Positions 1 through 64,000 of a DNA stretch of 64,000 nucleotides are shown here, in pieces. The position numbers were made by a program, and so were the translations under genes. The stretch covers positions 119,848,531 through 119,912,530 of the forward strand of contig NC_090383.1 of the NCBI RefSeq assembly GCF_036365525.1, in the 5' to 3' direction. Source of the stretch: Heterodontus francisci. Taxonomy: Eukaryota. The first letter of the stretch is position 1. Every line of letters begins with the position of its first letter. The notes under the pieces were generated by a model that saw nothing but the letters and a program-made list of their open reading frames with translations, was not told where the DNA came from and did no database searches.

Positions 1-305
1 GAGAATCTAGAACTAGATGTCACTGTTTAAAAATAAGAGGTCTCCCATTTAAGACAGAGATGAGGAGAAATTTTGTCTCTCTGAGGGTCGTGAGTCTTTG
101 GAACTCTCTTCCTCAAAAGGCAGTGGAAGCAGAGTCTTTGAATATTTTTAAGGCAGAGATAGATAGATTCTTGATAAGCGAGGGGGTGAAAGGTTATCTG
201 TGGTAGGTAGAAATGTGGAGTAATCAGTTCAGCCATGAACTTATTGAATGGTGGAGCAGGCTTTAGGGGATGAGTGCCCTACTCCTGCTCCTAATTTGTT
301 TGTTC
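1..305 (+). mobile_element. 3' end of a CR1-clade LINE (truncated by window start)
   Basis: Encodes the ORF2 C-terminal motif (ESRTR.HCLKIR..PFKTEMRRNF) and the CR1-type 3' UTR; near-identical to 19010-19315. Confidence 0.8.
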
Positions 306-484
306 GTAGTTATACAGCCTGTTCCCCAGTGCAGTTACTACAGTTCCTGTCTCATTATTGGACCAGACTGTGCTGACTTTCACTCCATTTATGAGTACTG
401 CTTGCAAAGACTGAGCATTTGACATTGATGGATGTTAATTCTAATGTCTGCCAAGGTATCAGACTCTCTGTCCCCCTTGCAGGC

Positions 485-657
485 NNNNNNNNNNNNNNNN
501 NNNNNNNNNNNNNNNNNNNNNNNNNNNNNNNNNNNNNNNNNNNNNNNNNNNNNNNNNNNNNNNNNNNNNNNNNNNNNNNNNNNNNNNNNNNNNNNNNNNN
601 NNNNNNNNNNNNNNNNNNNNNNNNNNNNNNNNNNNNNNNNNNNNNNNNNNNNNNNNN
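485..657. other. Assembly gap (173 N)
   Basis: Run of N. Confidence 1.
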
Positions 658-1950
658 TGTGTGTGTCGCCCATGCATTCTATCTCACTCTGCCGCCCACT
701 CCCATCTCATGTGGGTGACCTTGAGTACTCTGCTGTGAGATATCTGCAGATTCACTGGGTGTTTTTTTCTGACATTCACTGTTTAATTGTATCTGATTTG
801 TCCTTGAGTTTAATGTTTCTGCTGAACCCTTTTACATAGTTTAATTTGTCTTGGAGCCGTGCTCCTGAATGGGATCGGTTGCTTGTTACTTCAGGGTTTT
901 GGTTTGTGGAAATGACTATAAACAAGCTTGCTGGCCCATTCCATCTAGCTAACTTGCCATCAGTTCCACGAACCTTCTGCTTTGGTTGTGTTGGCATCAT
1001 AGACTAACGTCTAGAACTAATGGTCTATTCCGCTAACAGGAGCAGGGTGAAGAGGCAGGTCCCCAAGTCTACCAAAGCCTGAACGGGAATTGAACCCGCA
1101 CTGTTGCCATTATTCTGAACCACATGCTAATCAACTGTTCCTTATCTGATGCACAGTCCTCTTGCACAATTCCTTCTGAAAGTACAAACTGTTTATGTCC
1201 ACGTAAATTGTCCTTCTGTGCTTAACTTGGTCGCTATACAGTAGCTTTCTGGCTTTCTGCCTTCAGAAACTATGCAGTTTATTTCAAACATCCTGTGCAC
1301 TATGGGCCGATATGAATACTGTCTACCAGTGTGATTCTCTTTCCAGGGCTGGTCCTCTTGCCTGAGAACACCATCGATTTATTTATTCGGGGATCTGGGC
1401 ATTGCTGCCAACGTTGGACTATATTGCCCATCCTGGTTGTCCTGCGAAGGTGTTGGTGGGTCACCTTAAACTGCTCATTAAGGTTTTATACAATTCAGAG
1501 GGCAGTAAACAGTCGATCCCATTGTTCCACAGCACTTTCAGGGAATTGGATAAGAGAGAAAAGAATGTGGAAACAATTCCTGCTTTTCTGTTTCTTTAAA
1601 AAAAAAAGGAGGATGATAGAATTGGGATGATTAGAAAGCAGGAAGAATACAGCTTGGGGAGCAGGATTGAAATGTGTAATGTTTTAATTTTAAATTAAAA
1701 CATGTCATTTATGACACTGACCCTTTGCTAATTGGGCCCTTTTTAGTTTTTTTCAGTGTTTGTCTGTCCTTTATTTAATCTAAATGATTCTTGCAGCCTT
1801 CAACTGGTGATCTCTCCAGTTAATTAATTGGAGAACTGAACTTGTTGCCATTTTCATTGCAGATGGAGAAGTAATGTTGGTGTCATGTGCTGATATGACT
1901 CTGAGCAAAGATTTTCTGCTGTTCGATAACTTTTCATCTCTTTTAGCAGA

Positions 1951-2020
1951 ATGAGTCGTCTCTATGTTTCACTCGCTCTTTTCATCATGTTACTTGCTGC
2001 TGCTCGGGGTTTTACAGATG
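1951..2020 (+). CDS. B7/butyrophilin-like IgV-IgC-TM gene, coding exon 1 (signal peptide MSRLYVSLALFIMLLAAARGFTD)
   Basis: Pyrimidine tract and TAGCAG acceptor just before the ATG at 1951, hydrophobic leader, G|GTGAGT donor at 2021; phase 1 matches the next exon. Confidence 0.85.
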
Positions 2021-2039
2021 GTGAGTTTGTGTCTGCATG

Positions 2040-2460
2040 TCCGCTCCCTCACGCTGTCACTCAGTAATCCCTCTCCCCCCAGCGCCCTGTGTTACTGACT
2101 GTATCTCTACTGATGTTAATCCAGCTCCCTCACACTGTCACTCAGTAACCCCTCTCCCCCCAGCACCCTGTGTTACTGACTGTATCTCTACTGATGTTAA
2201 TCCAGTTCCCTCACACTGTCACTCTAAAACCCCTCTCTCTCTTTCCCCCCCCCCGCCCCCCAGCGCCCTGTGTTACTGACTGTATCTCTACTGATGTTAA
2301 TCCAGCTCCCTCACACTGTCACTCAGTAACCCCTCACCCAGCGCCCTGTGTTACTGACTGTATCTCTACTGATGTTAATCCAGCTCTCTCACACTGTCAC
2401 TCAGTAACCCCTCTCCCCCCGCCCCCCAGCGCCCTGTGTTACTGACTGTATCTCTACTGA
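2040..2460. repeat. Minisatellite, ~80-90 bp unit, ~5 copies, intronic
   Basis: Repeated ccagctccctcacactgtcactcagtaacccctct(c)ncagcgccctgtgttactgactgtatctctactgatgttaat. Confidence 0.95.
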
Positions 2461-2533
2461 TAATCATTGTTAATATCCAAGATGTTGGTTAGAACTGAGC
2501 AATGATTCCCCCTCTGTGTAACGTTTGTTACAG

Positions 2534-2881
2534 GTGATTTTAAGGTTAAATGTGCAGAGGAACAAATGACAGTGAAGATCGGCGAAGATCTTGTTGTCCA
2601 TTGCCATTACTATTCTGCAGATGAAGCCGGCACCATTGCATTCAGCTGGATGAAGATGGATTCTAATGGGATAATCTACATTTACACAATGAACCAGAGC
2701 AGCCTGGGAGAGCAGGACCCGAGCTACCGAGACAGAGCCGAGGTCTTTGACAGCGAGATCCCTAAAGGGAATGTGTCCCTGAGATTGAAGAATGTGACTC
2801 TTTCTGACTCAGGAATCTACAGACTCTCTGTTGCCAGCCAATCACAAAGTAATGAGACCAAAGTTGTGTTAGAAGTAAGAG
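2534..2881 (+). CDS. B7/butyrophilin-like gene, exon 2 (IgV domain)
   Basis: tttgttacag acceptor and G|GTAGGG donor, phase 1-1. Translation has GEDLVVHC, FSW, EQDPSYRDRAEVF, GNVSLRLKNVTLSDSGIY, typical of B7/BTN/MOG V domains. Confidence 0.93.
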
Positions 2882-3042
2882 GTAGGGAGAAGCAAATATC
2901 CTCAGTCCCTCCTATTGTGTAAGTGATTATAAATTCTTGTGGTACAGGGAAACGTAATACCAGTCTAATAACCAGTGTGTGACTCTTATTGAACAGTACC
3001 TGGTCTGTATTTAACCTGTACTGAACTAGACCTGGTCTGTAA

Positions 3043-3190
3043 TAAAAGCAAAATACTGCGGATGCTGGAAATCTGAAATAAAAACACAAAGTGCTGGAAA
3101 TACTCAGCAGGTCAGACAGCATCTGTGGAGAGAGAAATAGAGTTAACGCTTCAGGTCTGTGACCTTTCGTCAGAGTCGTCAGAGTTCTGA
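3043..3190 (-). mobile_element. Short Penelope-terminus-like repeat with hammerhead-like motif (copy 1)
   Basis: Same ~140 bp sequence recurs at 13325, 29320 and (inverted) 58416; the minus strand reads CTGACGA-AAGGTC-ACA-GACCT-GAAG-CGTTAACT. Confidence 0.65.
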
Positions 3191-3609
3191 TCTGCACTTG
3201 GCCCCTGATGAATGGTCCCTGATCTGTATTTAGCATTTATATCTTGGAGTACCTAGACCCAACTGAACCTGATCGTGTCTGTGTACCAAGGTCCTCTGGC
3301 CTGCTTGCTTGCACTAGTTTATGAACATATGGAATATCTCAGACAGGAAGAGGCCCTGTGATCTATCTAGCCTGTCGCACGCAATGGTGACAGCTTGTGC
3401 ATTGTTCTGGATACATTCTTCACCTAGAAGACAGATGATCTCCGGTGAGAGACCAAAAGAGAAACAAAAAAAAGACCAATTCAGGAAAATGTTCTGAAAC
3501 ATTCCACCGCGACCCTCACTTAGGCAATCAAAACTAGTCCAAGGGATTACTCTGGCACTGATTTAGCAGTGTAAGGAACCTGACTCAAAGACCACTTTGC
3601 TAAGCAAGT

Positions 3610-4725
3610 TTTTAAAATTTGTTCCTGGGATGTGGGTGTCGCTGGCTAGGACAACATTTATTGCCCATCCCTAATTGCCCTTGAGAAGGTGGTGGTGAGC
3701 TGCCTTCTTGAACTGCTGCAGTCGATGTGGGGTAGGTACACCCACAGTGCTGTTAGGAAGGGAGTTCCAGGATTTTGACCCAGCAACAGTGAAAGAACAG
3801 CGATATAGTTCCAAGTCAGGATGGTGTGTGGCTTGGAGGGTAACTTGCAGGTGATGGTGTTCCCATGCATCTGCTGCCCTTGTCCTTCTAAGTGGTAGAG
3901 GTCGTGGATTTGGAAGGTGCTGTCGAAGGAGCCTTGATGCGTTGCTGCAGTATATTTCATAGATGGTACACACTGCTGCCACTGTGCGTCATTGGTGGAG
4001 GGAGTGAATGTTTGTAGATGGGGTGCCAATCAAGCGGGCTGCTTTGTCCTGGATGGTGTCGAGCTTCCTGAGTGGTGTTGGAGCTGCATCCATCCAGGCA
4101 AGTGGAGAGTATTCCATCACACTCCTGACTTGTGCCTTGTAGATGGTGGACAGGCTTTGGGGAGTCAGGAGGTGAGTTACTCGCCGCAGGATTCCTAGCC
4201 TCTGACCTGCTCTTGTAGAGATAAGAACATAAGAAATAGGTGCAGGAGTAAGCCATTCGACCCCTCAAGCCTGCCCTGCATTCAATAAGGTCATGGCTGA
4301 TCTGCCCCAGATTCAACTCCTCTTTTGTGCCCACTCTTCATAGCCCTCAACTCCCCAGTCTTTCAAAATTCTATCTACCTCCTCTTTAAATACTTTCAGT
4401 GATCTAGCCTCCACAGCTCTCTGGGGTAGAGAATTCCAGACATTCACCACCCTCTGAGAGATGAAATTCCTTTGCCTCTCAGTTTTAAATGAGTGCCCCC
4501 TATTCTGTAACTATGATTCCACAAGTGGAAACATCTTCTCAACATCTACCCTGTCAAGCCCCCTCAGATCTTGTACGTTTCAATAAGATCACCCCTCATT
4601 CTTCTCAACTCTAATGAATAACGGCTTAACCTGTTTAGCTGTTCTTGATGGTATTTATATGACTATTCCAGTTCAGTTTCTGGTCAATGATAACCCCCAG
4701 GATGTTGATAGTGGGGGATTCAGTG
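3610..4725 (-). mobile_element. CR1/L2-superclade LINE 3' fragment, interrupted by a CR1 copy
   Basis: Reverse complement of the 25780-26445 element (same GGGCAATTAGGGATGGGCAATAAATG tail); the host resumes at ~4648 after the nested insert. Confidence 0.8.
4220..4647 (-). mobile_element. CR1 3' fragment nested in the LINE above
   Basis: Starts ataagaacataagaaatagg (CR1 tail repeat, reverse complement) followed by degenerate ORF2 C-terminus. Confidence 0.8.
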
Positions 4726-5296
4726 GGAATTGGATACAAACTTAAAGCAAAAATTTGCAGGACTATGGGGAAAGGGCAGGGAAGTGGGAATAATTGATGT
4801 AGTCCTTTCGAAGAGCTGGGAAGACTGATGAACCGAATAGTCCCCTCCTGTGATTTATTACAGGAGTTTGAGATTAAACACTACACAGAAGATTACAGAT
4901 CAAGTATGCTCGTTAACCAGTTTGCAGCGTAATGGTGTGACAATCTCCAGAATTTGTTCTGTAACACACTACAGATCACACACTGCAGGCCACAGGGCAC
5001 TGCCTATGGTAAGGGGGTCAGAAGGCACTGCTTCTTTCAAGGCCATGGGCCGTGTAGGAGGGCACAAGGCAGTGTCTATGTTGAAGGTCAAGTGGGGGGG
5101 GGGCCTTTATTCAAGGGGTCATGAGGACGTGGACCTTGTTAAGGGGTCATAGGGCACTGGCTGTGTTCAAGATCATGGGGGAACGGCACCCAAGTTAAAG
5201 GGGACCTGTAGACAGGGACCATGTTAAAGGTGCACTGGGGGGTTGGTTCCTGGTTAGTGTGGGCTTATATCACAGATGTTCACTCTTCCCTCACAG

Positions 5297-5581
5297 CTGT
5301 CGGTAAGCAGCCGGTCATCCGCTCTTACGTTACTGATCAGGGTTTCTCCATGCTGGTCTGTGAATCGTCCGGATGGTATCCAGAGCCAACTGTGACCTGG
5401 GAGAACGGGCTTGGAATGCAGCTGACCAAATATGCACGCACGGAGACAATCAACGATACGGGTGGGATTATCCACCTGAGGAGCACGATTGGGTTAGACC
5501 ATGGGCCAATCAGCAATTACACCTGCACCATGATGGATCAACACTTGAATGAAGCGGTCTCCTTTGTCTTTGTTGTTCTGA
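5297..5581 (+). CDS. B7/butyrophilin-like gene, exon 3 (IgC domain)
   Basis: ttccctcacag acceptor and A|GTGAGT donor, phase 1-1. AVGKQPVI...LVCESSGWYPEPTVTW...NYTC is the B7/BTN C-domain signature, with both Cys present. Confidence 0.93.
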
Positions 5582-5879
5582 GTGAGTATGGAAGCAAAGT
5601 CTTTAACAGCATGTGAAATGATCTAGCTAAGGTGTGTCTGTCGCCTGTGCAGTTCCCCTCAGCAGCTATAATCACATTAAGTGAAGGTTGCATCATAGCA
5701 CAGTCTGTAGACTGCTTGTTGGTTCACATTGTGTGAGAGGAGCCTCCTGTTTTTTTTTTGAGGTACCGATGCCCAACAAGAATGTTGTGTATCCAAGTTT
5801 GCTGCTGATACTGAGTTAGAAAGCACAGTAAACTGTGTGGATGGGAGCAGCAAGTTACAAAGGGACATAGTACTACGTA

Positions 5880-6823
5880 CATACGAATATATACATTAGG
5901 AGCAGAAGTAGGCCATTCGGCCCCTCTAGCCTGCTCCACCATCCAATATGATCATGGCTGATCTGTTTGTGTTTTGAATTCGACAACTTATGTCACAGGT
6001 GGCAAAGTGGTATTGTCACTGGACTAGTAACCCAGGGTATTGCTCTGGGGACATGGGTTCAAATCCTATCACAGCAGAAAGTGGAATTTGAATTCAATTA
6101 ATAAATCTGGAATTAAAAAAAAGTTAGTCTAATGATGGCCATGAAACCATTGTCAATTGTTGTAAAAATCCATCTGGTTCACTAATGTCCTTTAGGGAAG
6201 GAAATCTGCTGTCCTTACCTGGTCTGGCCTAGATGTGACTCCAGACCCACAGCAATGTGGTTGACTCTTACATGCCCTCTGAAATGGCCTAGCAAGCCAC
6301 TCAGTTAGGGCAATTAGGGATGGGCAATAAATGCTGGCCTGGCCAGTGATGCCCACATCCCATGAATGAATAAATAAAAAAAAGAACTCGCATCTACCCC
6401 CGATAACCCTCGATTCCCTTGCGTAACAAGAATCTATCTACCTCCGCCTTAAAAATATTCAATGACCCCGCCTCCACCACCTTCTCAAGCAGAGAGTTCC
6501 AAAGTTGCACAACCCTGTGAGAGAAAAAAATTCTCCTCATCTCTGTCCTACAAGGGCGACCCCTAATTTTAAAACAGTGCCCCCTAGTTCTGGACTCACC
6601 CACAAGAGGAAACATCCTTTCCACATCCACCTTGTCAAGACTGTCCAGGATCTTATAAACTTCAATCAAATCTCCCCTCACTCTTCTAAACTCCAGTGAA
6701 AACAAGCTCAGTCTGTCCAACCTTTCCTCATAAGACAACCCGCTCATTCCAGGTATCAATCTAGTAAACCTCTTCTGAACCGCCTCCAATGCATTCACAT
6801 CCTTCCTTAAATAAGGAGACCAA
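5880..6823 (-). mobile_element. CR1 LINE 3' part (host of a SINE and a second LINE; short remnant resumes 7393-7422)
   Basis: ORF 6394-6798 [24 protein letters not shown]...RGDLIEVYKI is CR1 ORF2 C-terminus. Confidence 0.9.
5998..6383 (+). mobile_element. tRNA-derived SINE with a LINE-shared 3' tail
   Basis: A-box-like TGGCAAAGTGG, B-box GGTTCAAATCC, tail identical to the LINE at 25117-26447, A-rich end; second copy at 36980. Confidence 0.8.
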
Positions 6824-7392
6824 GTTGTACATAATGTTGGTTAGGCCGCATTTGGAGTACTGTGTGCAGTTCTGGTCGCCACACTACAGGAAAGATGTGA
6901 TTAAGCTAGAGAGGGTGCAGATTCACAAGGATGTTGCCTGGTTTGGAGGGCTGGAGTTATAAAGAGAGATTGGATAGGATGGGTCTGTTTTCCCTGGAGC
7001 GAAGGAGGCTGAAAGGGGACATGATAGAGGTATATAAAATTATGAGAGGCATAGATAGAGTAGATAGCCAGAGTCTGTTTCCCATGGTGGGGGTGACTAA
7101 AACTAGAGGGCATAGATTTAAGGTGAGAGGGAGGAGGTTTAAAGGTGATCAAAGGGGTAATTTTTTCACACAAAGAATAGTGGGTATCTGGAATGAGCTG
7201 CCAGAGGAGGTGGTGGAGGCAGGAACAGTAGCAACATTTAAGAGGCATCTGGACAGGTACTTGAATGAGCAAGGCATAGAGGGATATGGAATTAATGCAG
7301 GCAGGTGGGATTAGTATAGATAGGCATTATGGTCGGCATGGACGCGGTGGGCCGAAGGGCCTGTTTCTATGCTGTACGACTCTATGACTCTA
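6824..7392 (+). mobile_element. CR1-clade (HER1-like) LINE 3' fragment
   Basis: ORF 6931-7314 (ERRRLKGDMIEVYKIMRG...TRGH); 3' tail gggccgaagggcctgtttctatgctgt followed by (gactctat) repeats, shared with the SINE at 46851. Confidence 0.88.
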
Positions 7393-7624
7393 AAACTACA
7401 CACAGTATTCGAGATGTGGTCTCGGATTAAGTAAATGAGCAAAACTGATTTCGGTTGGAATTCAATGTGTGGAAGTGTGACAACATCCACTTTAGATTCC
7501 TAGAAGTTGAGGAATAGCAAGGGATGTGGAGCAAAGTCAAATAAATAGTTAAAGTTATGGATCAGCAGTGATTTAATTGATTTTTGGAGCAGTCTTGAGA
7601 GACTGAATGGCCATTTTCTATTCA

Positions 7625-7840
7625 CAGAATCACAGAATAATACAGTGCAGAAGAGGCCCTTCGGCCCATCGAGTCTGCACCGATACATTAAAACACCTGA
7701 CCTGTCTACCTAATCCCATTTGCCAGCACTTGGCCCATAGCCTTGAATGTTATGACGTGCCAAGTGCTCATCCAGGTACTTTTTAAAGGATGTGAGGCGA
7801 CCTGCCTCTACCACCCTCCCAGGCAGTGCATTCCAGACCA
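7625..7840 (-). mobile_element. Short CR1-clade 3' tail fragment
   Basis: cacagaatcacagaat tail repeat and ggcccttcggccc hairpin motif. Confidence 0.65.
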
Positions 7841-8199
7841 TATTCCGATAGTATAATCACTGGGCATAAACGACAGTAAGAAGTATATTGTTTGGGAAAA
7901 GGCCAGTGTCCCTGAAATTGGATCAATCCTGCCAATCATAATTTGTTTTGGCGAAGGATCAAGGAGGGAGGGTAGCCAGAGGAGGGAAGGGGATGGTACA
8001 TGAGGGGAGCTTGCTGCAGGCCTGTACTGAAGTCAGGGCTATATAGGCAGGGATGGTGGGAGTAAGTGGCTGGCCTCTGCAAGAGTTCCTGCTTATCCCT
8101 GTTGAGAGACGCATGTGGAGGGCCAAAGTGTGAGTGGGGCAGGAGGCTGAAAAGAGTTGGAGAGACAGCCATGTTTGATGTGGGATTATTGGCAGATCT

Positions 8200-8610
8200 C
8201 TGCTGGAGCGTTATGCAACAAAATTTAACATGCAGCCAAGGAATGAGGTCAGGTGACTAAAAGCTTAATCAGTTGTTTCAAGGAGTGTCTTAAAGGAGGA
8301 GAGAGAGGTAGAAAGGGCAGAGCGTTTAGAGAGCTTAGGGACTTGTCAACTGAAGCCACAGCCGCCAGTGGCAGGGTGAAGGAGATTGGGGATGAGCAAG
8401 ACACCAAGAGAGAGTACAGAGACATTGGAAGGTTGTGGGACTGGAGGAAGTTACAGAGATGGAGAGGGGTGAGAGCCATGCAGGGATTTGAAAATAAGGA
8501 TGAGAATTTTAAAATCAAGGTCACGGATCGGGAGCCCGTGTAGGTCAGCGAGCACAGGGATGGTGGGTGAATGGGACTTGGTGAGAGTTAGGATATGGGC
8601 AGCTAGAGTA
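8200..8610 (-). mobile_element. L2 LINE 3' fragment
   Basis: Homologous to 20760-21130 (LILKFSSLFSNPCMA-type region). Confidence 0.7.
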
Positions 8611-9078
8611 TGTGTGGCTTTGAAATGTTAAATTAATATTAAAATAAAAGCTGCAGATGGAATGAGGAAGTAAAGATTGAGTGAAGTAAAGAGGACAGCA
8701 GTCTGAGGTAGTGACTGAAAGAAAGGAAAGAGTAAATTCTCTGTCGCTGCTGTACATAATCCAGCTTTCTGCTGAAGTTACAGCAGCATAGCAGGAACAT
8801 CCAAGAGAGAATTCAACCCAGAGTGTGCTTTAGACACATCATACCTCAAGCCAATTGGAATGGAATCTGAGTGGTGGTCAACCCAGCAATGTGCACCCCC
8901 AGCTGAGATTGCAATGCTGCAGCTTCAAAGTTGCAACAATTCCTGACCGAGCAAACAACTGGTATTCAAATTAAAACTAATGGTTTAACTGCTGCACTGT
9001 CTATGACTGCGCAACAACTTCTGTGTTTAATGCTAAATAAAATAAGAATGCTTTTTTTTCTCCCTGCCTCTCTCCCAG

Positions 9079-9170
9079 TTCCAGAAAAACCTTGGCATAT
9101 CGTAGCCGGTACGGTTGGGACCATTATCTGTTCTGTGATTTTGGCTGTTTCCGTTTACTGTAGTTGGTAA
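9079..9170 (+). CDS. B7/butyrophilin-like gene, exon 4 (transmembrane helix and stop): IPEKPWHIVAGTVGTIICSVILAVSVYCSW*
   Basis: Long pyrimidine tract and CAG acceptor at 9078; phase matches exon 3; ~21-aa hydrophobic stretch; TAA at 9168-9170. Joined CDS is 795 nt, 264 aa. Confidence 0.82.
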
Positions 9171-9208
9171 CCAGATGGAAAAGGTGCATGCGGTTTTCTG
9201 CAGTGAGT

Positions 9209-9334
9209 ATTGCAAGCCCTGTCAGTCAGCTGTCTAGTACCATGGGCTGTTCACAGCAACAGCAGGAGACCATTGCAAGCCCTGTCAGTCAGCTGTCTAG
9301 TACCATGGGCTGTTCACAGCAACAGGAGGAGACC
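9209..9334. repeat. 63-bp tandem duplication (2 copies)
   Basis: attgcaagccctgtcagtcagctgtctagtaccatgggctgttcacagcaacag(c/g)aggagacc at 9209 and 9272. Confidence 0.95.
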
Positions 9335-9810
9335 AGTCAGCCCCTCAACCCAATTCTGCCATTCAGTCAGATTATAGCTGATCTGTACCACAAATCCATC
9401 TTCCTGCTGTCGTTCCATATCTCCTGATACGCTTGCCCAACAAAAATCTATCCAACTCCATTTTGAAAATGTCAATTGTCCCCAAAAATCCACTGCCTTT
9501 TTCGGGAGAGTGCTCCAGAATCCCACTACCCTTTGTGTGAAAGAGTGCTTCCTGATTTCACTCCTGAATGGTCTTGCTCTAATTTTAAGGTTATGTCCCC
9601 TTGTTCTGGATTCCTCAACAGAGGAAATTGTTTCTCTCTATATACCCAATCAAATCCCTTTATCATTTTAAACACCACAACCCTGTAAAATCAAGGTAAT
9701 ACAAGCTTAGCCTACGTGTTCTGTCCTCTGTAATTTAATGCTTTAAGCATATTATTCTGGTGAATCTGCACTGCACCAACTCCAAGGTCAATATATCCTT
9801 CCTGAGGTAT
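9320..9810 (-). mobile_element. Old CR1 3' fragment
   Basis: Degenerate reverse complement of CR1 tail and ORF2 end. Confidence 0.7.
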
Positions 9811-11338
9811 TAAACAGGTTGTGCAATTAAGAAGATATTTACTGTGTTTAGTATTTGTGGAACACTGTCTGTGAGGGCATTAAGTGGGTGGGATTGAGTC
9901 CAGTATTGGGTTTGTGGACAGCGCAGGATTGATTAGTGCTGTTTTCATTCCATGTTCTTGGAATCTTTGCTGTTTCTGTTGGATTCCCACAGCTGTTTAT
10001 TGTATACAAGGAGCCAAATTTTGTATATCATGATTGATCTGTGAGAGACTTAATAGAATTGTATAGACTAATATAATTGGAATAATCTGTATTCCAATTT
10101 CATGTATTGAGAAACTACCCAACCCCCACATGTTGTACCTGCCATAAAACAGAATGACTATTAAATACTGTTCTCATTGCCAGGTTTCCCCCTGTGTGGC
10201 TGGCTGTATCACTGAAGACTCTGTTTGGTTTAAAGAATACACCTGGTGTGAACACAGGACGAGCTGGAGTGGGTGAAAGGGAATGTTTTCCACCCTGTAC
10301 ACAAGAACTCATTCTCTTTTCAATTAGGAGACACCGCAGGCAATAGAGTTTTAGCGGTCAACCTTCTTCAGTGCAGCCCTTCAGAGAAACTAGTGCCTTT
10401 TTTTAATAATCTTGTTTTTGCACCTTACACTGTGGCCCCAGCACTGTGTGTAAGAGTTTTAACATTAACCCTGTATATTGCCGTGAAGGTCAATCCTAAT
10501 TCACTCACAATCAGGAATTCTGCAGCTCGAAAGATGTGATTTGTGTTAACTGGTGAATTTCTGCTTTATAAGTTGCATCCAGATTGAGGATGCAATGCAC
10601 TAACTTTTGTTCTGTTTGCTGAGAACTGTATTTGAACCATCCCAGTTAAAATGGGCTTTGTACGATGTGCACTATTGTGGACTCGTCGCACCTTATTCCC
10701 CTCCCTTGGGGCATGAAATAAGTTTGTAAAACTTTTTTTTAAAAAAAACAGTAGTGGAGGAAATTCTCCCTCACTCAGATTACCCTGGCAAGCTCTGGGA
10801 TAAAGGTCCAAATTAGAATAATGTTCAGTCCTGAGCATTTCGTTTTCCAAAGCGACATTCCCAATGTTGCAGTCACATGGAGCAATGTTGCTTAATTCCG
10901 TAAGTGTTAGATTATCTTCCTCTTTCTATACTGTGGGAATCGCTGCTACATTTTTATAATGTAGGAGGGAGCCAGTCTGTGTTAGGCCATTGCAAATCTA
11001 ATCCCACCGTCCTGCTCTCTCCCTAAAACCTTGCAGCTTCCTCTGTTTCAGATCTACTGTTTTCCAGAAAGGTGCAGTGGTCTTGAGCTAAAGCATTTCC
11101 TGCAGCAAAACATTGCAACAACCCTCTGCTCACTCTTAATGACTATTTCAACTGATGGCTCCTCAGCCAGAGGCTATAGTTTTTCCCAATTCAGCCTGCA
11201 GATGTTTTTTTTAAAACCTCATTATGTTTGCTCTGTTTTGAAGTGGGAGGGAGGAACTGAATTCATCTTCTGGCATTACTGGCATTGACTTAGTTTTTTT
11301 CACCCAATCTTCAGCACAGTTTGTGAATTGTAGAATTA

Positions 11339-11537
11339 GACCCAGTACTCCAGCTGTGGCTGTAATACAGTGACCCAGGTTGGACCCAGTACTCCAGCTG
11401 TGGCTGTAATACAGTGACCCAGGTTGGACCCAGTACTCCAGCTGTGGCTGTAATACAGTGACCCAGGTTGGACCCAGTACTCCAGCTGTGGCTGTAATAC
11501 AGTGACCCAGGTTGGACCCAGTACTCCAGCTGTGGCC
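11339..11537. repeat. 44-bp minisatellite, ~4.5 identical copies, seeded in a CR1 remnant
   Basis: Unit gacccagtactccagctgtggctgtaatacagtgacccaggttg; the minus strand reads LVWPQLEYWVQ, like the CR1 [11 protein letters not shown] motif. Confidence 0.93.
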
Positions 11538-12094
11538 ATACCAACACCTTGTGCAACAATCTTAATGCAGAAAAACTATCTATGGATATCACCTGGAATT
11601 TCAGCTCTATCCCAAGATCTTGTTAGTTAGCCTTACCAGTGTTGCACACAACTGTTGGACTTGCTGAGCTACCCATCAATACATCACACTCTCCTCCTAC
11701 ATTGTGTCATGCAACCTAGTGCTGCTTAGTTTATATTCCCATCCTGTAGTCTCATTATCTTGCATTATTTAGCACTCATAAGCCACCATTCAACCTATCA
11801 AATCCTAGTCTTCATGCTCTTTTAGGTTACCAGTCAGTTTTAAAATGGGATGTGGGTCCACATAGTGCAAATGATGGATTTAAAGTGTAACTTTGTGATC
11901 TTTTCCATTTTATAATTTATACTGTGTGAGAGGAAGGGACGAAATTTGTGTAGACTGTGAAAATCTCTTGGAGTGACTTTGCTCTGTTTTTGTATTCTTT
12001 GTAACTTTCCAAAGTAACTGAAATGCAAACTTCACTTTGCCATATGCTACTGTAACTGTCTGACTGTTGGGAATGAAGAGCAGGCATTGTTAAA

Positions 12095-13020
12095 CACTGC
12101 TGTAATGAATTTGGCCTAACCATCAGCCTCAAGAAAACGAACATCATGGGGCAGGACGTCAGAAATGCTCCATCCATCAATATTGGCGACCACGCTCTGG
12201 AAGTGGTTCAAGAGTTCACCTACCTAGGCTCAACTATCACCTGTAACCTGTCTCTAGATGCAGAAATCAACAAGCGCATGGGTAAGGCTTCCACTGCTAT
12301 GTCCAGACTGGCCAAGAGAGTGTGGGAAAATGGCGCACTGACACGGAACACAAAAGTCCGAGTGTATCAGGCCTGTGTCCTCAGTACCTTGCTCTACGGC
12401 AGCGAGGCCTGGACAACGTATGCCAGCCAAGAGCGACGTCTCAATTCATTCCATCTTCACTGCCTCCGGAGAATACTTGGCATCAGGTGGCAGGACCGTA
12501 TCTCCAACACAGAAGTCCTCGAGGCGGCCAACATCCCCAGCTTGTACACACTACTGAGTCAGCGGCGCTTGAGATGGCTTGGCCATGTGAGCCGCATGGA
12601 AGATGGCAGGATCCCCAAAGACACATTGTACAGCGAGCTCGCCACTGGTATCAGACCCACCGGCCGTCCACGTCTCCGTTTTAAAGACGTCCGCAAACGC
12701 GACATGAAATCCTGTGACATTGATCACAAGTCGTGGGAGTCAGTTGCCAGCGTTCGCCAGAGCTGGCGGGCAGCCATAAAGACGGGGCTAAAATGTGGCG
12801 AATCGAAGAGACTTAGTAGTTGGCAGGAAAAAAGACAGAGGCGCAAGGGGAGAGCCAACTGTGCAACTGCCCCGACAAACAAATTTCTCTGCAGCACCTG
12901 TGGAAGAGCCTGTCACTCTAGAATTGGCCTTCATAGCCACTCCAGGCGCTGCTTCACAAACCACTGACCACCTCCAGGCGCGTATCCATTGTCTCTCGAG
13001 ATAAGGAGGCCCAAAAGAAA
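12095..13020 (+). mobile_element. 5'-truncated RTE-clade (BovB-like) LINE with an uninterrupted ORF end
   Basis: ORF 12146-12967: FTYLGS, KVRVYQACVLSTLLYGSEAW, RLRWLGHV.RM...RIPK..LY.EL, C-terminal C2H2 finger CSTC...H...C. Confidence 0.92.
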
Positions 13021-13032
13021 CTGTTCCACTGT

Positions 13033-13270
13033 TAAGAACATAAGAAATAGGAGTAGGCTGAACTTTTACATCAAGCACTACCCCATAACCCCTTGATTCC
13101 TTAGTGCCAAAAAATGTATCGATCTGTGACTTGAATCTACTCAATGAGCATCCACTGCTCTGAGGTAGAGAATTCCAAAGATTCATAACCTCTGAGTGAA
13201 GAAATTTCTCCTCCTCTCAGTCCTAAATGGCCAAGCCCTTATCCTGAGATTGAGCCCTAGTTCTAGACTG
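13033..13270 (-). mobile_element. CR1 3' fragment
   Basis: taagaacataagaaataggag tail and NLWNSLPQ motif. Confidence 0.75.
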
Positions 13271-13324
13271 TTGGGAATGAGAGCAATTGGCTATACCACC
13301 CAGCAAGCCTCATTCCGTATATAA

Positions 13325-13453
13325 TAAAAGCAAAATACTGCTGATGCTGGAAATCTGAAATAAAAACAGAAAGTGCTGGAAAGACTCGGCAGGTCTGGCA
13401 GCATCTGTGGAGAGAACCAGAGTTAACGTTATAGGTCATGGACCCTTCTTCAC
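13325..13453 (-). mobile_element. Short Penelope-terminus-like repeat (copy 2)
   Basis: aaaagcaaaatactgctgatgctggaaatctgaaataaaaacagaaagtgctgg... matches 3043-3190. Confidence 0.65.
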
Positions 13454-13964
13454 AGCCTCATTCTGTATCGTGCCACTGTGTTGCTTCATTCCTTGTCCTT
13501 TTTTGTTTCATTAATACTTCTGGCTGTTCAATAGATTGTACTTGTCGTGCTCCAGTAAATAAACACTTGGTTAATTTGGATTTACTGTGTAAAGATATTT
13601 AGTAACTTAGATTCATTAACTTCTGCCTGTGCTGCTGAATGCTGTGCAGTGCAAGGCTGTCACTGTGCTGTATTACATGTTGCATACTGAGATTAGCATC
13701 TCTTCATAATGCTGTAGGACAGTCTGTGCTTTTATAGGCAATTTAATTGTTGCAATGTTTAATAAGCTTTATACTGTGAGGCCATTTCTTCTTCCTGTTG
13801 CAGTCTGTAATCTTGCTGTTCTGCAGGTCTCACCAACTGCTAATTTTTAAACCCTCTCTGTTCACACGGTACACGTCTGGATCTGAGGGTTAAGCTGGGA
13901 CTGCAGATACCATGGCCCAGTGTGTAAGCACCAGGTATCACAAACAGGGACAGGCGATCGAACC

Positions 13965-15115
13965 ATAAATGTTATTTACATGAACATCCAGAAGGAACTT
14001 GATAAAGTTCCTCATAAGAGACTGTTAGCTAAAGTTGAAGCTCATGGAATTGAGAGCAAATTATTGACCTGGTTTGTAAATTAGCTGTGTGACAGGAGAC
14101 AGAGAGTAGGGATAATGGGCAGGTATTTGGCAGCATGTGACTAGTGGTGTCCCACAGGATCTAGATTGAGGCCTCAACTGTTTACTGTTTTCATTAATGA
14201 CTTAAATGATGGGATAGAAAACCACATTTCCAAATTTGCCAATAACACAAAGGCGGCATTGTAATCCATGTAGATGGAAGTGTAAAACAAGAGATATTGA
14301 TGGATTAAGTGAATGGGCAAAACTGTGGCAAATGAATTTCAATGTAGGAAAATGTGAGATCATCCACTTTGGACCTAAACATAATAAAACTGTGTACTTT
14401 TTAAATGGTGAAAAGCTAGAAACAGTGGAGGTCCAAAGAGACTTGGAGGGCCAGGTACACAAATCATCAAAATGTCATTAACAGCTACAGAAAATAAATT
14501 AAAAAGTTTAATGGAATGCTGGCCTTTATATTTAGAGGACTGGAATGCAAGTGGGTAGAAGTCATGCTTCAGTTATACAAAGCCCTGGTTAGACCACACC
14601 TGGAGTTACTGGGAGCAGTTCTGGGCACCACACCTGAAGAAGGAGATATTGGACTTCGAGACAGTGCAGTGTAGATTTACCATAATGATAACTGGATTCC
14701 AAGAGTTAAATTATGAGATGAGAGTCTACAAACTAGGGTTGTATTCCCTGGAATTTAGAAGCTTAAGGGGTGATTTATTGAAATTTTCAAGATATTCAGG
14801 GGAACAGATAGCGTAGGTAGAGAGAAACTATTTCTGCCAGTTGGGAAGTGTAGACTAGGGAACATAGTCTAAAAATTAGAGCCAGACCTTTCAGGAGTGA
14901 AATTAGGAAACATTTCTACACACAAAGGGTGGTAAAAGATTTGAACTCTTTTCCTCGAACAGCGATTGATGCTGGATCCATTGTTTATTTTAAATCTGGG
15001 ATTGATAGATTTTTGTTAACCACATGTATTAAGGGATATGGGGCAAAGTTAGATAAATGGAGACTGGTCACACAACAGGCTGAAGGGGCTAAGTGACGTC
15101 CTCCTGTTCCTATGT
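13965..15115 (+). mobile_element. Degenerate CR1 LINE (RT to 3' end)
   Basis: Remnants of SGVPQGS, KFA, WQMNFNVGKCEIIHFG and LVRPHLE, plus CR1 tail. Confidence 0.85.
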
Positions 15116-15377
15116 AAAGGTTTTCCAATCAAATTGAAGTTTCTTGAACTTTGTAGCAGAGTGTGTTGAGGTTACCGAGGACCGGAGTGCAATGAATGCT
15201 CAAGCTATCTAACTACATGGAGATGAAGGTAATGCTTTAAATGTAGCTGCCTGTTTGAACAAAGGAATCCTGAGCTGACAGGAGTGCAGTGACTCCCCAA
15301 CACTGCTGTCCTCCGGTTTTCGGATCCTTCATCATTTGTGTGACCCTTTTTTGAAACAGAGATTCCCCATGCCCCCC

Positions 15378-15399
15378 CACACACACACACACACACACA
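15378..15399. repeat. (CA)n microsatellite
   Basis: Direct inspection. Confidence 0.9.
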
Positions 15400-17647
15400 G
15401 GGTTTCTGGATCTTTAAAATAATCTGATCCTGCCAACGCTTTTAGAGCAGATACCTGTTTTGCATCAACTGTACATTAACTGAGGAAACGTCTCTGCGGT
15501 TTGGGTTTTCGATTTCCTGTTTCTCAATAATCACGAAGCTGCTTTAAACCCTTTAATGGTCAGTCATAGGACAGGATTTTAATATCAAGGGCTCTTTGTG
15601 GTTGGCAAGGAAATGGAAGGATAATGTAAATATAGGCAGATTAGCTTCAATCTCCGCCCCCTGCCGGTTTAAAAAAAGTCGTGTGTCCCTTCATATAGTG
15701 ATAATCCTATTACTTTGTCAGAGGAAACTAGTTCAGTTGTTTCATGGTTTTGCTCGAACTGCCGTTTTTTGATGGCCATTATTTGGAAAGAATTGTCAAA
15801 TGCTACACCACAAAGGTGGTAATGGCCATATAGACTGAAGTTATCTTAAATCCAAGATTTAGTCTCAACAAGGGTCATGAACACAACTAAGCACAATTAG
15901 TATGGGCTGGGTTAGTATTCCAGTGCTGGACAGGCCTAGGTCTGTCATTTGGATGCTTTCATGGTGCCATTGCATTCAGTTGAGTAATGTTACTGAATTG
16001 GGTCAGTCATATCCTGATTAACTAAAGGCAAGATTTTTATTGCTAATTATGACTAACCTCATGAAAACCACAATGAATGAACAGATTTTCCAACATTTCA
16101 ATTTAGTTGCAGACTAGTTAGTTTCCAATTCAATTCCACAGTAAATAGTTTGCTTTGTTTTCCAGTCAGTCCAACATACAGATACACATCGAAGTTTGTC
16201 ATAGTATGATATAGTATGTCGACTGGGTTTGGAGATTGGCCTTGTGTGGCCTAGCTAATGCACTGAATGAATAGAACATAACTAGACTGAAGAGCTATTA
16301 GGTCATGATCACCTGGATAGTTATCTTCCGGAACCCTTGTATGTGCACGTGCCTGAGTGGAGTGACTTGCCTTCTTACTTTCTACTACTATCACTGTCCT
16401 GGTGAATGTCACTGATAGTGATGTCTATGCAGATCACACCAGTCTCTGCACCATAGTAATCTGTACAATAAACAACAGCCAAATGAAAGTACAGGCTATA
16501 GACTGAGTGAACAATGGTGTGTTGTCCACCCTGAGGAGATCACGACAGTAACTGTTGAAAGGTCGGACATGATGCTCTGTGCTTATTCAACTCTACAAGT
16601 GCCAAGCTTTCTTGAGTTAGGCATCTTAGCTCCAAACTATAATAGACCAAACAATGACTGGAAAAGCTGCACAACTAGGAATACTGAACAAAGCTGAGGC
16701 TACTCAACACTAAGCAATTCTGAGAGGTCTCAATCTGGTGGAATATTGTAGTCTGTTTGCAGAGTCGCCTTCACCTGGAGGTGATCAAGATTAGAACCAA
16801 GCGGATTACTGAAGGTAATGAGGATGGCTCACCCTGTGCTGGAGGACCATCTGTAACATACTGAGCAGCCTCCTCTATATAGTCACTGGGTGACATCTTC
16901 CAGTGTTCTCTGCCACCGTGGCCAGATTTATTCATTGTCTTCAACAGTAACCTGTTGTGCCTTGAAATAAATTTTAAATCAGCACCAGTTGTTGATTTGT
17001 ATTAAAATCAATTTAATGTGTTAAATAATTTAAAATAGTTTGATTTTATGTATTTTGAATAAAACAATAAAATGGTCGCAATCGATCTTGGTGTTGTGGA
17101 GGTGCGTTGGGTCTACAGCCTCATTGGAGAACATTGAAGGTGAATTTAGCAATTTAGCAGCATTGTCATCATCCTTTGCTCGGTATTTGCCAGTTCTCAA
17201 GTCCTTAACCTGCCTCTGAGTACACAGCTATCACCTGGCCTGAGCTTACCTATCAGTGGTCTGCATTCAGCAAACTAAGAAGCGCCTCTATCATTATGGG
17301 GGGAAAAAGTGCTTTCAAAAACTTTTTCCTCCTGTATTAGGAAACTCCCTGCACATCCCCTCATCAAACACTCCCACACAATGGGCTTGATACAGGTTAA
17401 AGCTCCCTCTTCTGTCCCAATAATGTGAGTTGAAATGTTTTTCTGTTCAGTTGTATGCTAGCTATCCAACCATTTATCTCCGATGTTGGAGTCTGGCCAA
17501 ACTGGTGACAAGTTATTATTCTGTCTGTGAGTTTGGGGGTATGACTGAGATGTCGACACAATATCTGCAGGAAGAGAGCTTGTTTCTGTGGTTCACATCT
17601 AGGGACTAGAGGCATAGTTTGGTACCTGTGCTGACATAGAGGATACA

Positions 17648-19315
17648 AGTAACATCCCAGAAATAGCTGTAAATCAGGAAATAGAAGGGAGGGAGGAACT
17701 CAAGAAAATTACAATCACCAGGCAAATGGTACTGAGCAAATTGTTGGAGCTGCGGGCTGACGAGTCCCCAGGATTTCATCCAAGGGTCCTAAAAGAAGTG
17801 GCTAGTGAGATAACTGCTGCATTGGTTTTAATTTTCCAAAATTGCCTAGGTTCGGGGAAGATTCCATTAGATTGGAAAATAGTGAATGTAACTCCTTTAT
17901 TCAAAAAGGAAGGGAGATAGAAAGCAGGAAACTACAGGCTAGTTAGCTGAACGTCAGTCTTGGGGAAGTGTTAGAAGCTATTATTAAAGATGTTATGGCA
18001 GGGCACTTAGAAAAATTCAAGGTAATCAGGCAGAGTCAACATGGTTTTGTGAAAGGGAAATCATGTTTAACCAATTTATTGGAGTTCTTTGAAGAAATAG
18101 CATGTTCTGTGGATAAAGGGGGACTGGTGGATATTCCATACTTAATTTCCAGAAGGCATTTGATAAGGTGCCACCTCAAAGGTTATTGTGGAAAATAAAA
18201 GCTCATGGTGTAGGGGGTAACATATTGACATGGATAGACGATTGGCTAGCTAACAGGAAACAGTAGGCATAAATGTGTCACTTTCTGGTTGGCAAGATGT
18301 AAAGAGTGGTGTGCCACAGGGATCTGTGCTGGGGCCTCAACTTTTTACAATTTATATCAATGACTTGGATGAAGGGACCGAAGGTATGGTCGCTAAATTT
18401 GCTGATGATACAAAGATAGGTAGGAAAGTAAGTTGTGAGGAGGACACAAGGAGGCTACAAAAGGATAGGTTAAGTCAGTGGAGCAAAGATCTGTCAAATG
18501 GATTCATATGTGGGAAAATGTGAAATTGTCCGTTTTGGCATGAAGAATAAAAAAGTATATTATCTAAATGGTGAGAGATTGCAGAGCTCTGAGATGCAGA
18601 GTGATCTGGGTGTCCTAGTGCATGAATCACAAAAGGTTAGTCTGCATGTTCAGCAAGTAATTAGGAAAGCTAATAGAATATTATCATTTATTGTGAGGGG
18701 AATTGAATACAAAAGTAGGGAGGTTATGCTTCAGCTACACAGGGCATTGGTCAGACCACATCTGGAGTACTGTGCATAGTACTGGTCTCCTTATTTAAGG
18801 AAGGATGTAAATGCATTGGAAGCAGTTCTGAGAAGGTTTACTAGACTAATACCTGGAATGGGCGGGCTGTCTTATGAGGAAAGGTTGGACAGTGTAGGCT
18901 TGTATCCGCTGGAGTTTAGATGAGTAAGATGTGACTTGATTGAAACGTATAAGATTCTGAGGGGTCTTGACAGGGTGGATGTGGAAAGGATGTTTCCCCT
19001 TGTGGGAGAATCTCGAACTAGGGGTCACTGTTTAAAAATAGGCGGTCGCCCATTTAAGTCAGAGATGAGAATTTTTTTCTGTGAGGGTCGTGAGGCTTTG
19101 GAACTCTTTTCCTCAAAAGGCAGTGGAAGCAGAATCTGTAAATATTTTTACGGCAGAGGTGGATAAATTCTTGATAAGCAAGGGGGTGAAAGGATATCGG
19201 GAGTAGGTGGAAATGTGGAGTCAACGTTACACTCCGATCAGCCATTATCTTATTGAATGGCGGAGCAGACTCAAGGGACCGAGTGCCCTACTCCTCCTCC
19301 TAACTTGTATGTTCT
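17648..19315 (+). mobile_element. CR1 LINE, 3' ~1.7 kb, frameshifted
   Basis: [61 protein letters not shown] and 3' tail. Confidence 0.93.
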
Positions 19316-19729
19316 CTGATCAGATCCTCACATCCTTCACCTGAACAAGAAGCTCAACGCCAGCACCAGTACTCCAAGCAGACCCCATGGGTGAATAGAT
19401 GGGTGAAGGGTTTAATACTCATGCTAATGGTACTGCCACACTCCCACTTTGAGCACACAGATGCAGAGTTCAGTTCTTTTACTGTGCCCAGGACTCGATG
19501 GTAGCTGTGTTTTATAACTATGATCAGAACTCCACATTCTGCAGGCAGATGATGAGCTCATTAATCACACCAAATTGCAGTAAAGCCAAGATATCCCAGT
19601 GGTACATATATTCACAGCAGTAAGTGGAGGAAGAGCTTAGTCTGTGCCCCCATCAGTGAATAGATGGAGTTCAATTAGAGAACATACCCTGTATAGCAAA
19701 ATCAGCACTGAACTTTACTCATTTCTTTG

Positions 19730-20100
19730 AAACAACAACTTATATTTATATTAGCTTCTTTAACATAGCAAAACATCCCAAGGCACTTCACTGGAGCGTC
19801 ATGAAGCAAAGTTTAACACCAACCCACAAAAGGCAGATAACATAAAGCTTAGGTCATAGAGGTAGATTTTAAGGACCATCTTAAAGAAGGAAAGTGAGGC
19901 AGAGATATTTAGGGAGGGAATTCCAGAGCTTAGGGCTTCTGCAGCTGAAGCCATGGCTGCCAATGCTGGAGAAGTTAAAATCAGGGATGTACGTGGCACC
20001 AGAATTGGAGGAGCACAGATATCTTGTCGGGCTGAGGGATGTTACTGGGATTGGAGGAGTGAGATTATGTGAGGGTTTGTAAACAAAGATGATAATTTTT
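19730..20100 (-). mobile_element. L2 LINE 3' fragment
   Basis: Begins with the aacaacaacttatatttat L2 tail (reverse complement); homologous to 20665-21050. Confidence 0.75.
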
Positions 20101-20664
20101 TGTTAAAAACTGAAATAACTTGTTGTTATGGAATATTTGGACTATTAGACAGAAGTTTGTTACATTCAGGGGATCAGATGGTCTATATTCTATATAGTCT
20201 ACATTCTGTTCCTGTGACCATTGTGTGTGTCAGGTTCTGATTTTTATAAGATTGCAGAATGTTCTAATTGCAGAATGTTCTAAAGCATAGGGTCAGATGT
20301 ACACTGGTTGTTGAAAGGCTTTCAGCCATCTTTCACCCATCATGGAAAAGTGGAAAGCTTTTAGAGTATGTGACTAACTCTTGGATTTTGTTCAGCCCAT
20401 GTATCTACGTCCCAAGATCTGTGCAAAGGGTGAATACAAGACTCGCCTGCACCTAACTCATTTAAAAGAGGAGTCTAACAAGATTGTCTACTTGTAATCA
20501 CCCATCCTATTTGATATCTTCACCCAAATTGTTGGATCAAATTCTAAAAGATTACTCTGGTGTACCTGTATGTAGGGCATCTCTGAAATGACTTCTTTTC
20601 AGAGGTGACGTTGAGTTATATCACCTATGGATATAATGCATTCTACTCACCTTCAATGTGGCTT

Positions 20665-21950
20665 CAACAACAACTTATTTATATAGTGCCTTTAACGTAA
20701 TAAAACGTCCCAAGGTGCCTTCCAGGAGCATTATAAAACAACTGAGCCATGAAAGGAGATATTACATCAGATGACCAAAAGCTTGATCAAAGAGGTAGGT
20801 TTTAAGGAGTGTCTGAAAGGAGGAAAGTGAAGTGGAGAGGCAGAGAGGTGTAGGAAGGATATGCCTGAGCTTGAGGCACAAGCAACTGAAGGTACAGCAA
20901 CCAATGGTGGAACAATTAAAGTCAGGGATAGACAGGAGGCCAGAACTAGAGAAGCACATATATCGTGGAGAATTATGGGGCTGGAGGAGATTACAGAGAT
21001 AAGGAGGGGTGAGGGAGGGGTTTGAAAACAAGGATTTTAAAATCAAGTCATTGCATAACTGGAAGCCAGTGTTGGGCAGCAAGCGTAGGGGTGATAGGGT
21101 AACGAGACTTGATGCAAGTTAAAACACAGACAGTAGAGTTTTGGATGACCTCAAGTTTACGGACAGTAGAATTTGAGAAGCCAGCCAGGAGTGTGTTGGA
21201 ATAGTCAAATCTAGAGTAACAAAGGCATGGATGAGAGCTTTAGCAGCCGATCAGCTGATACATGCAATGTTAGTGATGGCACGAATGTGAGGTTGGAAGT
21301 TCATCTTGGGGTCAAAATGTGATACTAAGGTTGCAAAGAGACTGGTTTAATCTCAGACTGTTGCCAGGGAGAGGAATGGAGTTGGTAGCTAGGGAACCAA
21401 AATCAAATAGCTTCAGTCTTCCCAAAACCTAATCGGAGAAAGTTTCTGCTGATCCAGCACTGGATGTTAGATAAACAGTCTGATAATTTAGCAGTGGTGG
21501 AGGAGTTAAGAGAAACGGTGGTGAGGTAGAGCTGAGTGTCATCAGCATACATGTGAAAACTAACACGGTGCTTTTAGATAATGTCGCTGAGGTGCAGCAT
21601 GTAGATAAGAAATAGCAGGGGGCCAAGGATAGGTCCTTGAGGGACACCAGAGGTAACAGTACAGGAGCTGGAAGAGAAGCCATTGCAAGTGATTCTCTGG
21701 CTATGATTGGATAGATGAGAATGGAACCAGGTGAGTGCAGTCCCACCCAGCTGGATGACTGTGGAGAAGCGTGGGAGGAGGATGGTGTGGTCAACTGTGT
21801 CAAAGGCTGCAGACAATTCGAGAAGGATGAGGAGAGAAAGTTTACCTTTGTCACAGTCACGCAGGATGTCATTTGTGACTTTGATAAGAGCTATTTCAGC
21901 ATGTGGCGGGGCGGAAACCTGATTGGAAGGATTTAAACATGGAGTTCTGG
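20665..21950 (-). mobile_element. L2 LINE (RT to 3' end)
   Basis: SAAFDTVDHTILL, GVPQGPILGPLLFLIYM, YADD-region remnant, and caacaac tail. Confidence 0.9.
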
Positions 21951-22629
21951 GAGTTTCAAATGCAATAACACTTCACTTTGCTGAAATGTGGAACATCAAA
22001 AGGTGTCAAAATTTCCTTAGTGGGGTGAGGCAGCATTCCCTTTGGCCCCCAGAAAAATATAATTGTGTACCATCAGAACTCACTGCCACTTTCAAGATCT
22101 TGTGACTCAAATTTTTTTCCCTTATAACAGCTTGTTTGCTGATATTGCTCCAATTGATGTCATGACATCTTCATGTCCCATCACACTCCCTGTATAAATA
22201 ATTAATTACTTGTCCTAAGTGAGATCATTGGCTTTCAGTTTTCACAGAAAAATTGAGTTGCAGAATTTGTTGCAAAAACACCAATAAAAATCCTGAAATC
22301 TAACAAAACAGAAAGCAATAAAAATATTCAGTCACTGTGAAACTGTCTCCTCTGTCCTAAATCTTTATTCAGCAATGTTTTTAGTTCCATGTTAACTTTT
22401 GAATTCTCAGCTTTTTGAAAGCTGTTTGTCAGCATTTATGAAATGTATAACTTAGCTTGTATGAGGAACTGAATTGAACTTGAGTAAGTACATTTCACTT
22501 AAATCACATACAGGCACAGAGAGAGAAAATGGTCACTTCATCATGTATCCGATTCAAACCCAGGTCCCATAGGTAAAGAGAGAGTAAGAAATGCACTAAT
22601 AATTGATCTTTGATGATCCATTATCTATC

Positions 22630-23052
22630 AGCTGCTGAAAACCACATCCATACCTCGACTTCAGAATTCTAATACTCTCCCAGTTAGCCTCCCACCTTTC
22701 ACCCTTCATAAAATTGAGCTCATCCAAAACTCTACCACTGATTTACATCAAGCCCCATTTGCCCATCTTCTCTGTGCTACATTGCCTCCAGGTCCAGCAA
22801 TGCTTCAATTTTAAAATTCTCATCCTTGATTTCAAATCCCTCCATGGCCTTGTCCCTCCCTATCTCTGTAATCTCTTTCAGTCCCAAAACCCTCCGAAAT
22901 CTCTGCGTTCCTCCAATTCTGCCTCTTGGCCATCCTCGATTTCCATCGCTCCACCATTGGCGGCTGTGCCTTCAGCTGCCTGGGCCCTAAACTCAGTAAT
23001 TCCTTCCATAACCCTTTCCGTCTCACTTCTTCTCTCTCCTCCTTTAAAATGC
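22630..23052 (+). mobile_element. L2 LINE 3' fragment
   Basis: LHCL...FKILIL.FKSLHGL.PPYL...LRSS motif in ORF 22714-23082. Confidence 0.8.
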
Positions 23053-23222
23053 TCAGAATCACAGAATTGTTATAGAACATAAGGAGGCCATTAGGCCCGT
23101 CGTGTCTGCTCTGGCTCTCCAAAGGAGGAATTTACCAAATGCCATTCCCCCGCCTTCTCCCCGTAACCCTGCACATTCTTCCTTTTCAGATAACAATCCA
23201 ATTCCCTTTTGAATACCTCGAT

Positions 23223-24593
23223 TGAACCTGCCCCCACCACACTCTCAGACAGTGCATTCCAGATCCTAAACACTCACTGAACCTGCCCCCACCACACTCT
23301 CAGACAGTGCATTCCAGATCCTAAACACTCACTGAACCTGCCTCCACCACACTCTCAGACAGTGTATTCCAGATCCTAAACACTCACTGAACCTGCCTCC
23401 ACCACACTCTCAGACAGTGCATTCCAGATCCTAAACACTCACTGAACCTGCCTCCACCACACTCTCAGACAGTGCATTCCAGATCCTAAACACACACTGA
23501 ACCTGCCTCCACCACACTCTCAGACAGTGTATTCCAGATCCTAAACACTCACTGAACCTGCCTCCACCACACTCTCAGACAGTGCATTCCAGATCCTAAA
23601 CACTCTCTGAACCTGCCTCCACCACACTCTCAGACAGTGTATTCCAGATCCTAAACACTCACTGAACCTGCCTCCACCACACTCTCAGACAGTGCATTCC
23701 AGATCCTAAACACTCACTGAACCTGCCTCCACCACACTCTCAGACAGTGTATTCCAGATCCTAAACACTCTCTGAACCTGCCTCCACCACACTCTCAGAC
23801 AGTGCATTCCAGATCCTAAACACTCACTGAACCTGCCTTCACCACACTCTCAGACAGTGTATTCCAGATCCTAAACACTCTCTGAACCTGCCTTCACCAC
23901 ACTCTCAGACAGTGTATTCCAGACCCTAAACACTCATTGAACCTGCCTCCACCACACTCTCAGACAGTGCATTCCAGATCCTAAACACTCACTGAACCTG
24001 CCTTCACCACACTCTCAGACAGCGTATTCCAGATCCTAAACACTCTCTGAACCTGCCTTCACCACACTCTCAGACAGTGTATTCCAGACCCTAAACACTC
24101 ATTGAACCTGCCTCCACCACACTCTCAGACAGTGCATTCCAGATCCTAAACACTCACTGAACCTGCCTTCACCACACTCTCAGACAGTGTATTCCAGACC
24201 CTAAACACTCATTGAACCTGCCTCCACCACACTCTCAGACAGTGCATTCCAGATCCTACACTCACTGAACCTGCTTCCACGACACTCTCAGACAGTGCAT
24301 TCCAGATCCTAAACACTCTCTGAACCTGCCTCCACCACACTCTCAGACAGTACATTCCAGATCCTACACTCACTGAACCTGCTTCCACGACACTCCCAGA
24401 CAGTGCATTCCAGATCCTAAACACACACTGAACCTGCCTCCACCACACTCTCAGAAAGTGCATTCCAGATCCTAAACACTCACTGAACCTGCCTCCACCA
24501 CACTCTCAGACAGTGCATTCCAGATCCTAAACACTCACTGAACCTGCCTCCACCACACTCTCAGACAGTGCATTCCAGATCCTAAACACTCAC
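23223..24593. repeat. 55-bp minisatellite array A (~25 copies)
   Basis: Unit tgaacctgcctccaccacactctcagacagtgcattccagatcctaaacactcac. Confidence 0.97.
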
Positions 24594-25116
24594 TATGTGA
24601 TAAAACTTTTCCTCATGTCGCTATTGCTTCTTTTGCCTCAAATCTGTGTGCTCTTGTTCTCAATCCTTCCACCAATGGGAACAGTTTCTCTCTATCCGCT
24701 CTATCCAGACCCCTCGTGATTATGAATACCTCTATCAAATCTCCTCTCAACCTGCTCATCTCCAAGGAAAACAGTCCCAACTTCTCCAATCTATCTTCAT
24801 AACTGAAGTTCCTCATCCCTGGAACCATTCTCATGAAACTTTTCTGCACCTCTCTCTAATGCCTTCACATCTTTCCTAAAATGTGGCATCCAGAGTTGGA
24901 CACAACACTCCAGTTGAGGCCAAACCAGTGTTCTACATAAGTTTAACATAAATACCTTGCTTTTGTATTAATAAAGTCCAGGATACTGTATGTTCTATTA
25001 ACTGCTCTCTCAATCTGTCCTGCCGCATTCAATGATTTATGCACATTTACATTCAGGTTCCTCTGCTCCTGCACCCCCTTTCAAATTGTACCCTTTATTC
25101 TATATTGTCTCTCCAA

Positions 25117-26447
25117 CCTACTCTCAATCATCAGTAAAGTGATGGAAGGTGTCATCAACAGTGCCGTCAAGCAGCACTTGCTTAGCAATAACCTGCTCAG
25201 TGACACTCAGTTTGGGTATCGCCAGGGCCACTCAGCTCCTGACCTCATTACAGCCTTGGTTCAAACATGGACAAAAGAGCTGAACTCAAGAGGTGAGGTG
25301 AGAGTGACTGCCCTTGACATCAAGGCAGCATTTGACCGAGTATGACATCAAGGAGCCCTAGCAAAACTCAGGTCAATAGGAATCAGGGGGAAAACCCTCC
25401 ACTGGCTGGAGTCATACCTAGCGCAAAGGAAGATGGTTGTGGTTGTTGGAGGTCAATCATCTGAGCTCCAGGACATCACTGCAGGCGTTCCTCAGGGTAG
25501 TGCCCTAGGCCCAACCATCTTCAGCTGCTTCATCAATGACCTTCCTTCAATCATAAGGTCAAGAGTGGGGATGTTCGCTGATGATTGCACAATGTTCAGC
25601 ACCATTTGTGACTCCTCAGGTACTGAAGCAGTCTGTGTAGAAATGCCTCAAGACCTGGACAATATCAAGGCTTGGGCTGATAAGTGGCAAGTAACATTCG
25701 CGCCACACAAGTGCCAGGCAATGACCATCTCCAACAAGAGAGAATCTAACCATCTCCCCTTGACATTCAGTGACATTATGATCGCTGAATCCCCCACTAT
25801 CAACATCCTAGGGGCTACCATTGACCAGAAACTGAATTGGAGTAGCCATATAAATACCGTGGCTACAAGAGCAGGTCAGAGGCTAGGAATCCTGCGGCGA
25901 GTAACTCACCTCCTGACTCCCCAAAGCCTGTCCACCATCTACAAGACACATGTCAGGAGTGTGATGAAAAGCTCTAACAACACTCAAGAAGCTCCACACC
26001 ATCCAGGACAAAGCAGCCCGCTTGATTGGCACCCCATCTACAAACATTCACTCCCTCCACTACCGACGCACAGTGACAGCAGTGTGTACCATCTATAAGA
26101 TGCACTGCAGCAATGCACCAAGGCTCCTTCGACAACACCTTCCAAACCCATGACCTCTACCAACTGGAAGGACAAGGGCAGCAAATGCATGGGAACACCA
26201 CCACCTACAAGCTCCCCTCCAAGTCACACACCATCCTGACTTCGAACTATATCACCGTTCCTTCACTGTCGCTGGGTTAAAATCCTGGAACTCCCTTCCT
26301 AACAGCACGGTGGGTGTACCTACCCCACATGGACTGCAGCGGTTCAAGAAATCAGCTCACCACCACCTTCTCAAGGGCAATTAGGGATGGGCAATAAATG
26401 CTGGCCTGGCCAGCGATGCCCACATCCCATGAATGAATAAAAAAAAA
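25117..26447 (+). mobile_element. CR1/L2-superclade LINE, 5'-truncated, nested in CR1
   Basis: ALDIKAAFDRV, GVPQGSALGPTIFSCFINDL, FADD; 3' tail ending gaatgaataaaaaaaaaa; internal deletion near 25968. Confidence 0.9.
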
Positions 26448-26671
26448 ACTTTCCTCCTACCAAAATGAATCACTTCACATTTCTCTGCATTGAATTTCAT
26501 CTGCCACTTGTCCGCCCATTCCGCCAACCTGTCTATATCCTTTTGCAGTTCTACACTATCCTCACAGTTCACAATGTTTCCAAGTTTCATATCATCTCCA
26601 AATTTTGAAATTGTGCCCCAAGGTCTAGGTCATTAACATATATCAGGAAAAGCAAGGGTCCTAACAGCGAC

Positions 26672-26800
26672 CAGGCTTTTGGTCATCTGCTCTAATAGCT
26701 CCTTATATGACTTGATGTCAAATTTTGTTCGATCATCACTCCTGTAAAGCACCTTGGGATGTATTACCTTAGAGGCACTATATAAATGCAAGTTGTTGCT
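26672..26800 (+). mobile_element. L2 3' tail fragment
   Basis: cctgtaaagcaccttggga...tataaatgcaagttgttg. Confidence 0.7.
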
Positions 26801-27134
26801 CTTGTATATATAAATCACCTAAACCTCTTGATGAGATTCCAATCTGTAACTCACTCCCAAGTATCTATTATTCTATATATAAAACATCTTTGACCTATGT
26901 TTAGATTCCGGCCTGTGAGTCATTCATGAATTTTCATTAACTTTATATTCCTCATTCAAGAAATACAATGAGTAGAATTTCCCTTAACGTGGTTATTTTG
27001 AGCAACAATTTATTCCGAATAATATACGTAACTGATTCCATTCTAACTTCATAATAGTAACCCTTTACCGGCTGGCCACAGGCTCAGTGTGCAAGCATCA
27101 ACATTGGAGCAGAAATTAGTATTTGAATCGCTTC

Positions 27135-28640
27135 CAGCACCCTGTGTCACTCAGTCACCCAGTACCCAGTATCATCACGGTCAGTCAGCACCCTGTGTCA
27201 CTCAGTCACCCAGTATCATCACGGTCAGTCAGCACCCTGTGTCACTCAGTCACCCAGTACCCAGTATCATCACGGTCAGTCAGCACCCTGTATCACTCAG
27301 TCACCCAGTATCAGCACGGTCAGTCAGGACCCTGTGTCACTCAGTCACCCAGTATCATCACGGTCAGTCAGCACCCTGTGTCACCCAGTATCAGCACGGT
27401 CAGTCAGCACCCTGTGTCACCCAGTCACCCAGTACCCAGTATCAGCACGGTCAGTCAGGACCCTGTGTCACTCAGTCACCCAGTATTATCAAGGTCCGTC
27501 AGCACCCTGTGTCACCCAGTATCAGCACGGTCAGTCAGCACCCTGTGTCACCCAGTCACCCAGTACCCAGTATCAGCACGGTCAGTCAGCACCCTGTGTC
27601 ACCCAGTCACCCAGTACCCAGTATCATCACGGTCAGTCAGCACCCTGTGTCACCCAGTATCAGCACGGTCAGTCAGCACCCTGTGTCACCCAGTCACCCA
27701 GTATCAGCACGGTCAGTCAGCACCCTGTGTCACCCAGTATCAGCACGGTCAGTCAGGACCCTGTGTCACTCAGTCACCCAGTATCATCACGGTCATTCAG
27801 CACCCTGTGTCACCCAGTATCAGCACGGTCAGTCAGCACCCTGTGTCACTCAGTCACCCAGTATCATCACGGTCAGTCAGCACCCTGTGTCACCCAGTAT
27901 CAGCACGGTCAGTCAGCACCCTGTGTCACCCAGTCACCCAGTATCAGCACGGTCAGTCAGGACCCTGTGTCACCCAGTATCAGCACGGTCAGTCAGCACC
28001 CTGTGTCACCCAGTCACCCAGTATCAGCACGGTCAGTCAGCACCCTGTGTCACCCAGTATCAGCACGGTCAGTCAGCACCCTGTGTCACCCAGTCACCCA
28101 GTACCCAGTATCAGCACGGTCAGTCAGCACCCTGTGTCACCCAGTCACCCAGTATCAGCACGGTCAGTCAGCACCCTGTGTCACCCAGTATCAGCACGGT
28201 CAGTCAGCACCCTGTGTCACCCAGTCACCCAGTACCCAGTATCAGCACGGTCAGTCAGCACCCTGTGTCACCCAGTCACCCAGTACCCAGTATCAGCACG
28301 GTCAGTCAGGACCCTGTGTCACTCAGTCACCCAGTATCAGCACGGTCAGTCAGCACCCTGTGTCACCCAGTATCAGCACGGTCAGTCAGCACCCTGTGTC
28401 ACCCAGTATCAGCACGGTCAGTCAGCACCCTGTGTCACCCAGTATCAGCACGGTCAGTCAGGACCCTGTGTCACTCAATCACCCAGTATCAGCACGGTCA
28501 GTCAGCACCCTGTGTCACCCAGTATCATCACGGTCAGTCAGCACCCTGTGTCACCCAGTATCATCACGGTCAGTCAGCACCCTGTGTCACCCAGTATCAG
28601 CACGGTCAGTCAGCACCCTGTGTCACTCAATCACCCAATA
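27135..28640. repeat. Composite minisatellite (~35-55 bp variant units)
   Basis: Core cagcaccctgtgtcacccagtatcagcacggtcagt with optional (cagtcacc) and (cagtacc) modules. Confidence 0.97.
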
Positions 28641-29318
28641 TCTGCAGGATCAGTTTTGGGAGCTTGCACTGGGTGTACTGTCTACACCAGACAAACAGCA
28701 TGGTTTGGTTTATGGCAGTGGAGGTCACTGCTGGCTGAGATTGTAGCTTTCATTGGCTGTAAAGCCCTGTGATTGGAATTTGCCGGGTCTGGTTTGTAGA
28801 GGGAAGCTGGTAGCTGAGCATTCAGGTTTTATACAACCTTTTTTTCCCAAAAATATACTTTATTCATAAAAATTTGTGAAGTACAATTCTGGTTTGGCAC
28901 TACATAAATTGCAATACAGATCAATTTCTTTCAATACAGTACATGAGATGCCTCACTACACTTTCCATTATCGGTTAAATTTACAATGTATGTTTACATT
29001 TCTTGTCAAACATTCTCTGGTACATATAGCCTGATGGGTTTTACATGGTTCCTGCCCCTCGCTGTGCTATAGTGAGACAGGCTTACACAGTACCCTGTCC
29101 CCTTGAGCCTTTGCAGCGGCTGCACCAAGCTTTAGTTCATTCCTCAGCATGTAGTCCTGGCCCTTGGAATGTGCCAGTCTGTGCGTGGACAACTCTTTGC
29201 ACTGGAAGACCAGTAAGTTCAGGCAGAGCAAAGAGCTTCTTTTACTAAGATTATGGTCCTCCAGCAGCAGTTGATGTTTGTCTCAGTGTGTGTCTCTGGG
29301 AACAGCCTATAGAGCACT

Positions 29319-29424
29319 CAGATAAAAATGGAAAGTGCTGGAAATACTCAGCCGGTCCTGCAGCATCTGTGGAGAGAGAAAAACAGAGTTAACGTATCAG
29401 GCCAATGACCTTTCATCAGAACTC
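29319..29424 (-). mobile_element. Short Penelope-terminus-like repeat (copy 3) with a 10-bp target-site duplication
   Basis: ATAGAGCACT at 29309-29318 and 29425-29434 flanks the insert; the minus strand carries CTGATGA...GATA-CGTT-AACTC. Confidence 0.75.
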
Positions 29425-32039
29425 ATAGAGCACTGCGTTCTGTGTTACGGAGCTGCTTGGGATGAACCTCGACAAAAACCACTGCATCTCTTTTCACACC
29501 TGCTTTGCAAAGGCACATTCCAGAAGGAGGTGGGCAACGGTTTCTGCCCCACCACAGCCACCTCGAGGGCAGTGTGTGGAGGCAGTGAGACTCCGGGCAT
29601 GCAGGAAGGACCTGAGGGGGAGGGCCCTTCTTGCCATCAGCCAAGCTACATCTTGGTGCTTGCATGAAAGTTCTGGCGATGAGGCAGTCTACCAAATGAC
29701 TTGGACAGTCTGCTCGAGGAACTATTGACAGGGTCCACCTGCAGGGCCTTGAGGACATTCCATGTGGACCACTGCCTGATGGACTTGTGGTCAAAGGTGT
29801 TTTTCTGCACAAACTTTTCCACAAGAGACAGGTGGTACAGCACAATCCAACTGAATGCAGCGTTCCGCAGCAATGTGGCCAGACCCATCCTTCGCAACAC
29901 CAGGAACAGATAGACACTACCTCAGCACGTAGTGACACTTCATGGTTGTGTACCAAGGGTCTATGCACAGCTTGATGCAGCTGCACACAAAAGTGGCCAT
30001 CAGGATGAGGGCGACATTGCGTACGTTTTTCCCCCTTTATCTAGATGTTTGTACATGGTGTCCCTGCGGACATGGTCCACTTATGGTCTCAGATAAAGTA
30101 GAAGATGGCTCGGGTGACTGCCACAGCGCAGGAGTGAGGTATGAGCCAGACCTGCACCATATACAGCAACTGCAAGAGTGCCTTGCACCTCATGACTAGG
30201 AGAGGAAACGTCACTCCCACATTTCCAGTTTTGGTTTCACCATGGCTATTGTCTCCTTCCAGTTTTTGGCACATGCCCCGGCCCCTCCAAACCATATCCC
30301 CAGCACCTTCAGGTATTCTGACCTGATGGTGAATGTGACAAAGGATCAGATGGCCCAGTTCCCAATGAACATGGCTTTGCTGTTCCCGTGATTTACTTTG
30401 GCTCCCGAGTCCAGTGCAAACTGGTTGCAAACGCTCATCAGCCTGCGAACAGACTGCGGATCTGAGCAGAAAACATCATCTGTGTTCAGGGAGGCTTTGA
30501 GTGCCTTTGCCACCTGGGATTGTCAATCCTCTTATCTCCACATCCTTCCTGATTACTCGACAAAAGGTTCGATACAGCAAACAAATAAGACAGGGGAGAG
30601 AGGACAACCTCTCGCCTGACTTCAGATTTGTGCAGAAAGCTTTCTGATTCCCACACATTGATTGAAACTGTGCTACTGATCAGTTGGATTCCCTCACCAA
30701 AATCTCATTTTGGAGATCATGTAGCCTTGTCCTGGTCCAAGCTCTAGAGGCAGGTGTCCACCCCCCGGTCTCATCCTGAGTAGTGCGAGGCTATCAGAGA
30801 TCTTCCTGCCGGGTACCATACACATCTGGTCAGGGTGAATCACCAACTCCAAAGCAGACTTGACCCGACTGGCGATGACTTTGGACAGAATTTTGTAGTC
30901 CACATTAAGCAGTGAGATGTGCTGCCAATTTCTGATTTCCTCCCTCTCTCCTTTGGCTTGTAGATGAGGGTGAAGATGCCTTTTCTCATGGGTTCTGACT
31001 TGCTGCTGGCCAGAAGAACACTCTCAGACACTTCCAGCAGGTCTCGACTGATCCAGTCCCAGAGAGTCAAATACAATTGGCCGGTAAGCCATCACTTTGG
31101 GGAGTTTTACTCGTCTCGAAGGACCTAACGGTCTTTTTCAACTTGTCCAGAGTTAGCGGTTCAGCCAGAGCTGCCCCGGAATGTCATCTAAGACCTCCGT
31201 GATAGAGGACAGGAAGGACTGGGACAGTCGTACAGCCCGGCATAAAAGGATTCGTGATCCTCACTATGTCACACTGCGAAGACGTTACCGAGCCATCCTC
31301 TCCCTTCAGGCTGCTGATCACAGAGCTCTCTCTGTGTCCCTTTTGAATGAAGTAACGCGAGACGTCTCACCCTGCTCAACGGAGCAGACTCTGGACCAGA
31401 AGATGATCTTGGAGGCCTCTGCGGCAAAGAGCAAGACCTGCTGGCTCTTCACCTCCTGGAGATCCTCCTTGACCTCGACCCCCATCGACTGCAGCCAGAG
31501 CAGATTTTGCATACTTTTCTGGAGTCGGGACATTTCCCTCTGTCTGTCTCTTGCCCTCTGAACACGTTTGAGGATAAAGAACCTCTTGACGTTCTCCTTG
31601 ATCACCTCCCACCAGTGAACTGGAGACTCAAAGAAGGGTTTCATGGCTCTCCAACCTTTTTAATCCCTTTTGAATTCCTCGATGTTTTCCGGGGTCAGCA
31701 GTATTACATTCAGCTTGATGTCCGCCTGCCAACATGCTGGTCGTCCTGTCAGTTCTAGTCAGCCACAGGAGGCAGTGGTCAGAGAAGAACACTGGTGGAT
31801 CTGACCATGAATGCTGGGGACACAAACAGGAAGTCTCTCCTGGAACAGACAGACCTGTCTGGCCTCAATCAGGTGTATCTACTTGGCGCTCAGTCTGCAG
31901 AGTTGCTGAAGACATTGTGCAGCTTGTAGTCTTTTACAGTTTCCATCAGGAATCTGGATGTGATGTCCTGTTTGCTGTTAGCCCTGCTGGATCATTCAGC
32001 TGCAAAGATGATGCAATTGAAGCCCCCGTCCACAGTCAC

Positions 32040-32465
32040 TGGCCTGGACATTCACCACCTTAAACATTCACTCCCTCCACCACCGCGCATGGTGGCAGCA
32101 GTGTGTACCATCTACAAGATGCACTGCAGCAACTCACCAAGGCTCCTTCAACAGCACTTTCCAAACCCACGACCTCTACCATCCAGAAGGATAAGGGCAG
32201 CAGATGCATGGGAACACCACCATCTACAAGTTCCCCTCCAAATCACACACCATCCTGACATGGAACTATATCGCCGTTCCTTCACTGTCACTGGGTCAAA
32301 ATCCTGGAACTCCCTTCCTAACAGCACTGTGGGTGTACCTACCTCACATGGACTGCAGTGGTTCAAGGAGACAGCTCACCACCACCTTCTCAAGGGCAAT
32401 TAGGGATGGGTAATAAATGCTGTCCTAGCCAGCGACAGCCACATCCCATGAAAGAATTTAAAAAC
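32040..32465 (+). mobile_element. 3' fragment of the CR1/L2-superclade LINE nested in the Tx1 copy
   Basis: Near-identical to 26030-26445. Confidence 0.88.
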
Positions 32466-32784
32466 AAATGGTCAGCCACTAGCTGCTTAGAGCCGGGGTG
32501 TTCACTTGGTTAACTGGAGCTGAGCGTTTTTGTACATTGTGTCTGCTGCGTCGATGCAACCACCCACCACCTCCTTCACTTTGCAGATGGTGAACTTGTC
32601 TGCCTGCAGCAGAATACCCAGGCTAGAGGAATGGGAACCCATGGGACCACCATCATGGCCACACTCCTGCAGAAACAGCAGGTCAGCTTTGACCATGACG
32701 AAGTACCCTAAGGTTAAAACACATTGCGTAGTGGCCTTAATGCTATGCATGCTATTGGTGGCAATCTTTAGACCCACTAAAACT

Positions 32785-33420
32785 GTGGCTGGAATTTTAC
32801 GAACCCCAAACAAGCAGGCTGGTGGCGGAGGGTGGAGGTGTAAAATTGAATGGGAGGTGGGGGGGGAGCCATTCCCGATCCCCTCCCGCCCCATTGCAAA
32901 TACATGCAGGGCGGTGGCGGCGAGATACAGCCTGCCCACCGCAGGCCAATCAAGGCCATTAAGTGACCAATTATCTGGTACTTCAAGGTCTCCGCTCACC
33001 GCCATGGGTCTTTTACCCTTGTCTGGTGGGCGGTTGAGGCCTCCAAAAGCCCACCTGGTAAAACCAGGCGGCTTTCTTGCAGGCTGGTGGGGGCCCCCCT
33101 GATTGGGCACCATGTACCCCACAGTTGGCCGCTCCCAAAGCCCCAACCACCCCCAATGCTAAACACTCCCCCCGCCCCCCTAACTGACCCCCACTTGCCT
33201 CACCAGGGCCCGACCAATTGTCCCCAGTGAGGCCCTAAAAACTTACCTTTTTATCAGGGCCATCCTTCCTATTGGTTCTGATGGCTGGATGTCGTCCCAG
33301 CAGTGGCCACTGCTCCCGGTGGAGCTGCTGGGACTAAGAGCTGCCGGCCCGCTGATATTCCAGCAGCTCCCCACAGCATGTAGCGGAGCCTGGTCTCTAA
33401 TTGTCTCGGCCATCCCTGCC
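32785..33420. mobile_element. GC-rich non-autonomous DNA-transposon-like (MITE) remnant
   Basis: Starts GGCTGGAATTTT, similar to the terminal repeat of 60733-61520, and shares ggccaatc/aattggc/cagtggccactgct motifs with it. Confidence 0.45.
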
Positions 33421-34031
33421 ATTGGACAAAGACCTTGTTTCACTCGGACCATGTGGTAGTCAGTGTGCAATGTCCACCCCATGATAAAAGAACCCACACA
33501 CAGGCATCTTCCACCCCCTCAAAATAAACTTCAGGATCTGGAATATCAGGATTGGACTATTCGGTCATCTAAGGACCCACAACCCTGGACTGAATGAAAG
33601 TCATCCTTGTTCCCGAAGGACTGCCTAAGAAGAAGAAGAATGGGAGGTGAGTGAGGTTGGAGTGAACTTGAATGAGGCAATTTTTCATTCAGAGCAGCTT
33701 GAAATCCAGAGATCCAGTGGGACAGGTGCTTGCATCATCCTGGGTTTGGTCTGGACCTGTTTATGAATGTTGTCTTAAATTTTCTTTTTTTTCTGTTTAG
33801 GATTTGTCCTTTATTGACAGGAAGTGTTTCTCATCAAGTAACATTTTTTTTTATGTCATTGTCATTATCAAACCAGTGCTGCTGTTTACAGGCAACTTGG
33901 CCCAAGACTTCCAACTGTGGACTGAAAGTGCCATGATTGGTGATCATATACTTTGGACACAATTGTTCATGGGGCAGATCCTGTCCAGAGCCATTGAATC
34001 ATACAGGAGCATACTGCAGAATTGATGCACT

Positions 34032-34225
34032 TACACAGACACACAGAGAAACACAGCCACACACACACACACTGACATAAACACACACAAACACAGACAT
34101 AAGCTCACACAGACACTCAGACAAACACAAACACACATAAACACACACAAGGACACACAAACAAACCTATACACAAACACACACACGCACCAACAAGCAC
34201 ATACACAAACAAGCTCACACACAAA
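34032..34225. repeat. Degenerate CA-rich microsatellite
   Basis: Direct inspection. Confidence 0.9.
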
Positions 34226-35661
34226 TGCCATAGGCCCATTAATATCCGAATATAGACTGGAATAGTAATAGTGTAAAGTGCAAAGAGGGTTCAGAGTTTC
34301 TGCAGTGTGTTCAGGAGAATTTTCCACATCAGTATGTTTCCAGCCCAGTGCTGTATCTAGTACAAGGAAATGAAGTGGGTCAAGTGTCAATGGGGGAGTC
34401 TTTAGGGAACAGTGATCAGAGTATCATAAGGTTTAAAATAGCAATAATAATGGACAAGGAGCAATCTAGGGTCAAAATACTTGACTGGAGGAGGGCCAAT
34501 TTGATTGGGTTGAGAATGGATCTGTCCTGGGTAAATTGGAATCAAAGATTGGCAGGTAAAACTGTAATCAAACAATGGGCTGACTTTAAAGAGGAGATGA
34601 TTCAAGTCCAGTTGAGGTATATTCCCACGAGAGGGAAAAGTACACCATCCAAAGCCAGAGGTCCCTGGATGACAAAAGAGACAGAGAGTAAGATTAAGCA
34701 GAAAAAATGGTGCATATGACAGATAATATAAGGGAGAACCAGGCTAAATATAAAAGGTTCAGAGGGAAAGTGGCAAAGAAAATAACAGGTAAAGAGAGAA
34801 TATGAGAAGAGACTGGCAGCTAATATGAAAGGGAATTCAAAAGTCTTCTATAGGCATATAAATAGTAAAAAGGTAGCAATAGGAGGGGTGGTACCAATTA
34901 GGGACCAAAAAGGAGACATATGCATGGGGCAGAGGGAATGGCAGAGGTACTAAATGACTTTGCATCTGCATTAACAAAGAAGAAAAGACTGCCAAAATCA
35001 TAATGAAAGAGGAGGTAGTTGAGACACTGGATTGACTACAAATTGAGAAAGAGGATGTATTGGATAGGCTGGCTGTACTTACGGAAGTAAGTTATCAGGA
35101 CCAGATGGGATGCATTCTAGGATGCTGAGGGAAGTAAGGGTGGAAATTGCGGAGATACTGGCCATAATCATCCAATCCTCCTTAGATACAGGAGTTGCAC
35201 CAGAGGAATGGAGAATTGCAAATTTCACACCCTTGTTCAAAAAGGTGTGTTAGGGTAAATTCAACAAGTACAGACCAGTCAGTTTAACCTCAGTGGTGGG
35301 AAAATTAACAGTCATTTGGACAAGTTTGGATTAATTAAGGAAAGCCAGGACAGATTTGTTAAAACCAAATTGTGTTTAACAAAGGTGATTGAGGCTTTGA
35401 TGAGGTAACAGAGATGACGGATGAGGATAATGGGGTTGACATGATGTATATGGGTTTCCAAAAACAGTTTGATAAAGTGCCACCTAACAGGCTTGTCAGC
35501 AAAGTTGAAGCCCATTGGAATAAAAGGGGCAATGGCAGCAGGATATGCAATTGGCTGAGTGACAGGAAACAGAGAGTAGTGGTGAATGGTTGTTTTTCAG
35601 ACTGGAGGAAGGTATATAGTGGGTTCCCCAGGGGTCAGTACTAGGACCATTGCTTTTCTTG

Positions 35662-36704
35662 AACATAGGAACAGGAGCAGGAGTAGGCCATTCAGCCCAT
35701 CGAGCCCACTCCGCCATTCAATTAGATCATGGCTGATCTTCTACCTCGACGTCACTTTCCCCATATCCCTTGATGTCATTAGTATCCCGATATCTATTGA
35801 TTTCTGTCTCGAACATAATGACTGGGCTTCCACAGCTTTCTGGGGTAGAGAATTCCAAAGATTCACCATCCTCTGAGTCAAGAAATTCCTCTTCATCACA
35901 GTTTTAAATGGCCTACTGCTTATTCTGAGATTGTGTCCCCTGGTTCTAGACTCACCAGCTGGGGGAAATATCCGATCTACCACACCCTGTAAGAATTTTG
36001 TAAGTTTCAATGAGATCACCTCTCATTCTTTGAAACTTGAGAGAATACAGGCCCAGTTTCTGCAATCTCTCCTCATAGGACAATCCCGCCATCCCAAGGA
36101 TTAGCCTGGTGAACCTCCATTGCACTCCCTCTATGGCAAGTGTATCCTTCCTTAGATAAGGAGACCAAAACTGTGCACAATAATCCAGGTGCAGTCTCAC
36201 CAGGGCTTTATACAATTGCAGCAAGACATCTTTACTCCTGTCCTAAAATCCCCTTGCAATGAAGGCCAACATATCATTTACCTTCCTAATTGCTTGCTGC
36301 ACCTGCATGCTAGCTTTTAGCGACTCATAAACAAGGACACCCAGGTCCCTTTGGACATCAACACTTCCCAACCTCTCACCATTTAAGAAATACTCTGCCT
36401 TTCTGTTTTTTCTACCAAAGTGGATCACTTCACACTTATTGACATTATATTCCATCTGCCATTTTCTTGCACATTCACTTAGCCTGTCCAAATACCCTTG
36501 AAGCCTCCTTGCATCCTCCTCACAACTTACATTCCCACCTAGTTTTGTGTCATCAGCAAATTTGCAAATATTACATTCGGTCCACACATCCAAATCATTT
36601 ATATAGATTGTGAACAGCTGTGGCCCAAGCACTGATCCTTGTGGTACCCCACTAGTAACAGTAGGAATAAATGACTTGTTTATTCTTACTCTCTGCTTTC
36701 TGTC
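35662..36704 (-). mobile_element. CR1 LINE nested antisense in CR1
   Basis: LGPQLFTIYINDLD, FADDTKLGG, LYKALVRLHLDYCAQFWSP; host sequence is contiguous across it. Confidence 0.9.
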
Positions 36705-36979
36705 TGATATATATTAATGACCTAGACTTGTGTGCACTGGGCATAATTTCAAAATTTGCAGGTGACACAAAGCTTGGATGTATTGTGAGCTGTGATGTGA
36801 TAAACTTCAAGAGGACATAGATGGGCGGTGGAATGGACAGATACATGGCATTTCATACAGAGAAGTATGAAGTGGTACATCTTGGTAGGAAGAATGAGGA
36901 GAGGCAATAATAAACTAAAGGGCATAATTCTAAAAGGAGTGCAGGAACAGAGGGACCTGGGGGTTTTATATGTGCACAG

Positions 36980-37324
36980 GGGAGGTGGTGGCATAGTGGT
37001 AATGTCACTGGGCTAGCAATGCAGAGACCCAGGCTAGTACGCTGGGTTCATGGGTTCAAATCTAACCATGGCATATGGTGAAATTTGAATTCAATTAATA
37101 AATCTGGAATGAAAAAGTGACTATGAAACCCATCTGGTTCACTAAAGTCCTCAACAGGTCTGGCCTATCTGGCCTACATGTGTCTCCAGACCCACAGCAA
37201 TGTGGTTGGCTCTTAAATGCCTTCTGAAATGGCCGAACAAGCCACTCAAAGGGCAATTAGGGATGGGCAATAAATGCTGGCCTGGCCAGTGATGCCCACA
37301 TCCCATGAATGAATTTGAAAAAAA
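36980..37324 (+). mobile_element. tRNA-derived SINE (same family as 5998-6383)
   Basis: TGGCATAGTGG A box, GGTTCAAATC B box, shared LINE tail. Confidence 0.8.
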
Positions 37325-37814
37325 TCATTGAACGTGGTAGGGAAGGTTGAGAAAGTTAATAAAACATACAGGATCCTGGGCTTTAGAAATAGAGGCATAG
37401 AGTACAAAAGCAGTTAAGTTGTGATAAACTTTTATAAAACACTGTTGGACACACCATTGTGTCCAATTCTGGGTATGACATTTTGGGAAGGATGTGAAGG
37501 CTTTAGAGAGGGTGAAGAAAAGATTTACCAGAATGTTTCCAGTGATGAGGGACATCAGTTACTAATTGGAGAAGCTGGGGCTGTTTTCCTTGGACAAGGT
37601 TGAGAGGAGATCTGATGGAGGTAAAGAAAGATAGATTTGCATTTACTAGGATCTCAGTGCGCTTTACAGTAAATGAAGGTGTTTGAAATCATGAGTCTGG
37701 ACAGAGTAGATCGGGAGAAACTGTTGCCACTGGCACAGAGAAGGACAAGACACTGATTTAAGGTGATTGGCAAAAGAAGCAAAGGCGACATGAGGAAACT
37801 TTTTTTTTTACACA

Positions 37815-39846
37815 GCGAGTGCTTAGGATCCGGAATGCGCTGTCTGAGAGTGTGGTGGAGGCAGGTTCAGTGAGTGTTTATGATCCGGAATGCGCTGTCT
37901 GAGAGTGCGGTGGAGGCAGGTTCAGTGAGTGTTTAGGATCTGGAATGCACTGTCTGAGAGTGTGGTGGAGGCAGGTTCAGTGAGTGTTTAGGATCTGGAA
38001 CGCACTGTCTGAGAGTGTGGTGGAGGCAGGTTCAGTGAATGTTTAGGATCTGGAATGCACTGTCTGAGAGTGTGGTGGAGGCAGGTTCAGTGAGTGTTTA
38101 GGATCTGGAATGCACTGTCTGAGAGTGTGGTGGAGGCAGGTTCAGTGAGTGTTTAGGATCTGGAATGCACTGTCTGAGAGTGTGGTGGAGGCAGGTTCAG
38201 TGAGTGTTTAGGATCTGGAATGCACTGTCTGAGAGTGTGGTGGAGGCAGGTTCAGTGAGTGTTTAGGATCTGGAATGCACTGTCTGAGAGTGTGGTGGAG
38301 GCAGGTTCAGTGAGTGTTTAGGATCTGGAATGCACTGTCTGAGAGTGTGGTGGAGGCAGGTTCAGAGAGTGTTTAGGATCTGGAACGCACTGTCTGAGAG
38401 TGTGGTGGAGGCAGGTTCAGTGAGTGTTTAGGATCTGGAATACACTGTCTGAGAGTGTGGTGGAGGCAGGTTCAGTGAGTGTTTAGGATCTGGAATGCAC
38501 TGTCTGAGAGTGTGGTGGAGGCAGGTTCAGTGAGTGTTTAGGATCTGGAATGCACTGTCTGAGAGTGTGGTGGAGGCGGGTTCAGTGAGTGTTTAGGATC
38601 TGGAATGCACTGTCTGAGAGTGTGGTGGAGGCAGGTTCAGTGAGTGTTTAGGATCTGGAATGCACTGTCTGAGAGTGTGGTGGAGGCGGGTTCAGTGAGT
38701 GTTTAGGATCTGGAATGCACTGTCTGAGAGTGTGGTGGAGGCAGGTTCAGTGAGTGTTTAGGATCTGGAATGCACTGTCTGAGAGTGTGGTGGAGGCAGG
38801 TTCAGTGAGTGTTTAGGATCTGGAATGCACTGTCTGAGAGTGTGGTGGAAGCAGGTTCAGTGAGTGTTTAGGATCTGGAATGCACTGTCTGAGAATGTGG
38901 TGGAGGCAGGTTCAGTGAGTGTTCAGGATCTGGAATGCACTGTCTGAGAGTGTGGTGGAGGCAGGTTCAGTGAGTGTTTAGGATCTGGAATGCACTGTCT
39001 GAGAGTGTGGTGGAGGCAGGTTCAGTGTGTGTTTAGGATCTGGAATTCACTGTCTGAGAGTGTGGTGGAGGCAGGTTCAGTGAGTGTTCAGGATCTGGAA
39101 TGCACTGTTTGAGAGTGTGGTGGAGGCAGGTTCAGTGTGTGTTTAGGAGCTGGAATGCACTGTCTGAGAGTGTGGTGGAGGCAGGTTCAGTGAGTGTTCA
39201 GGATCTGGAATGCACTGTCTGAGAGTGCGGTGGAGGCAGGTTCAGTGAGTGTTCAGGATCTGGAATGCACTGTCTGAGAGTGTGGTGGAGGCAGGTTCAG
39301 TGTGTGTTTAGGATCTGGAATACACTGTCTGAGAGTGCGGTGGAGGCAGGTTCAGTGAGTGTTCAGGATCTGGAATGCACTGTCTGAGAGTGTGGTGGAG
39401 GCAGGTTCAGTGTGTGTTTAGGATCTGGAATGCACTGTTTGAGAGTGTGGTGGAGGCAGGTTCAGTGAGTGTTTAGGAGCTGGAATGCACTGTCTGAGAG
39501 TGTGGTGGAGGCAGGTTCAGTGTGTGTTTAGGATCTGGAATGCACTGTTTGAGAGTGTGGTGGAGGCAGGTTCAGTGAGTGTTTAGGAGCTGGAATGCAC
39601 TGTCTGAGAGTGTGGTGGAGGCAGGTTCAGTGAGTGTTCAGGATCTGGAATGCACTGTCTGAGAGTGTGGTGGAGGCAGGTTCAGTGTGTGTTTAGGATC
39701 TGGAATTCACTGTCTGAGAGTGTGGTGAAGGCAGGTTCAGTGTGTGTTTAGGATCTGGAATACACTGTCTGAGAGTGTGGTGGAGGCAGGTTCAGTGTGT
39801 GTTTAGGATCTGGAATTCACTGTCTGAGAGTGTGGTGGAGGCAGAT
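37815..39846. repeat. 55-bp minisatellite array B (~37 copies), reverse complement of array A
   Basis: Unit gtgagtgtttaggatctggaatgcactgtctgagagtgtggtggaggcaggttca. Confidence 0.97.
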
Positions 39847-40206
39847 TCAAGAGGGAATTGGATAATTATCTGAAGCGATAAAGTCTGCAAGGCCAAGGGG
39901 GAAGGACGGGGGAGTGAGACGTCGCAATTTGCTCTTGGTGGGCCGAATTGCCTCCTTCTGTGCGGTAACCAGTCTCTGAGTCTGAGATTCATTGCAAAGC
40001 GCAGCATAGGGTGTGTTAACTGAACATTGTTTCATGCACAGATTGAGGGAGGGACAAAGCCGCAGTCCTGTTTCTACTTTTTAAACAGCGCGCTGAATTT
40101 GCAACAAAACAAAACCACAGGGTCGGCTGCTCTGCTGTGGGACGAGAGGAAACGAACGGCTGTTTCGTTCTAAATAAACCGAGGTTTAAAGGGGCAGTTT
40201 GAAGCC

Positions 40207-40219
40207 AGTTTCACTTTCC
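40207..40219 (+). promoter_or_regulatory. Interferon-stimulated response element (ISRE) upstream of the TRIM gene
   Basis: AGTTTCACTTTCC matches AGTTTCNNTTTCY; followed by a further ATTTC half-site; GGAAACGAAC at ~40148 and GGGCGG at ~40244 nearby. Confidence 0.7.
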
Positions 40220-40262
40220 ATTTCTCTGAAATACTCCAGTCGTGGGCGGGAGGAGATGCGAG

Positions 40263-40856
40263 ATGGCCACCTCCACATCCCTCACCCTGTCTGAGCACAG
40301 TCTGTCTTGTAGCATCTGCCTGGAATTCTTCACTGACCCTGCCACCTTGCCGTGTGGGCACAGTTTCTGTCAGAACTGTATCAGCAAGCACTGGGAGCAC
40401 CAGGAGCTGGGCCCCGGACTTTACAGCTGCCCAAACTGCCGCAGATGCTTCAAGCCCCGACCCTCTCTGGACAGGAACACGGTGCTGTGTCAGATAGTGG
40501 AGGGATTCCTGCAGGCAGCTCCCAGGCGGGGGTCCCAGCCCCTGGCTGGCCCCAGGGACGTGCCCTGCGACTCCTGCCCTCAGGACCACAAGCTGAAGGC
40601 GGTGAAATCCTGCCTGGTGTGTCTGACCTCGTATTGTGACAGCCACCTGAGACCACACCGGGAGAGCTCGGCGTTCCGGGAACACCAGCTGACCGAGCCG
40701 GTCAGGGACGTGGCTCTCAGGAGATGTCACAAACACAGGAAGCCCCTGGAGTCTTTCTGCCGCACAGACAGAAGGTGTATGTGCTGGGTCTGCGCTCTCA
40801 ATGAACACGGGGACCATGAAATCATCACCGTGGACGAGGAGGCGGCTTATAGACAG
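40263..40856 (+). CDS. finTRIM/TRIM16-25-47-like E3 ligase, exon 1 (RING C3HC4, B-box1, B-box2)
   Basis: agATGg start; CSICLEFFTDPATLPCGHSFCQNC...CPNC; CDSC...AVKSCLVCLTSYC..HL.PH; CHKH...FCRTD..C.C..C...H..H; CAG|GTAATG donor, phase 0. Confidence 0.96.
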
Positions 40857-40866
40857 GTAATGGCAG

Positions 40867-41140
40867 GCTGGAGTCGGGATTCAGATGTGGATTTGGGATC
40901 AGGGAGAGGAGCTGGAGTCGGGATTCAGATGTGGATTTGGGATCAGGGAGAGGAGCTGGAGTCGGGATTCAGATGTGGATTTGGGATCAGGGAGAGGAGC
41001 TGGAGTCGGGATTCAGATGTGGATTTGGGATCAGGGAGAGGAGCTGGAGTCGGGATTCAGATGTGGATTTGGGATCAGGGAGAGGAGCTGGAGTCGGGAT
41101 TCAGATGTGGATTTGGGATTTGGGATCAGGGAGAGGATTT
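40867..41140. repeat. 44-bp minisatellite (~6 copies) at the start of TRIM intron 1
   Basis: Unit gctggagtcgggattcagatgtggatttgggatcagggagagga. Confidence 0.95.
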
Positions 41141-41297
41141 GGGTTGGGGACAAGGACCCATGAAAGGGAAACCAAAATGATGATGATTTTCTGAGGCAGT
41201 GCAGATCTGATTTGGGACATGATCAGTCCCCATGTGTTTTAATGAGGGGTGAAGTTTATAAGGAAATGTAAATCCACTCCAGATCTTATAGGCACTT

Positions 41298-42350
41298 AGA
41301 ACCGTAAGAATATATAAACTTGGAGCAGGAGTGGACCATATGGCCTAGCGAGCCTGCTCCGCTATTCAATATGATCCCTGCAGATCTTAGGCTTCAACTC
41401 CACTTTCCTGCCTGTTCCCCATATCCCTTTGATTCCCCGAGGGACCAAAAATCTGTCTATCCCAGCCTTAAATATAGATTTACAAGGGAGTCAAGGATTA
41501 TAGGGGCAGGCAGGAAAGTGGAGACCACGGTCAGATCAGCTATGATCTTACTGAATGGTGGAGCAGGCTCGAAGGGCTAAATAGACCACTCCTGCTTTTA
41601 ATTGTTATGTTCAATGATGGAGCATTCACAAGCCTCTGGGGTAGAGAATTCTAAAGATTCAGAACCCTGTGAGTGAAGAAATTTCTCCTCATCTCAGTCC
41701 TGAATGATCGACCCCTTATCCTGAGACTGTGTCCCTGTGTTCTAGATTCCCTGGCCTGGGGAAACAACCTCTCAGTGTCTACCCTGTCAAACCCCTTCAG
41801 AACCGTGTATGTTTCAATGAGATCACATCTCATTCTTCTAAACCTCAGAGAGTATCGGCCCAATTTATTCAGCCTCTCATTGAACAACCCTCTTATCCCA
41901 GGCACCAATCTAGCAGACATTCATTCTACTGCATCCAAGGCAACTATATCCTTCTTTAAATATCAAGACCAAAACTGCACACAATACTCCAGATGTGGTC
42001 TCATCAAAGCCCTGTACAATTCTAGTGAGACTTCCTTATTCTTGTACTCCAATCCCATTGCAATAAAGGCCGACATGCCATTTGCCTTCTTTATTATTCC
42101 TGTACCTGCATGCTAACTTTCCATGTTCCTTGCACAAGTACACCAAGTCCCTCTGAACACCAACATTTAAAAGCTTCACGCCTTTTAAAAAATATTCTGT
42201 TTTTCTCTTCTTCCAACCAAAATGAATAACATCACAATTTCCCACATTATACTCCATCTGCCACCTTGTTGCCCCCTCACTTATCCTGTCTATATCTCTT
42301 TGCAGCCTCTTTGTGTCCTCCTCACAGCTTACATTTTCACCCTAGCTTTG
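41298..42350 (-). mobile_element. CR1 3' part, with an opposite-orientation CR1 tail nested at ~41477-41610
   Basis: ORFs 41651-41920 and 42036-42257 carry CR1 ORF2 C-terminal motifs. Confidence 0.85.
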
Positions 42351-42597
42351 TATGGCACTGGATATTGGCAGCTGTTGACAGGTGTCCCTCATTATATAAA
42401 CTGCCTTTCCTGTTTCTTTAAACTAGATATTGCAGACTTGTGACAGTTTTGAGTAAATGTATTTTATTTGGAGAATCCAATAAACAAAGTGTGCAGGAGC
42501 TGAGCTACCTTCAGTTGACTGGATTGAATCTGTTTCGAATACATGAAAGAGGGATGCAAGTGCTCACCATCCTGAGACAAGGAGCACTTGATCACAT

Positions 42598-43972
42598 GTG
42601 CCAGTGCAGTACAGTGCCAGTACAGTATAGTGGCAGAGGATGTACAGTGCCAGTACAGTATAGTGGCAGAGCATGTACAGTATAGTGGCAGAGCAGTACA
42701 GTGCTAGTGTGGTACAGTGCCAGTGTGGTACAGTGCCAGTACAGTATAGTGGCAGAGCATGTACAGTATAGTGGCAGAGCATGTACAGTGCCAGTGCAGT
42801 ACAGTGCCAGTGTGGTACAGTGCCAGTAAAGTATAGTGGCAGAGCATGTACAGTGCTAGTACAGTATAGTGGCAGAGCATGTACAGTATAGTGGCAGTGC
42901 AGTACAGTGCTAGTGTGGTACAGTGCCAGTACAGTATAGTGGCATAGCAGTGCAGTGCCAGTGCAGTACAGTGCCAGTGTGGTACAGTGCCAGTACAGTA
43001 TAGTGGCAGAGCATGTACAGTACAGTGCCAGTGCAGTACAGTACAGTGCCAGTGCAGTACAGTGCCAGTGCAGTACAGTGGCAGAGCATGTACAGTACAG
43101 TGCCAGTGCAGTACAGTGCCAGTACAGTACAGTGCCAGTACAGTACAGTGCCAGTGTGGTACAGTGCCAGTACAGTATAGTGGCAGAGCATGTACAGTAC
43201 AGTGCCAGTACAGTACAGTGCCAGTGCAGTACAGTGCCAGTACAGTATAGTGGCAGAGCATGTACAGTGCCAGTACAGTATAGTGGCAGAGCATGTACAG
43301 TGCTAGTGTGGTACAGTGCCAGTACAGTATAGTGGCATAGCAGTACAGTGCCAGTGTGGTACAGTGCCAGTGTGGTACAGTGCCAGTACAGTATAGTGGC
43401 AGAGCATGTACAGTACAGTGCCAGTGCAGTACAGTACAGTGCCAGTACAGTATAGTGGCAGAGCATGTACAGTATAGTGGCAGAGCATGTACAGTGCCAG
43501 TACAGTATAGTGGCAGAGCATGTACAGTGCTAGTGTGGTACAGTGCCAGTACAGTATAGTGGCAGAGCAGTACAGTGCTAGTGTGGTACAGTGCCAGTAC
43601 GGTATAGTGGCAGAGCAGTACAGTGCTAGTGTGGTACAGTGCCAGTGCAGTATAGTGGCAGAGCAGTACAGTGCTAGTGTGGTACAGTGCCAGTACAGTA
43701 TAGTGGCAGAGCAGTACAGTGCCAGTACAGTATAGTGGCAGAGCAGCACAGTGCCAGTGCAGTACAGTGTCAGTAAAGTATAGTGGCAGAGCAGTACAGT
43801 GCCAGTGCAGTGCAGTGCCAGTACAGTGTAGTGGCAGAGCAGTACAGTGCCAGTGCAGTACAGTGCCAGTACAGTATAGTGGCAGAGCAGTACAGTGCGT
43901 GTGTGGTACAGTGCCAGTGCAGTATAGTGGCAGAGCAGTACAGTGCTTGTGTGGTACAGTGCCAGTACAGTA
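42598..43972. repeat. Low-complexity composite tandem repeat of 5-11 bp modules
   Basis: cagta / cagtgc / tatagtggcagagc / gtgtggta modules in shuffled order. Confidence 0.95.
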
Positions 43973-43994
43973 TATTGGCATATTGGTATATATA

Positions 43995-44960
43995 TGGGAG
44001 TCAGTGGGGGCTTATAGTGAATATCTGTAGATAGCCTATCCACAGAAATGGAGACAGAGAAGCCCAGGAAGGGAAGGGAAGAGTCAGAGATGGACCATGT
44101 GAAGGTGAGAGAAGGATGGAAATTGGAAACAAAGTTGATGCAATTTTCCAGTTCAGGACGAGAGCAGGAAACGGCATTGATACAATCATCAATGTATCAG
44201 AAAAAGGTGAGGGAGGGGACCTGAGTAGGACTGGAACAAAGAATGTTCTACCTATCCCATTGAAAAGGCTGCATAGCTTGGACACATACAGGTTCCCATA
44301 GCAACACCTTTTATTTGGAGGAAGTGAGTGGAGCCAAAGGAGAAGTTGTTTTAATGTGAGAATAAGTTTGGCCAGATGGGGGAGGGTGGTGTTGGATGGG
44401 GACAGGTTGGGCCTGCTTCAAGGAAGAAATTGAGAGCCCTCAGCCTGTCCTGGTAGGGGATGGAGGTGTAGAGGGATTGGACATCCGTGGTGAAAAGGAG
44501 ATAGTTAGCGCTGGGAAACTGGAAACTGTTTAAGTGGTGGAGGTCTTTGGAAGAGTCATGGGGTGTAGGTGGGAAGAGACTGGAAAAGGGAAGATAACAT
44601 GGAGTTTGAGTGAGGAAGAAATCAGTTCAGTGGGACAGGGGGCTGAAACAATGGTTCTTCTGTTTGTGGATCTTTGGGAGGAAGTAAAAGTGTTTTGGGG
44701 TCTATAAGGTTGGAGATCGTGGTTAGAGGATCTCCAGAGAAGCTGAGGTTAATCAATATCCTGATATTCAGTGGTGGGTTGGTGGTTCAGGGGATTTAAG
44801 AAAAGGTGTCGGACAGATGGTGTTCTGTTCGCCAAACAACAACACACTGCCCTTGTCAGCAGGTTTAATGACAATGTTTGGGTTGCACTTGAGAGTATGA
44901 AATGCTGCAAGTTCAGAGGGAGGGAGGGGAGTAGAGATGTCATGATGGAATGACAATGAA
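43995..44960 (-). mobile_element. Penelope-like element RT fragment
   Basis: Minus-strand motifs [22 protein letters not shown]-like region near 44295-44325, SLPFL...DRLSTDIHYKP. Confidence 0.78.
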
Positions 44961-45049
44961 AAGATCAAGAGAAGATAAGAGGCCAGAGGGATCTAGGTGG
45001 AATGGGTGGTCCATTGCTGTGTACTGCCAGTGATGTACAGCATAGTATT

Positions 45050-45290
45050 GCGCACCCCGAGTTTAATCACTCCACCATTCGGGGCCATGCCTTCAGCTGC
45101 CCTAAGCTCTGGAATTCCCTCCCTAAACCTCTCCACTTCCCTTTCCTCTTTTAAGACTCTTCTTTAAAATCCACCTCTTTGACCAGGTTTTTGGTCACCA
45201 GTCCTAATATCTCCTTATGTAGCTCAATGTCAAATTGTATCGGATAATGTTCCTGTGTAGTGCCTTTAAAGGTGCTATATCAATGCAGTG
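45050..45290 (+). mobile_element. L2 3' fragment
   Basis: gccttcagctgcc..ctctggaattccctccctaaacc...taaaggtgctatatcaatgca. Confidence 0.75.
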
Positions 45291-45607
45291 TTTGAAGTAT
45301 CAGTATTGTATCTGTCACATGAGATGTTCAACCAAGTCCCCTTCTGCCCTTTCAGGTGGGTGTAAAGATTCCATGGTAATCTTTTAAATCAGGAAGAGAT
45401 TTGACCAATCTTTATCGCTCAACTAATGCAAATGATGTGGTTGTTGATGTCAAGGCCAGTGCGAGGGGGATGGGTTTCTGTCAGTGGGGGCGAAGGTGGG
45501 GGCATTGGGTGGGAATTGTGTCAGTGAGTGGGGGCATTCTCGTGAGGGGGTGGCTGAGTAGCTCATGCACAGAGTGTCTGAATAAAGTTCTCTTCACTTT
45601 TGCACAG

Positions 45608-45703
45608 AAACTAATCACGGCCCGGAAGATGGAATTACAGGAACACCTGCAGAGCACGGCCGAAGAGATTGGAAAATGGAAACAAAATATTGATTGCATC
45701 AAG
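45608..45703 (+). CDS. TRIM gene exon 2 (coiled coil, 96 nt)
   Basis: ttcacttttgcacag acceptor, AAG|GTGAGT donor, phase 0-0; KLITARKMELQEHLQSTAEEIGKWKQNIDCIK. Confidence 0.92.
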
Positions 45704-46151
45704 GTGAGTGCCTGACAGTCTGGGTACGTGTTTGTTTTGTGGCCATGTTTTATAAATCCTTCAATGTAATCCCAGATATAGAAACCTTCAAACAGGTAAA
45801 GCAGGCAGCACTGTGAGAGTAGAAAAGAGGATGGATTTTTCACAAACGCTAACCAGGACCCCCATAACCCCACCAATAACACCCTCTGCACCCCACCCCC
45901 CGCCACTGGCTCATGGGGCTTTTGCGCCTCCTGAGCTGCCCCTCAGTGAATCACATGATGCACCAAACAATCTTGCCCTCTAGATCAAGCTAATGAAGTC
46001 TTCCCTCATTCGCAATTAAGATTCAAAATTCAGTGTGTGAGGGAATCACCTCTCGGACAAACCCTTAAATCCCAGAGGATCCGAATTCCTTAACTCACCA
46101 GTGTCTCAAAGAGTGGAGGCTTAGAGGGTGGGTAACTGATGCTTTGACCAG

Positions 46152-47509
46152 TGTTACAACCAAGGCGGGAGGAGTGCACTGTTAATTCAGTCCCACTTCT
46201 CCACAGGTCTCAACATATTCTTTAAATTTTCCCACTAACTGACACAGCCAATCAGATACACTATTTCCCCCCAGAATAGAACACACTAACCAGGTTTCTT
46301 TACTGAACAACAAAATTAACAGTTTGTCATAGAACAAGTCTTAACAAGTAATGATGTAAAACAATATCACATTGATCAAATTTTATGAAAATTCAAATTA
46401 AATTTTAGAAAGACCCCTTTACCTTAGTCCCTTCGTACTCACACACACAGATATATTCCAGTTAACTGAAGAAAAAGTTTAAAAAAATATTTTTAGATCA
46501 GAGCTGTTTTACAGACAAAACAAAACACACTCGAGCAGATCACTTGCCCACTCCTGAAAAAAAAATAACAGATGAGACACAGTGCACCAAACTGGCACAC
46601 AGTCCAACCGCCAAGCAACTGTTAAAGAACCTTCCAGAATTAGCTGTCTTCAGGCGGCATTGAAAAGCAATTTAGCAGGCCTTGTGATGCAGGAAACAAG
46701 ATGATTTGACTGACTGAACTTCACTGAGTCTTTTAGGAAATTGTGAGAAACGAGCTGGGTTGTGGTCTTCTGTTCTTCCTTGGAATTCTCTCCCTTTTCT
46801 GTCCTTTTTTGACTCTTTAGCAGCACTTGATTTTTCTCTTCCTCCAGAATGGGCGGCACAGTGGCGCAGTGGTTAGCACCGCAGCCTCACAGCTCCAGGG
46901 ACCCGGGTTCGATTCTGGGTACTGCCTGTGCGGAGTTTGCAAGTTCTCCCTGTGTCTGCGTGGGTTTCCTCCGGGTGCTCCGGTTTCCTCCCACATGCCA
47001 AAGACTTGCAGGTTGATAGGTTAATTGGCCATTATAAATTGCCCCTAGTATAGGTAGGTGGTAGGGAAATATATAGGGACAGGTGGGGATGTGATAGGAA
47101 TATGGGATTAGTGTAGGATTAGTATAAATGGGTGGTTGATGGTCGGCACAGACTCGGTGGGCCGAAGGGCCTGTTTCAGTGCTGTATCTCTGATCTGAAC
47201 TGAACTAATGTATCACACACACACTGACTAACAACCAAACAGTTTGGCAGTTTTCTACCCACCCAGATGTTCTGTTGCTGCTAGGCTTGTCCAATCAAAG
47301 GAATGCCTGTTGATTTCTGTCCCATTGCCATGGCTTCTGCTCTAAGCCTAGTTCGAGCCAGGTAACAAATAGCAGCACTGTTGCCAATCGGCTCCCTCAC
47401 TGACCCCTTGATTTTTTTTAAAAAACTGATCCAACATTTATTTAGTTTAACTATAAATTCCTTTTTTTTAAAAAGTATTTTTTAACAAAGGAGAGCCAAT
47501 TTCATAACA
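46152..47509. mobile_element. Possible solo LTR or other TG...CA-bounded element hosting the SINE below
   Basis: Bounded by TGTTA...TAACA short inverted ends, non-coding; no clear TSD. Confidence 0.3.
46851..47192 (+). mobile_element. Full-length HE1/V-SINE-type tRNA-derived SINE
   Basis: A box TGGCGCAGTGG, B box GGTTCGATTC, V-domain tgcgtgggtttcctccgggtgctccggtttcctcccaca, CR1/HER1-type tail. Confidence 0.9.
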
Positions 47510-47531
47510 CATGCACTGGGATAAATGAGAT

Positions 47532-48220
47532 ACTGACCAGTCACTGGGACCAAGTGATTCTGACCAGAAGATAACTGACCAGTCACTGGGAGCGAGTGGT
47601 ACTGACCAAGGGGTAACTGATCAGTCACGGGGAGTGAGTGGTACTGACCAGGAAGTAACTGACCGGTCACTGGGAGCGAGTGGTACTGACCAGAAGGAAA
47701 CTGACTGACCACTGGGAGTGATTGGTACTGACCAGGAAGTGGGTGACTGGTCATTGGGAGCGTGCCATACTGACCAGGAAGTAACTGACCGGTCACTGGG
47801 ACTGAGTGATGCTGACCAGGGGGTGGGTGACTGATTGCTGACTGAGGGATGGGGCAGGGGGATGGGGGCAAGAGGAGAGTAACACAGAGGGAGTGACACA
47901 GACAGGGAAGTGGGGAGTGACACTTTAGGGGGAAAGACACTGGGGAGTGATAGGTGAGAGGGAGGGGGTAATGACACTGGGATGGGGAGGAAAACATTGG
48001 GTGAGTGACAGTGGGAGGGGCATAAAGCAAGTGACCAGTTGCTAGAAGTGAGTGACACTGACGGGGTGGGATGGGGGTCAGGGAAGGGGAGAGTGACACT
48101 GGGAGGGGGTGGGGGGGGTGGGTGATGGGAGGGGATTGGGAGTGATTGGTTGCTGGAAGTGAATGGTACTGACCAGGGGTGTTGGGGGGAATGGGGAGTG
48201 ACACTGACTGGGGAGGGTGA
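47532..48220. repeat. Degenerate ~43-bp tandem repeat grading into G-rich sequence
   Basis: tgaccagtcactgggagcgagtggtactgaccaggaagtaac variants. Confidence 0.8.
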
Positions 48221-48426
48221 TCGCCTGCTGGGTGGTGTGTGGGTATGAGTGACTCTGGTCTAATGTATCCCCCTATGTGTAAATGCACTATCCTTCCTCA
48301 TGCTGATGATGTGGGACTTAGTACTGGGTACTGATGACTATCCCATCACTGTGGCCCCATATCCTAGCATTCCAAAACACACAGCTTGAGGAGTCTAATG
48401 GAATGTTCTATCCCTGTCCTGTGCAG

Positions 48427-48660
48427 GAATCTGCTCAAAGAGTGAAGGGTGCCGCCGTGAGTAAATTCACTGAGTTACTCCGAGCAGTGGAGAAGGCACA
48501 GAGTGAAGTGATGGAGTTTATTGAGAGGGAGCAACGAGCGGAGCTAAAACAGGCTGAAGCTGCCAAGAAAGAACTGGAACAGAAATGGACGGAGCTGAGA
48601 CACGAGAAGGTGCGGCTGGAAGCTCTGTCCAAGACCAATGACAGCATTTACATCACACAG
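48427..48660 (+). CDS. TRIM gene exon 3 (coiled coil, 234 nt)
   Basis: cctgtgcag acceptor, CAG|GTAAGA donor, phase 0-0; ESAQRVKGAAVSKFTELLRAVEKAQSEVMEFIE...LSKTNDSIYITQ. Confidence 0.94.
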
Positions 48661-49594
48661 GTAAGATACACAGAAGCTGGACAAGAGGCAGGAGTGGAGG
48701 AGGAGTGGGGGCAGAGGGTATATGAAGGGTTTGACTGTATTATCTGTTGTGTGCAGTGGTGGAAACCTGGGATGGTACTGAGCACTGTTGTTGATTCAGC
48801 AAGGACAACATTCAACCTCGATCTGATAAAGGAAAGATTCCTGTTCAGTTTTATTTTAATCCAGTTCCATGCACAGTGTCACATACACACACAGACACAA
48901 TCTCTGCATTACTTTCTATTCCAAAGAAACTCTAGCTTTTGAATTTGGGAAGTTTCCTCCGGGAATTCGGTCTGCTCATTTGTCCTTGCTCTGACCCCTT
49001 CCCAATTTCCCTGATGTAAAGTAATTGTGAGTATTTGGATGGGTCACTCATGGTTCTAGCGGGATGTCAGAGTGGCACCTTGCCCATTCCGGAGGGGTGA
49101 GGTGGGGATTGGTCTAGTGTAAGTGTTAATCTGAAAGTTGTTTGCCTCATCTTTGTTGCTGTGCAGCTGTCTCATTCTGATTGGATACAGGATTGTGGGG
49201 TCCACATGGCAATGACCCTGCCTCCAGTCTGACATCACAGTAGGGGAGGGGTCAAGAATGCTCCACACCTCCTTTCTCAGAGTTTCTTATTACTGGTAAA
49301 TGGGGTGAAAACTCTTACTGTCTGCTCCCGCTGTGCTGAAATTACCCTATCCCCAAAACTATTTCAGGAATTTCAGCGGTGCCAACTTTGGGAGTTTGTG
49401 CCCAACACTGTTGGGTGCCAAAAGGGCCTGGAGATGAGAGCAGTTGAAGAAACTAAACACAGCAGCAAAACGTTCTTCCGAGACAGGAAATGAGTGGTTA
49501 GAACACTCTTCGATAAAAGTGGTGGTGAACTTTAGGATCAGATAAATTATGAATAATTTCTAGAGTAATTCACTGATGATAACTCAAATATAAA

Positions 49595-50010
49595 AGAAAG
49601 AACTTGCCTTTCACACCCTGAGGATGTCCCCAATCCTTTCATAGATAATGAAGTGTGGTCAAGCTCTTATAGTGCAGGACCTGTGACAGCCAATCTGTGC
49701 ACAGCAACAGCAATGTGATAATGACCCCAAAATCAGTTTCTCGTGATGTTGATTGAGGGATATATATTGGTCAAGACACTGGGGCAACTCCCCTGCTCTT
49801 CTTCAAATAGTGCCCTGGGATCTTTGTATTCACCTGAGAGAACTTTGGTTTAATGTTTCATCAGAAGGATGGCACCTCTGGCAGTACTACACACCCTCAG
49901 TACTGCACTGGAGTATCAGCCTCAAATCTCCCAAATCCTGGAGTGGGCCTTCAACCCATGACCATCTGATCCAGAGGTGTAAGTGCCACCCACTGAACCA
50001 CAGCTGACAT
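49595..50010 (-). mobile_element. Deu-domain SINE (SacSINE1/AmnSINE-like)
   Basis: acagccaat.tgtgcacagcaa...aatgtgataatgacc...gatgttgattgagggata; homologous to 59078-59270 and 60080-60470. Confidence 0.65.
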
Positions 50011-50212
50011 CTTCATTCAGTTGTTGTCTGGGTAATTTTGGCAGCACATGGCTGTGCAGAGGCTCATGTTGCTCGGGACGTCCTTCACAAGCACAGTGTG
50101 ATTATTTATTTTCTATTTGGATGGGGACCTGTGCAGCAAATTCCTCAGGATTTAACACAGATTGCTGAACGGAGCTACATTTTAACATTTCCAACCCACC
50201 TGTCATTCTCAG

Positions 50213-50384
50213 GAATATCTGACTTTTAATGCAATCGCAGAGAATCCCACCTCACCACCTTCAACAACAGGCCTGCACACAAAACTTGGCAAGGTCGAGA
50301 GAGCTATTGAAAGACTGTCTGCTCTTATCAAAGAGCATTTCCAATCTGCGTGGATGAAGAATCTGGAGAATACAACTTCCACAG
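50213..50384 (+). CDS. TRIM gene exon 4 (linker, 172 nt)
   Basis: tgtcattctcag acceptor, CAG|GTCAGT donor, open phase 0-1; EYLTFNAIAE...KVERAIERLSALIKEHF... Confidence 0.82.
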
Positions 50385-51197
50385 GTCAGTCACCGGGCAC
50401 ATTCCCTTCCTAACTTAAATAAGGCACATTGCCCAAATTGCCGAGGCTGATTTAACCCTTGCAGGAATATCAGATCTCCACAACTGCTGCTTGTAAATGG
50501 GTCAGTGACAATGAAGGCTCTTGCATGTTAGCTGTTGAGACCACTCCCAATTATCAGCACCTTTTAGGAGGGGGTCTCAATAGCAGGGTCCCAGTTAAAG
50601 ACGGACCTGGACAATTAGGTGACCTTTTAAAGAGGGAGTCTCACTATCAGAAGAGGAAATCTGGTTGTCAGGATCCCATTTATTCTCCTTCACTTTCCTC
50701 TCTTACCCTTTCTTCCCAAGCAATAGGGAAAGGATCCGAAATAAGCACTGATTGCCTCAAACGTCCCCATTCTTCAGCTTTGAGTATGGATAGAGAAATG
50801 CTGACTGTTTGTTCACCCATGGGTGACAGTCAATAAGAAGCTCACTATTGTCCCTATTCAATATCTACACAAGGCCACATCTCAGTAGAACTTCTGGATA
50901 ACAAGTTGAAGCAAATCCCTGTTTTGCAGCCACATGAAAAGATTAATTTAATATTTCTGCAAGTTTTATGAAGGGATTTCTTTCAAGAGTCAGCAGGTGG
51001 TTTATTCAGTGAGACCCCACCCTTTACCTCCCAACCAGTTTAACTTCTCGCAATCCAGTTGATACGAGGACCAAATCCACAGAACAACATTGCTCACAAT
51101 CCTAAACAGATTGTCACTCAGAAAATCTCACTCAGAGAGGCCAGTGTGATGGAAAATGTAAAACTCACATGGCTGAAGTAGAGTGTACTCTTTGAAC

Positions 51198-51373
51198 AGC
51201 GTAGAGGGAGCTTTACTCTGTATCTAACCCCCATGCTGTCCCTGTCCTGGGAGTGTTTGATAGGGACAGTGTAGAGGGAGCTTTACTCTGTATCTAACCC
51301 CCATGCTGTCCCTGTCCTGGGAGTGTTTGATGGGGACAGTGTAGAGGGAGCTTTACTCTGTATCTAACCCTGT
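51198..51373. repeat. ~70-bp tandem repeat, left half (target of the Tx1 element)
   Basis: gtagagggagctttactctgtatctaacccccatgctgtccctgtcctgggagtgtttgatggggacagt x2.5. Confidence 0.92.
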
Positions 51374-54300
51374 TTTTTTCTTCTTTTTTAAAAAATCTTT
51401 TTTTTATAAGGTGGCCTTCATACCCCAGACCACTTTGATATATTTTATGTCGAGGGGGCCTTTATTCCTCAGGGCCCCTTGAGATACATTTTTGAAAAGT
51501 AACTTTATTAAAATCAAATGAACAAAAAACTCAAATTAAATTGCCATTCTTGGTGTCGACAATGTACTCCAGTCCCTGCGGTGCCCACCGGTCACGGAAG
51601 GCCTCAAGCCTACCGGCTGACACCGCATGTTCCTTCTCCAAGGACACGCGGGCATGAACGTAGCCGCGGAAGAGGGGCAGGCAATCGGGAAGGACGGACC
51701 CCCCGACAGCCCGCAGCCTGGACCTGTGAATTGCCACCTTGGCCAGACGCAGGAACAGACCAACGAGGAGATCCTCCTCCCGGCCCAAGCCCCTCCTCAC
51801 TGGGTGCCCAAAGATCAGGAGCGTGGGACTGAAGTGCAGCCAGAACCTGAGGAGCAGCCCCTTCAAATAGTTAAAGAGGGACTGCAACCTCGCACACTCC
51901 ATATATACATGGAACATGGACTCGTCCAGGCCGCAGAAAGTACAGGTGGCCTGGGAGTCCGTGAACCTACTTAAAAGTCGATTGCACGGGACTGCTCTGT
52001 GCAGCACCCTCCACCCCAGGTCCCCGATATAAAGGGGGAAGACTCCCACGTAGAGAGACCTCCATCGAGGTTTTCCCTCGCTGTCAGATGGCAACGCGAA
52101 CTGCCAGGGCGTGTCCGGCCGGCTGACGAGGGCGAGGAAGTGAAGAGTGTGCAGGAGCTGCCCGTACAGGAAACCCCTCCGCGCCGATTGGAATGGCACG
52201 GATGGCATTTCCGAGAGGCGGCTCGGGTTGTGCGGGACCGGCTCCCGAGGAGGGGTTCGGGGCCTAGGTCTGATGAGCAGTTCTGGACGAGCGAGGGTCA
52301 GCTCGGCCATGAGCGCTCTGCTCTCCCGAGCCCCCTCGCCACCCGCAGTGAGGGGCGTCCTGGGTGCTTCGACTACTCCTCCGCCCGCCGGTCCGTCCCC
52401 GGAGTCGGCCACCCGGACATCCGAAGCGCTCTCCTCCGCCAGCGGGGGAGCGCCCTGACTGGAGGCGACCATGTTCCAGACTCGGAATCGATCCCGGTAA
52501 AAGACAGGCAACTCCCTCAGAGAGGTGCGGCTAACGGTCTCCACTGGGAGCTGCGTGTCATCTTGAAAGCAGTGACACAGGCGGAAAAAATACGCCGCCA
52601 GCGCATACCATCTGGGAGGACGCTCGACGTACAGGTATCTCTGCAGGGTCTGAAGGCGGAGAGTCGCAGCCTGGGTGCGGACGCACACCAGCAACTGGCC
52701 ACCCTCCTCGATCAGGAGACTCAGGACCGCGGCAGAGACCCAGTGTTTCCTCTTGCCCCAGAAGAAATCGATGACTTTCTTCTGGACCTTGGTGGCAATG
52801 CAGGGGGCGGGGCCAAAGTGACCAACCGGTACCACAGCATCGAGGCCCCATTTCTCCCAATTGATCCTCGCGGAGGATGCGGCAGAAAAGGTCTGCTGGC
52901 AGTCGCGCATCCTCCGCAAGTCAACAGGATCTGTGAACGCGAGGAGCATGTCGTCGGCGTAAGCCGAGAGGACGACCCGCATGGCCGGCTCGCGCAGAGC
53001 CAATCCCGTCAACCTCCTGCGAAGCAGGCACAGGAAGGGCTCCACGCAGATGGTATACAATTGGCCGGACATGGGGCTTCCCTGACGCACTCCTCTCCCA
53101 AAGCGAAGGGGCGCCGTCAGGGACCCGTTAACCTTGACTAGACACTCTGCGGCGGCGTATAAAAGTCGGACCCGGGCCACGAAATGCGGCCCGAGTCCGA
53201 AAGCGCGCAGAGTCCCGAAAAGGTATTCATAGAAACATAGAAAATAGGAGCAGGAGTAGGCCATTCGGTCCTTTGAGCCTGCTCAGTCTGTCATTGTGAT
53301 CATGGCTGATCATCCAACTCAGTAACCTGTTCCCACTTTCGCCCCATACCCTTTGATCCCTTTAGACCCAAGAGCTATATCTAACTCCTTCTTGAAAACA
53401 TACAATGTTTTGGCCTCAACTGCTTTCTGTGGTAGCGAATTCCACAGGTTCACCACTGTCTGGGTGAAGAAATTTCTCCTCTTCTCAGTCCTGAAAGGTT
53501 TACCCTGTATCCTTAGACTATGACCCTTGGTTCTGCCCCCCCCCCCCCCACCATTGGGAACATCCTTCCTGCCAAGTCTTGTTAGAATTGTATAGGTTGC
53601 TATGAGATCCCCCATCACTCTTCTGAACTCCAGCGAATATAATCCGAACCGACTCAATCTCTCCTCATACGTCAGTCCCGCCATCCCAGGAATCAGTTTG
53701 GTAAACCTTCGCTGCGCTCCCTCTAACGCAAGAATATCCTTCCTCAGATAAGGAGACCAAAACTGCACACAATATTCCAGGTGTGGCCTCACCAAGGCCT
53801 TTGATTCCCTTGCCTAACAAGAACCTATCAACCTCCACCTTAAAAATATTCAATGACCCTGCCTCCACCACCTTCTGAGGTAGAAGAAGGGTGAAGTGTG
53901 GTCCAAATCTTCCAGGATCTGGATCCGCGACCTCACGTATGCGCCTCAGGACCCTATGAGCTGTAGGTCCCTCAGCGCACCCTTCTTCTCTTTGTACGCC
54001 TGCCACAGGGCCGGGTCCACGACGGCATGACTGAGGCGGGACTCCAAGTCGAGCACCTCCCTCTTTAGGCGCCCAATCTCGGCTTCCCGCCTCTTGGTCG
54101 ACCCCGTCGTGTACTCCTGACAGACGACGCGGATGTGAGTCTTGCCCAGATCCCACCATAGCCTCAAGGAGGGGAAGCCCCCCTGCTTCCTTCTCCAGTC
54201 GGCCCAGAATCGATGGAACGAATCCCGGAATCACTTGACCTCCAGTGAACTCCACCCACACCAGGTGGTGGTCCAAGCACAGAACCAGCTGCGTGGAGGC

Positions 54301-57300
54301 TGCTGAGATGCGGGAGACATGCACCTGAGAAATGTAGAGGAGGTCAATTCAGGACCCTCCTCCTCCAGATCTCAATCTGAAGGCACTGGAGTCGGGATGG
54401 AGATTCCGCCAGACGTCCACCAAGTTGAGGGAGCTGATCAGTTCCCTCAACTTCTCCACCAATGCTTGGCCGCGCTGGGGACTGGAGCGATCGCTCACCT
54501 TGAGGGTGCAGTTAAAATTCTTCCCGAGAATGATGCATTCGCCGCTATAGATAGAGCTCAAGAGAGCGGACACTTCTTTAATGAAGCGCGCTTGCAACGC
54601 GCCGGGTCTGGGCGCGTACACGTTCACAAAGTGGAGCGGCACGCTACCCAGGCGTACGGCAAGGTGGAGCAAACAGCCTGGCCCGAGCTCCTTGACCCCC
54701 AAGATCTCTGGATGAAAAGTTGGGGCTAACAAGATAGCCATCCCACTAGAAATAGGGGTGCGAAGACTCATGTAGACCCCAAACTGCCACTCCAGGAGCT
54801 AGGTGACTTCGTCTCCCTGAATTGTGTGGGTTTCCTGCAGAAAGCTCACCGCGTATCTCCCTTCCCTGAGGACTGAGAGATTGTGAAATCTACGGAGAGA
54901 CCATCTGCTGCCGTTGATGTTGAGGCTGGCTATGGTTATCTTCATATCAAAGGTACTTAAAAACCATCACCAACACCTCACTGTGAGGAGGGATCAAAAG
55001 CGCATCTTGCCCTCCACTCCCCCAGCAACCTATTGAGGAACGCGTTAAACCGGTGCCTCTCAATCAGTTTCACGCCCACACCCTTCCCCACCTTCTTGAG
55101 GGTGGCACAGACAGACAGGATGATTCGCGCTCGTCTCGACCAGCGGCTGAGGGCCAGCTGAACTTCACTGCGGCAACCCCTGCATGCCACGAGGAAGTTC
55201 TGGAGTTCCGCGGTGGGGATGAGAGGAGACTCAGTGGGAGGCACGAGGGAGTCCACTGCCTCACTGGCGATGAATTCAAGGTCGTCCTCCGTGCCCCACA
55301 CCGAGTCCCCATCTTCCTGCAGGTCATCACTGCCAGTGGCCGCCACATTCACTACATACGTTGGGGCAAATGCCCCGGCTGCACCAGCTGGTCCCGCCTC
55401 CATCATGATCTCACCCCCAGGATTGATGGCGGAGGAGTCCTCTCTGGGTTCTTCTGTGAAACTGGAGCCTATGGGTGCCAAAAGTTCAGGGCCCCCCTCC
55501 ATCACCGTCCCCAGGCCCACGAGCGACCCAGGGGAGATAGTAGTTCCCAGACTCCGGAAATCCAGCCGGAGCCGGGACCGGAGGCAGAGAGAGGAGGTCA
55601 TTTCCCACACGCCAGCGCCCACTGGCCCAGCAGATGGGGCAACATTTTCAACCATAACTGGGTCGGGTACATCATGGTCCGGAGTGGATTTTGACTGGGA
55701 AGGCTGAACCTTTGGGGCCTCGCCCTCCCCTTCACTCAAGGCACCCGACCCAGTGGCAGAATGGGAGGCTTCTTCAGGAACGTCCCCAGGCTCCCCCACC
55801 ACATGCAGGGCTCCACTTGCTCGTTCAGGAGGGGCCACATGTACAGGGGTCTTCCCCTCCCCTCCATCCTAAGGGGTAGGGTGCTCCTGCCCAGACTTTA
55901 CAGCCTTGATGGTGGTGGTGGCAGGGGGAATCTGGGGATTCGAACCAGGAGACAGCTCCCCTCCAGTAGATGGGCCCTGCACCTCATGGCCCTGTGTTCC
56001 CTCTGTGGACGGGTGCCTTCTCCTCTTTTTCCCACTGGGCCGCGGAGGCACAGAGACTGCCATGTCATCAGGGGCCTCCACCACTGCACTCTCCTTTTGC
56101 CTGGTTACCTTCGGCCTGCGCCCAGCCCTGGGGCAAGCGGGTTCCCTGGGATCGGGCCTTAGGCTGAGCCCATGCTTGGGTTGTGCCACGGTGTCCAGGG
56201 GACAAGCCTCTCGGTGTTTATTCTTTCTCCGCGTCTTCCCTCCACTCGGACGGGCTCTCGCCTCCGTGCTGGAGGCCGTGAAAACCACAGCCTCCAGAAC
56301 CGCCTGAGCGGTGTCTGTTGGAGGTGTAGGGGGGGTGGGAGGGGGCGCAGCGGGGCCACCCTGGGCTGCCAAAGTGGAGTTGGCGGCTGGGAGGTTGGGA
56401 CAGTTCTTTCGAACATGCCCCACCCCCTTGCAAGCATGGCACCACGCCCCGTCCAAGGTCCAGAAGACACGGTAGGTCGTCTCCTGGAACTGAACAGCAA
56501 AATGGCTCTCTGACACCACATCCCGCGCCAGCTGTATGAATAGCTGGCGGCGGAAGGAGTAGACATGTCGGAGGCTGTTCTCCCGAAGGCCGAGTGGGAC
56601 TGGGGTGATTCCCAACCTCACCTCCCCCAGATGGTGCAGGTGGGGGAGGAGGAGCTCATTGGGAATAAAGGGCGGGATGTTCGATAGAATCACATGCTGT
56701 GCAGTGGCCTCCAGAGGGTCCACTGGCAGGAAAGTCCCGCCCACGGTGAGCCCCCTGCTCAGGGCCAGGGCCACTGCCCACTCAGTCTTCAGGATAAACA
56801 CTGCCTTCCCGTACATCTTTGAGGCTGCAACAATAGCCAAGGGGCCGACAATCTCAGCCATTGCCTTAACGCATGCCTCAGTAGTCATGGTTGGGTGGGT
56901 GTAACTCTTCACCCCAAGCTTTGAAGTGAAGATTTTAAATGGTGACGGAGATACAGGAGTGGCTGCAGCATAGGAAGGTCCCTCCACTGGAGAGGACTGT
57001 GAAGCCATGGGGTAGAAGAGTCACACCCACCGTTAAATAAAATAGAGTTTGAGAGAAAGGAGAAATAAAATAATCATGACAAGTAGTCCCACAAATAGTT
57101 TGCTGGGGGGGTTATCACGGGGGAGAGAGGCTGAAGGACAGGAAGGCCAGGAGGAATCATTCTCTTTGCAGATCTTATTTTCAAGGCAGTCCTTTCACTG
57201 GTCTTCCAGTTGTGGTGGCGGGGAGGGAGTGTGATGTCTCCACCTGGGATGGCTGTAAGCTCTCCGGGCACACTCTGCTTCTGGTATTGAGGGAAAACAG

Positions 57301-57710
57301 AAAAGAGAAAGTTTCTTCACCTGGGCAGCCCCAGCTATCCCGGGCTAGGTCGTTGGGGTGGGGAGGGAGCTCCCTGTTCGATGCTGTTAAACACAGGAGC
57401 TCCCTCTCCAAACAGCCCCACCCAAGGTCTTCAGGTCTCTTCTTTCCCCCTCCCCACAACAATCAATGAAAGGGCTTCAAAAAAACAAACTCACAAGAGC
57501 TGTCAGTTCTTTTGGCCTCTTGTTTTCCTCTTTTGTAGACAGGGATAGATGGAAAAATCTTCCTTAAAGTCTCAGTCTTCCTTTTACAGCAGTCACACAG
57601 CCTCCAGCTCCCAGCCTCCAACTCACAGTCAACAATCAGCAGTCAGCTGAGACTCATTGTGCACACACAGTCAGTGGTCCCAATCAGGCAGCAGCCAACC
57701 CAGTTTTTTT
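51374..57710 (-). mobile_element. Near-full-length Tx1-clade non-LTR retrotransposon (ORF1 + ORF2, disrupted), antisense in TRIM intron 4
   Basis: ORF1 57008-54978 (frameshift ~55850) with zinc knuckle CHACKGVGHVRKNC. ORF2 starts at 54945 (MKITIASLNING..., APE) with RT GVRQGSPMSGQLY / YADD and C-terminal CTFC...H....C, ending at 51531. T-rich (poly-A) end at 51374; CpG-rich. Confidence 0.92.
53227..53880 (-). mobile_element. Two joined CR1 3' fragments inserted in Tx1 ORF2
   Basis: catagaaacatagaaa tail, ORF 53319-53795 [14 protein letters not shown]...; 53798-53880 matches 6410-6490. Confidence 0.88.
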
Positions 57711-57955
57711 TGTAGTGGGAGCTTTAAGTTGTATCTCACCCCATTTTTTTCCCCTCTTTTTTCTCTATCTTTTTTTTCTAACCCTGTGCTGTCTAACCCT
57801 AACCTGCCCTGGGAGTGTTTGATGGGACAGTGTAGAGGGAGCTTTACTCTGTATTTAACCCTGTGCTGTACCTGTCCTGGGAGTGTTTGATGGGGACAGT
57901 GTCGAGGGAGCTTTACTCTGTATCTAACCCCTTGCTGTGCCTGTCCTGGGAGTTC
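57711..57955. repeat. ~70-bp tandem repeat, right half
   Basis: Same unit as 51198-51373, resuming at tctaaccctgtgctg. Confidence 0.9.
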
Positions 57956-58162
57956 TGATACTAACACAAGCTGGGGTGGTATGTCATGTTTAAAAGAAAA
58001 GAACACTGACATCCTCAGTGAGTAAGAAACCTGACAGACACATCAAATTTCTGAAGGTTTTCACAGTCTCTGAGCAACTGATTATTACAGTTTGTTAAAA
58101 TTCCCCAGTAGAATCTGTCCTTTTTCCTGAGGTTGTCCATTGATCTTTCGATGTGTTCACAG

Positions 58163-58258
58163 ATGAAGAAGAGAGAAATTCAAAACCCTCACTCAATGCA
58201 GCCCCCCAGGAACAGCCACTGTTCCTTGAAACAAGGAACAGGGAGGACCTGCTACAGT
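58163..58258 (+). CDS. TRIM gene exon 5 (96 nt)
   Basis: gtgttcacag acceptor, T|GTAAGT donor, phase 1-1; ends ETRNREDLLQ(Y), the finTRIM-type pre-PRY motif. Confidence 0.88.
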
Positions 58259-58416
58259 GTAAGTAATATTCAGCCACTTCCATATGAAGGGAGAGGGGGA
58301 GAGTGGGCTTGGTGGAGAGGGGGAGGTGAGACAGGGAAGGGAGAGGAGTGGGAAGAGAGAGGGTGAGAGGGAAGGAGGTGGGAGGGGGCAGAGAAGGAAT
58401 GGCCTTTTATTGCAAA

Positions 58417-58525
58417 CACGTTAACTCTGTTTCTCTCGCCACACATGCTGCCAGACCTGCTGAGTATTTCCAGTACTTCCTGTTTTCAGTTCAGATTTCC
58501 ACCCACCGCAGTATTTTGCTTTTAT
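58417..58525 (+). mobile_element. Short Penelope-terminus-like repeat (copy 4, inverted, partial)
   Basis: cgttaactctgtttctctc..acatgctgccagacctgctgagtatttccag...gcagtattttgctttta is the reverse complement of 3043-3150. Confidence 0.65.
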
Positions 58526-59077
58526 ACTGCTGCCAAAAGAGTTTATATAACCCTTATTTTACCTGTGCCCACAAGGGAAGAATGTGTGTTTTTGGGCAGA
58601 GAGACAGAGATAAAGTGGGACTACCCATTGTTTATCCACTGTGTATAGTGCTCTACCGTGTCCACCATTGTAAGCCCTGTGTGTTCAGGAATGGTGAGGC
58701 TGCCCCAGGCAGGTGGGGAAGAGGGGCCTTGTAAAGGTTTAAGTATTGGGGTCCGCAGATACAGTGTGGAATTTGAAATGTACAAATTGTACACTTTGAT
58801 GGTGCTGCCACAGAAATCTAAAAGTAAACAAGATCATAGCCACAAAGGAGCCCAGGTAGGATTGATACTTTGTTGGCCAAGAGGCCCAATGAGTTAACCT
58901 TGGTCTTCCTCTTCCCCAGGCCTCCCTCGACTACAACCCCCTTCCCCTCCTCAACACCCCTCAGCATCCTCAACTTGTCCTGGAAATGATCCCCCTCTAC
59001 TGCCACCCGCACCCGCCCCCCCCCCCCCCCCACTCCCCAGTCCTTACTTAGCTTGCAGGGGACTGTGTCCTTGGATA

Positions 59078-59487
59078 GAAAGAAAAACCTGCATTTCTAT
59101 AGCCTTTCACATCCACAGTATGTCCCAAAGCATTTTGCAGCCAATGAAGCACTTTTTGGAAGTGTAGTCACTGTTGTAATGTAGGAAATGTGGCAGCCAA
59201 TTTGCACACAGCAAGCTCCCACAAACAGCAATATGATAATGACCAGATCATCTGTTTTAGTGGTGTTGGTTCAAAGATCCCTTCCCTCCTTAAACCCTTC
59301 TGCCTCTCTAACTTTTCTCTTTGAAGATACTCCTGAAAATGTATCCCTTTGATCAAGCTTTTGGTCATCTGCCCTAATATTTCCTTATATATGTCTGGGT
59401 GTCATGTTTGATAATTGCTCTCGTAAAGTGCTTTGGGAGGTCATGCTACATTAAAGGTGCTGTATCAATGCAAGTTGTTGTTGTTGT
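59078..59487. mobile_element. Deu-SINE 3' part (-) joined to an L2 3' tail (+)
   Basis: 59078-59270 matches 60090-60240; 59280-59487 ends taaaggtgctgtatcaatgcaagttgttgttg. Confidence 0.7.
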
Positions 59488-59556
59488 CATGTAGACCCTG
59501 GACTGCTGCCTTTGCCTCACATTCTCAGCAGCCCTGACCTGTTATATTTCCTGCAG

Positions 59557-60089
59557 ATTGTTGCCGCATTACATTGGACCCCAGTACGGTCCAAAGGGAG
59601 CTGTATCTGAGCGAGGGAAGCCAGCAAGTGACTAACATCTACCCGAAGTCTGAGGACTATGAACAGTGCTCCGAAAGGTTTGACCTGTGCTCCCAGGTGC
59701 TCTGCAGGGAGAGTTTGAGTGCTGGCCAGTTTTACTGGGAGGTGGAGCTGAATGATGGGGATGCTATGATCGGGATCACTCACAAGCGGATCAGGAGGAA
59801 AGGATCGGACAATTACTGCATCCTTGGGCGGAATGATTTCTCCTGGTGCATTGAATTCTGGTACAATAATGTATCAGCATGGCATAATAATGAGGAGACA
59901 AAGCTGCAAGTGGGGAGGTACGAGCGGATTGGCTTGTGCCTGAACTGCCCAGCTGGGACCTTGTCCTTTTATGGTGTCTCTGATCAGATCTCCCTCATAC
60001 ACCAATTCCAAGCTGTCTTTAGCGAACCCATGCACCCAGCCTTTTGGATCTACTGCGACACGACTCTCAGCATTTGCCAGCTCACATAA
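59557..60089 (+). CDS. TRIM gene exon 6 (PRY-SPRY / B30.2 domain and stop)
   Basis: atttcctgcag acceptor, phase 1; (Y)CCRITLDPST...ERFD..SQVLC...FYWEVE...LGRNDFSW...GTLSFY...FSEPMHPAFW; TAA 60087-60089. Joined CDS is 1725 nt, 574 aa. Confidence 0.96.
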
Positions 60090-60470
60090 CTTCACGACAT
60101 CTCAAAGTGCTTTAGAGCCCACAGAGTACTTTCTGAAGTGCAATTGCTGTTGTAATTTAGGAAACACAGCTGCCAATTTGTGCACAGCAAGATCCCATGT
60201 GATAATGACCAGATGATGTGTTTTAGCAATGTTGATTGACAGGTATTGGCTTGGACCTGCTCTTCTTTGGAAAAGTGGCCGTACCCAAGAGAGCAGGTGT
60301 GGTCACGGTTTAACATCCCATCTGAAAGACAGCACCCCGGCAGTGCAGCACTCCCTCAATACTGCACTGGGAGTGTCAGCTTGGATTATTCGCACAAGTC
60401 CTGGGAGTGGGGCTTGAACTCACGACCTTTTGACTTGGAGACAGTGCTACTGCTGAGACAAATGCCCAGT
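60080..60470 (-). mobile_element. Deu-domain SINE, antisense at the start of the TRIM 3' UTR
   Basis: Homologous along its length to 49595-50010; B-box-like ttgaactc near 60414. Confidence 0.7.
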
Positions 60471-60732
60471 AAGGTGAGGTGAAGCTGCAACTCACAGTTA
60501 AATAGACTCTGTGGTAAGCTGTCAATTACAGAACACATCCCATTAATTGGTGAGAGAGGCAGTAACAGCTGTTGTGCAGTGAGAACAAGCCTGGACGGCA
60601 CTCATGTGGATTCAATATCAGCAGCTCACCGTCTGCTGATCCTGGTACAGTGCTTGCTCACTGCAGAGACCTGGAGTTAAACCATCCTCGATCGCTCATT
60701 CAGGGAAGGGACAGCCTTTTAGCTGACATTTT

Positions 60733-61520
60733 GGACTGAATCTTTCTGGTGGGAGGGCTGGCAAAACAGGGGGGAAGACATCAGGAGGGGAGCCTGGCAT
60801 CTTCCCCCATCATGCCACATTGCCAGCGGAAAGAAAGTTGGCAGCTTGGCCGCATGCCAGGAGGCCAATCAGAATCATAGTCATTTATGGAACAGAAGGA
60901 GGCCATTCAGCCCATTGAGTCCATGACGGCTCTCTGCGGAGCTATCCAATCAGTCCCACTCCCCTGCTCAATCACCCAGCCCTGCAATTTTATTTCCTTC
61001 AAGTGCCCATCCAATTTCCTTTTGAAATCATTCATCACCTCTGCTTCCATCACAATTAAGGGCCACTTCCTGCCTCGGGAGGGCCTGTCGCCAGTTCAGG
61101 AGACCACCCATTGAAACCTCGCAGCCTCCCAGTGGGCTTCGGGCGGTAGTGCCCTCTATGGGCACACCATGGCCCATGGAGGGGGCCCCCCCAGCAGCAA
61201 TGTCCAGCCTCATGGCAGCTGCACCACCGATGCTCAAAGATAACCCCCACCCCATTCCCCGATCACCGGAGCCTGTCTGCCTGGCCACAGCTGCCCCCAG
61301 TCATACTTACAGCGATTCGAGGGCACCCACCACTGAGGTGCACTCTTACTGGCATTGTAGCCTTGGCAGTGGGCAGCACTAACAGTGGCACTGCTGAGCT
61401 GCTGCTCCTATTAATTGGCAGCTGCCAGCAATACGCCATCCCTTCACCGGACAACGCAGGTTCGGCGCCTGCTTTCCGCCCCAGCAGCAAGATTTCACCA
61501 TCAGCCACAAAATTCAGCCC
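60733..61520. mobile_element. MITE-like element (PIF/Harbinger-type ends) with a CR1 tail nested at ~60870-61053
   Basis: Ends GGACTGAATCTT and AAAATTCAGCCC (10/12 inverted match), TTT on both flanks. Confidence 0.5.
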
Positions 61521-62864
61521 TTTGTCTCTGGAGAATTACAGAAAGGGAGCGGTGATGAAAGACAATTCATGATGGGCCTGAAATTGGCCTTTCTGGCATC
61601 CGTGGTATTGCCCCTTCGTGCACATGCACCAGAGAGATAGAATTCTTATCCCTGATCCTTTTCAAGAGACAGGCTTCCCACAGAGATTACATGGGGCACA
61701 AGGAGCTCGTACTAAACCACAGGGCCATAATCCTGCAACAGCAGAGCTTACAATTAAATATGTAGATTCATCTGAGGAGCGGAAACCATTTACAATGTCG
61801 GGAGGCTGGGTACTCCCCTGTTGTTGGGACCAAGGGAGCATTCAGTGGGTCTTGTGGATGTCATGAGCTGAAAGATAGGAGAAATTAGAGAGACACCGAT
61901 TAAGAGTTCAGATGATTTTATTCTCTATTAAACATCTGGGATCCATCCAGGTTGCCTTTCAATATTTAATCGGGGCATCTGGGGTCATATCTAGTATTAT
62001 CAATATCTATTGTGGACAAGTCTGAATATATATCAAGAGGTATCCAGTATTAATATCAATATGTATTCGAGGCAGTATGTACACTTCTCCAAAATTCCCA
62101 ACTTTTTACCATTGGTGCTACATCACTCCATTACTCCATAACCAACTGGAAGAGTAGTCAAGCCAATCAGAACTCCTAAGTAAACTGCTCATCTTTGGAT
62201 TAATTCTGGAGAACTTTACTTTTTCATTCCCAAATGTACTTTACCTTGTCTGATTTGGAGAACTGTTGGGATGTCCTGGGTGTTCCATCATGGGGTCCTT
62301 TGAGAGCAGAAGGATGATGAGGAGATGACCAACTTACAGGTGCCCTTGTACTGCAGGAGGGTACGGTGTCAAATGGACCAGCCAAGTACACAGGCACAGA
62401 TACCCACAGGTGTCTGAGGAGCCGTATCTCAGAGGGGTCTGAGGCAGTTGCATGGCTATGTTGTCCACTCCAGGGAGACCTGCCAGGCTGGGTAGTGCCT
62501 GGCTGTTGTGGTGAAGGTGGCAATGGCCTTGAATCTTTCTGTAGCTGGCCCCATCCAAAATGTAAAGGCTGGGACAGGGAGGGCATTTACCAGTTTATGC
62601 AGTCCGCTGGGTGTTGAGCACTATGAACCTGCATCTTTAAAAACTCATCAACACTCTAAATGGAAGCAGCAATGGAGGGCTCAAGGAGTGCACAAGGAGT
62701 GGATCATCCATGATCTAATTGAATGACAGAACAGACTTGAGGGGCTGAATGGCCTCCTCCTGTTCCTGTGGAAGTGTTTAAAAAGTCTGATCTGTCAGTG
62801 AGATGTTGAAAGGTTAGAGCTCAATTGCAGTCAGGGTGTAGGTCATCCCCTCTCCTCATGCTGC

Positions 62865-64000
62865 TACCTCCCCTGTAGACCCCTAACTTCTGCTGGTGCC
62901 TCCCCTGCATACAGCCTCTCTCGGTGCTGGTACCTCCCCTATAGACCCCCACCTCTCCTGGTGATTGTACCTGCCTGTATAACCCCCCCTCCCAGTGTTG
63001 GTACCTCCCCTAAACAGCTATACACCCCCTCTCCCGATGTTGGTACCTCCCCTTTAGAATCCCCCTCTCCCAGGTTGTAGCTCCCCTATAGGGCCTCCCC
63101 CCCGCCAATGTTGTTACCTCCTCTGTAGACCCCTCTCCTAGTGTTCGTACCTCCCATATAGACCAGCTTCTCCCAGTATTTTTACCTGCCCTATGGTTCC
63201 CCCTCTCTGGGTATTGGTAACTCCCCTATAAACTCTCCTCTCCCAGTGTTGGTACCTCCCCTAAAGATCCCACCTCTTTCGGTACTGGTACCCCACCACA
63301 AGACCCTTCTCGGTGCTGGTACCTCCCCTGTAGACCCCTCTCGGTGCTGGTACCTCCCCTGTAGACCCCTCTCGGTGTTGGTACCTCTCCTGTAGACCCC
63401 TCTCGGTGCTGGTATCTCCTCTGTAGACCTCTCAGTGCTGGAACCTCCCCTCTGGACCCCTCTCAGTGCTGGCACCTCCCCTCTAGACCACTTTCGGTGC
63501 TGGTATCTCCCCTGTAGACCCCTCTCAGTGCTATCTCCCCTGTAGACCCCTCTGAGTGCTGGTACTTCCCCTGAAGACCCCTCTCAGTGCTGGTATCTCT
63601 CCTGTAGATCCCTCTCAGTGCTGGTATCTCTCCTGTAGATCCCTCTCAGTGCTGGTATCTCTCCTGTAGATCCCTCTCAGTGCTGGTATCTCCCCTGTAG
63701 ACCCGTCTCAGTGCTGGTATATCCCCTGTAGATCCCTCTCCGTGCTGCTATCTCCCCCGTAGATCCATCTCAGTGCTGGTATCTCCCCTGTAGACCCCTC
63801 AGTGCTGGTATCTCTCCTGTAGACCCCTCTCAGTGCTGGTATCTCCCCTGCAGACCTCTCTCAGTGCTGGTATCTCCCCTGTAGACCCCTCTCAGTGCTG
63901 GTATCTCCCCTGTAGATCCATCTCCGTGCTGCTATCTCCCCCGTAGACCCCTCTCAGTACTGGTATCTCCCCTGTAGATCCCTCCGTGCTGCTATCTCCC
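62865..64000. repeat. ~31-bp minisatellite running off the window end
   Basis: Unit cccctgtagacccctctcagtgctggtatct; degenerate on the left and more homogeneous on the right. Confidence 0.95.

Follow-up and report, generated by a model that had tools for sequence, protein, structure and literature searches.

Structure of gene A

The window analyzed here is a 64,000-nucleotide stretch of Heterodontus francisci DNA. Near its start lies a gene, called gene A below, with four coding exons for a signal peptide, an IgV domain, an IgC domain, and a transmembrane segment, and with no cytoplasmic tail. It encodes a protein of 264 residues that matches RefSeq XP_067901707.1 of H. francisci exactly, a record that carries the automatic name "butyrophilin-like protein 8." Exon 2, bounded by AG and GT, has an open frame from position 2536, where our numbering of domain residues starts. 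The features are as follows, in window positions.

1951..2020, + strand: exon 1, coding part; signal peptide, with ATG and GT donor, matching protein P0001; contigs from 3 of the 4 runs join it to 2534
2534..2881, + strand: exon 2; B7-type IgV domain (Pfam V-set, E value 2.8e-14)
2551..2553, + strand: Cys6 (precursor Cys30), TGT; final residue of strand A, clade-invariant, in strand E2-6 of both models
2602..2604, + strand: Cys23 (precursor Cys47), TGC; canonical B-strand cysteine, invariant, in strand E23-27 of both models
2647..2649, + strand: Trp38
2668..2838, + strand: tract (codons 45 to 101, strands C' to F) homogenized with the head-to-head paralog B; 7 differences in 171 bases
2824..2826, + strand: Leu97 (precursor Leu121), CTC; canonical F-strand cysteine site, same codon across read contigs
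5297..5581, + strand: exon 3; B7/butyrophilin-type IgC domain with canonical cysteine pair (Pfam C2-set_3, E value 2.5e-14); contigs from all 4 runs contain both of its joints
9079..9170, + strand: exon 4, coding part; transmembrane segment (hydrophobicity scan) and then stop, matching the P0001 C terminus; joint from 5581 to 9079, TAA at 9168 to 9170

V-set domains normally have a disulfide between strands B and F, their most conserved feature. In exon 2 the F-strand motif reads DSGIYRL, with a CTC codon two substitutions away from TGC, and Cys6 and Cys23 are the sole cysteines of the domain. The codons confirm the original prediction, made from this stretch, that the F-strand cysteine is missing, that the B-strand cysteine and the tryptophan are kept, and that an A-strand cysteine has been added. 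All four sequons that it listed are also present, at precursor residues N77, N103, N110, and N130. In domain numbering, N79 and N86 are invariant in the clade described below, and N53 and N106 occur in 7 and 3 of its 44 domains, respectively. As judged from these motifs, the predicted glycosylation sites of the domain are ordinary.

Contigs assembled from sequencing reads revealed all three coding joints spliced at GT..AG in four runs of one sample; these runs are RNA only by guess, none being recorded as RNA, and our case for splicing relies on the joints themselves. The sole difference listed in the IgV exon of these same-species contigs was a synonymous A>G at 2811. In a related organism (three runs, two studies), loose ends of the contigs match exons 1 and 3, and CTC and both cysteine codons are as in H. 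francisci. The two copies of exon 2 show seven differences, five of which change an amino acid, a small sample. Three neighboring amino acid changes fall in the BC loop (2626 to 2634), and a sequon at N49 (position 2681) that is kept by 33 of 44 clade domains has been lost in H. francisci; these changes are too few for a selection test.

The five amino acid changes in exon 2, few as they are, would fit a decaying pseudogene, and a sequencing error or a private variant could also account for a missing cysteine. However, the frame is open, the joints are spliced in two organisms, the codon is constant in the contigs, and the identical pattern occurs in 18 named species. Comparison of the IgC exons of genes A and B likewise gave a dN of 0.35 versus a dS of 2.6. 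We regard error, decay, or a private variant as exceedingly improbable, in agreement with the original prediction, which had argued against the first two from the codon, the frame, and the splice sites.

At the 3' end, the contig match to exon 4 stops at 9204, before a GT and 34 bases past the stop codon (9168 to 9204). The 3' untranslated region is probably interrupted after 9204 by an intron, which would be near enough to the stop codon to evade nonsense-mediated decay under the usual distance rule. With about three residues between the small-residue site and the hydrophobic segment, a GPI anchor appears disfavored, and a tail-less transmembrane anchor would be the preferred form.

A clade of three genes in sharks and rays

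Gene A has close relatives nearby. Among 51 genome matches, 30 of which were examined, three have Cys6 and Cys23 without an F-strand cysteine, one (L017) has all three cysteines, and 26 are canonical. The three paralogs with the A- and B-strand cysteines all lie within 160 kb on contig C13. Paralog B, on the minus strand, stands head to head with gene A; next come a TRIM gene, the gene for an IIGP GTPase, and finally paralog C. Across them the F site holds Leu, Val, or Ile, with Ile in H. francisci paralog C. Paralog C encodes a pair of IgC domains and a tail that is short and basic; although its identity is only 36%, both cysteines are retained. Paralogs A and B are tail-less and co-occur in the nine species compared. 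Both have cysteines within their transmembrane segments, and the IgC domain of paralog B (L044:7172-7453, minus strand) contains an additional pair of cysteines, which is maintained across the B rows of alignment A1.

To avoid circularity, we defined the clade by IgC domain score alone and ignored the cysteines. Forty-three records scored above 100 bits, with the next at 66; two lacked an IgV domain and 41 had one. All 42 IgV domains in this census, from 17 named shark and ray species, have Cys6 and Cys23 and no F-strand cysteine, with Leu (39) or Val (3) at position 97. Because the records include isoforms, species are the better count, and orthologs with the pattern were found in 13 named sharks and 5 named batoids. 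Alignment of elasmobranch orthologs and paralogs showed the pattern throughout, and no ortholog in it has an F-strand cysteine.

IgV trees supported the clade at 100/97 (86 rows) and 99/93 (35 rows). In both, it fell outside the butyrophilin cluster of contig C29 with moderate support (90/93 and 82/91). The trees comprise 115 columns, too few to fix the sister group of the clade, and an AU test did not reject joining it to the three-cysteine butyrophilins (P = 0.258). Two of the latter, L017 and P0165, formed a pair (support 100/99 and 100/98) inside the butyrophilin cluster, away from the clade. Being nested there, they were set aside as a direct intermediate, yet the AU result leaves a sister relationship unrejected. 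No chimaera or bony-fish relatives of the clade surfaced among the 7993 candidates scored in a word-limited search, in which scores fell from 261 to 145 bits; the best 150 of 7176 rows in a second protein listing were mostly multidomain proteins, so that an absence outside sharks and rays would be tentative. These analyses confirm that the pattern belongs to an intact three-member B7-like clade retained across sharks and rays rather than to an error or decay, and the distinct B7-like subfamily that had been proposed from a single exon is borne out.

Both cysteines are invariant in all rows of alignments A2 (23/23) and A7 (26/26). They lie within residues 1 to 44, where paralogs A and B are otherwise diverged (approximately 41% identical), so that their conservation is not due to chance. 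Thirty-two of the 44 clade domains contain no cysteine beyond these two, and the extra cysteines elsewhere are scattered; no shared cysteine position on strand E or G was found in the 44 domains. We therefore rejected a Siglec-like B-E pairing and an A-G pairing for the clade, as cysteines are absent at those sites.

The second part of the domain has a different history. In H. francisci, paralogs A and B differ at 7 of 171 bases (pS 0.07) over codons 45 to 101, versus 55 of 132 (pS 0.94) over codons 1 to 44 and 104 of 270 (pS 0.73) in the IgC exon. Across nine species, residues 45 to 104 of A and B are on average 85% identical within a species, compared to 74% between A orthologs and 76% between A and B of different species. 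Residues 1 to 44 show no within-species excess (41% versus 40%). The homogenization is weak in two carcharhiniform species (70% and 63%). From this pattern of identities, we read the tract at 2668 to 2838 as putative gene conversion. Leu97 lies inside the tract, and A and B hence count once for the loss of the F-strand cysteine, with C as an independent witness. Conversion does not account for the conservation of Cys6 and Cys23, both of which fall outside the tract.

A survey of 532 V domains from 181 proteins, a sample biased toward the queries, contained 382 canonical domains, 16 with a cysteine on each of strands A, B, and F, 45 with A and B but not F, and 7 with B alone. The others were partial or lacked the B-strand cysteine; the 61 domains scored without it include many partial alignments and were left out of use. 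The 45 domains comprise 37 from the clade, 7 repeats of one sea bream protein, and 1 partial domain, and in these 181 proteins the two-cysteine A+B state was not encountered outside sharks and rays. The sea bream protein (P0044, Sparus aurata) has tandem V domains in which the F-strand cysteine is missing and strands A, B, E, and G bear cysteines; its loss of the F-strand cysteine was apparently independent, with other pairings. Together, the sea bream repeats and the three-cysteine domains indicate that Cys6 arose more than once in fish B7/butyrophilin-like domains. Five of the 16 three-cysteine domains have a G-strand cysteine at position 108, a different likely partner. Butyrophilin-type IgV domains with the three cysteines were found in a shark (L017:1501-1839, plus strand), in a sawfish (P0165), and in several bony-fish proteins, and domains of the L017/P0165 type, whose cysteines correspond to the KIR2DL4 triad described below, are candidates for a true disulfide switch.

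Predicted fold and a putative disulfide between strands A and B

AlphaFold modeling of the A domain from a 53-row alignment gave a mean pLDDT of 90.8, with PD-L1 as the best fold (Z score 18.7, root mean square deviation 1.7 over 112 residues). A model of the C domain from 26 rows, all clade members, gave a mean pLDDT of 91.1 and again PD-L1 as the best fold (Z score 18.6). The top folds were PD-L1, B7-H4, BTN3A1, and B7-H6, with Z scores of 17 to 19. In both models, strand A spans residues 2 to 6 and strand B residues 23 to 27, equal lengths that fit antiparallel pairing of residue 6 with residue 23, a pairing read from the predicted strand extents.

The spacing of 17 between Cys6 and Cys23 equals that between Gln6 and Cys23 in kappa-like shark light chains; Gln occurs at -17 in 10 of 30 exons and at -16 in 15 others. 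A directly opposed pair at that antibody site is non-hydrogen-bonded, a geometry suited to cross-strand disulfides. The Gln/Glu site is defined as the B-strand cysteine's backbone neighbor in the available text of PMC12051499. In a profile alignment to a lambda-type V domain, Cys6 fell one residue before the conserved Gln, a register that is off by one and counts against the pairing. The clade alignment shows an F2/V4/C6 alternation in which Val4 is near-invariant, which suggests that Cys6 faces inward.

On the basis of these models, we consider it probable that Cys6 and Cys23 form a cross-strand bond within the ABED sheet, that the F site is filled by a hydrophobic residue, and that the GFCC' sheet has lost its covalent tie. 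With a hydrophobic residue in place of the F-strand cysteine, Cys6 would lie directly across from Cys23, both thiols would point into the core, and they would oxidize to the cross-strand bond in the endoplasmic reticulum. Leu, Val, or Ile at position 97 would fill the space beside Trp38, so that packing would hold the two sheets together with no covalent link. The predicted register, the presence of two core cysteines in most members, and a solved precedent in KIR2DL4 all point to this bond.

Strands A, B, and F of the KIR2DL4 D0 domain (PDB 3WYR) each bear a cysteine. Its crystal shows an A-B bond in the -RHStaple form, and according to the available part of that report, the A-B bond is more abundant than the B-F bond and is reduced by PDI (PMC13661046). 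The same text describes the A-B state as not binding HLA-G, an F-strand cysteine mutant as bound by both antibodies tested, and a C74S mutant as forming soluble aggregates (PMC13661046). The aggregates count against the A-B reading. Ig domains thus offer a precedent for an A-B bond, contrary to the novelty implied in the original prediction. KIR2DL4 belongs to a different receptor family, has a spacing of 18 versus 17 in the shark clade, and keeps the F-strand cysteine, switching between two bonds. The triad is absent from exon 2534-2881, with its two cysteines only; without an F-strand cysteine, the shark clade has only the A-B state open to it and resembles a permanent F-cysteine mutant of the KIR2DL4 arrangement.

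Other domains dispense with the B-F bond by different routes. In Siglec V domains, a same-sheet B-E bond replaces it. In CD4 domain 2, a labile interstrand bond within one sheet is described as standing in for the cross-sheet bond (PMC3352085). Both use other strand pairs, and the shark clade has no E-strand cysteine. The I-set domains of Hydractinia Alr proteins are described as lacking the B-F bond, with an A-B disulfide predicted in 28 of 31 models (PMC9546547). Those domains are invertebrate, their A-B bond is known from prediction only, and they have lost both canonical cysteines, so that the B-strand partner is noncanonical.

Two other readings of the cysteine pattern were weighed. In the first, the domain would have no disulfide and would rely on CD2-type hydrophobic packing, with Cys6 and Cys23 kept as small buried residues. 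Position 6 of related domains with an F-strand cysteine does favor small residues (Gly 143, Val 91, Ser 36, Ala 23, and Cys 17). In 11 of the 16 three-cysteine domains Cys6 has no G-strand partner and may be tolerated unpaired, and CD2 is described as a known bond-free exception (PMC12051499). However, none of the 42 clade domains has exchanged either cysteine for Ser, Ala, or Val, despite the low A-B identity nearby. Adjacent thiols passing through the endoplasmic reticulum are also expected to oxidize, and we judge a bond-free domain improbable.

In the second reading, the cysteines would form interchain bonds, giving covalent homodimers, strand-swapped dimers, or heterodimers among the tail-less paralogs or with the tailed C. 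The co-occurrence of the tail-less A and B would suit such pairing. As precedents, CD4 domain 2 is described as forming disulfide-linked dimers once its interstrand bond is reduced (PMC3352085), and the KIR2DL4 cysteine triad as promoting oligomers (PMC13661046). On the other hand, Cys23 occupies the canonical core position, the alternation suggests that Cys6 points inward, and the even number of cysteines in most members leaves an outside partner unneeded. This arrangement likewise seems improbable to us. Of the two mechanisms offered in the original prediction, the A-B disulfide is favored, while free cysteines for covalent dimerization found no support.

A bolder extension of the intrachain A-B bond is that the clade represents a locked form of the KIR2DL4 allosteric state. 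By this analogy, its sole disulfide would be a strained -RHStaple cleavable by PDI or thioredoxin, its members would be redox-switched B7-type checkpoint ligands kept since the shark/ray ancestor, and the butyrophilins with three cysteines in sharks and bony fish would be versions of this device that can switch. We offer this as a speculative and rather unlikely scenario. The clade is a natural test of whether a strained A-B bond can be the only bond of a domain and whether it is redox regulated as in KIR2DL4.

Relationship to known families and neighboring genes

The best PDB sequence hit of exon 2 is B7-H4 (4gos, E value 1.3e-13), a cysteine of which aligns to Leu97. B7-H4/VTCN1 and PD-L1 share an IgV-plus-IgC ectodomain with the gene A product, and B7-H4 also has almost no tail. 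The single hydrophobic transmembrane exon and the membrane-proximal IgC domain conform to the architecture of the B7 family. The canonical B-F pair is absent from the IgV domain, which has Leu97, as it is from 42 of 42 clade domains; for that reason we class gene A as a B7-like variant. It is probably not the B7-H4 ortholog, as exon L029 on contig C10 matches 4gos better (73 bits, versus 54 bits for exon 2534-2881; only those two exons were compared).

Profile matches of the ectodomain were to CD276, BTNL8, BTNL3, and BTN1A1, and the ESM Atlas returned only generic butyrophilin/V-set clusters. The IgC domain is of a type shared with butyrophilins, and the homogenization of the paralogs resembles that described for the IgV domains of hominoid BTN3A genes (PMC6790196). 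Whereas butyrophilins have cytoplasmic heptads and a B30.2 domain, the gene A product stops right after its transmembrane segment, and a search of P0001, P0005, and P0030 gave no hit to a PRY/SPRY (B30.2) domain. The H. francisci butyrophilin cluster is on C29, and gene A is on C13. By tail and location, gene A is thus not a butyrophilin, which corrects the butyrophilin-like (BTNL) label it had been given: the butyrophilin tail is absent, and the gene falls outside that cluster.

The absence of a tail means that the protein would not itself signal, which points to a role as a ligand. By analogy with B7-H4 and PD-L1, it is most likely a surface ligand of a lymphocyte receptor, engaged through the GFCC' face, a proposal that we hold less firmly than the disulfide.

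In the literature searched, we found no account of a B7-type family that is fixed in the A-B state. The available portions of papers on shark butyrophilins (PMC12841164), PD-1/PD-L (PMC12151841), CD28 (PMC11599192), the MHC (PMC10751288), IgSF conservation (PMC13262535), Ig ancestry (PMC11926128), and UrIg2 (PMC12227049) do not mention the clade; earlier mention of these genes in the B7-evolution literature could exist. The bond chemistry is already known, and the new part, as far as the literature searched, is likely to be a B7-type family fixed without the F-strand cysteine. With this clade, the shark B7 repertoire gains an undescribed lineage that has been misnamed and whose binding domain has evolved partly in concert; alone, it does not alter the understanding of adaptive immunity.

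The neighbors found within approximately 260 kb of gene A are the TRIM and IIGP GTPase genes. The TRIM gene (RING, B-box, coiled coil, and PRY-SPRY) is next downstream on the same strand (window 40263 to 60077, plus strand). A tail-less B7 ectodomain adjoining a B30.2 exon is reminiscent of butyrophilin architecture. In the Heptranchias gene model P0007, the gene A ortholog is fused to the TRIM gene, which is probably an annotation artifact. Between the TRIM gene and paralog C lies the interferon-inducible GTPase gene (L051:7531-8757, plus strand; Pfam IIGP, E value 4e-82), and fused models in two carpet sharks (P0018 and P0031) have neighbors identical to those of this GTPase region in H. francisci.

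Farther along C13, at 120.33 to 120.44 Mb and approximately 0.4 Mb from gene A, lie no fewer than five V exons of antibody-like type. They carry a J-type motif joined in the germline and a CDR3 that is very short, and we take them to resemble nonrearranging VJ genes such as PRARP:

L093:2150-2656, antibody-like V exon
L093:9116-9580, antibody-like V exon
L094:8704-9228, antibody-like V exon
L095:4453-4827, antibody-like V exon
L096:7255-7644, antibody-like V exon

Follow-up and report, generated by a model that had tools for sequence, protein, structure and literature searches.

A young Tx1L-related LINE in a shark genome probably prefers one site of a 69-bp minisatellite and likely spreads it

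Within the window, the 64,000-nucleotide stretch of the Heterodontus francisci genome (contig NC_090383.1) analysed here, positions 51374–57703 hold, on the minus strand, a decayed copy of a Tx1-clade LINE of the APE/RT type. Its insertion point is the CAGC^ACGGGGTTAG step of a 69-bp repeat that is dispersed in the genome, and the contig ends about 1 Mb away (Table 1). Arrays of 69–70-bp units lie on either side of the LINE (51196–51373 and 57777–57953), with TCTAACCCTGT at both 51363–51373 and 57777–57787 and a T-tract from 51374; re-reading of the coordinates and arrays bore out the first-pass annotation, which had described an element splitting a tandem array of about 70 bp with its poly(A) end at an 11-bp repeat. 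Between the element 5′ end (57703) and the right-hand copy of TCTAACCCTGT are a T-tract (57704–57711), a 32-nt degenerate piece of the unit and a T-rich tract (57744–57776). The copy, 84–97% identical to an intact one, is no longer functional: a premature stop interrupts ORF1, and ORF2 carries stops, a deletion and a 651-bp insert from another LINE, which from its peptide we take to be CR1-like.

Table 1. Features of the element and its flanking arrays in the window
Feature	Position	Strand
Array, downstream part, ~2.5 units of 69–70 bp	51196..51362	-
3′ copy of the 11-bp duplication ACAGGGTTAGA; the nick is inferred at its first A	51363..51373	-
Poly(A) tail, interrupted	51374..51408	-
3′ UTR with AATAAA and TATAAA signals	51409..51530	-
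ORF2 remnant: APE endonuclease, RT, C-terminal zinc finger	51531..54945	-
Damage to ORF2 remnant: stops; ~238 bp deletion near 52848; ~685 bp replaced by insert	within 51531..54945	-
Inserted 3′ piece of another abundant LINE, with relatives elsewhere in the window	53229..53879	-
ORF1 remnant (CCHC knuckle), ended early by a stop at 55869–55871; an intact copy has 680 aa	54978..57008	-
5′ UTR; starts CTGGGTTGG, similar to the target's CGGGGTTAG	57009..57703	-
Poly(A), 32-nt unit fragment (57712–57743), poly(A); likely a retrotransposed read-through tail	57704..57776	-
5′ copy of the 11-bp duplication	57777..57787	-
Array, upstream part; ends ACAGC at the nick	57788..57953	-

Other features of the window touch on the element or the repeat. 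An inverted repeat in the 5′ UTR (57340–57400; GGAGCTCC...GGAGCTCC), spotted by eye and kept in other copies, could form an RNA hairpin. The unit next to the site has a 9-bp extra piece (57788–57806) that gives GGTTAGGGTTAG, two telomere-like repeats, and a solitary degenerate match to the 69-bp unit lies at 17342–17421 (72%, E 6e-6). Two arrays of a 55-bp unit are found in opposite orientations at 23223–24594 and 37813–39849; translated, this unit gives RIWNALSESVVEAGS, which resembles the peptide at the C-terminal end of the ORF in the LINE piece at 53229–53879, so this minisatellite may have come from a LINE.

A protein search of the species' own genome gave 150 candidate copies for scoring, about 90 of which have an open ORF2 frame of at least 1249 aa (hand count), many of them in tandem and near contig ends. 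All 20 copies that we fetched encode a 1245-aa ORF2 and are 98.3–99.9% identical to one another; the family is therefore young. Intact copy L170 contains PF03372 (APE) and PF00078 (RT), the 680-aa ORF1 of the intact copy has a zf-CCHC match below the Pfam cut-off, and poly(A) tails and target-site duplications are present in the family, as for the Tx1 clade. The best named full-length relative is Tx1L of Xenopus laevis (YTX2_XENLA, P0004), with 50% identity over the whole length of ORF2. In a quick RT tree of 38 rows, from which one row was removed for short coverage and in which no labelled Keno, Kibi or Koshi is included, the family groups with stingray, sturgeon, Tx1L and turtle proteins (SH-aLRT 100), and fish proteins fall apart from it. 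Judged by these sequence comparisons, the family belongs to the Tx1L subgroup of the Tx1 clade, in agreement with the clade first proposed for the window copy. The hairpin loop of the endonuclease, TWRSGGGGS, is Gly-rich and four residues shorter than that of Tx1L in 20 of 20 copies. Near-identical ORFs are joined to different 5′ UTRs in L154, L155, L170 and the window (57420–57703), which suggests promoter replacement among subfamilies. Element and unit also occur in public runs from two further organisms, with a small share in organism C, and in one RNA library; these sequences are contigs, which carry no expression, strand or transcript-end information.

The minisatellite is a new target for a Tx1 family. 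Its exact target motif, a 24-mer, occurs at least 23,440 times in the 6.0-Gb genome, and three forms of the intact site give 1,589, 1,737 and 335 matches, those listed being nearly all near contig ends. The majority of arrays close to chromosome ends have neither a tail nor a duplication. No Rfam match was found in 51100–58100 at E up to 1, and the target is thus no Rfam structured RNA. We considered a larger carrier such as Tx1D and rejected it: the flanks of 16 arrays have almost only the element's own 5′ UTR in common, and no insertion into Tx1D, as in the Tx1L family proper, was encountered. The sequence GGGTTAG resembles the telomere repeat; among the sampled copies, none is followed by telomere repeats.

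To count insertions on and off target, we located 3′ ends by an exact 25-nt motif (868 genome matches) and read both junctions by hand for the first 90 of 100 listed ends, on contigs C1–C6. Junction classes and duplications are hand calls, and A at +1 is biased by poly(A) ambiguity. What follows the first poly(A) is, in 62 of the 90 copies, the unit or the 5′ end of the element itself; 4 copies have a short G-run there and 24 other DNA. Such a tally of 3′ flanks, proposed beforehand as a check on specificity, does favour the repeat, yet it over-counts, as 17 of the 62 are transduced units; tallies of this kind overstate specificity and call for caution. With both junctions considered, 29 copies are on target, 43 are off target (9 of these calls without a clear duplication) and 18 are without class, 16 of the last lying near ends and 17 continuing into a unit. 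The on-target share of the sample is accordingly 32–51%, and one sequence type makes up at least 29 of 90 flanks when both junctions are required, which exceeds the 20% of flanks used as a criterion for target specificity (PMC4494074).

Chance does not explain insertion into the arrays, because 22 5′-truncated junction hits, drawn from all fetched loci, are preceded by the unit's left half and show a duplication whose start is always the A of CAGC^A; a further 121 hits in this junction set include internal breaks and off-target copies. These hits support the proposed target nucleotide and orientation in the minisatellite. The sequence-specific family that the first-pass annotation envisaged stands as a preference for one minisatellite site and fails as strict specificity, against which copies in unrelated sequence had been named as the decisive observation: 43 of the 72 resolved copies lie in unrelated DNA, and the nearly-all-in-target pattern of R1Bm or Tx1L is absent. 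Targeting is real yet leaky, a preferential insertion rather than a strict one.

The likeness of off-target sites to the target is confined to its upstream half, TRCAGC^A; they show none to its downstream half. Among the 34 such sites with a hand-called duplication, −1 is a pyrimidine in all 34 and C in 30, and C at −4 (21), A at −3 (18) and T at −6 (17) are also frequent. The duplication is 14 bp long in 15 of these 34 sites, 14 bp being also the mode of the family (range 5–15). The shared upstream motif and duplication mode point to the same enzyme at off-target sites. The perfect 7-mer was hit by 29 on-target copies as against 5 off target, a ratio for which abundance predicts at most about 0.04 (23,440 units multiplied by five, over 3.3–4.0 million non-unit 7-mers, their density taken from 0.5 Mb of local DNA). 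Two clear 5′-truncated copies (L167 and L035) occupy the site with poly(A) in place of the upstream motif; of six hits preceded by poly(A), two repeat the start point of their neighbour and two have an overlap of 3–5 bp alone. As the upstream motif alone cannot give 29:5, and as L167 and L035 were hits in its absence, we infer a second, downstream determinant of targeting. At full-length 5′ junctions the sequence reads ACTGG in 36 of 53, compared with ACGGG in the unit, and the element 5′ end has itself been hit again in L014, L194 and L226. Among 14 older copies with 5′ ends, several of which lack the 3′ end, no off-target insertion was found that is full-length and extended at its 5′ side. 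We rejected the idea that the upstream unit is a 5′ monomer of the element RNA, given that units beside full-length 5′ ends share variants of the local array in 16 of 46 cases, a rate close to that of control units (114 of 311).

Copies of the element also carry pieces of the repeat to new places. In 17 of the 43 copies off target, the element's poly(A) is followed by a piece of the unit and a second poly(A), and in 15 of the 17 a duplication of unrelated DNA encloses the whole block (for example, L106, L107, L108, L112 and L184); intact copies with several poly(A)–unit layers occur as well. On target, fragments stacked with poly(A) indicate that the terminal tail can serve for priming there as well. 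Unrelated stretches of 20–80 nt, flanked by poly(A), lie between the unit pieces of stacked 3′ tails in L158, L157 and L193, and are possibly host RNA copied in trans. Among the first 100 matches listed for each of the three forms of the intact site, six sites are more than 25 Mb from a contig end. Five of the six end in poly(A) with a 12–14-bp duplication, and two (L073 and L246) contain no element sequence; interior sites also include a composite without terminal tail (L168) and a 194-bp array with neither tail nor duplication (L250). Transduced unit pieces therefore likely plant new targets. At L161/L247, a 99.7% full-length copy occupies the exact site inside an older off-target insertion, itself 92.8% identical to an intact copy and bounded by a duplication with 1 mismatch in 15. 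This is probably a seeded interior site that was hit again later, which fits better than one long transcript.

The same tails bear on the extra degenerate unit in the window, previously read as a sign that one site had been hit twice. Repeated hits on one site do occur in the family; the extra unit, by comparison, is not a whole unit broken again but the opening 32 nt of one, placed between two poly(A) tracts, and because other copies show this form it is most likely a transduced read-through tail. Three orders of events fit the window: a single transcript with its start upstream, within a stacked donor; an orphan tail followed by the element; or the element followed by the tail. The first two fit better, since with them the 11-bp repeat stays a true duplication and the minority ACAGGG variant (335 of 3,661 exact sites, the three site variants together) is found on both sides, although this match of flanks is weak proof by itself, as the next upstream unit of the array is also ACAGGG.

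On balance, we consider it probable that a young Tx1L-related LINE inserts preferentially at CAGC^ACGGGGTTAG and that its copies, in carrying pieces of the minisatellite, create targets. In the mechanism that we propose, the bottom strand would be nicked by the endonuclease at T^G with a short preference (top strand TRCAGC^A), and the second nick would follow about 14 nt on. Weak 3′ poly(A) signals would allow transcription to read through into the repeat, producing poly(A)–unit–poly(A) tails both on and off target. The downstream GGGGTTAG would act as the second determinant and raise use of the target far above that of the short motif. On the analogy of R1Bm and SART1, it would most likely do so by letting read-through RNA pair with the freed end of the DNA. 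Finally, the resemblance of the element 5′ end to the target would make full-length joins seamless and regenerate a site that could be hit again.

By the same analogy, RNA pairing is favoured over reading of the downstream half by protein. Pairing is not needed in every event, given the on-target stacks of fragment and poly(A) primed at the terminal tail, and these stacks would suit a protein-only scheme in which the endonuclease and another part of ORF2 read both target halves, with seeding retained and no RNA pairing. The Tx1L endonuclease does nick almost solely its own site in vitro (PMC1950540), but the downstream half leaves no trace at off-target sites of the shark element, and the shortened, Gly-rich hairpin loop is the one thought to read nick-adjacent DNA; we think recognition by protein alone unlikely.

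Location offers a different reading: none of the 29 on-target copies is farther than 25 Mb from a contig end, and 36 of the 43 copies off target are in chromosome interiors (p 1e-13). A weak nick motif, combined with a preference for open subtelomeric chromatin or with survival there, could make the repeat simply the best local site. The repeat is itself concentrated near ends, however, which explains the geography; no more than 7 off-target copies are found near ends, where the 7-mer is common, and an interior seeded site was probably hit, so we regard the chromatin explanation as improbable. A strictly specific family, with off-target copies moved in trans by the enzyme of another LINE, would accord with the lengths of the copies (median 248 nt off target versus 679 nt on target, p 7e-5; near full length in 0 of 43 versus 10 of 29) and with the absence of unrelated DNA at any of 29 full-length 5′ ends. 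Movement in trans is nevertheless very improbable, because off-target sites share with the target its upstream motif and a duplication of 14 bp, and the consensus of human L1 differs (TTTT/AA; PMC1950540). That there is no targeting, and that the unit is the element's own head and tail, is scarcely credible: the element did bring 17 downstream units with it, but the 22 5′-truncated hits refute this, as their RNA cannot supply the left half of the unit upstream, and the local array variants shared beside full-length 5′ ends and the thousands of empty sites also oppose it.

A new Tx1 target alone would not surprise a specialist. The preferred reading, insertion guided by a short motif and a downstream determinant together with target seeding, splits target choice into two parts that are directly testable, in a vertebrate APE element that has about 90 open ORF2 copies and offers a natural library of on- and off-target sites. 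A site-preferring element that spreads its own target would be a route to the origin of target specificity and to the dispersal of minisatellites. More tentatively, element and repeat may form a self-reinforcing pair, in which the element is the main disperser of the repeat, uses its own read-through RNA as guide and builds its own safe-haven target. If so, it makes for itself the kind of safe haven that other site-specific elements must borrow from the host.

Our literature search, with subscription journals and Repbase outside it, returned no report of this shark family, the 69-bp repeat or a target-spreading element. Published work already describes Tx1 families that prefer a target, satellites as targets, insertion in tandem and 3′ transduction (PMC4494074, PMC7265360, PMC1950540, PMC4640811; Kojima and Fujiwara 2004, as cited), with satellites among the Tx1 targets in the legend of Fig. 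3 of one paper (PMC4494074). Tx1L shares with the shark family its RT clade, the combination of APE and RT, and a target preference. Tx1L, however, inserts into the DNA transposon Tx1D and has been called stringent (PMC1950540, PMC4494074), whereas the shark family uses a free minisatellite and misses it in about half of its copies. The hairpin loop, which in Tx1L has the sequence TYVRVRDGHVSQS in place of TWRSGGGGS, shapes target choice there and is reported not to be transferable as a module (PMC1950540). Crocodilian Tx1-Mar and other target-preferring Tx1 elements likewise show preference and tandem insertions that sandwich a duplication (PMC4494074). The Tx1-Mar type differs in having another target, and the available portion of that paper does not describe spreading of a target by the element (PMC4494074).

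Outside the Tx1 clade, R1Bm, R7Ag and SART1Bm of the R1 clade are also APE elements whose RNA can pair with the downstream target (PMC7265360); such RNA–target pairing is reported for SART1 and R1Bm, and 3′ transduction for R1Bm and R7Ag (PMC7265360). They differ in clade and in having essential rDNA or telomere targets, which transduction does not recreate as working genes. Read-through at a weak poly(A) signal, a second poly(A) and orphan transductions, known from 3′ transduction by L1 (in part PMC7265360), liken the shark element to L1. The cargo of L1, however, is arbitrary flanking DNA, whereas that of the shark element is the preferred target itself, and the family is a leaky, self-seeding variant of Tx1 with a new target.
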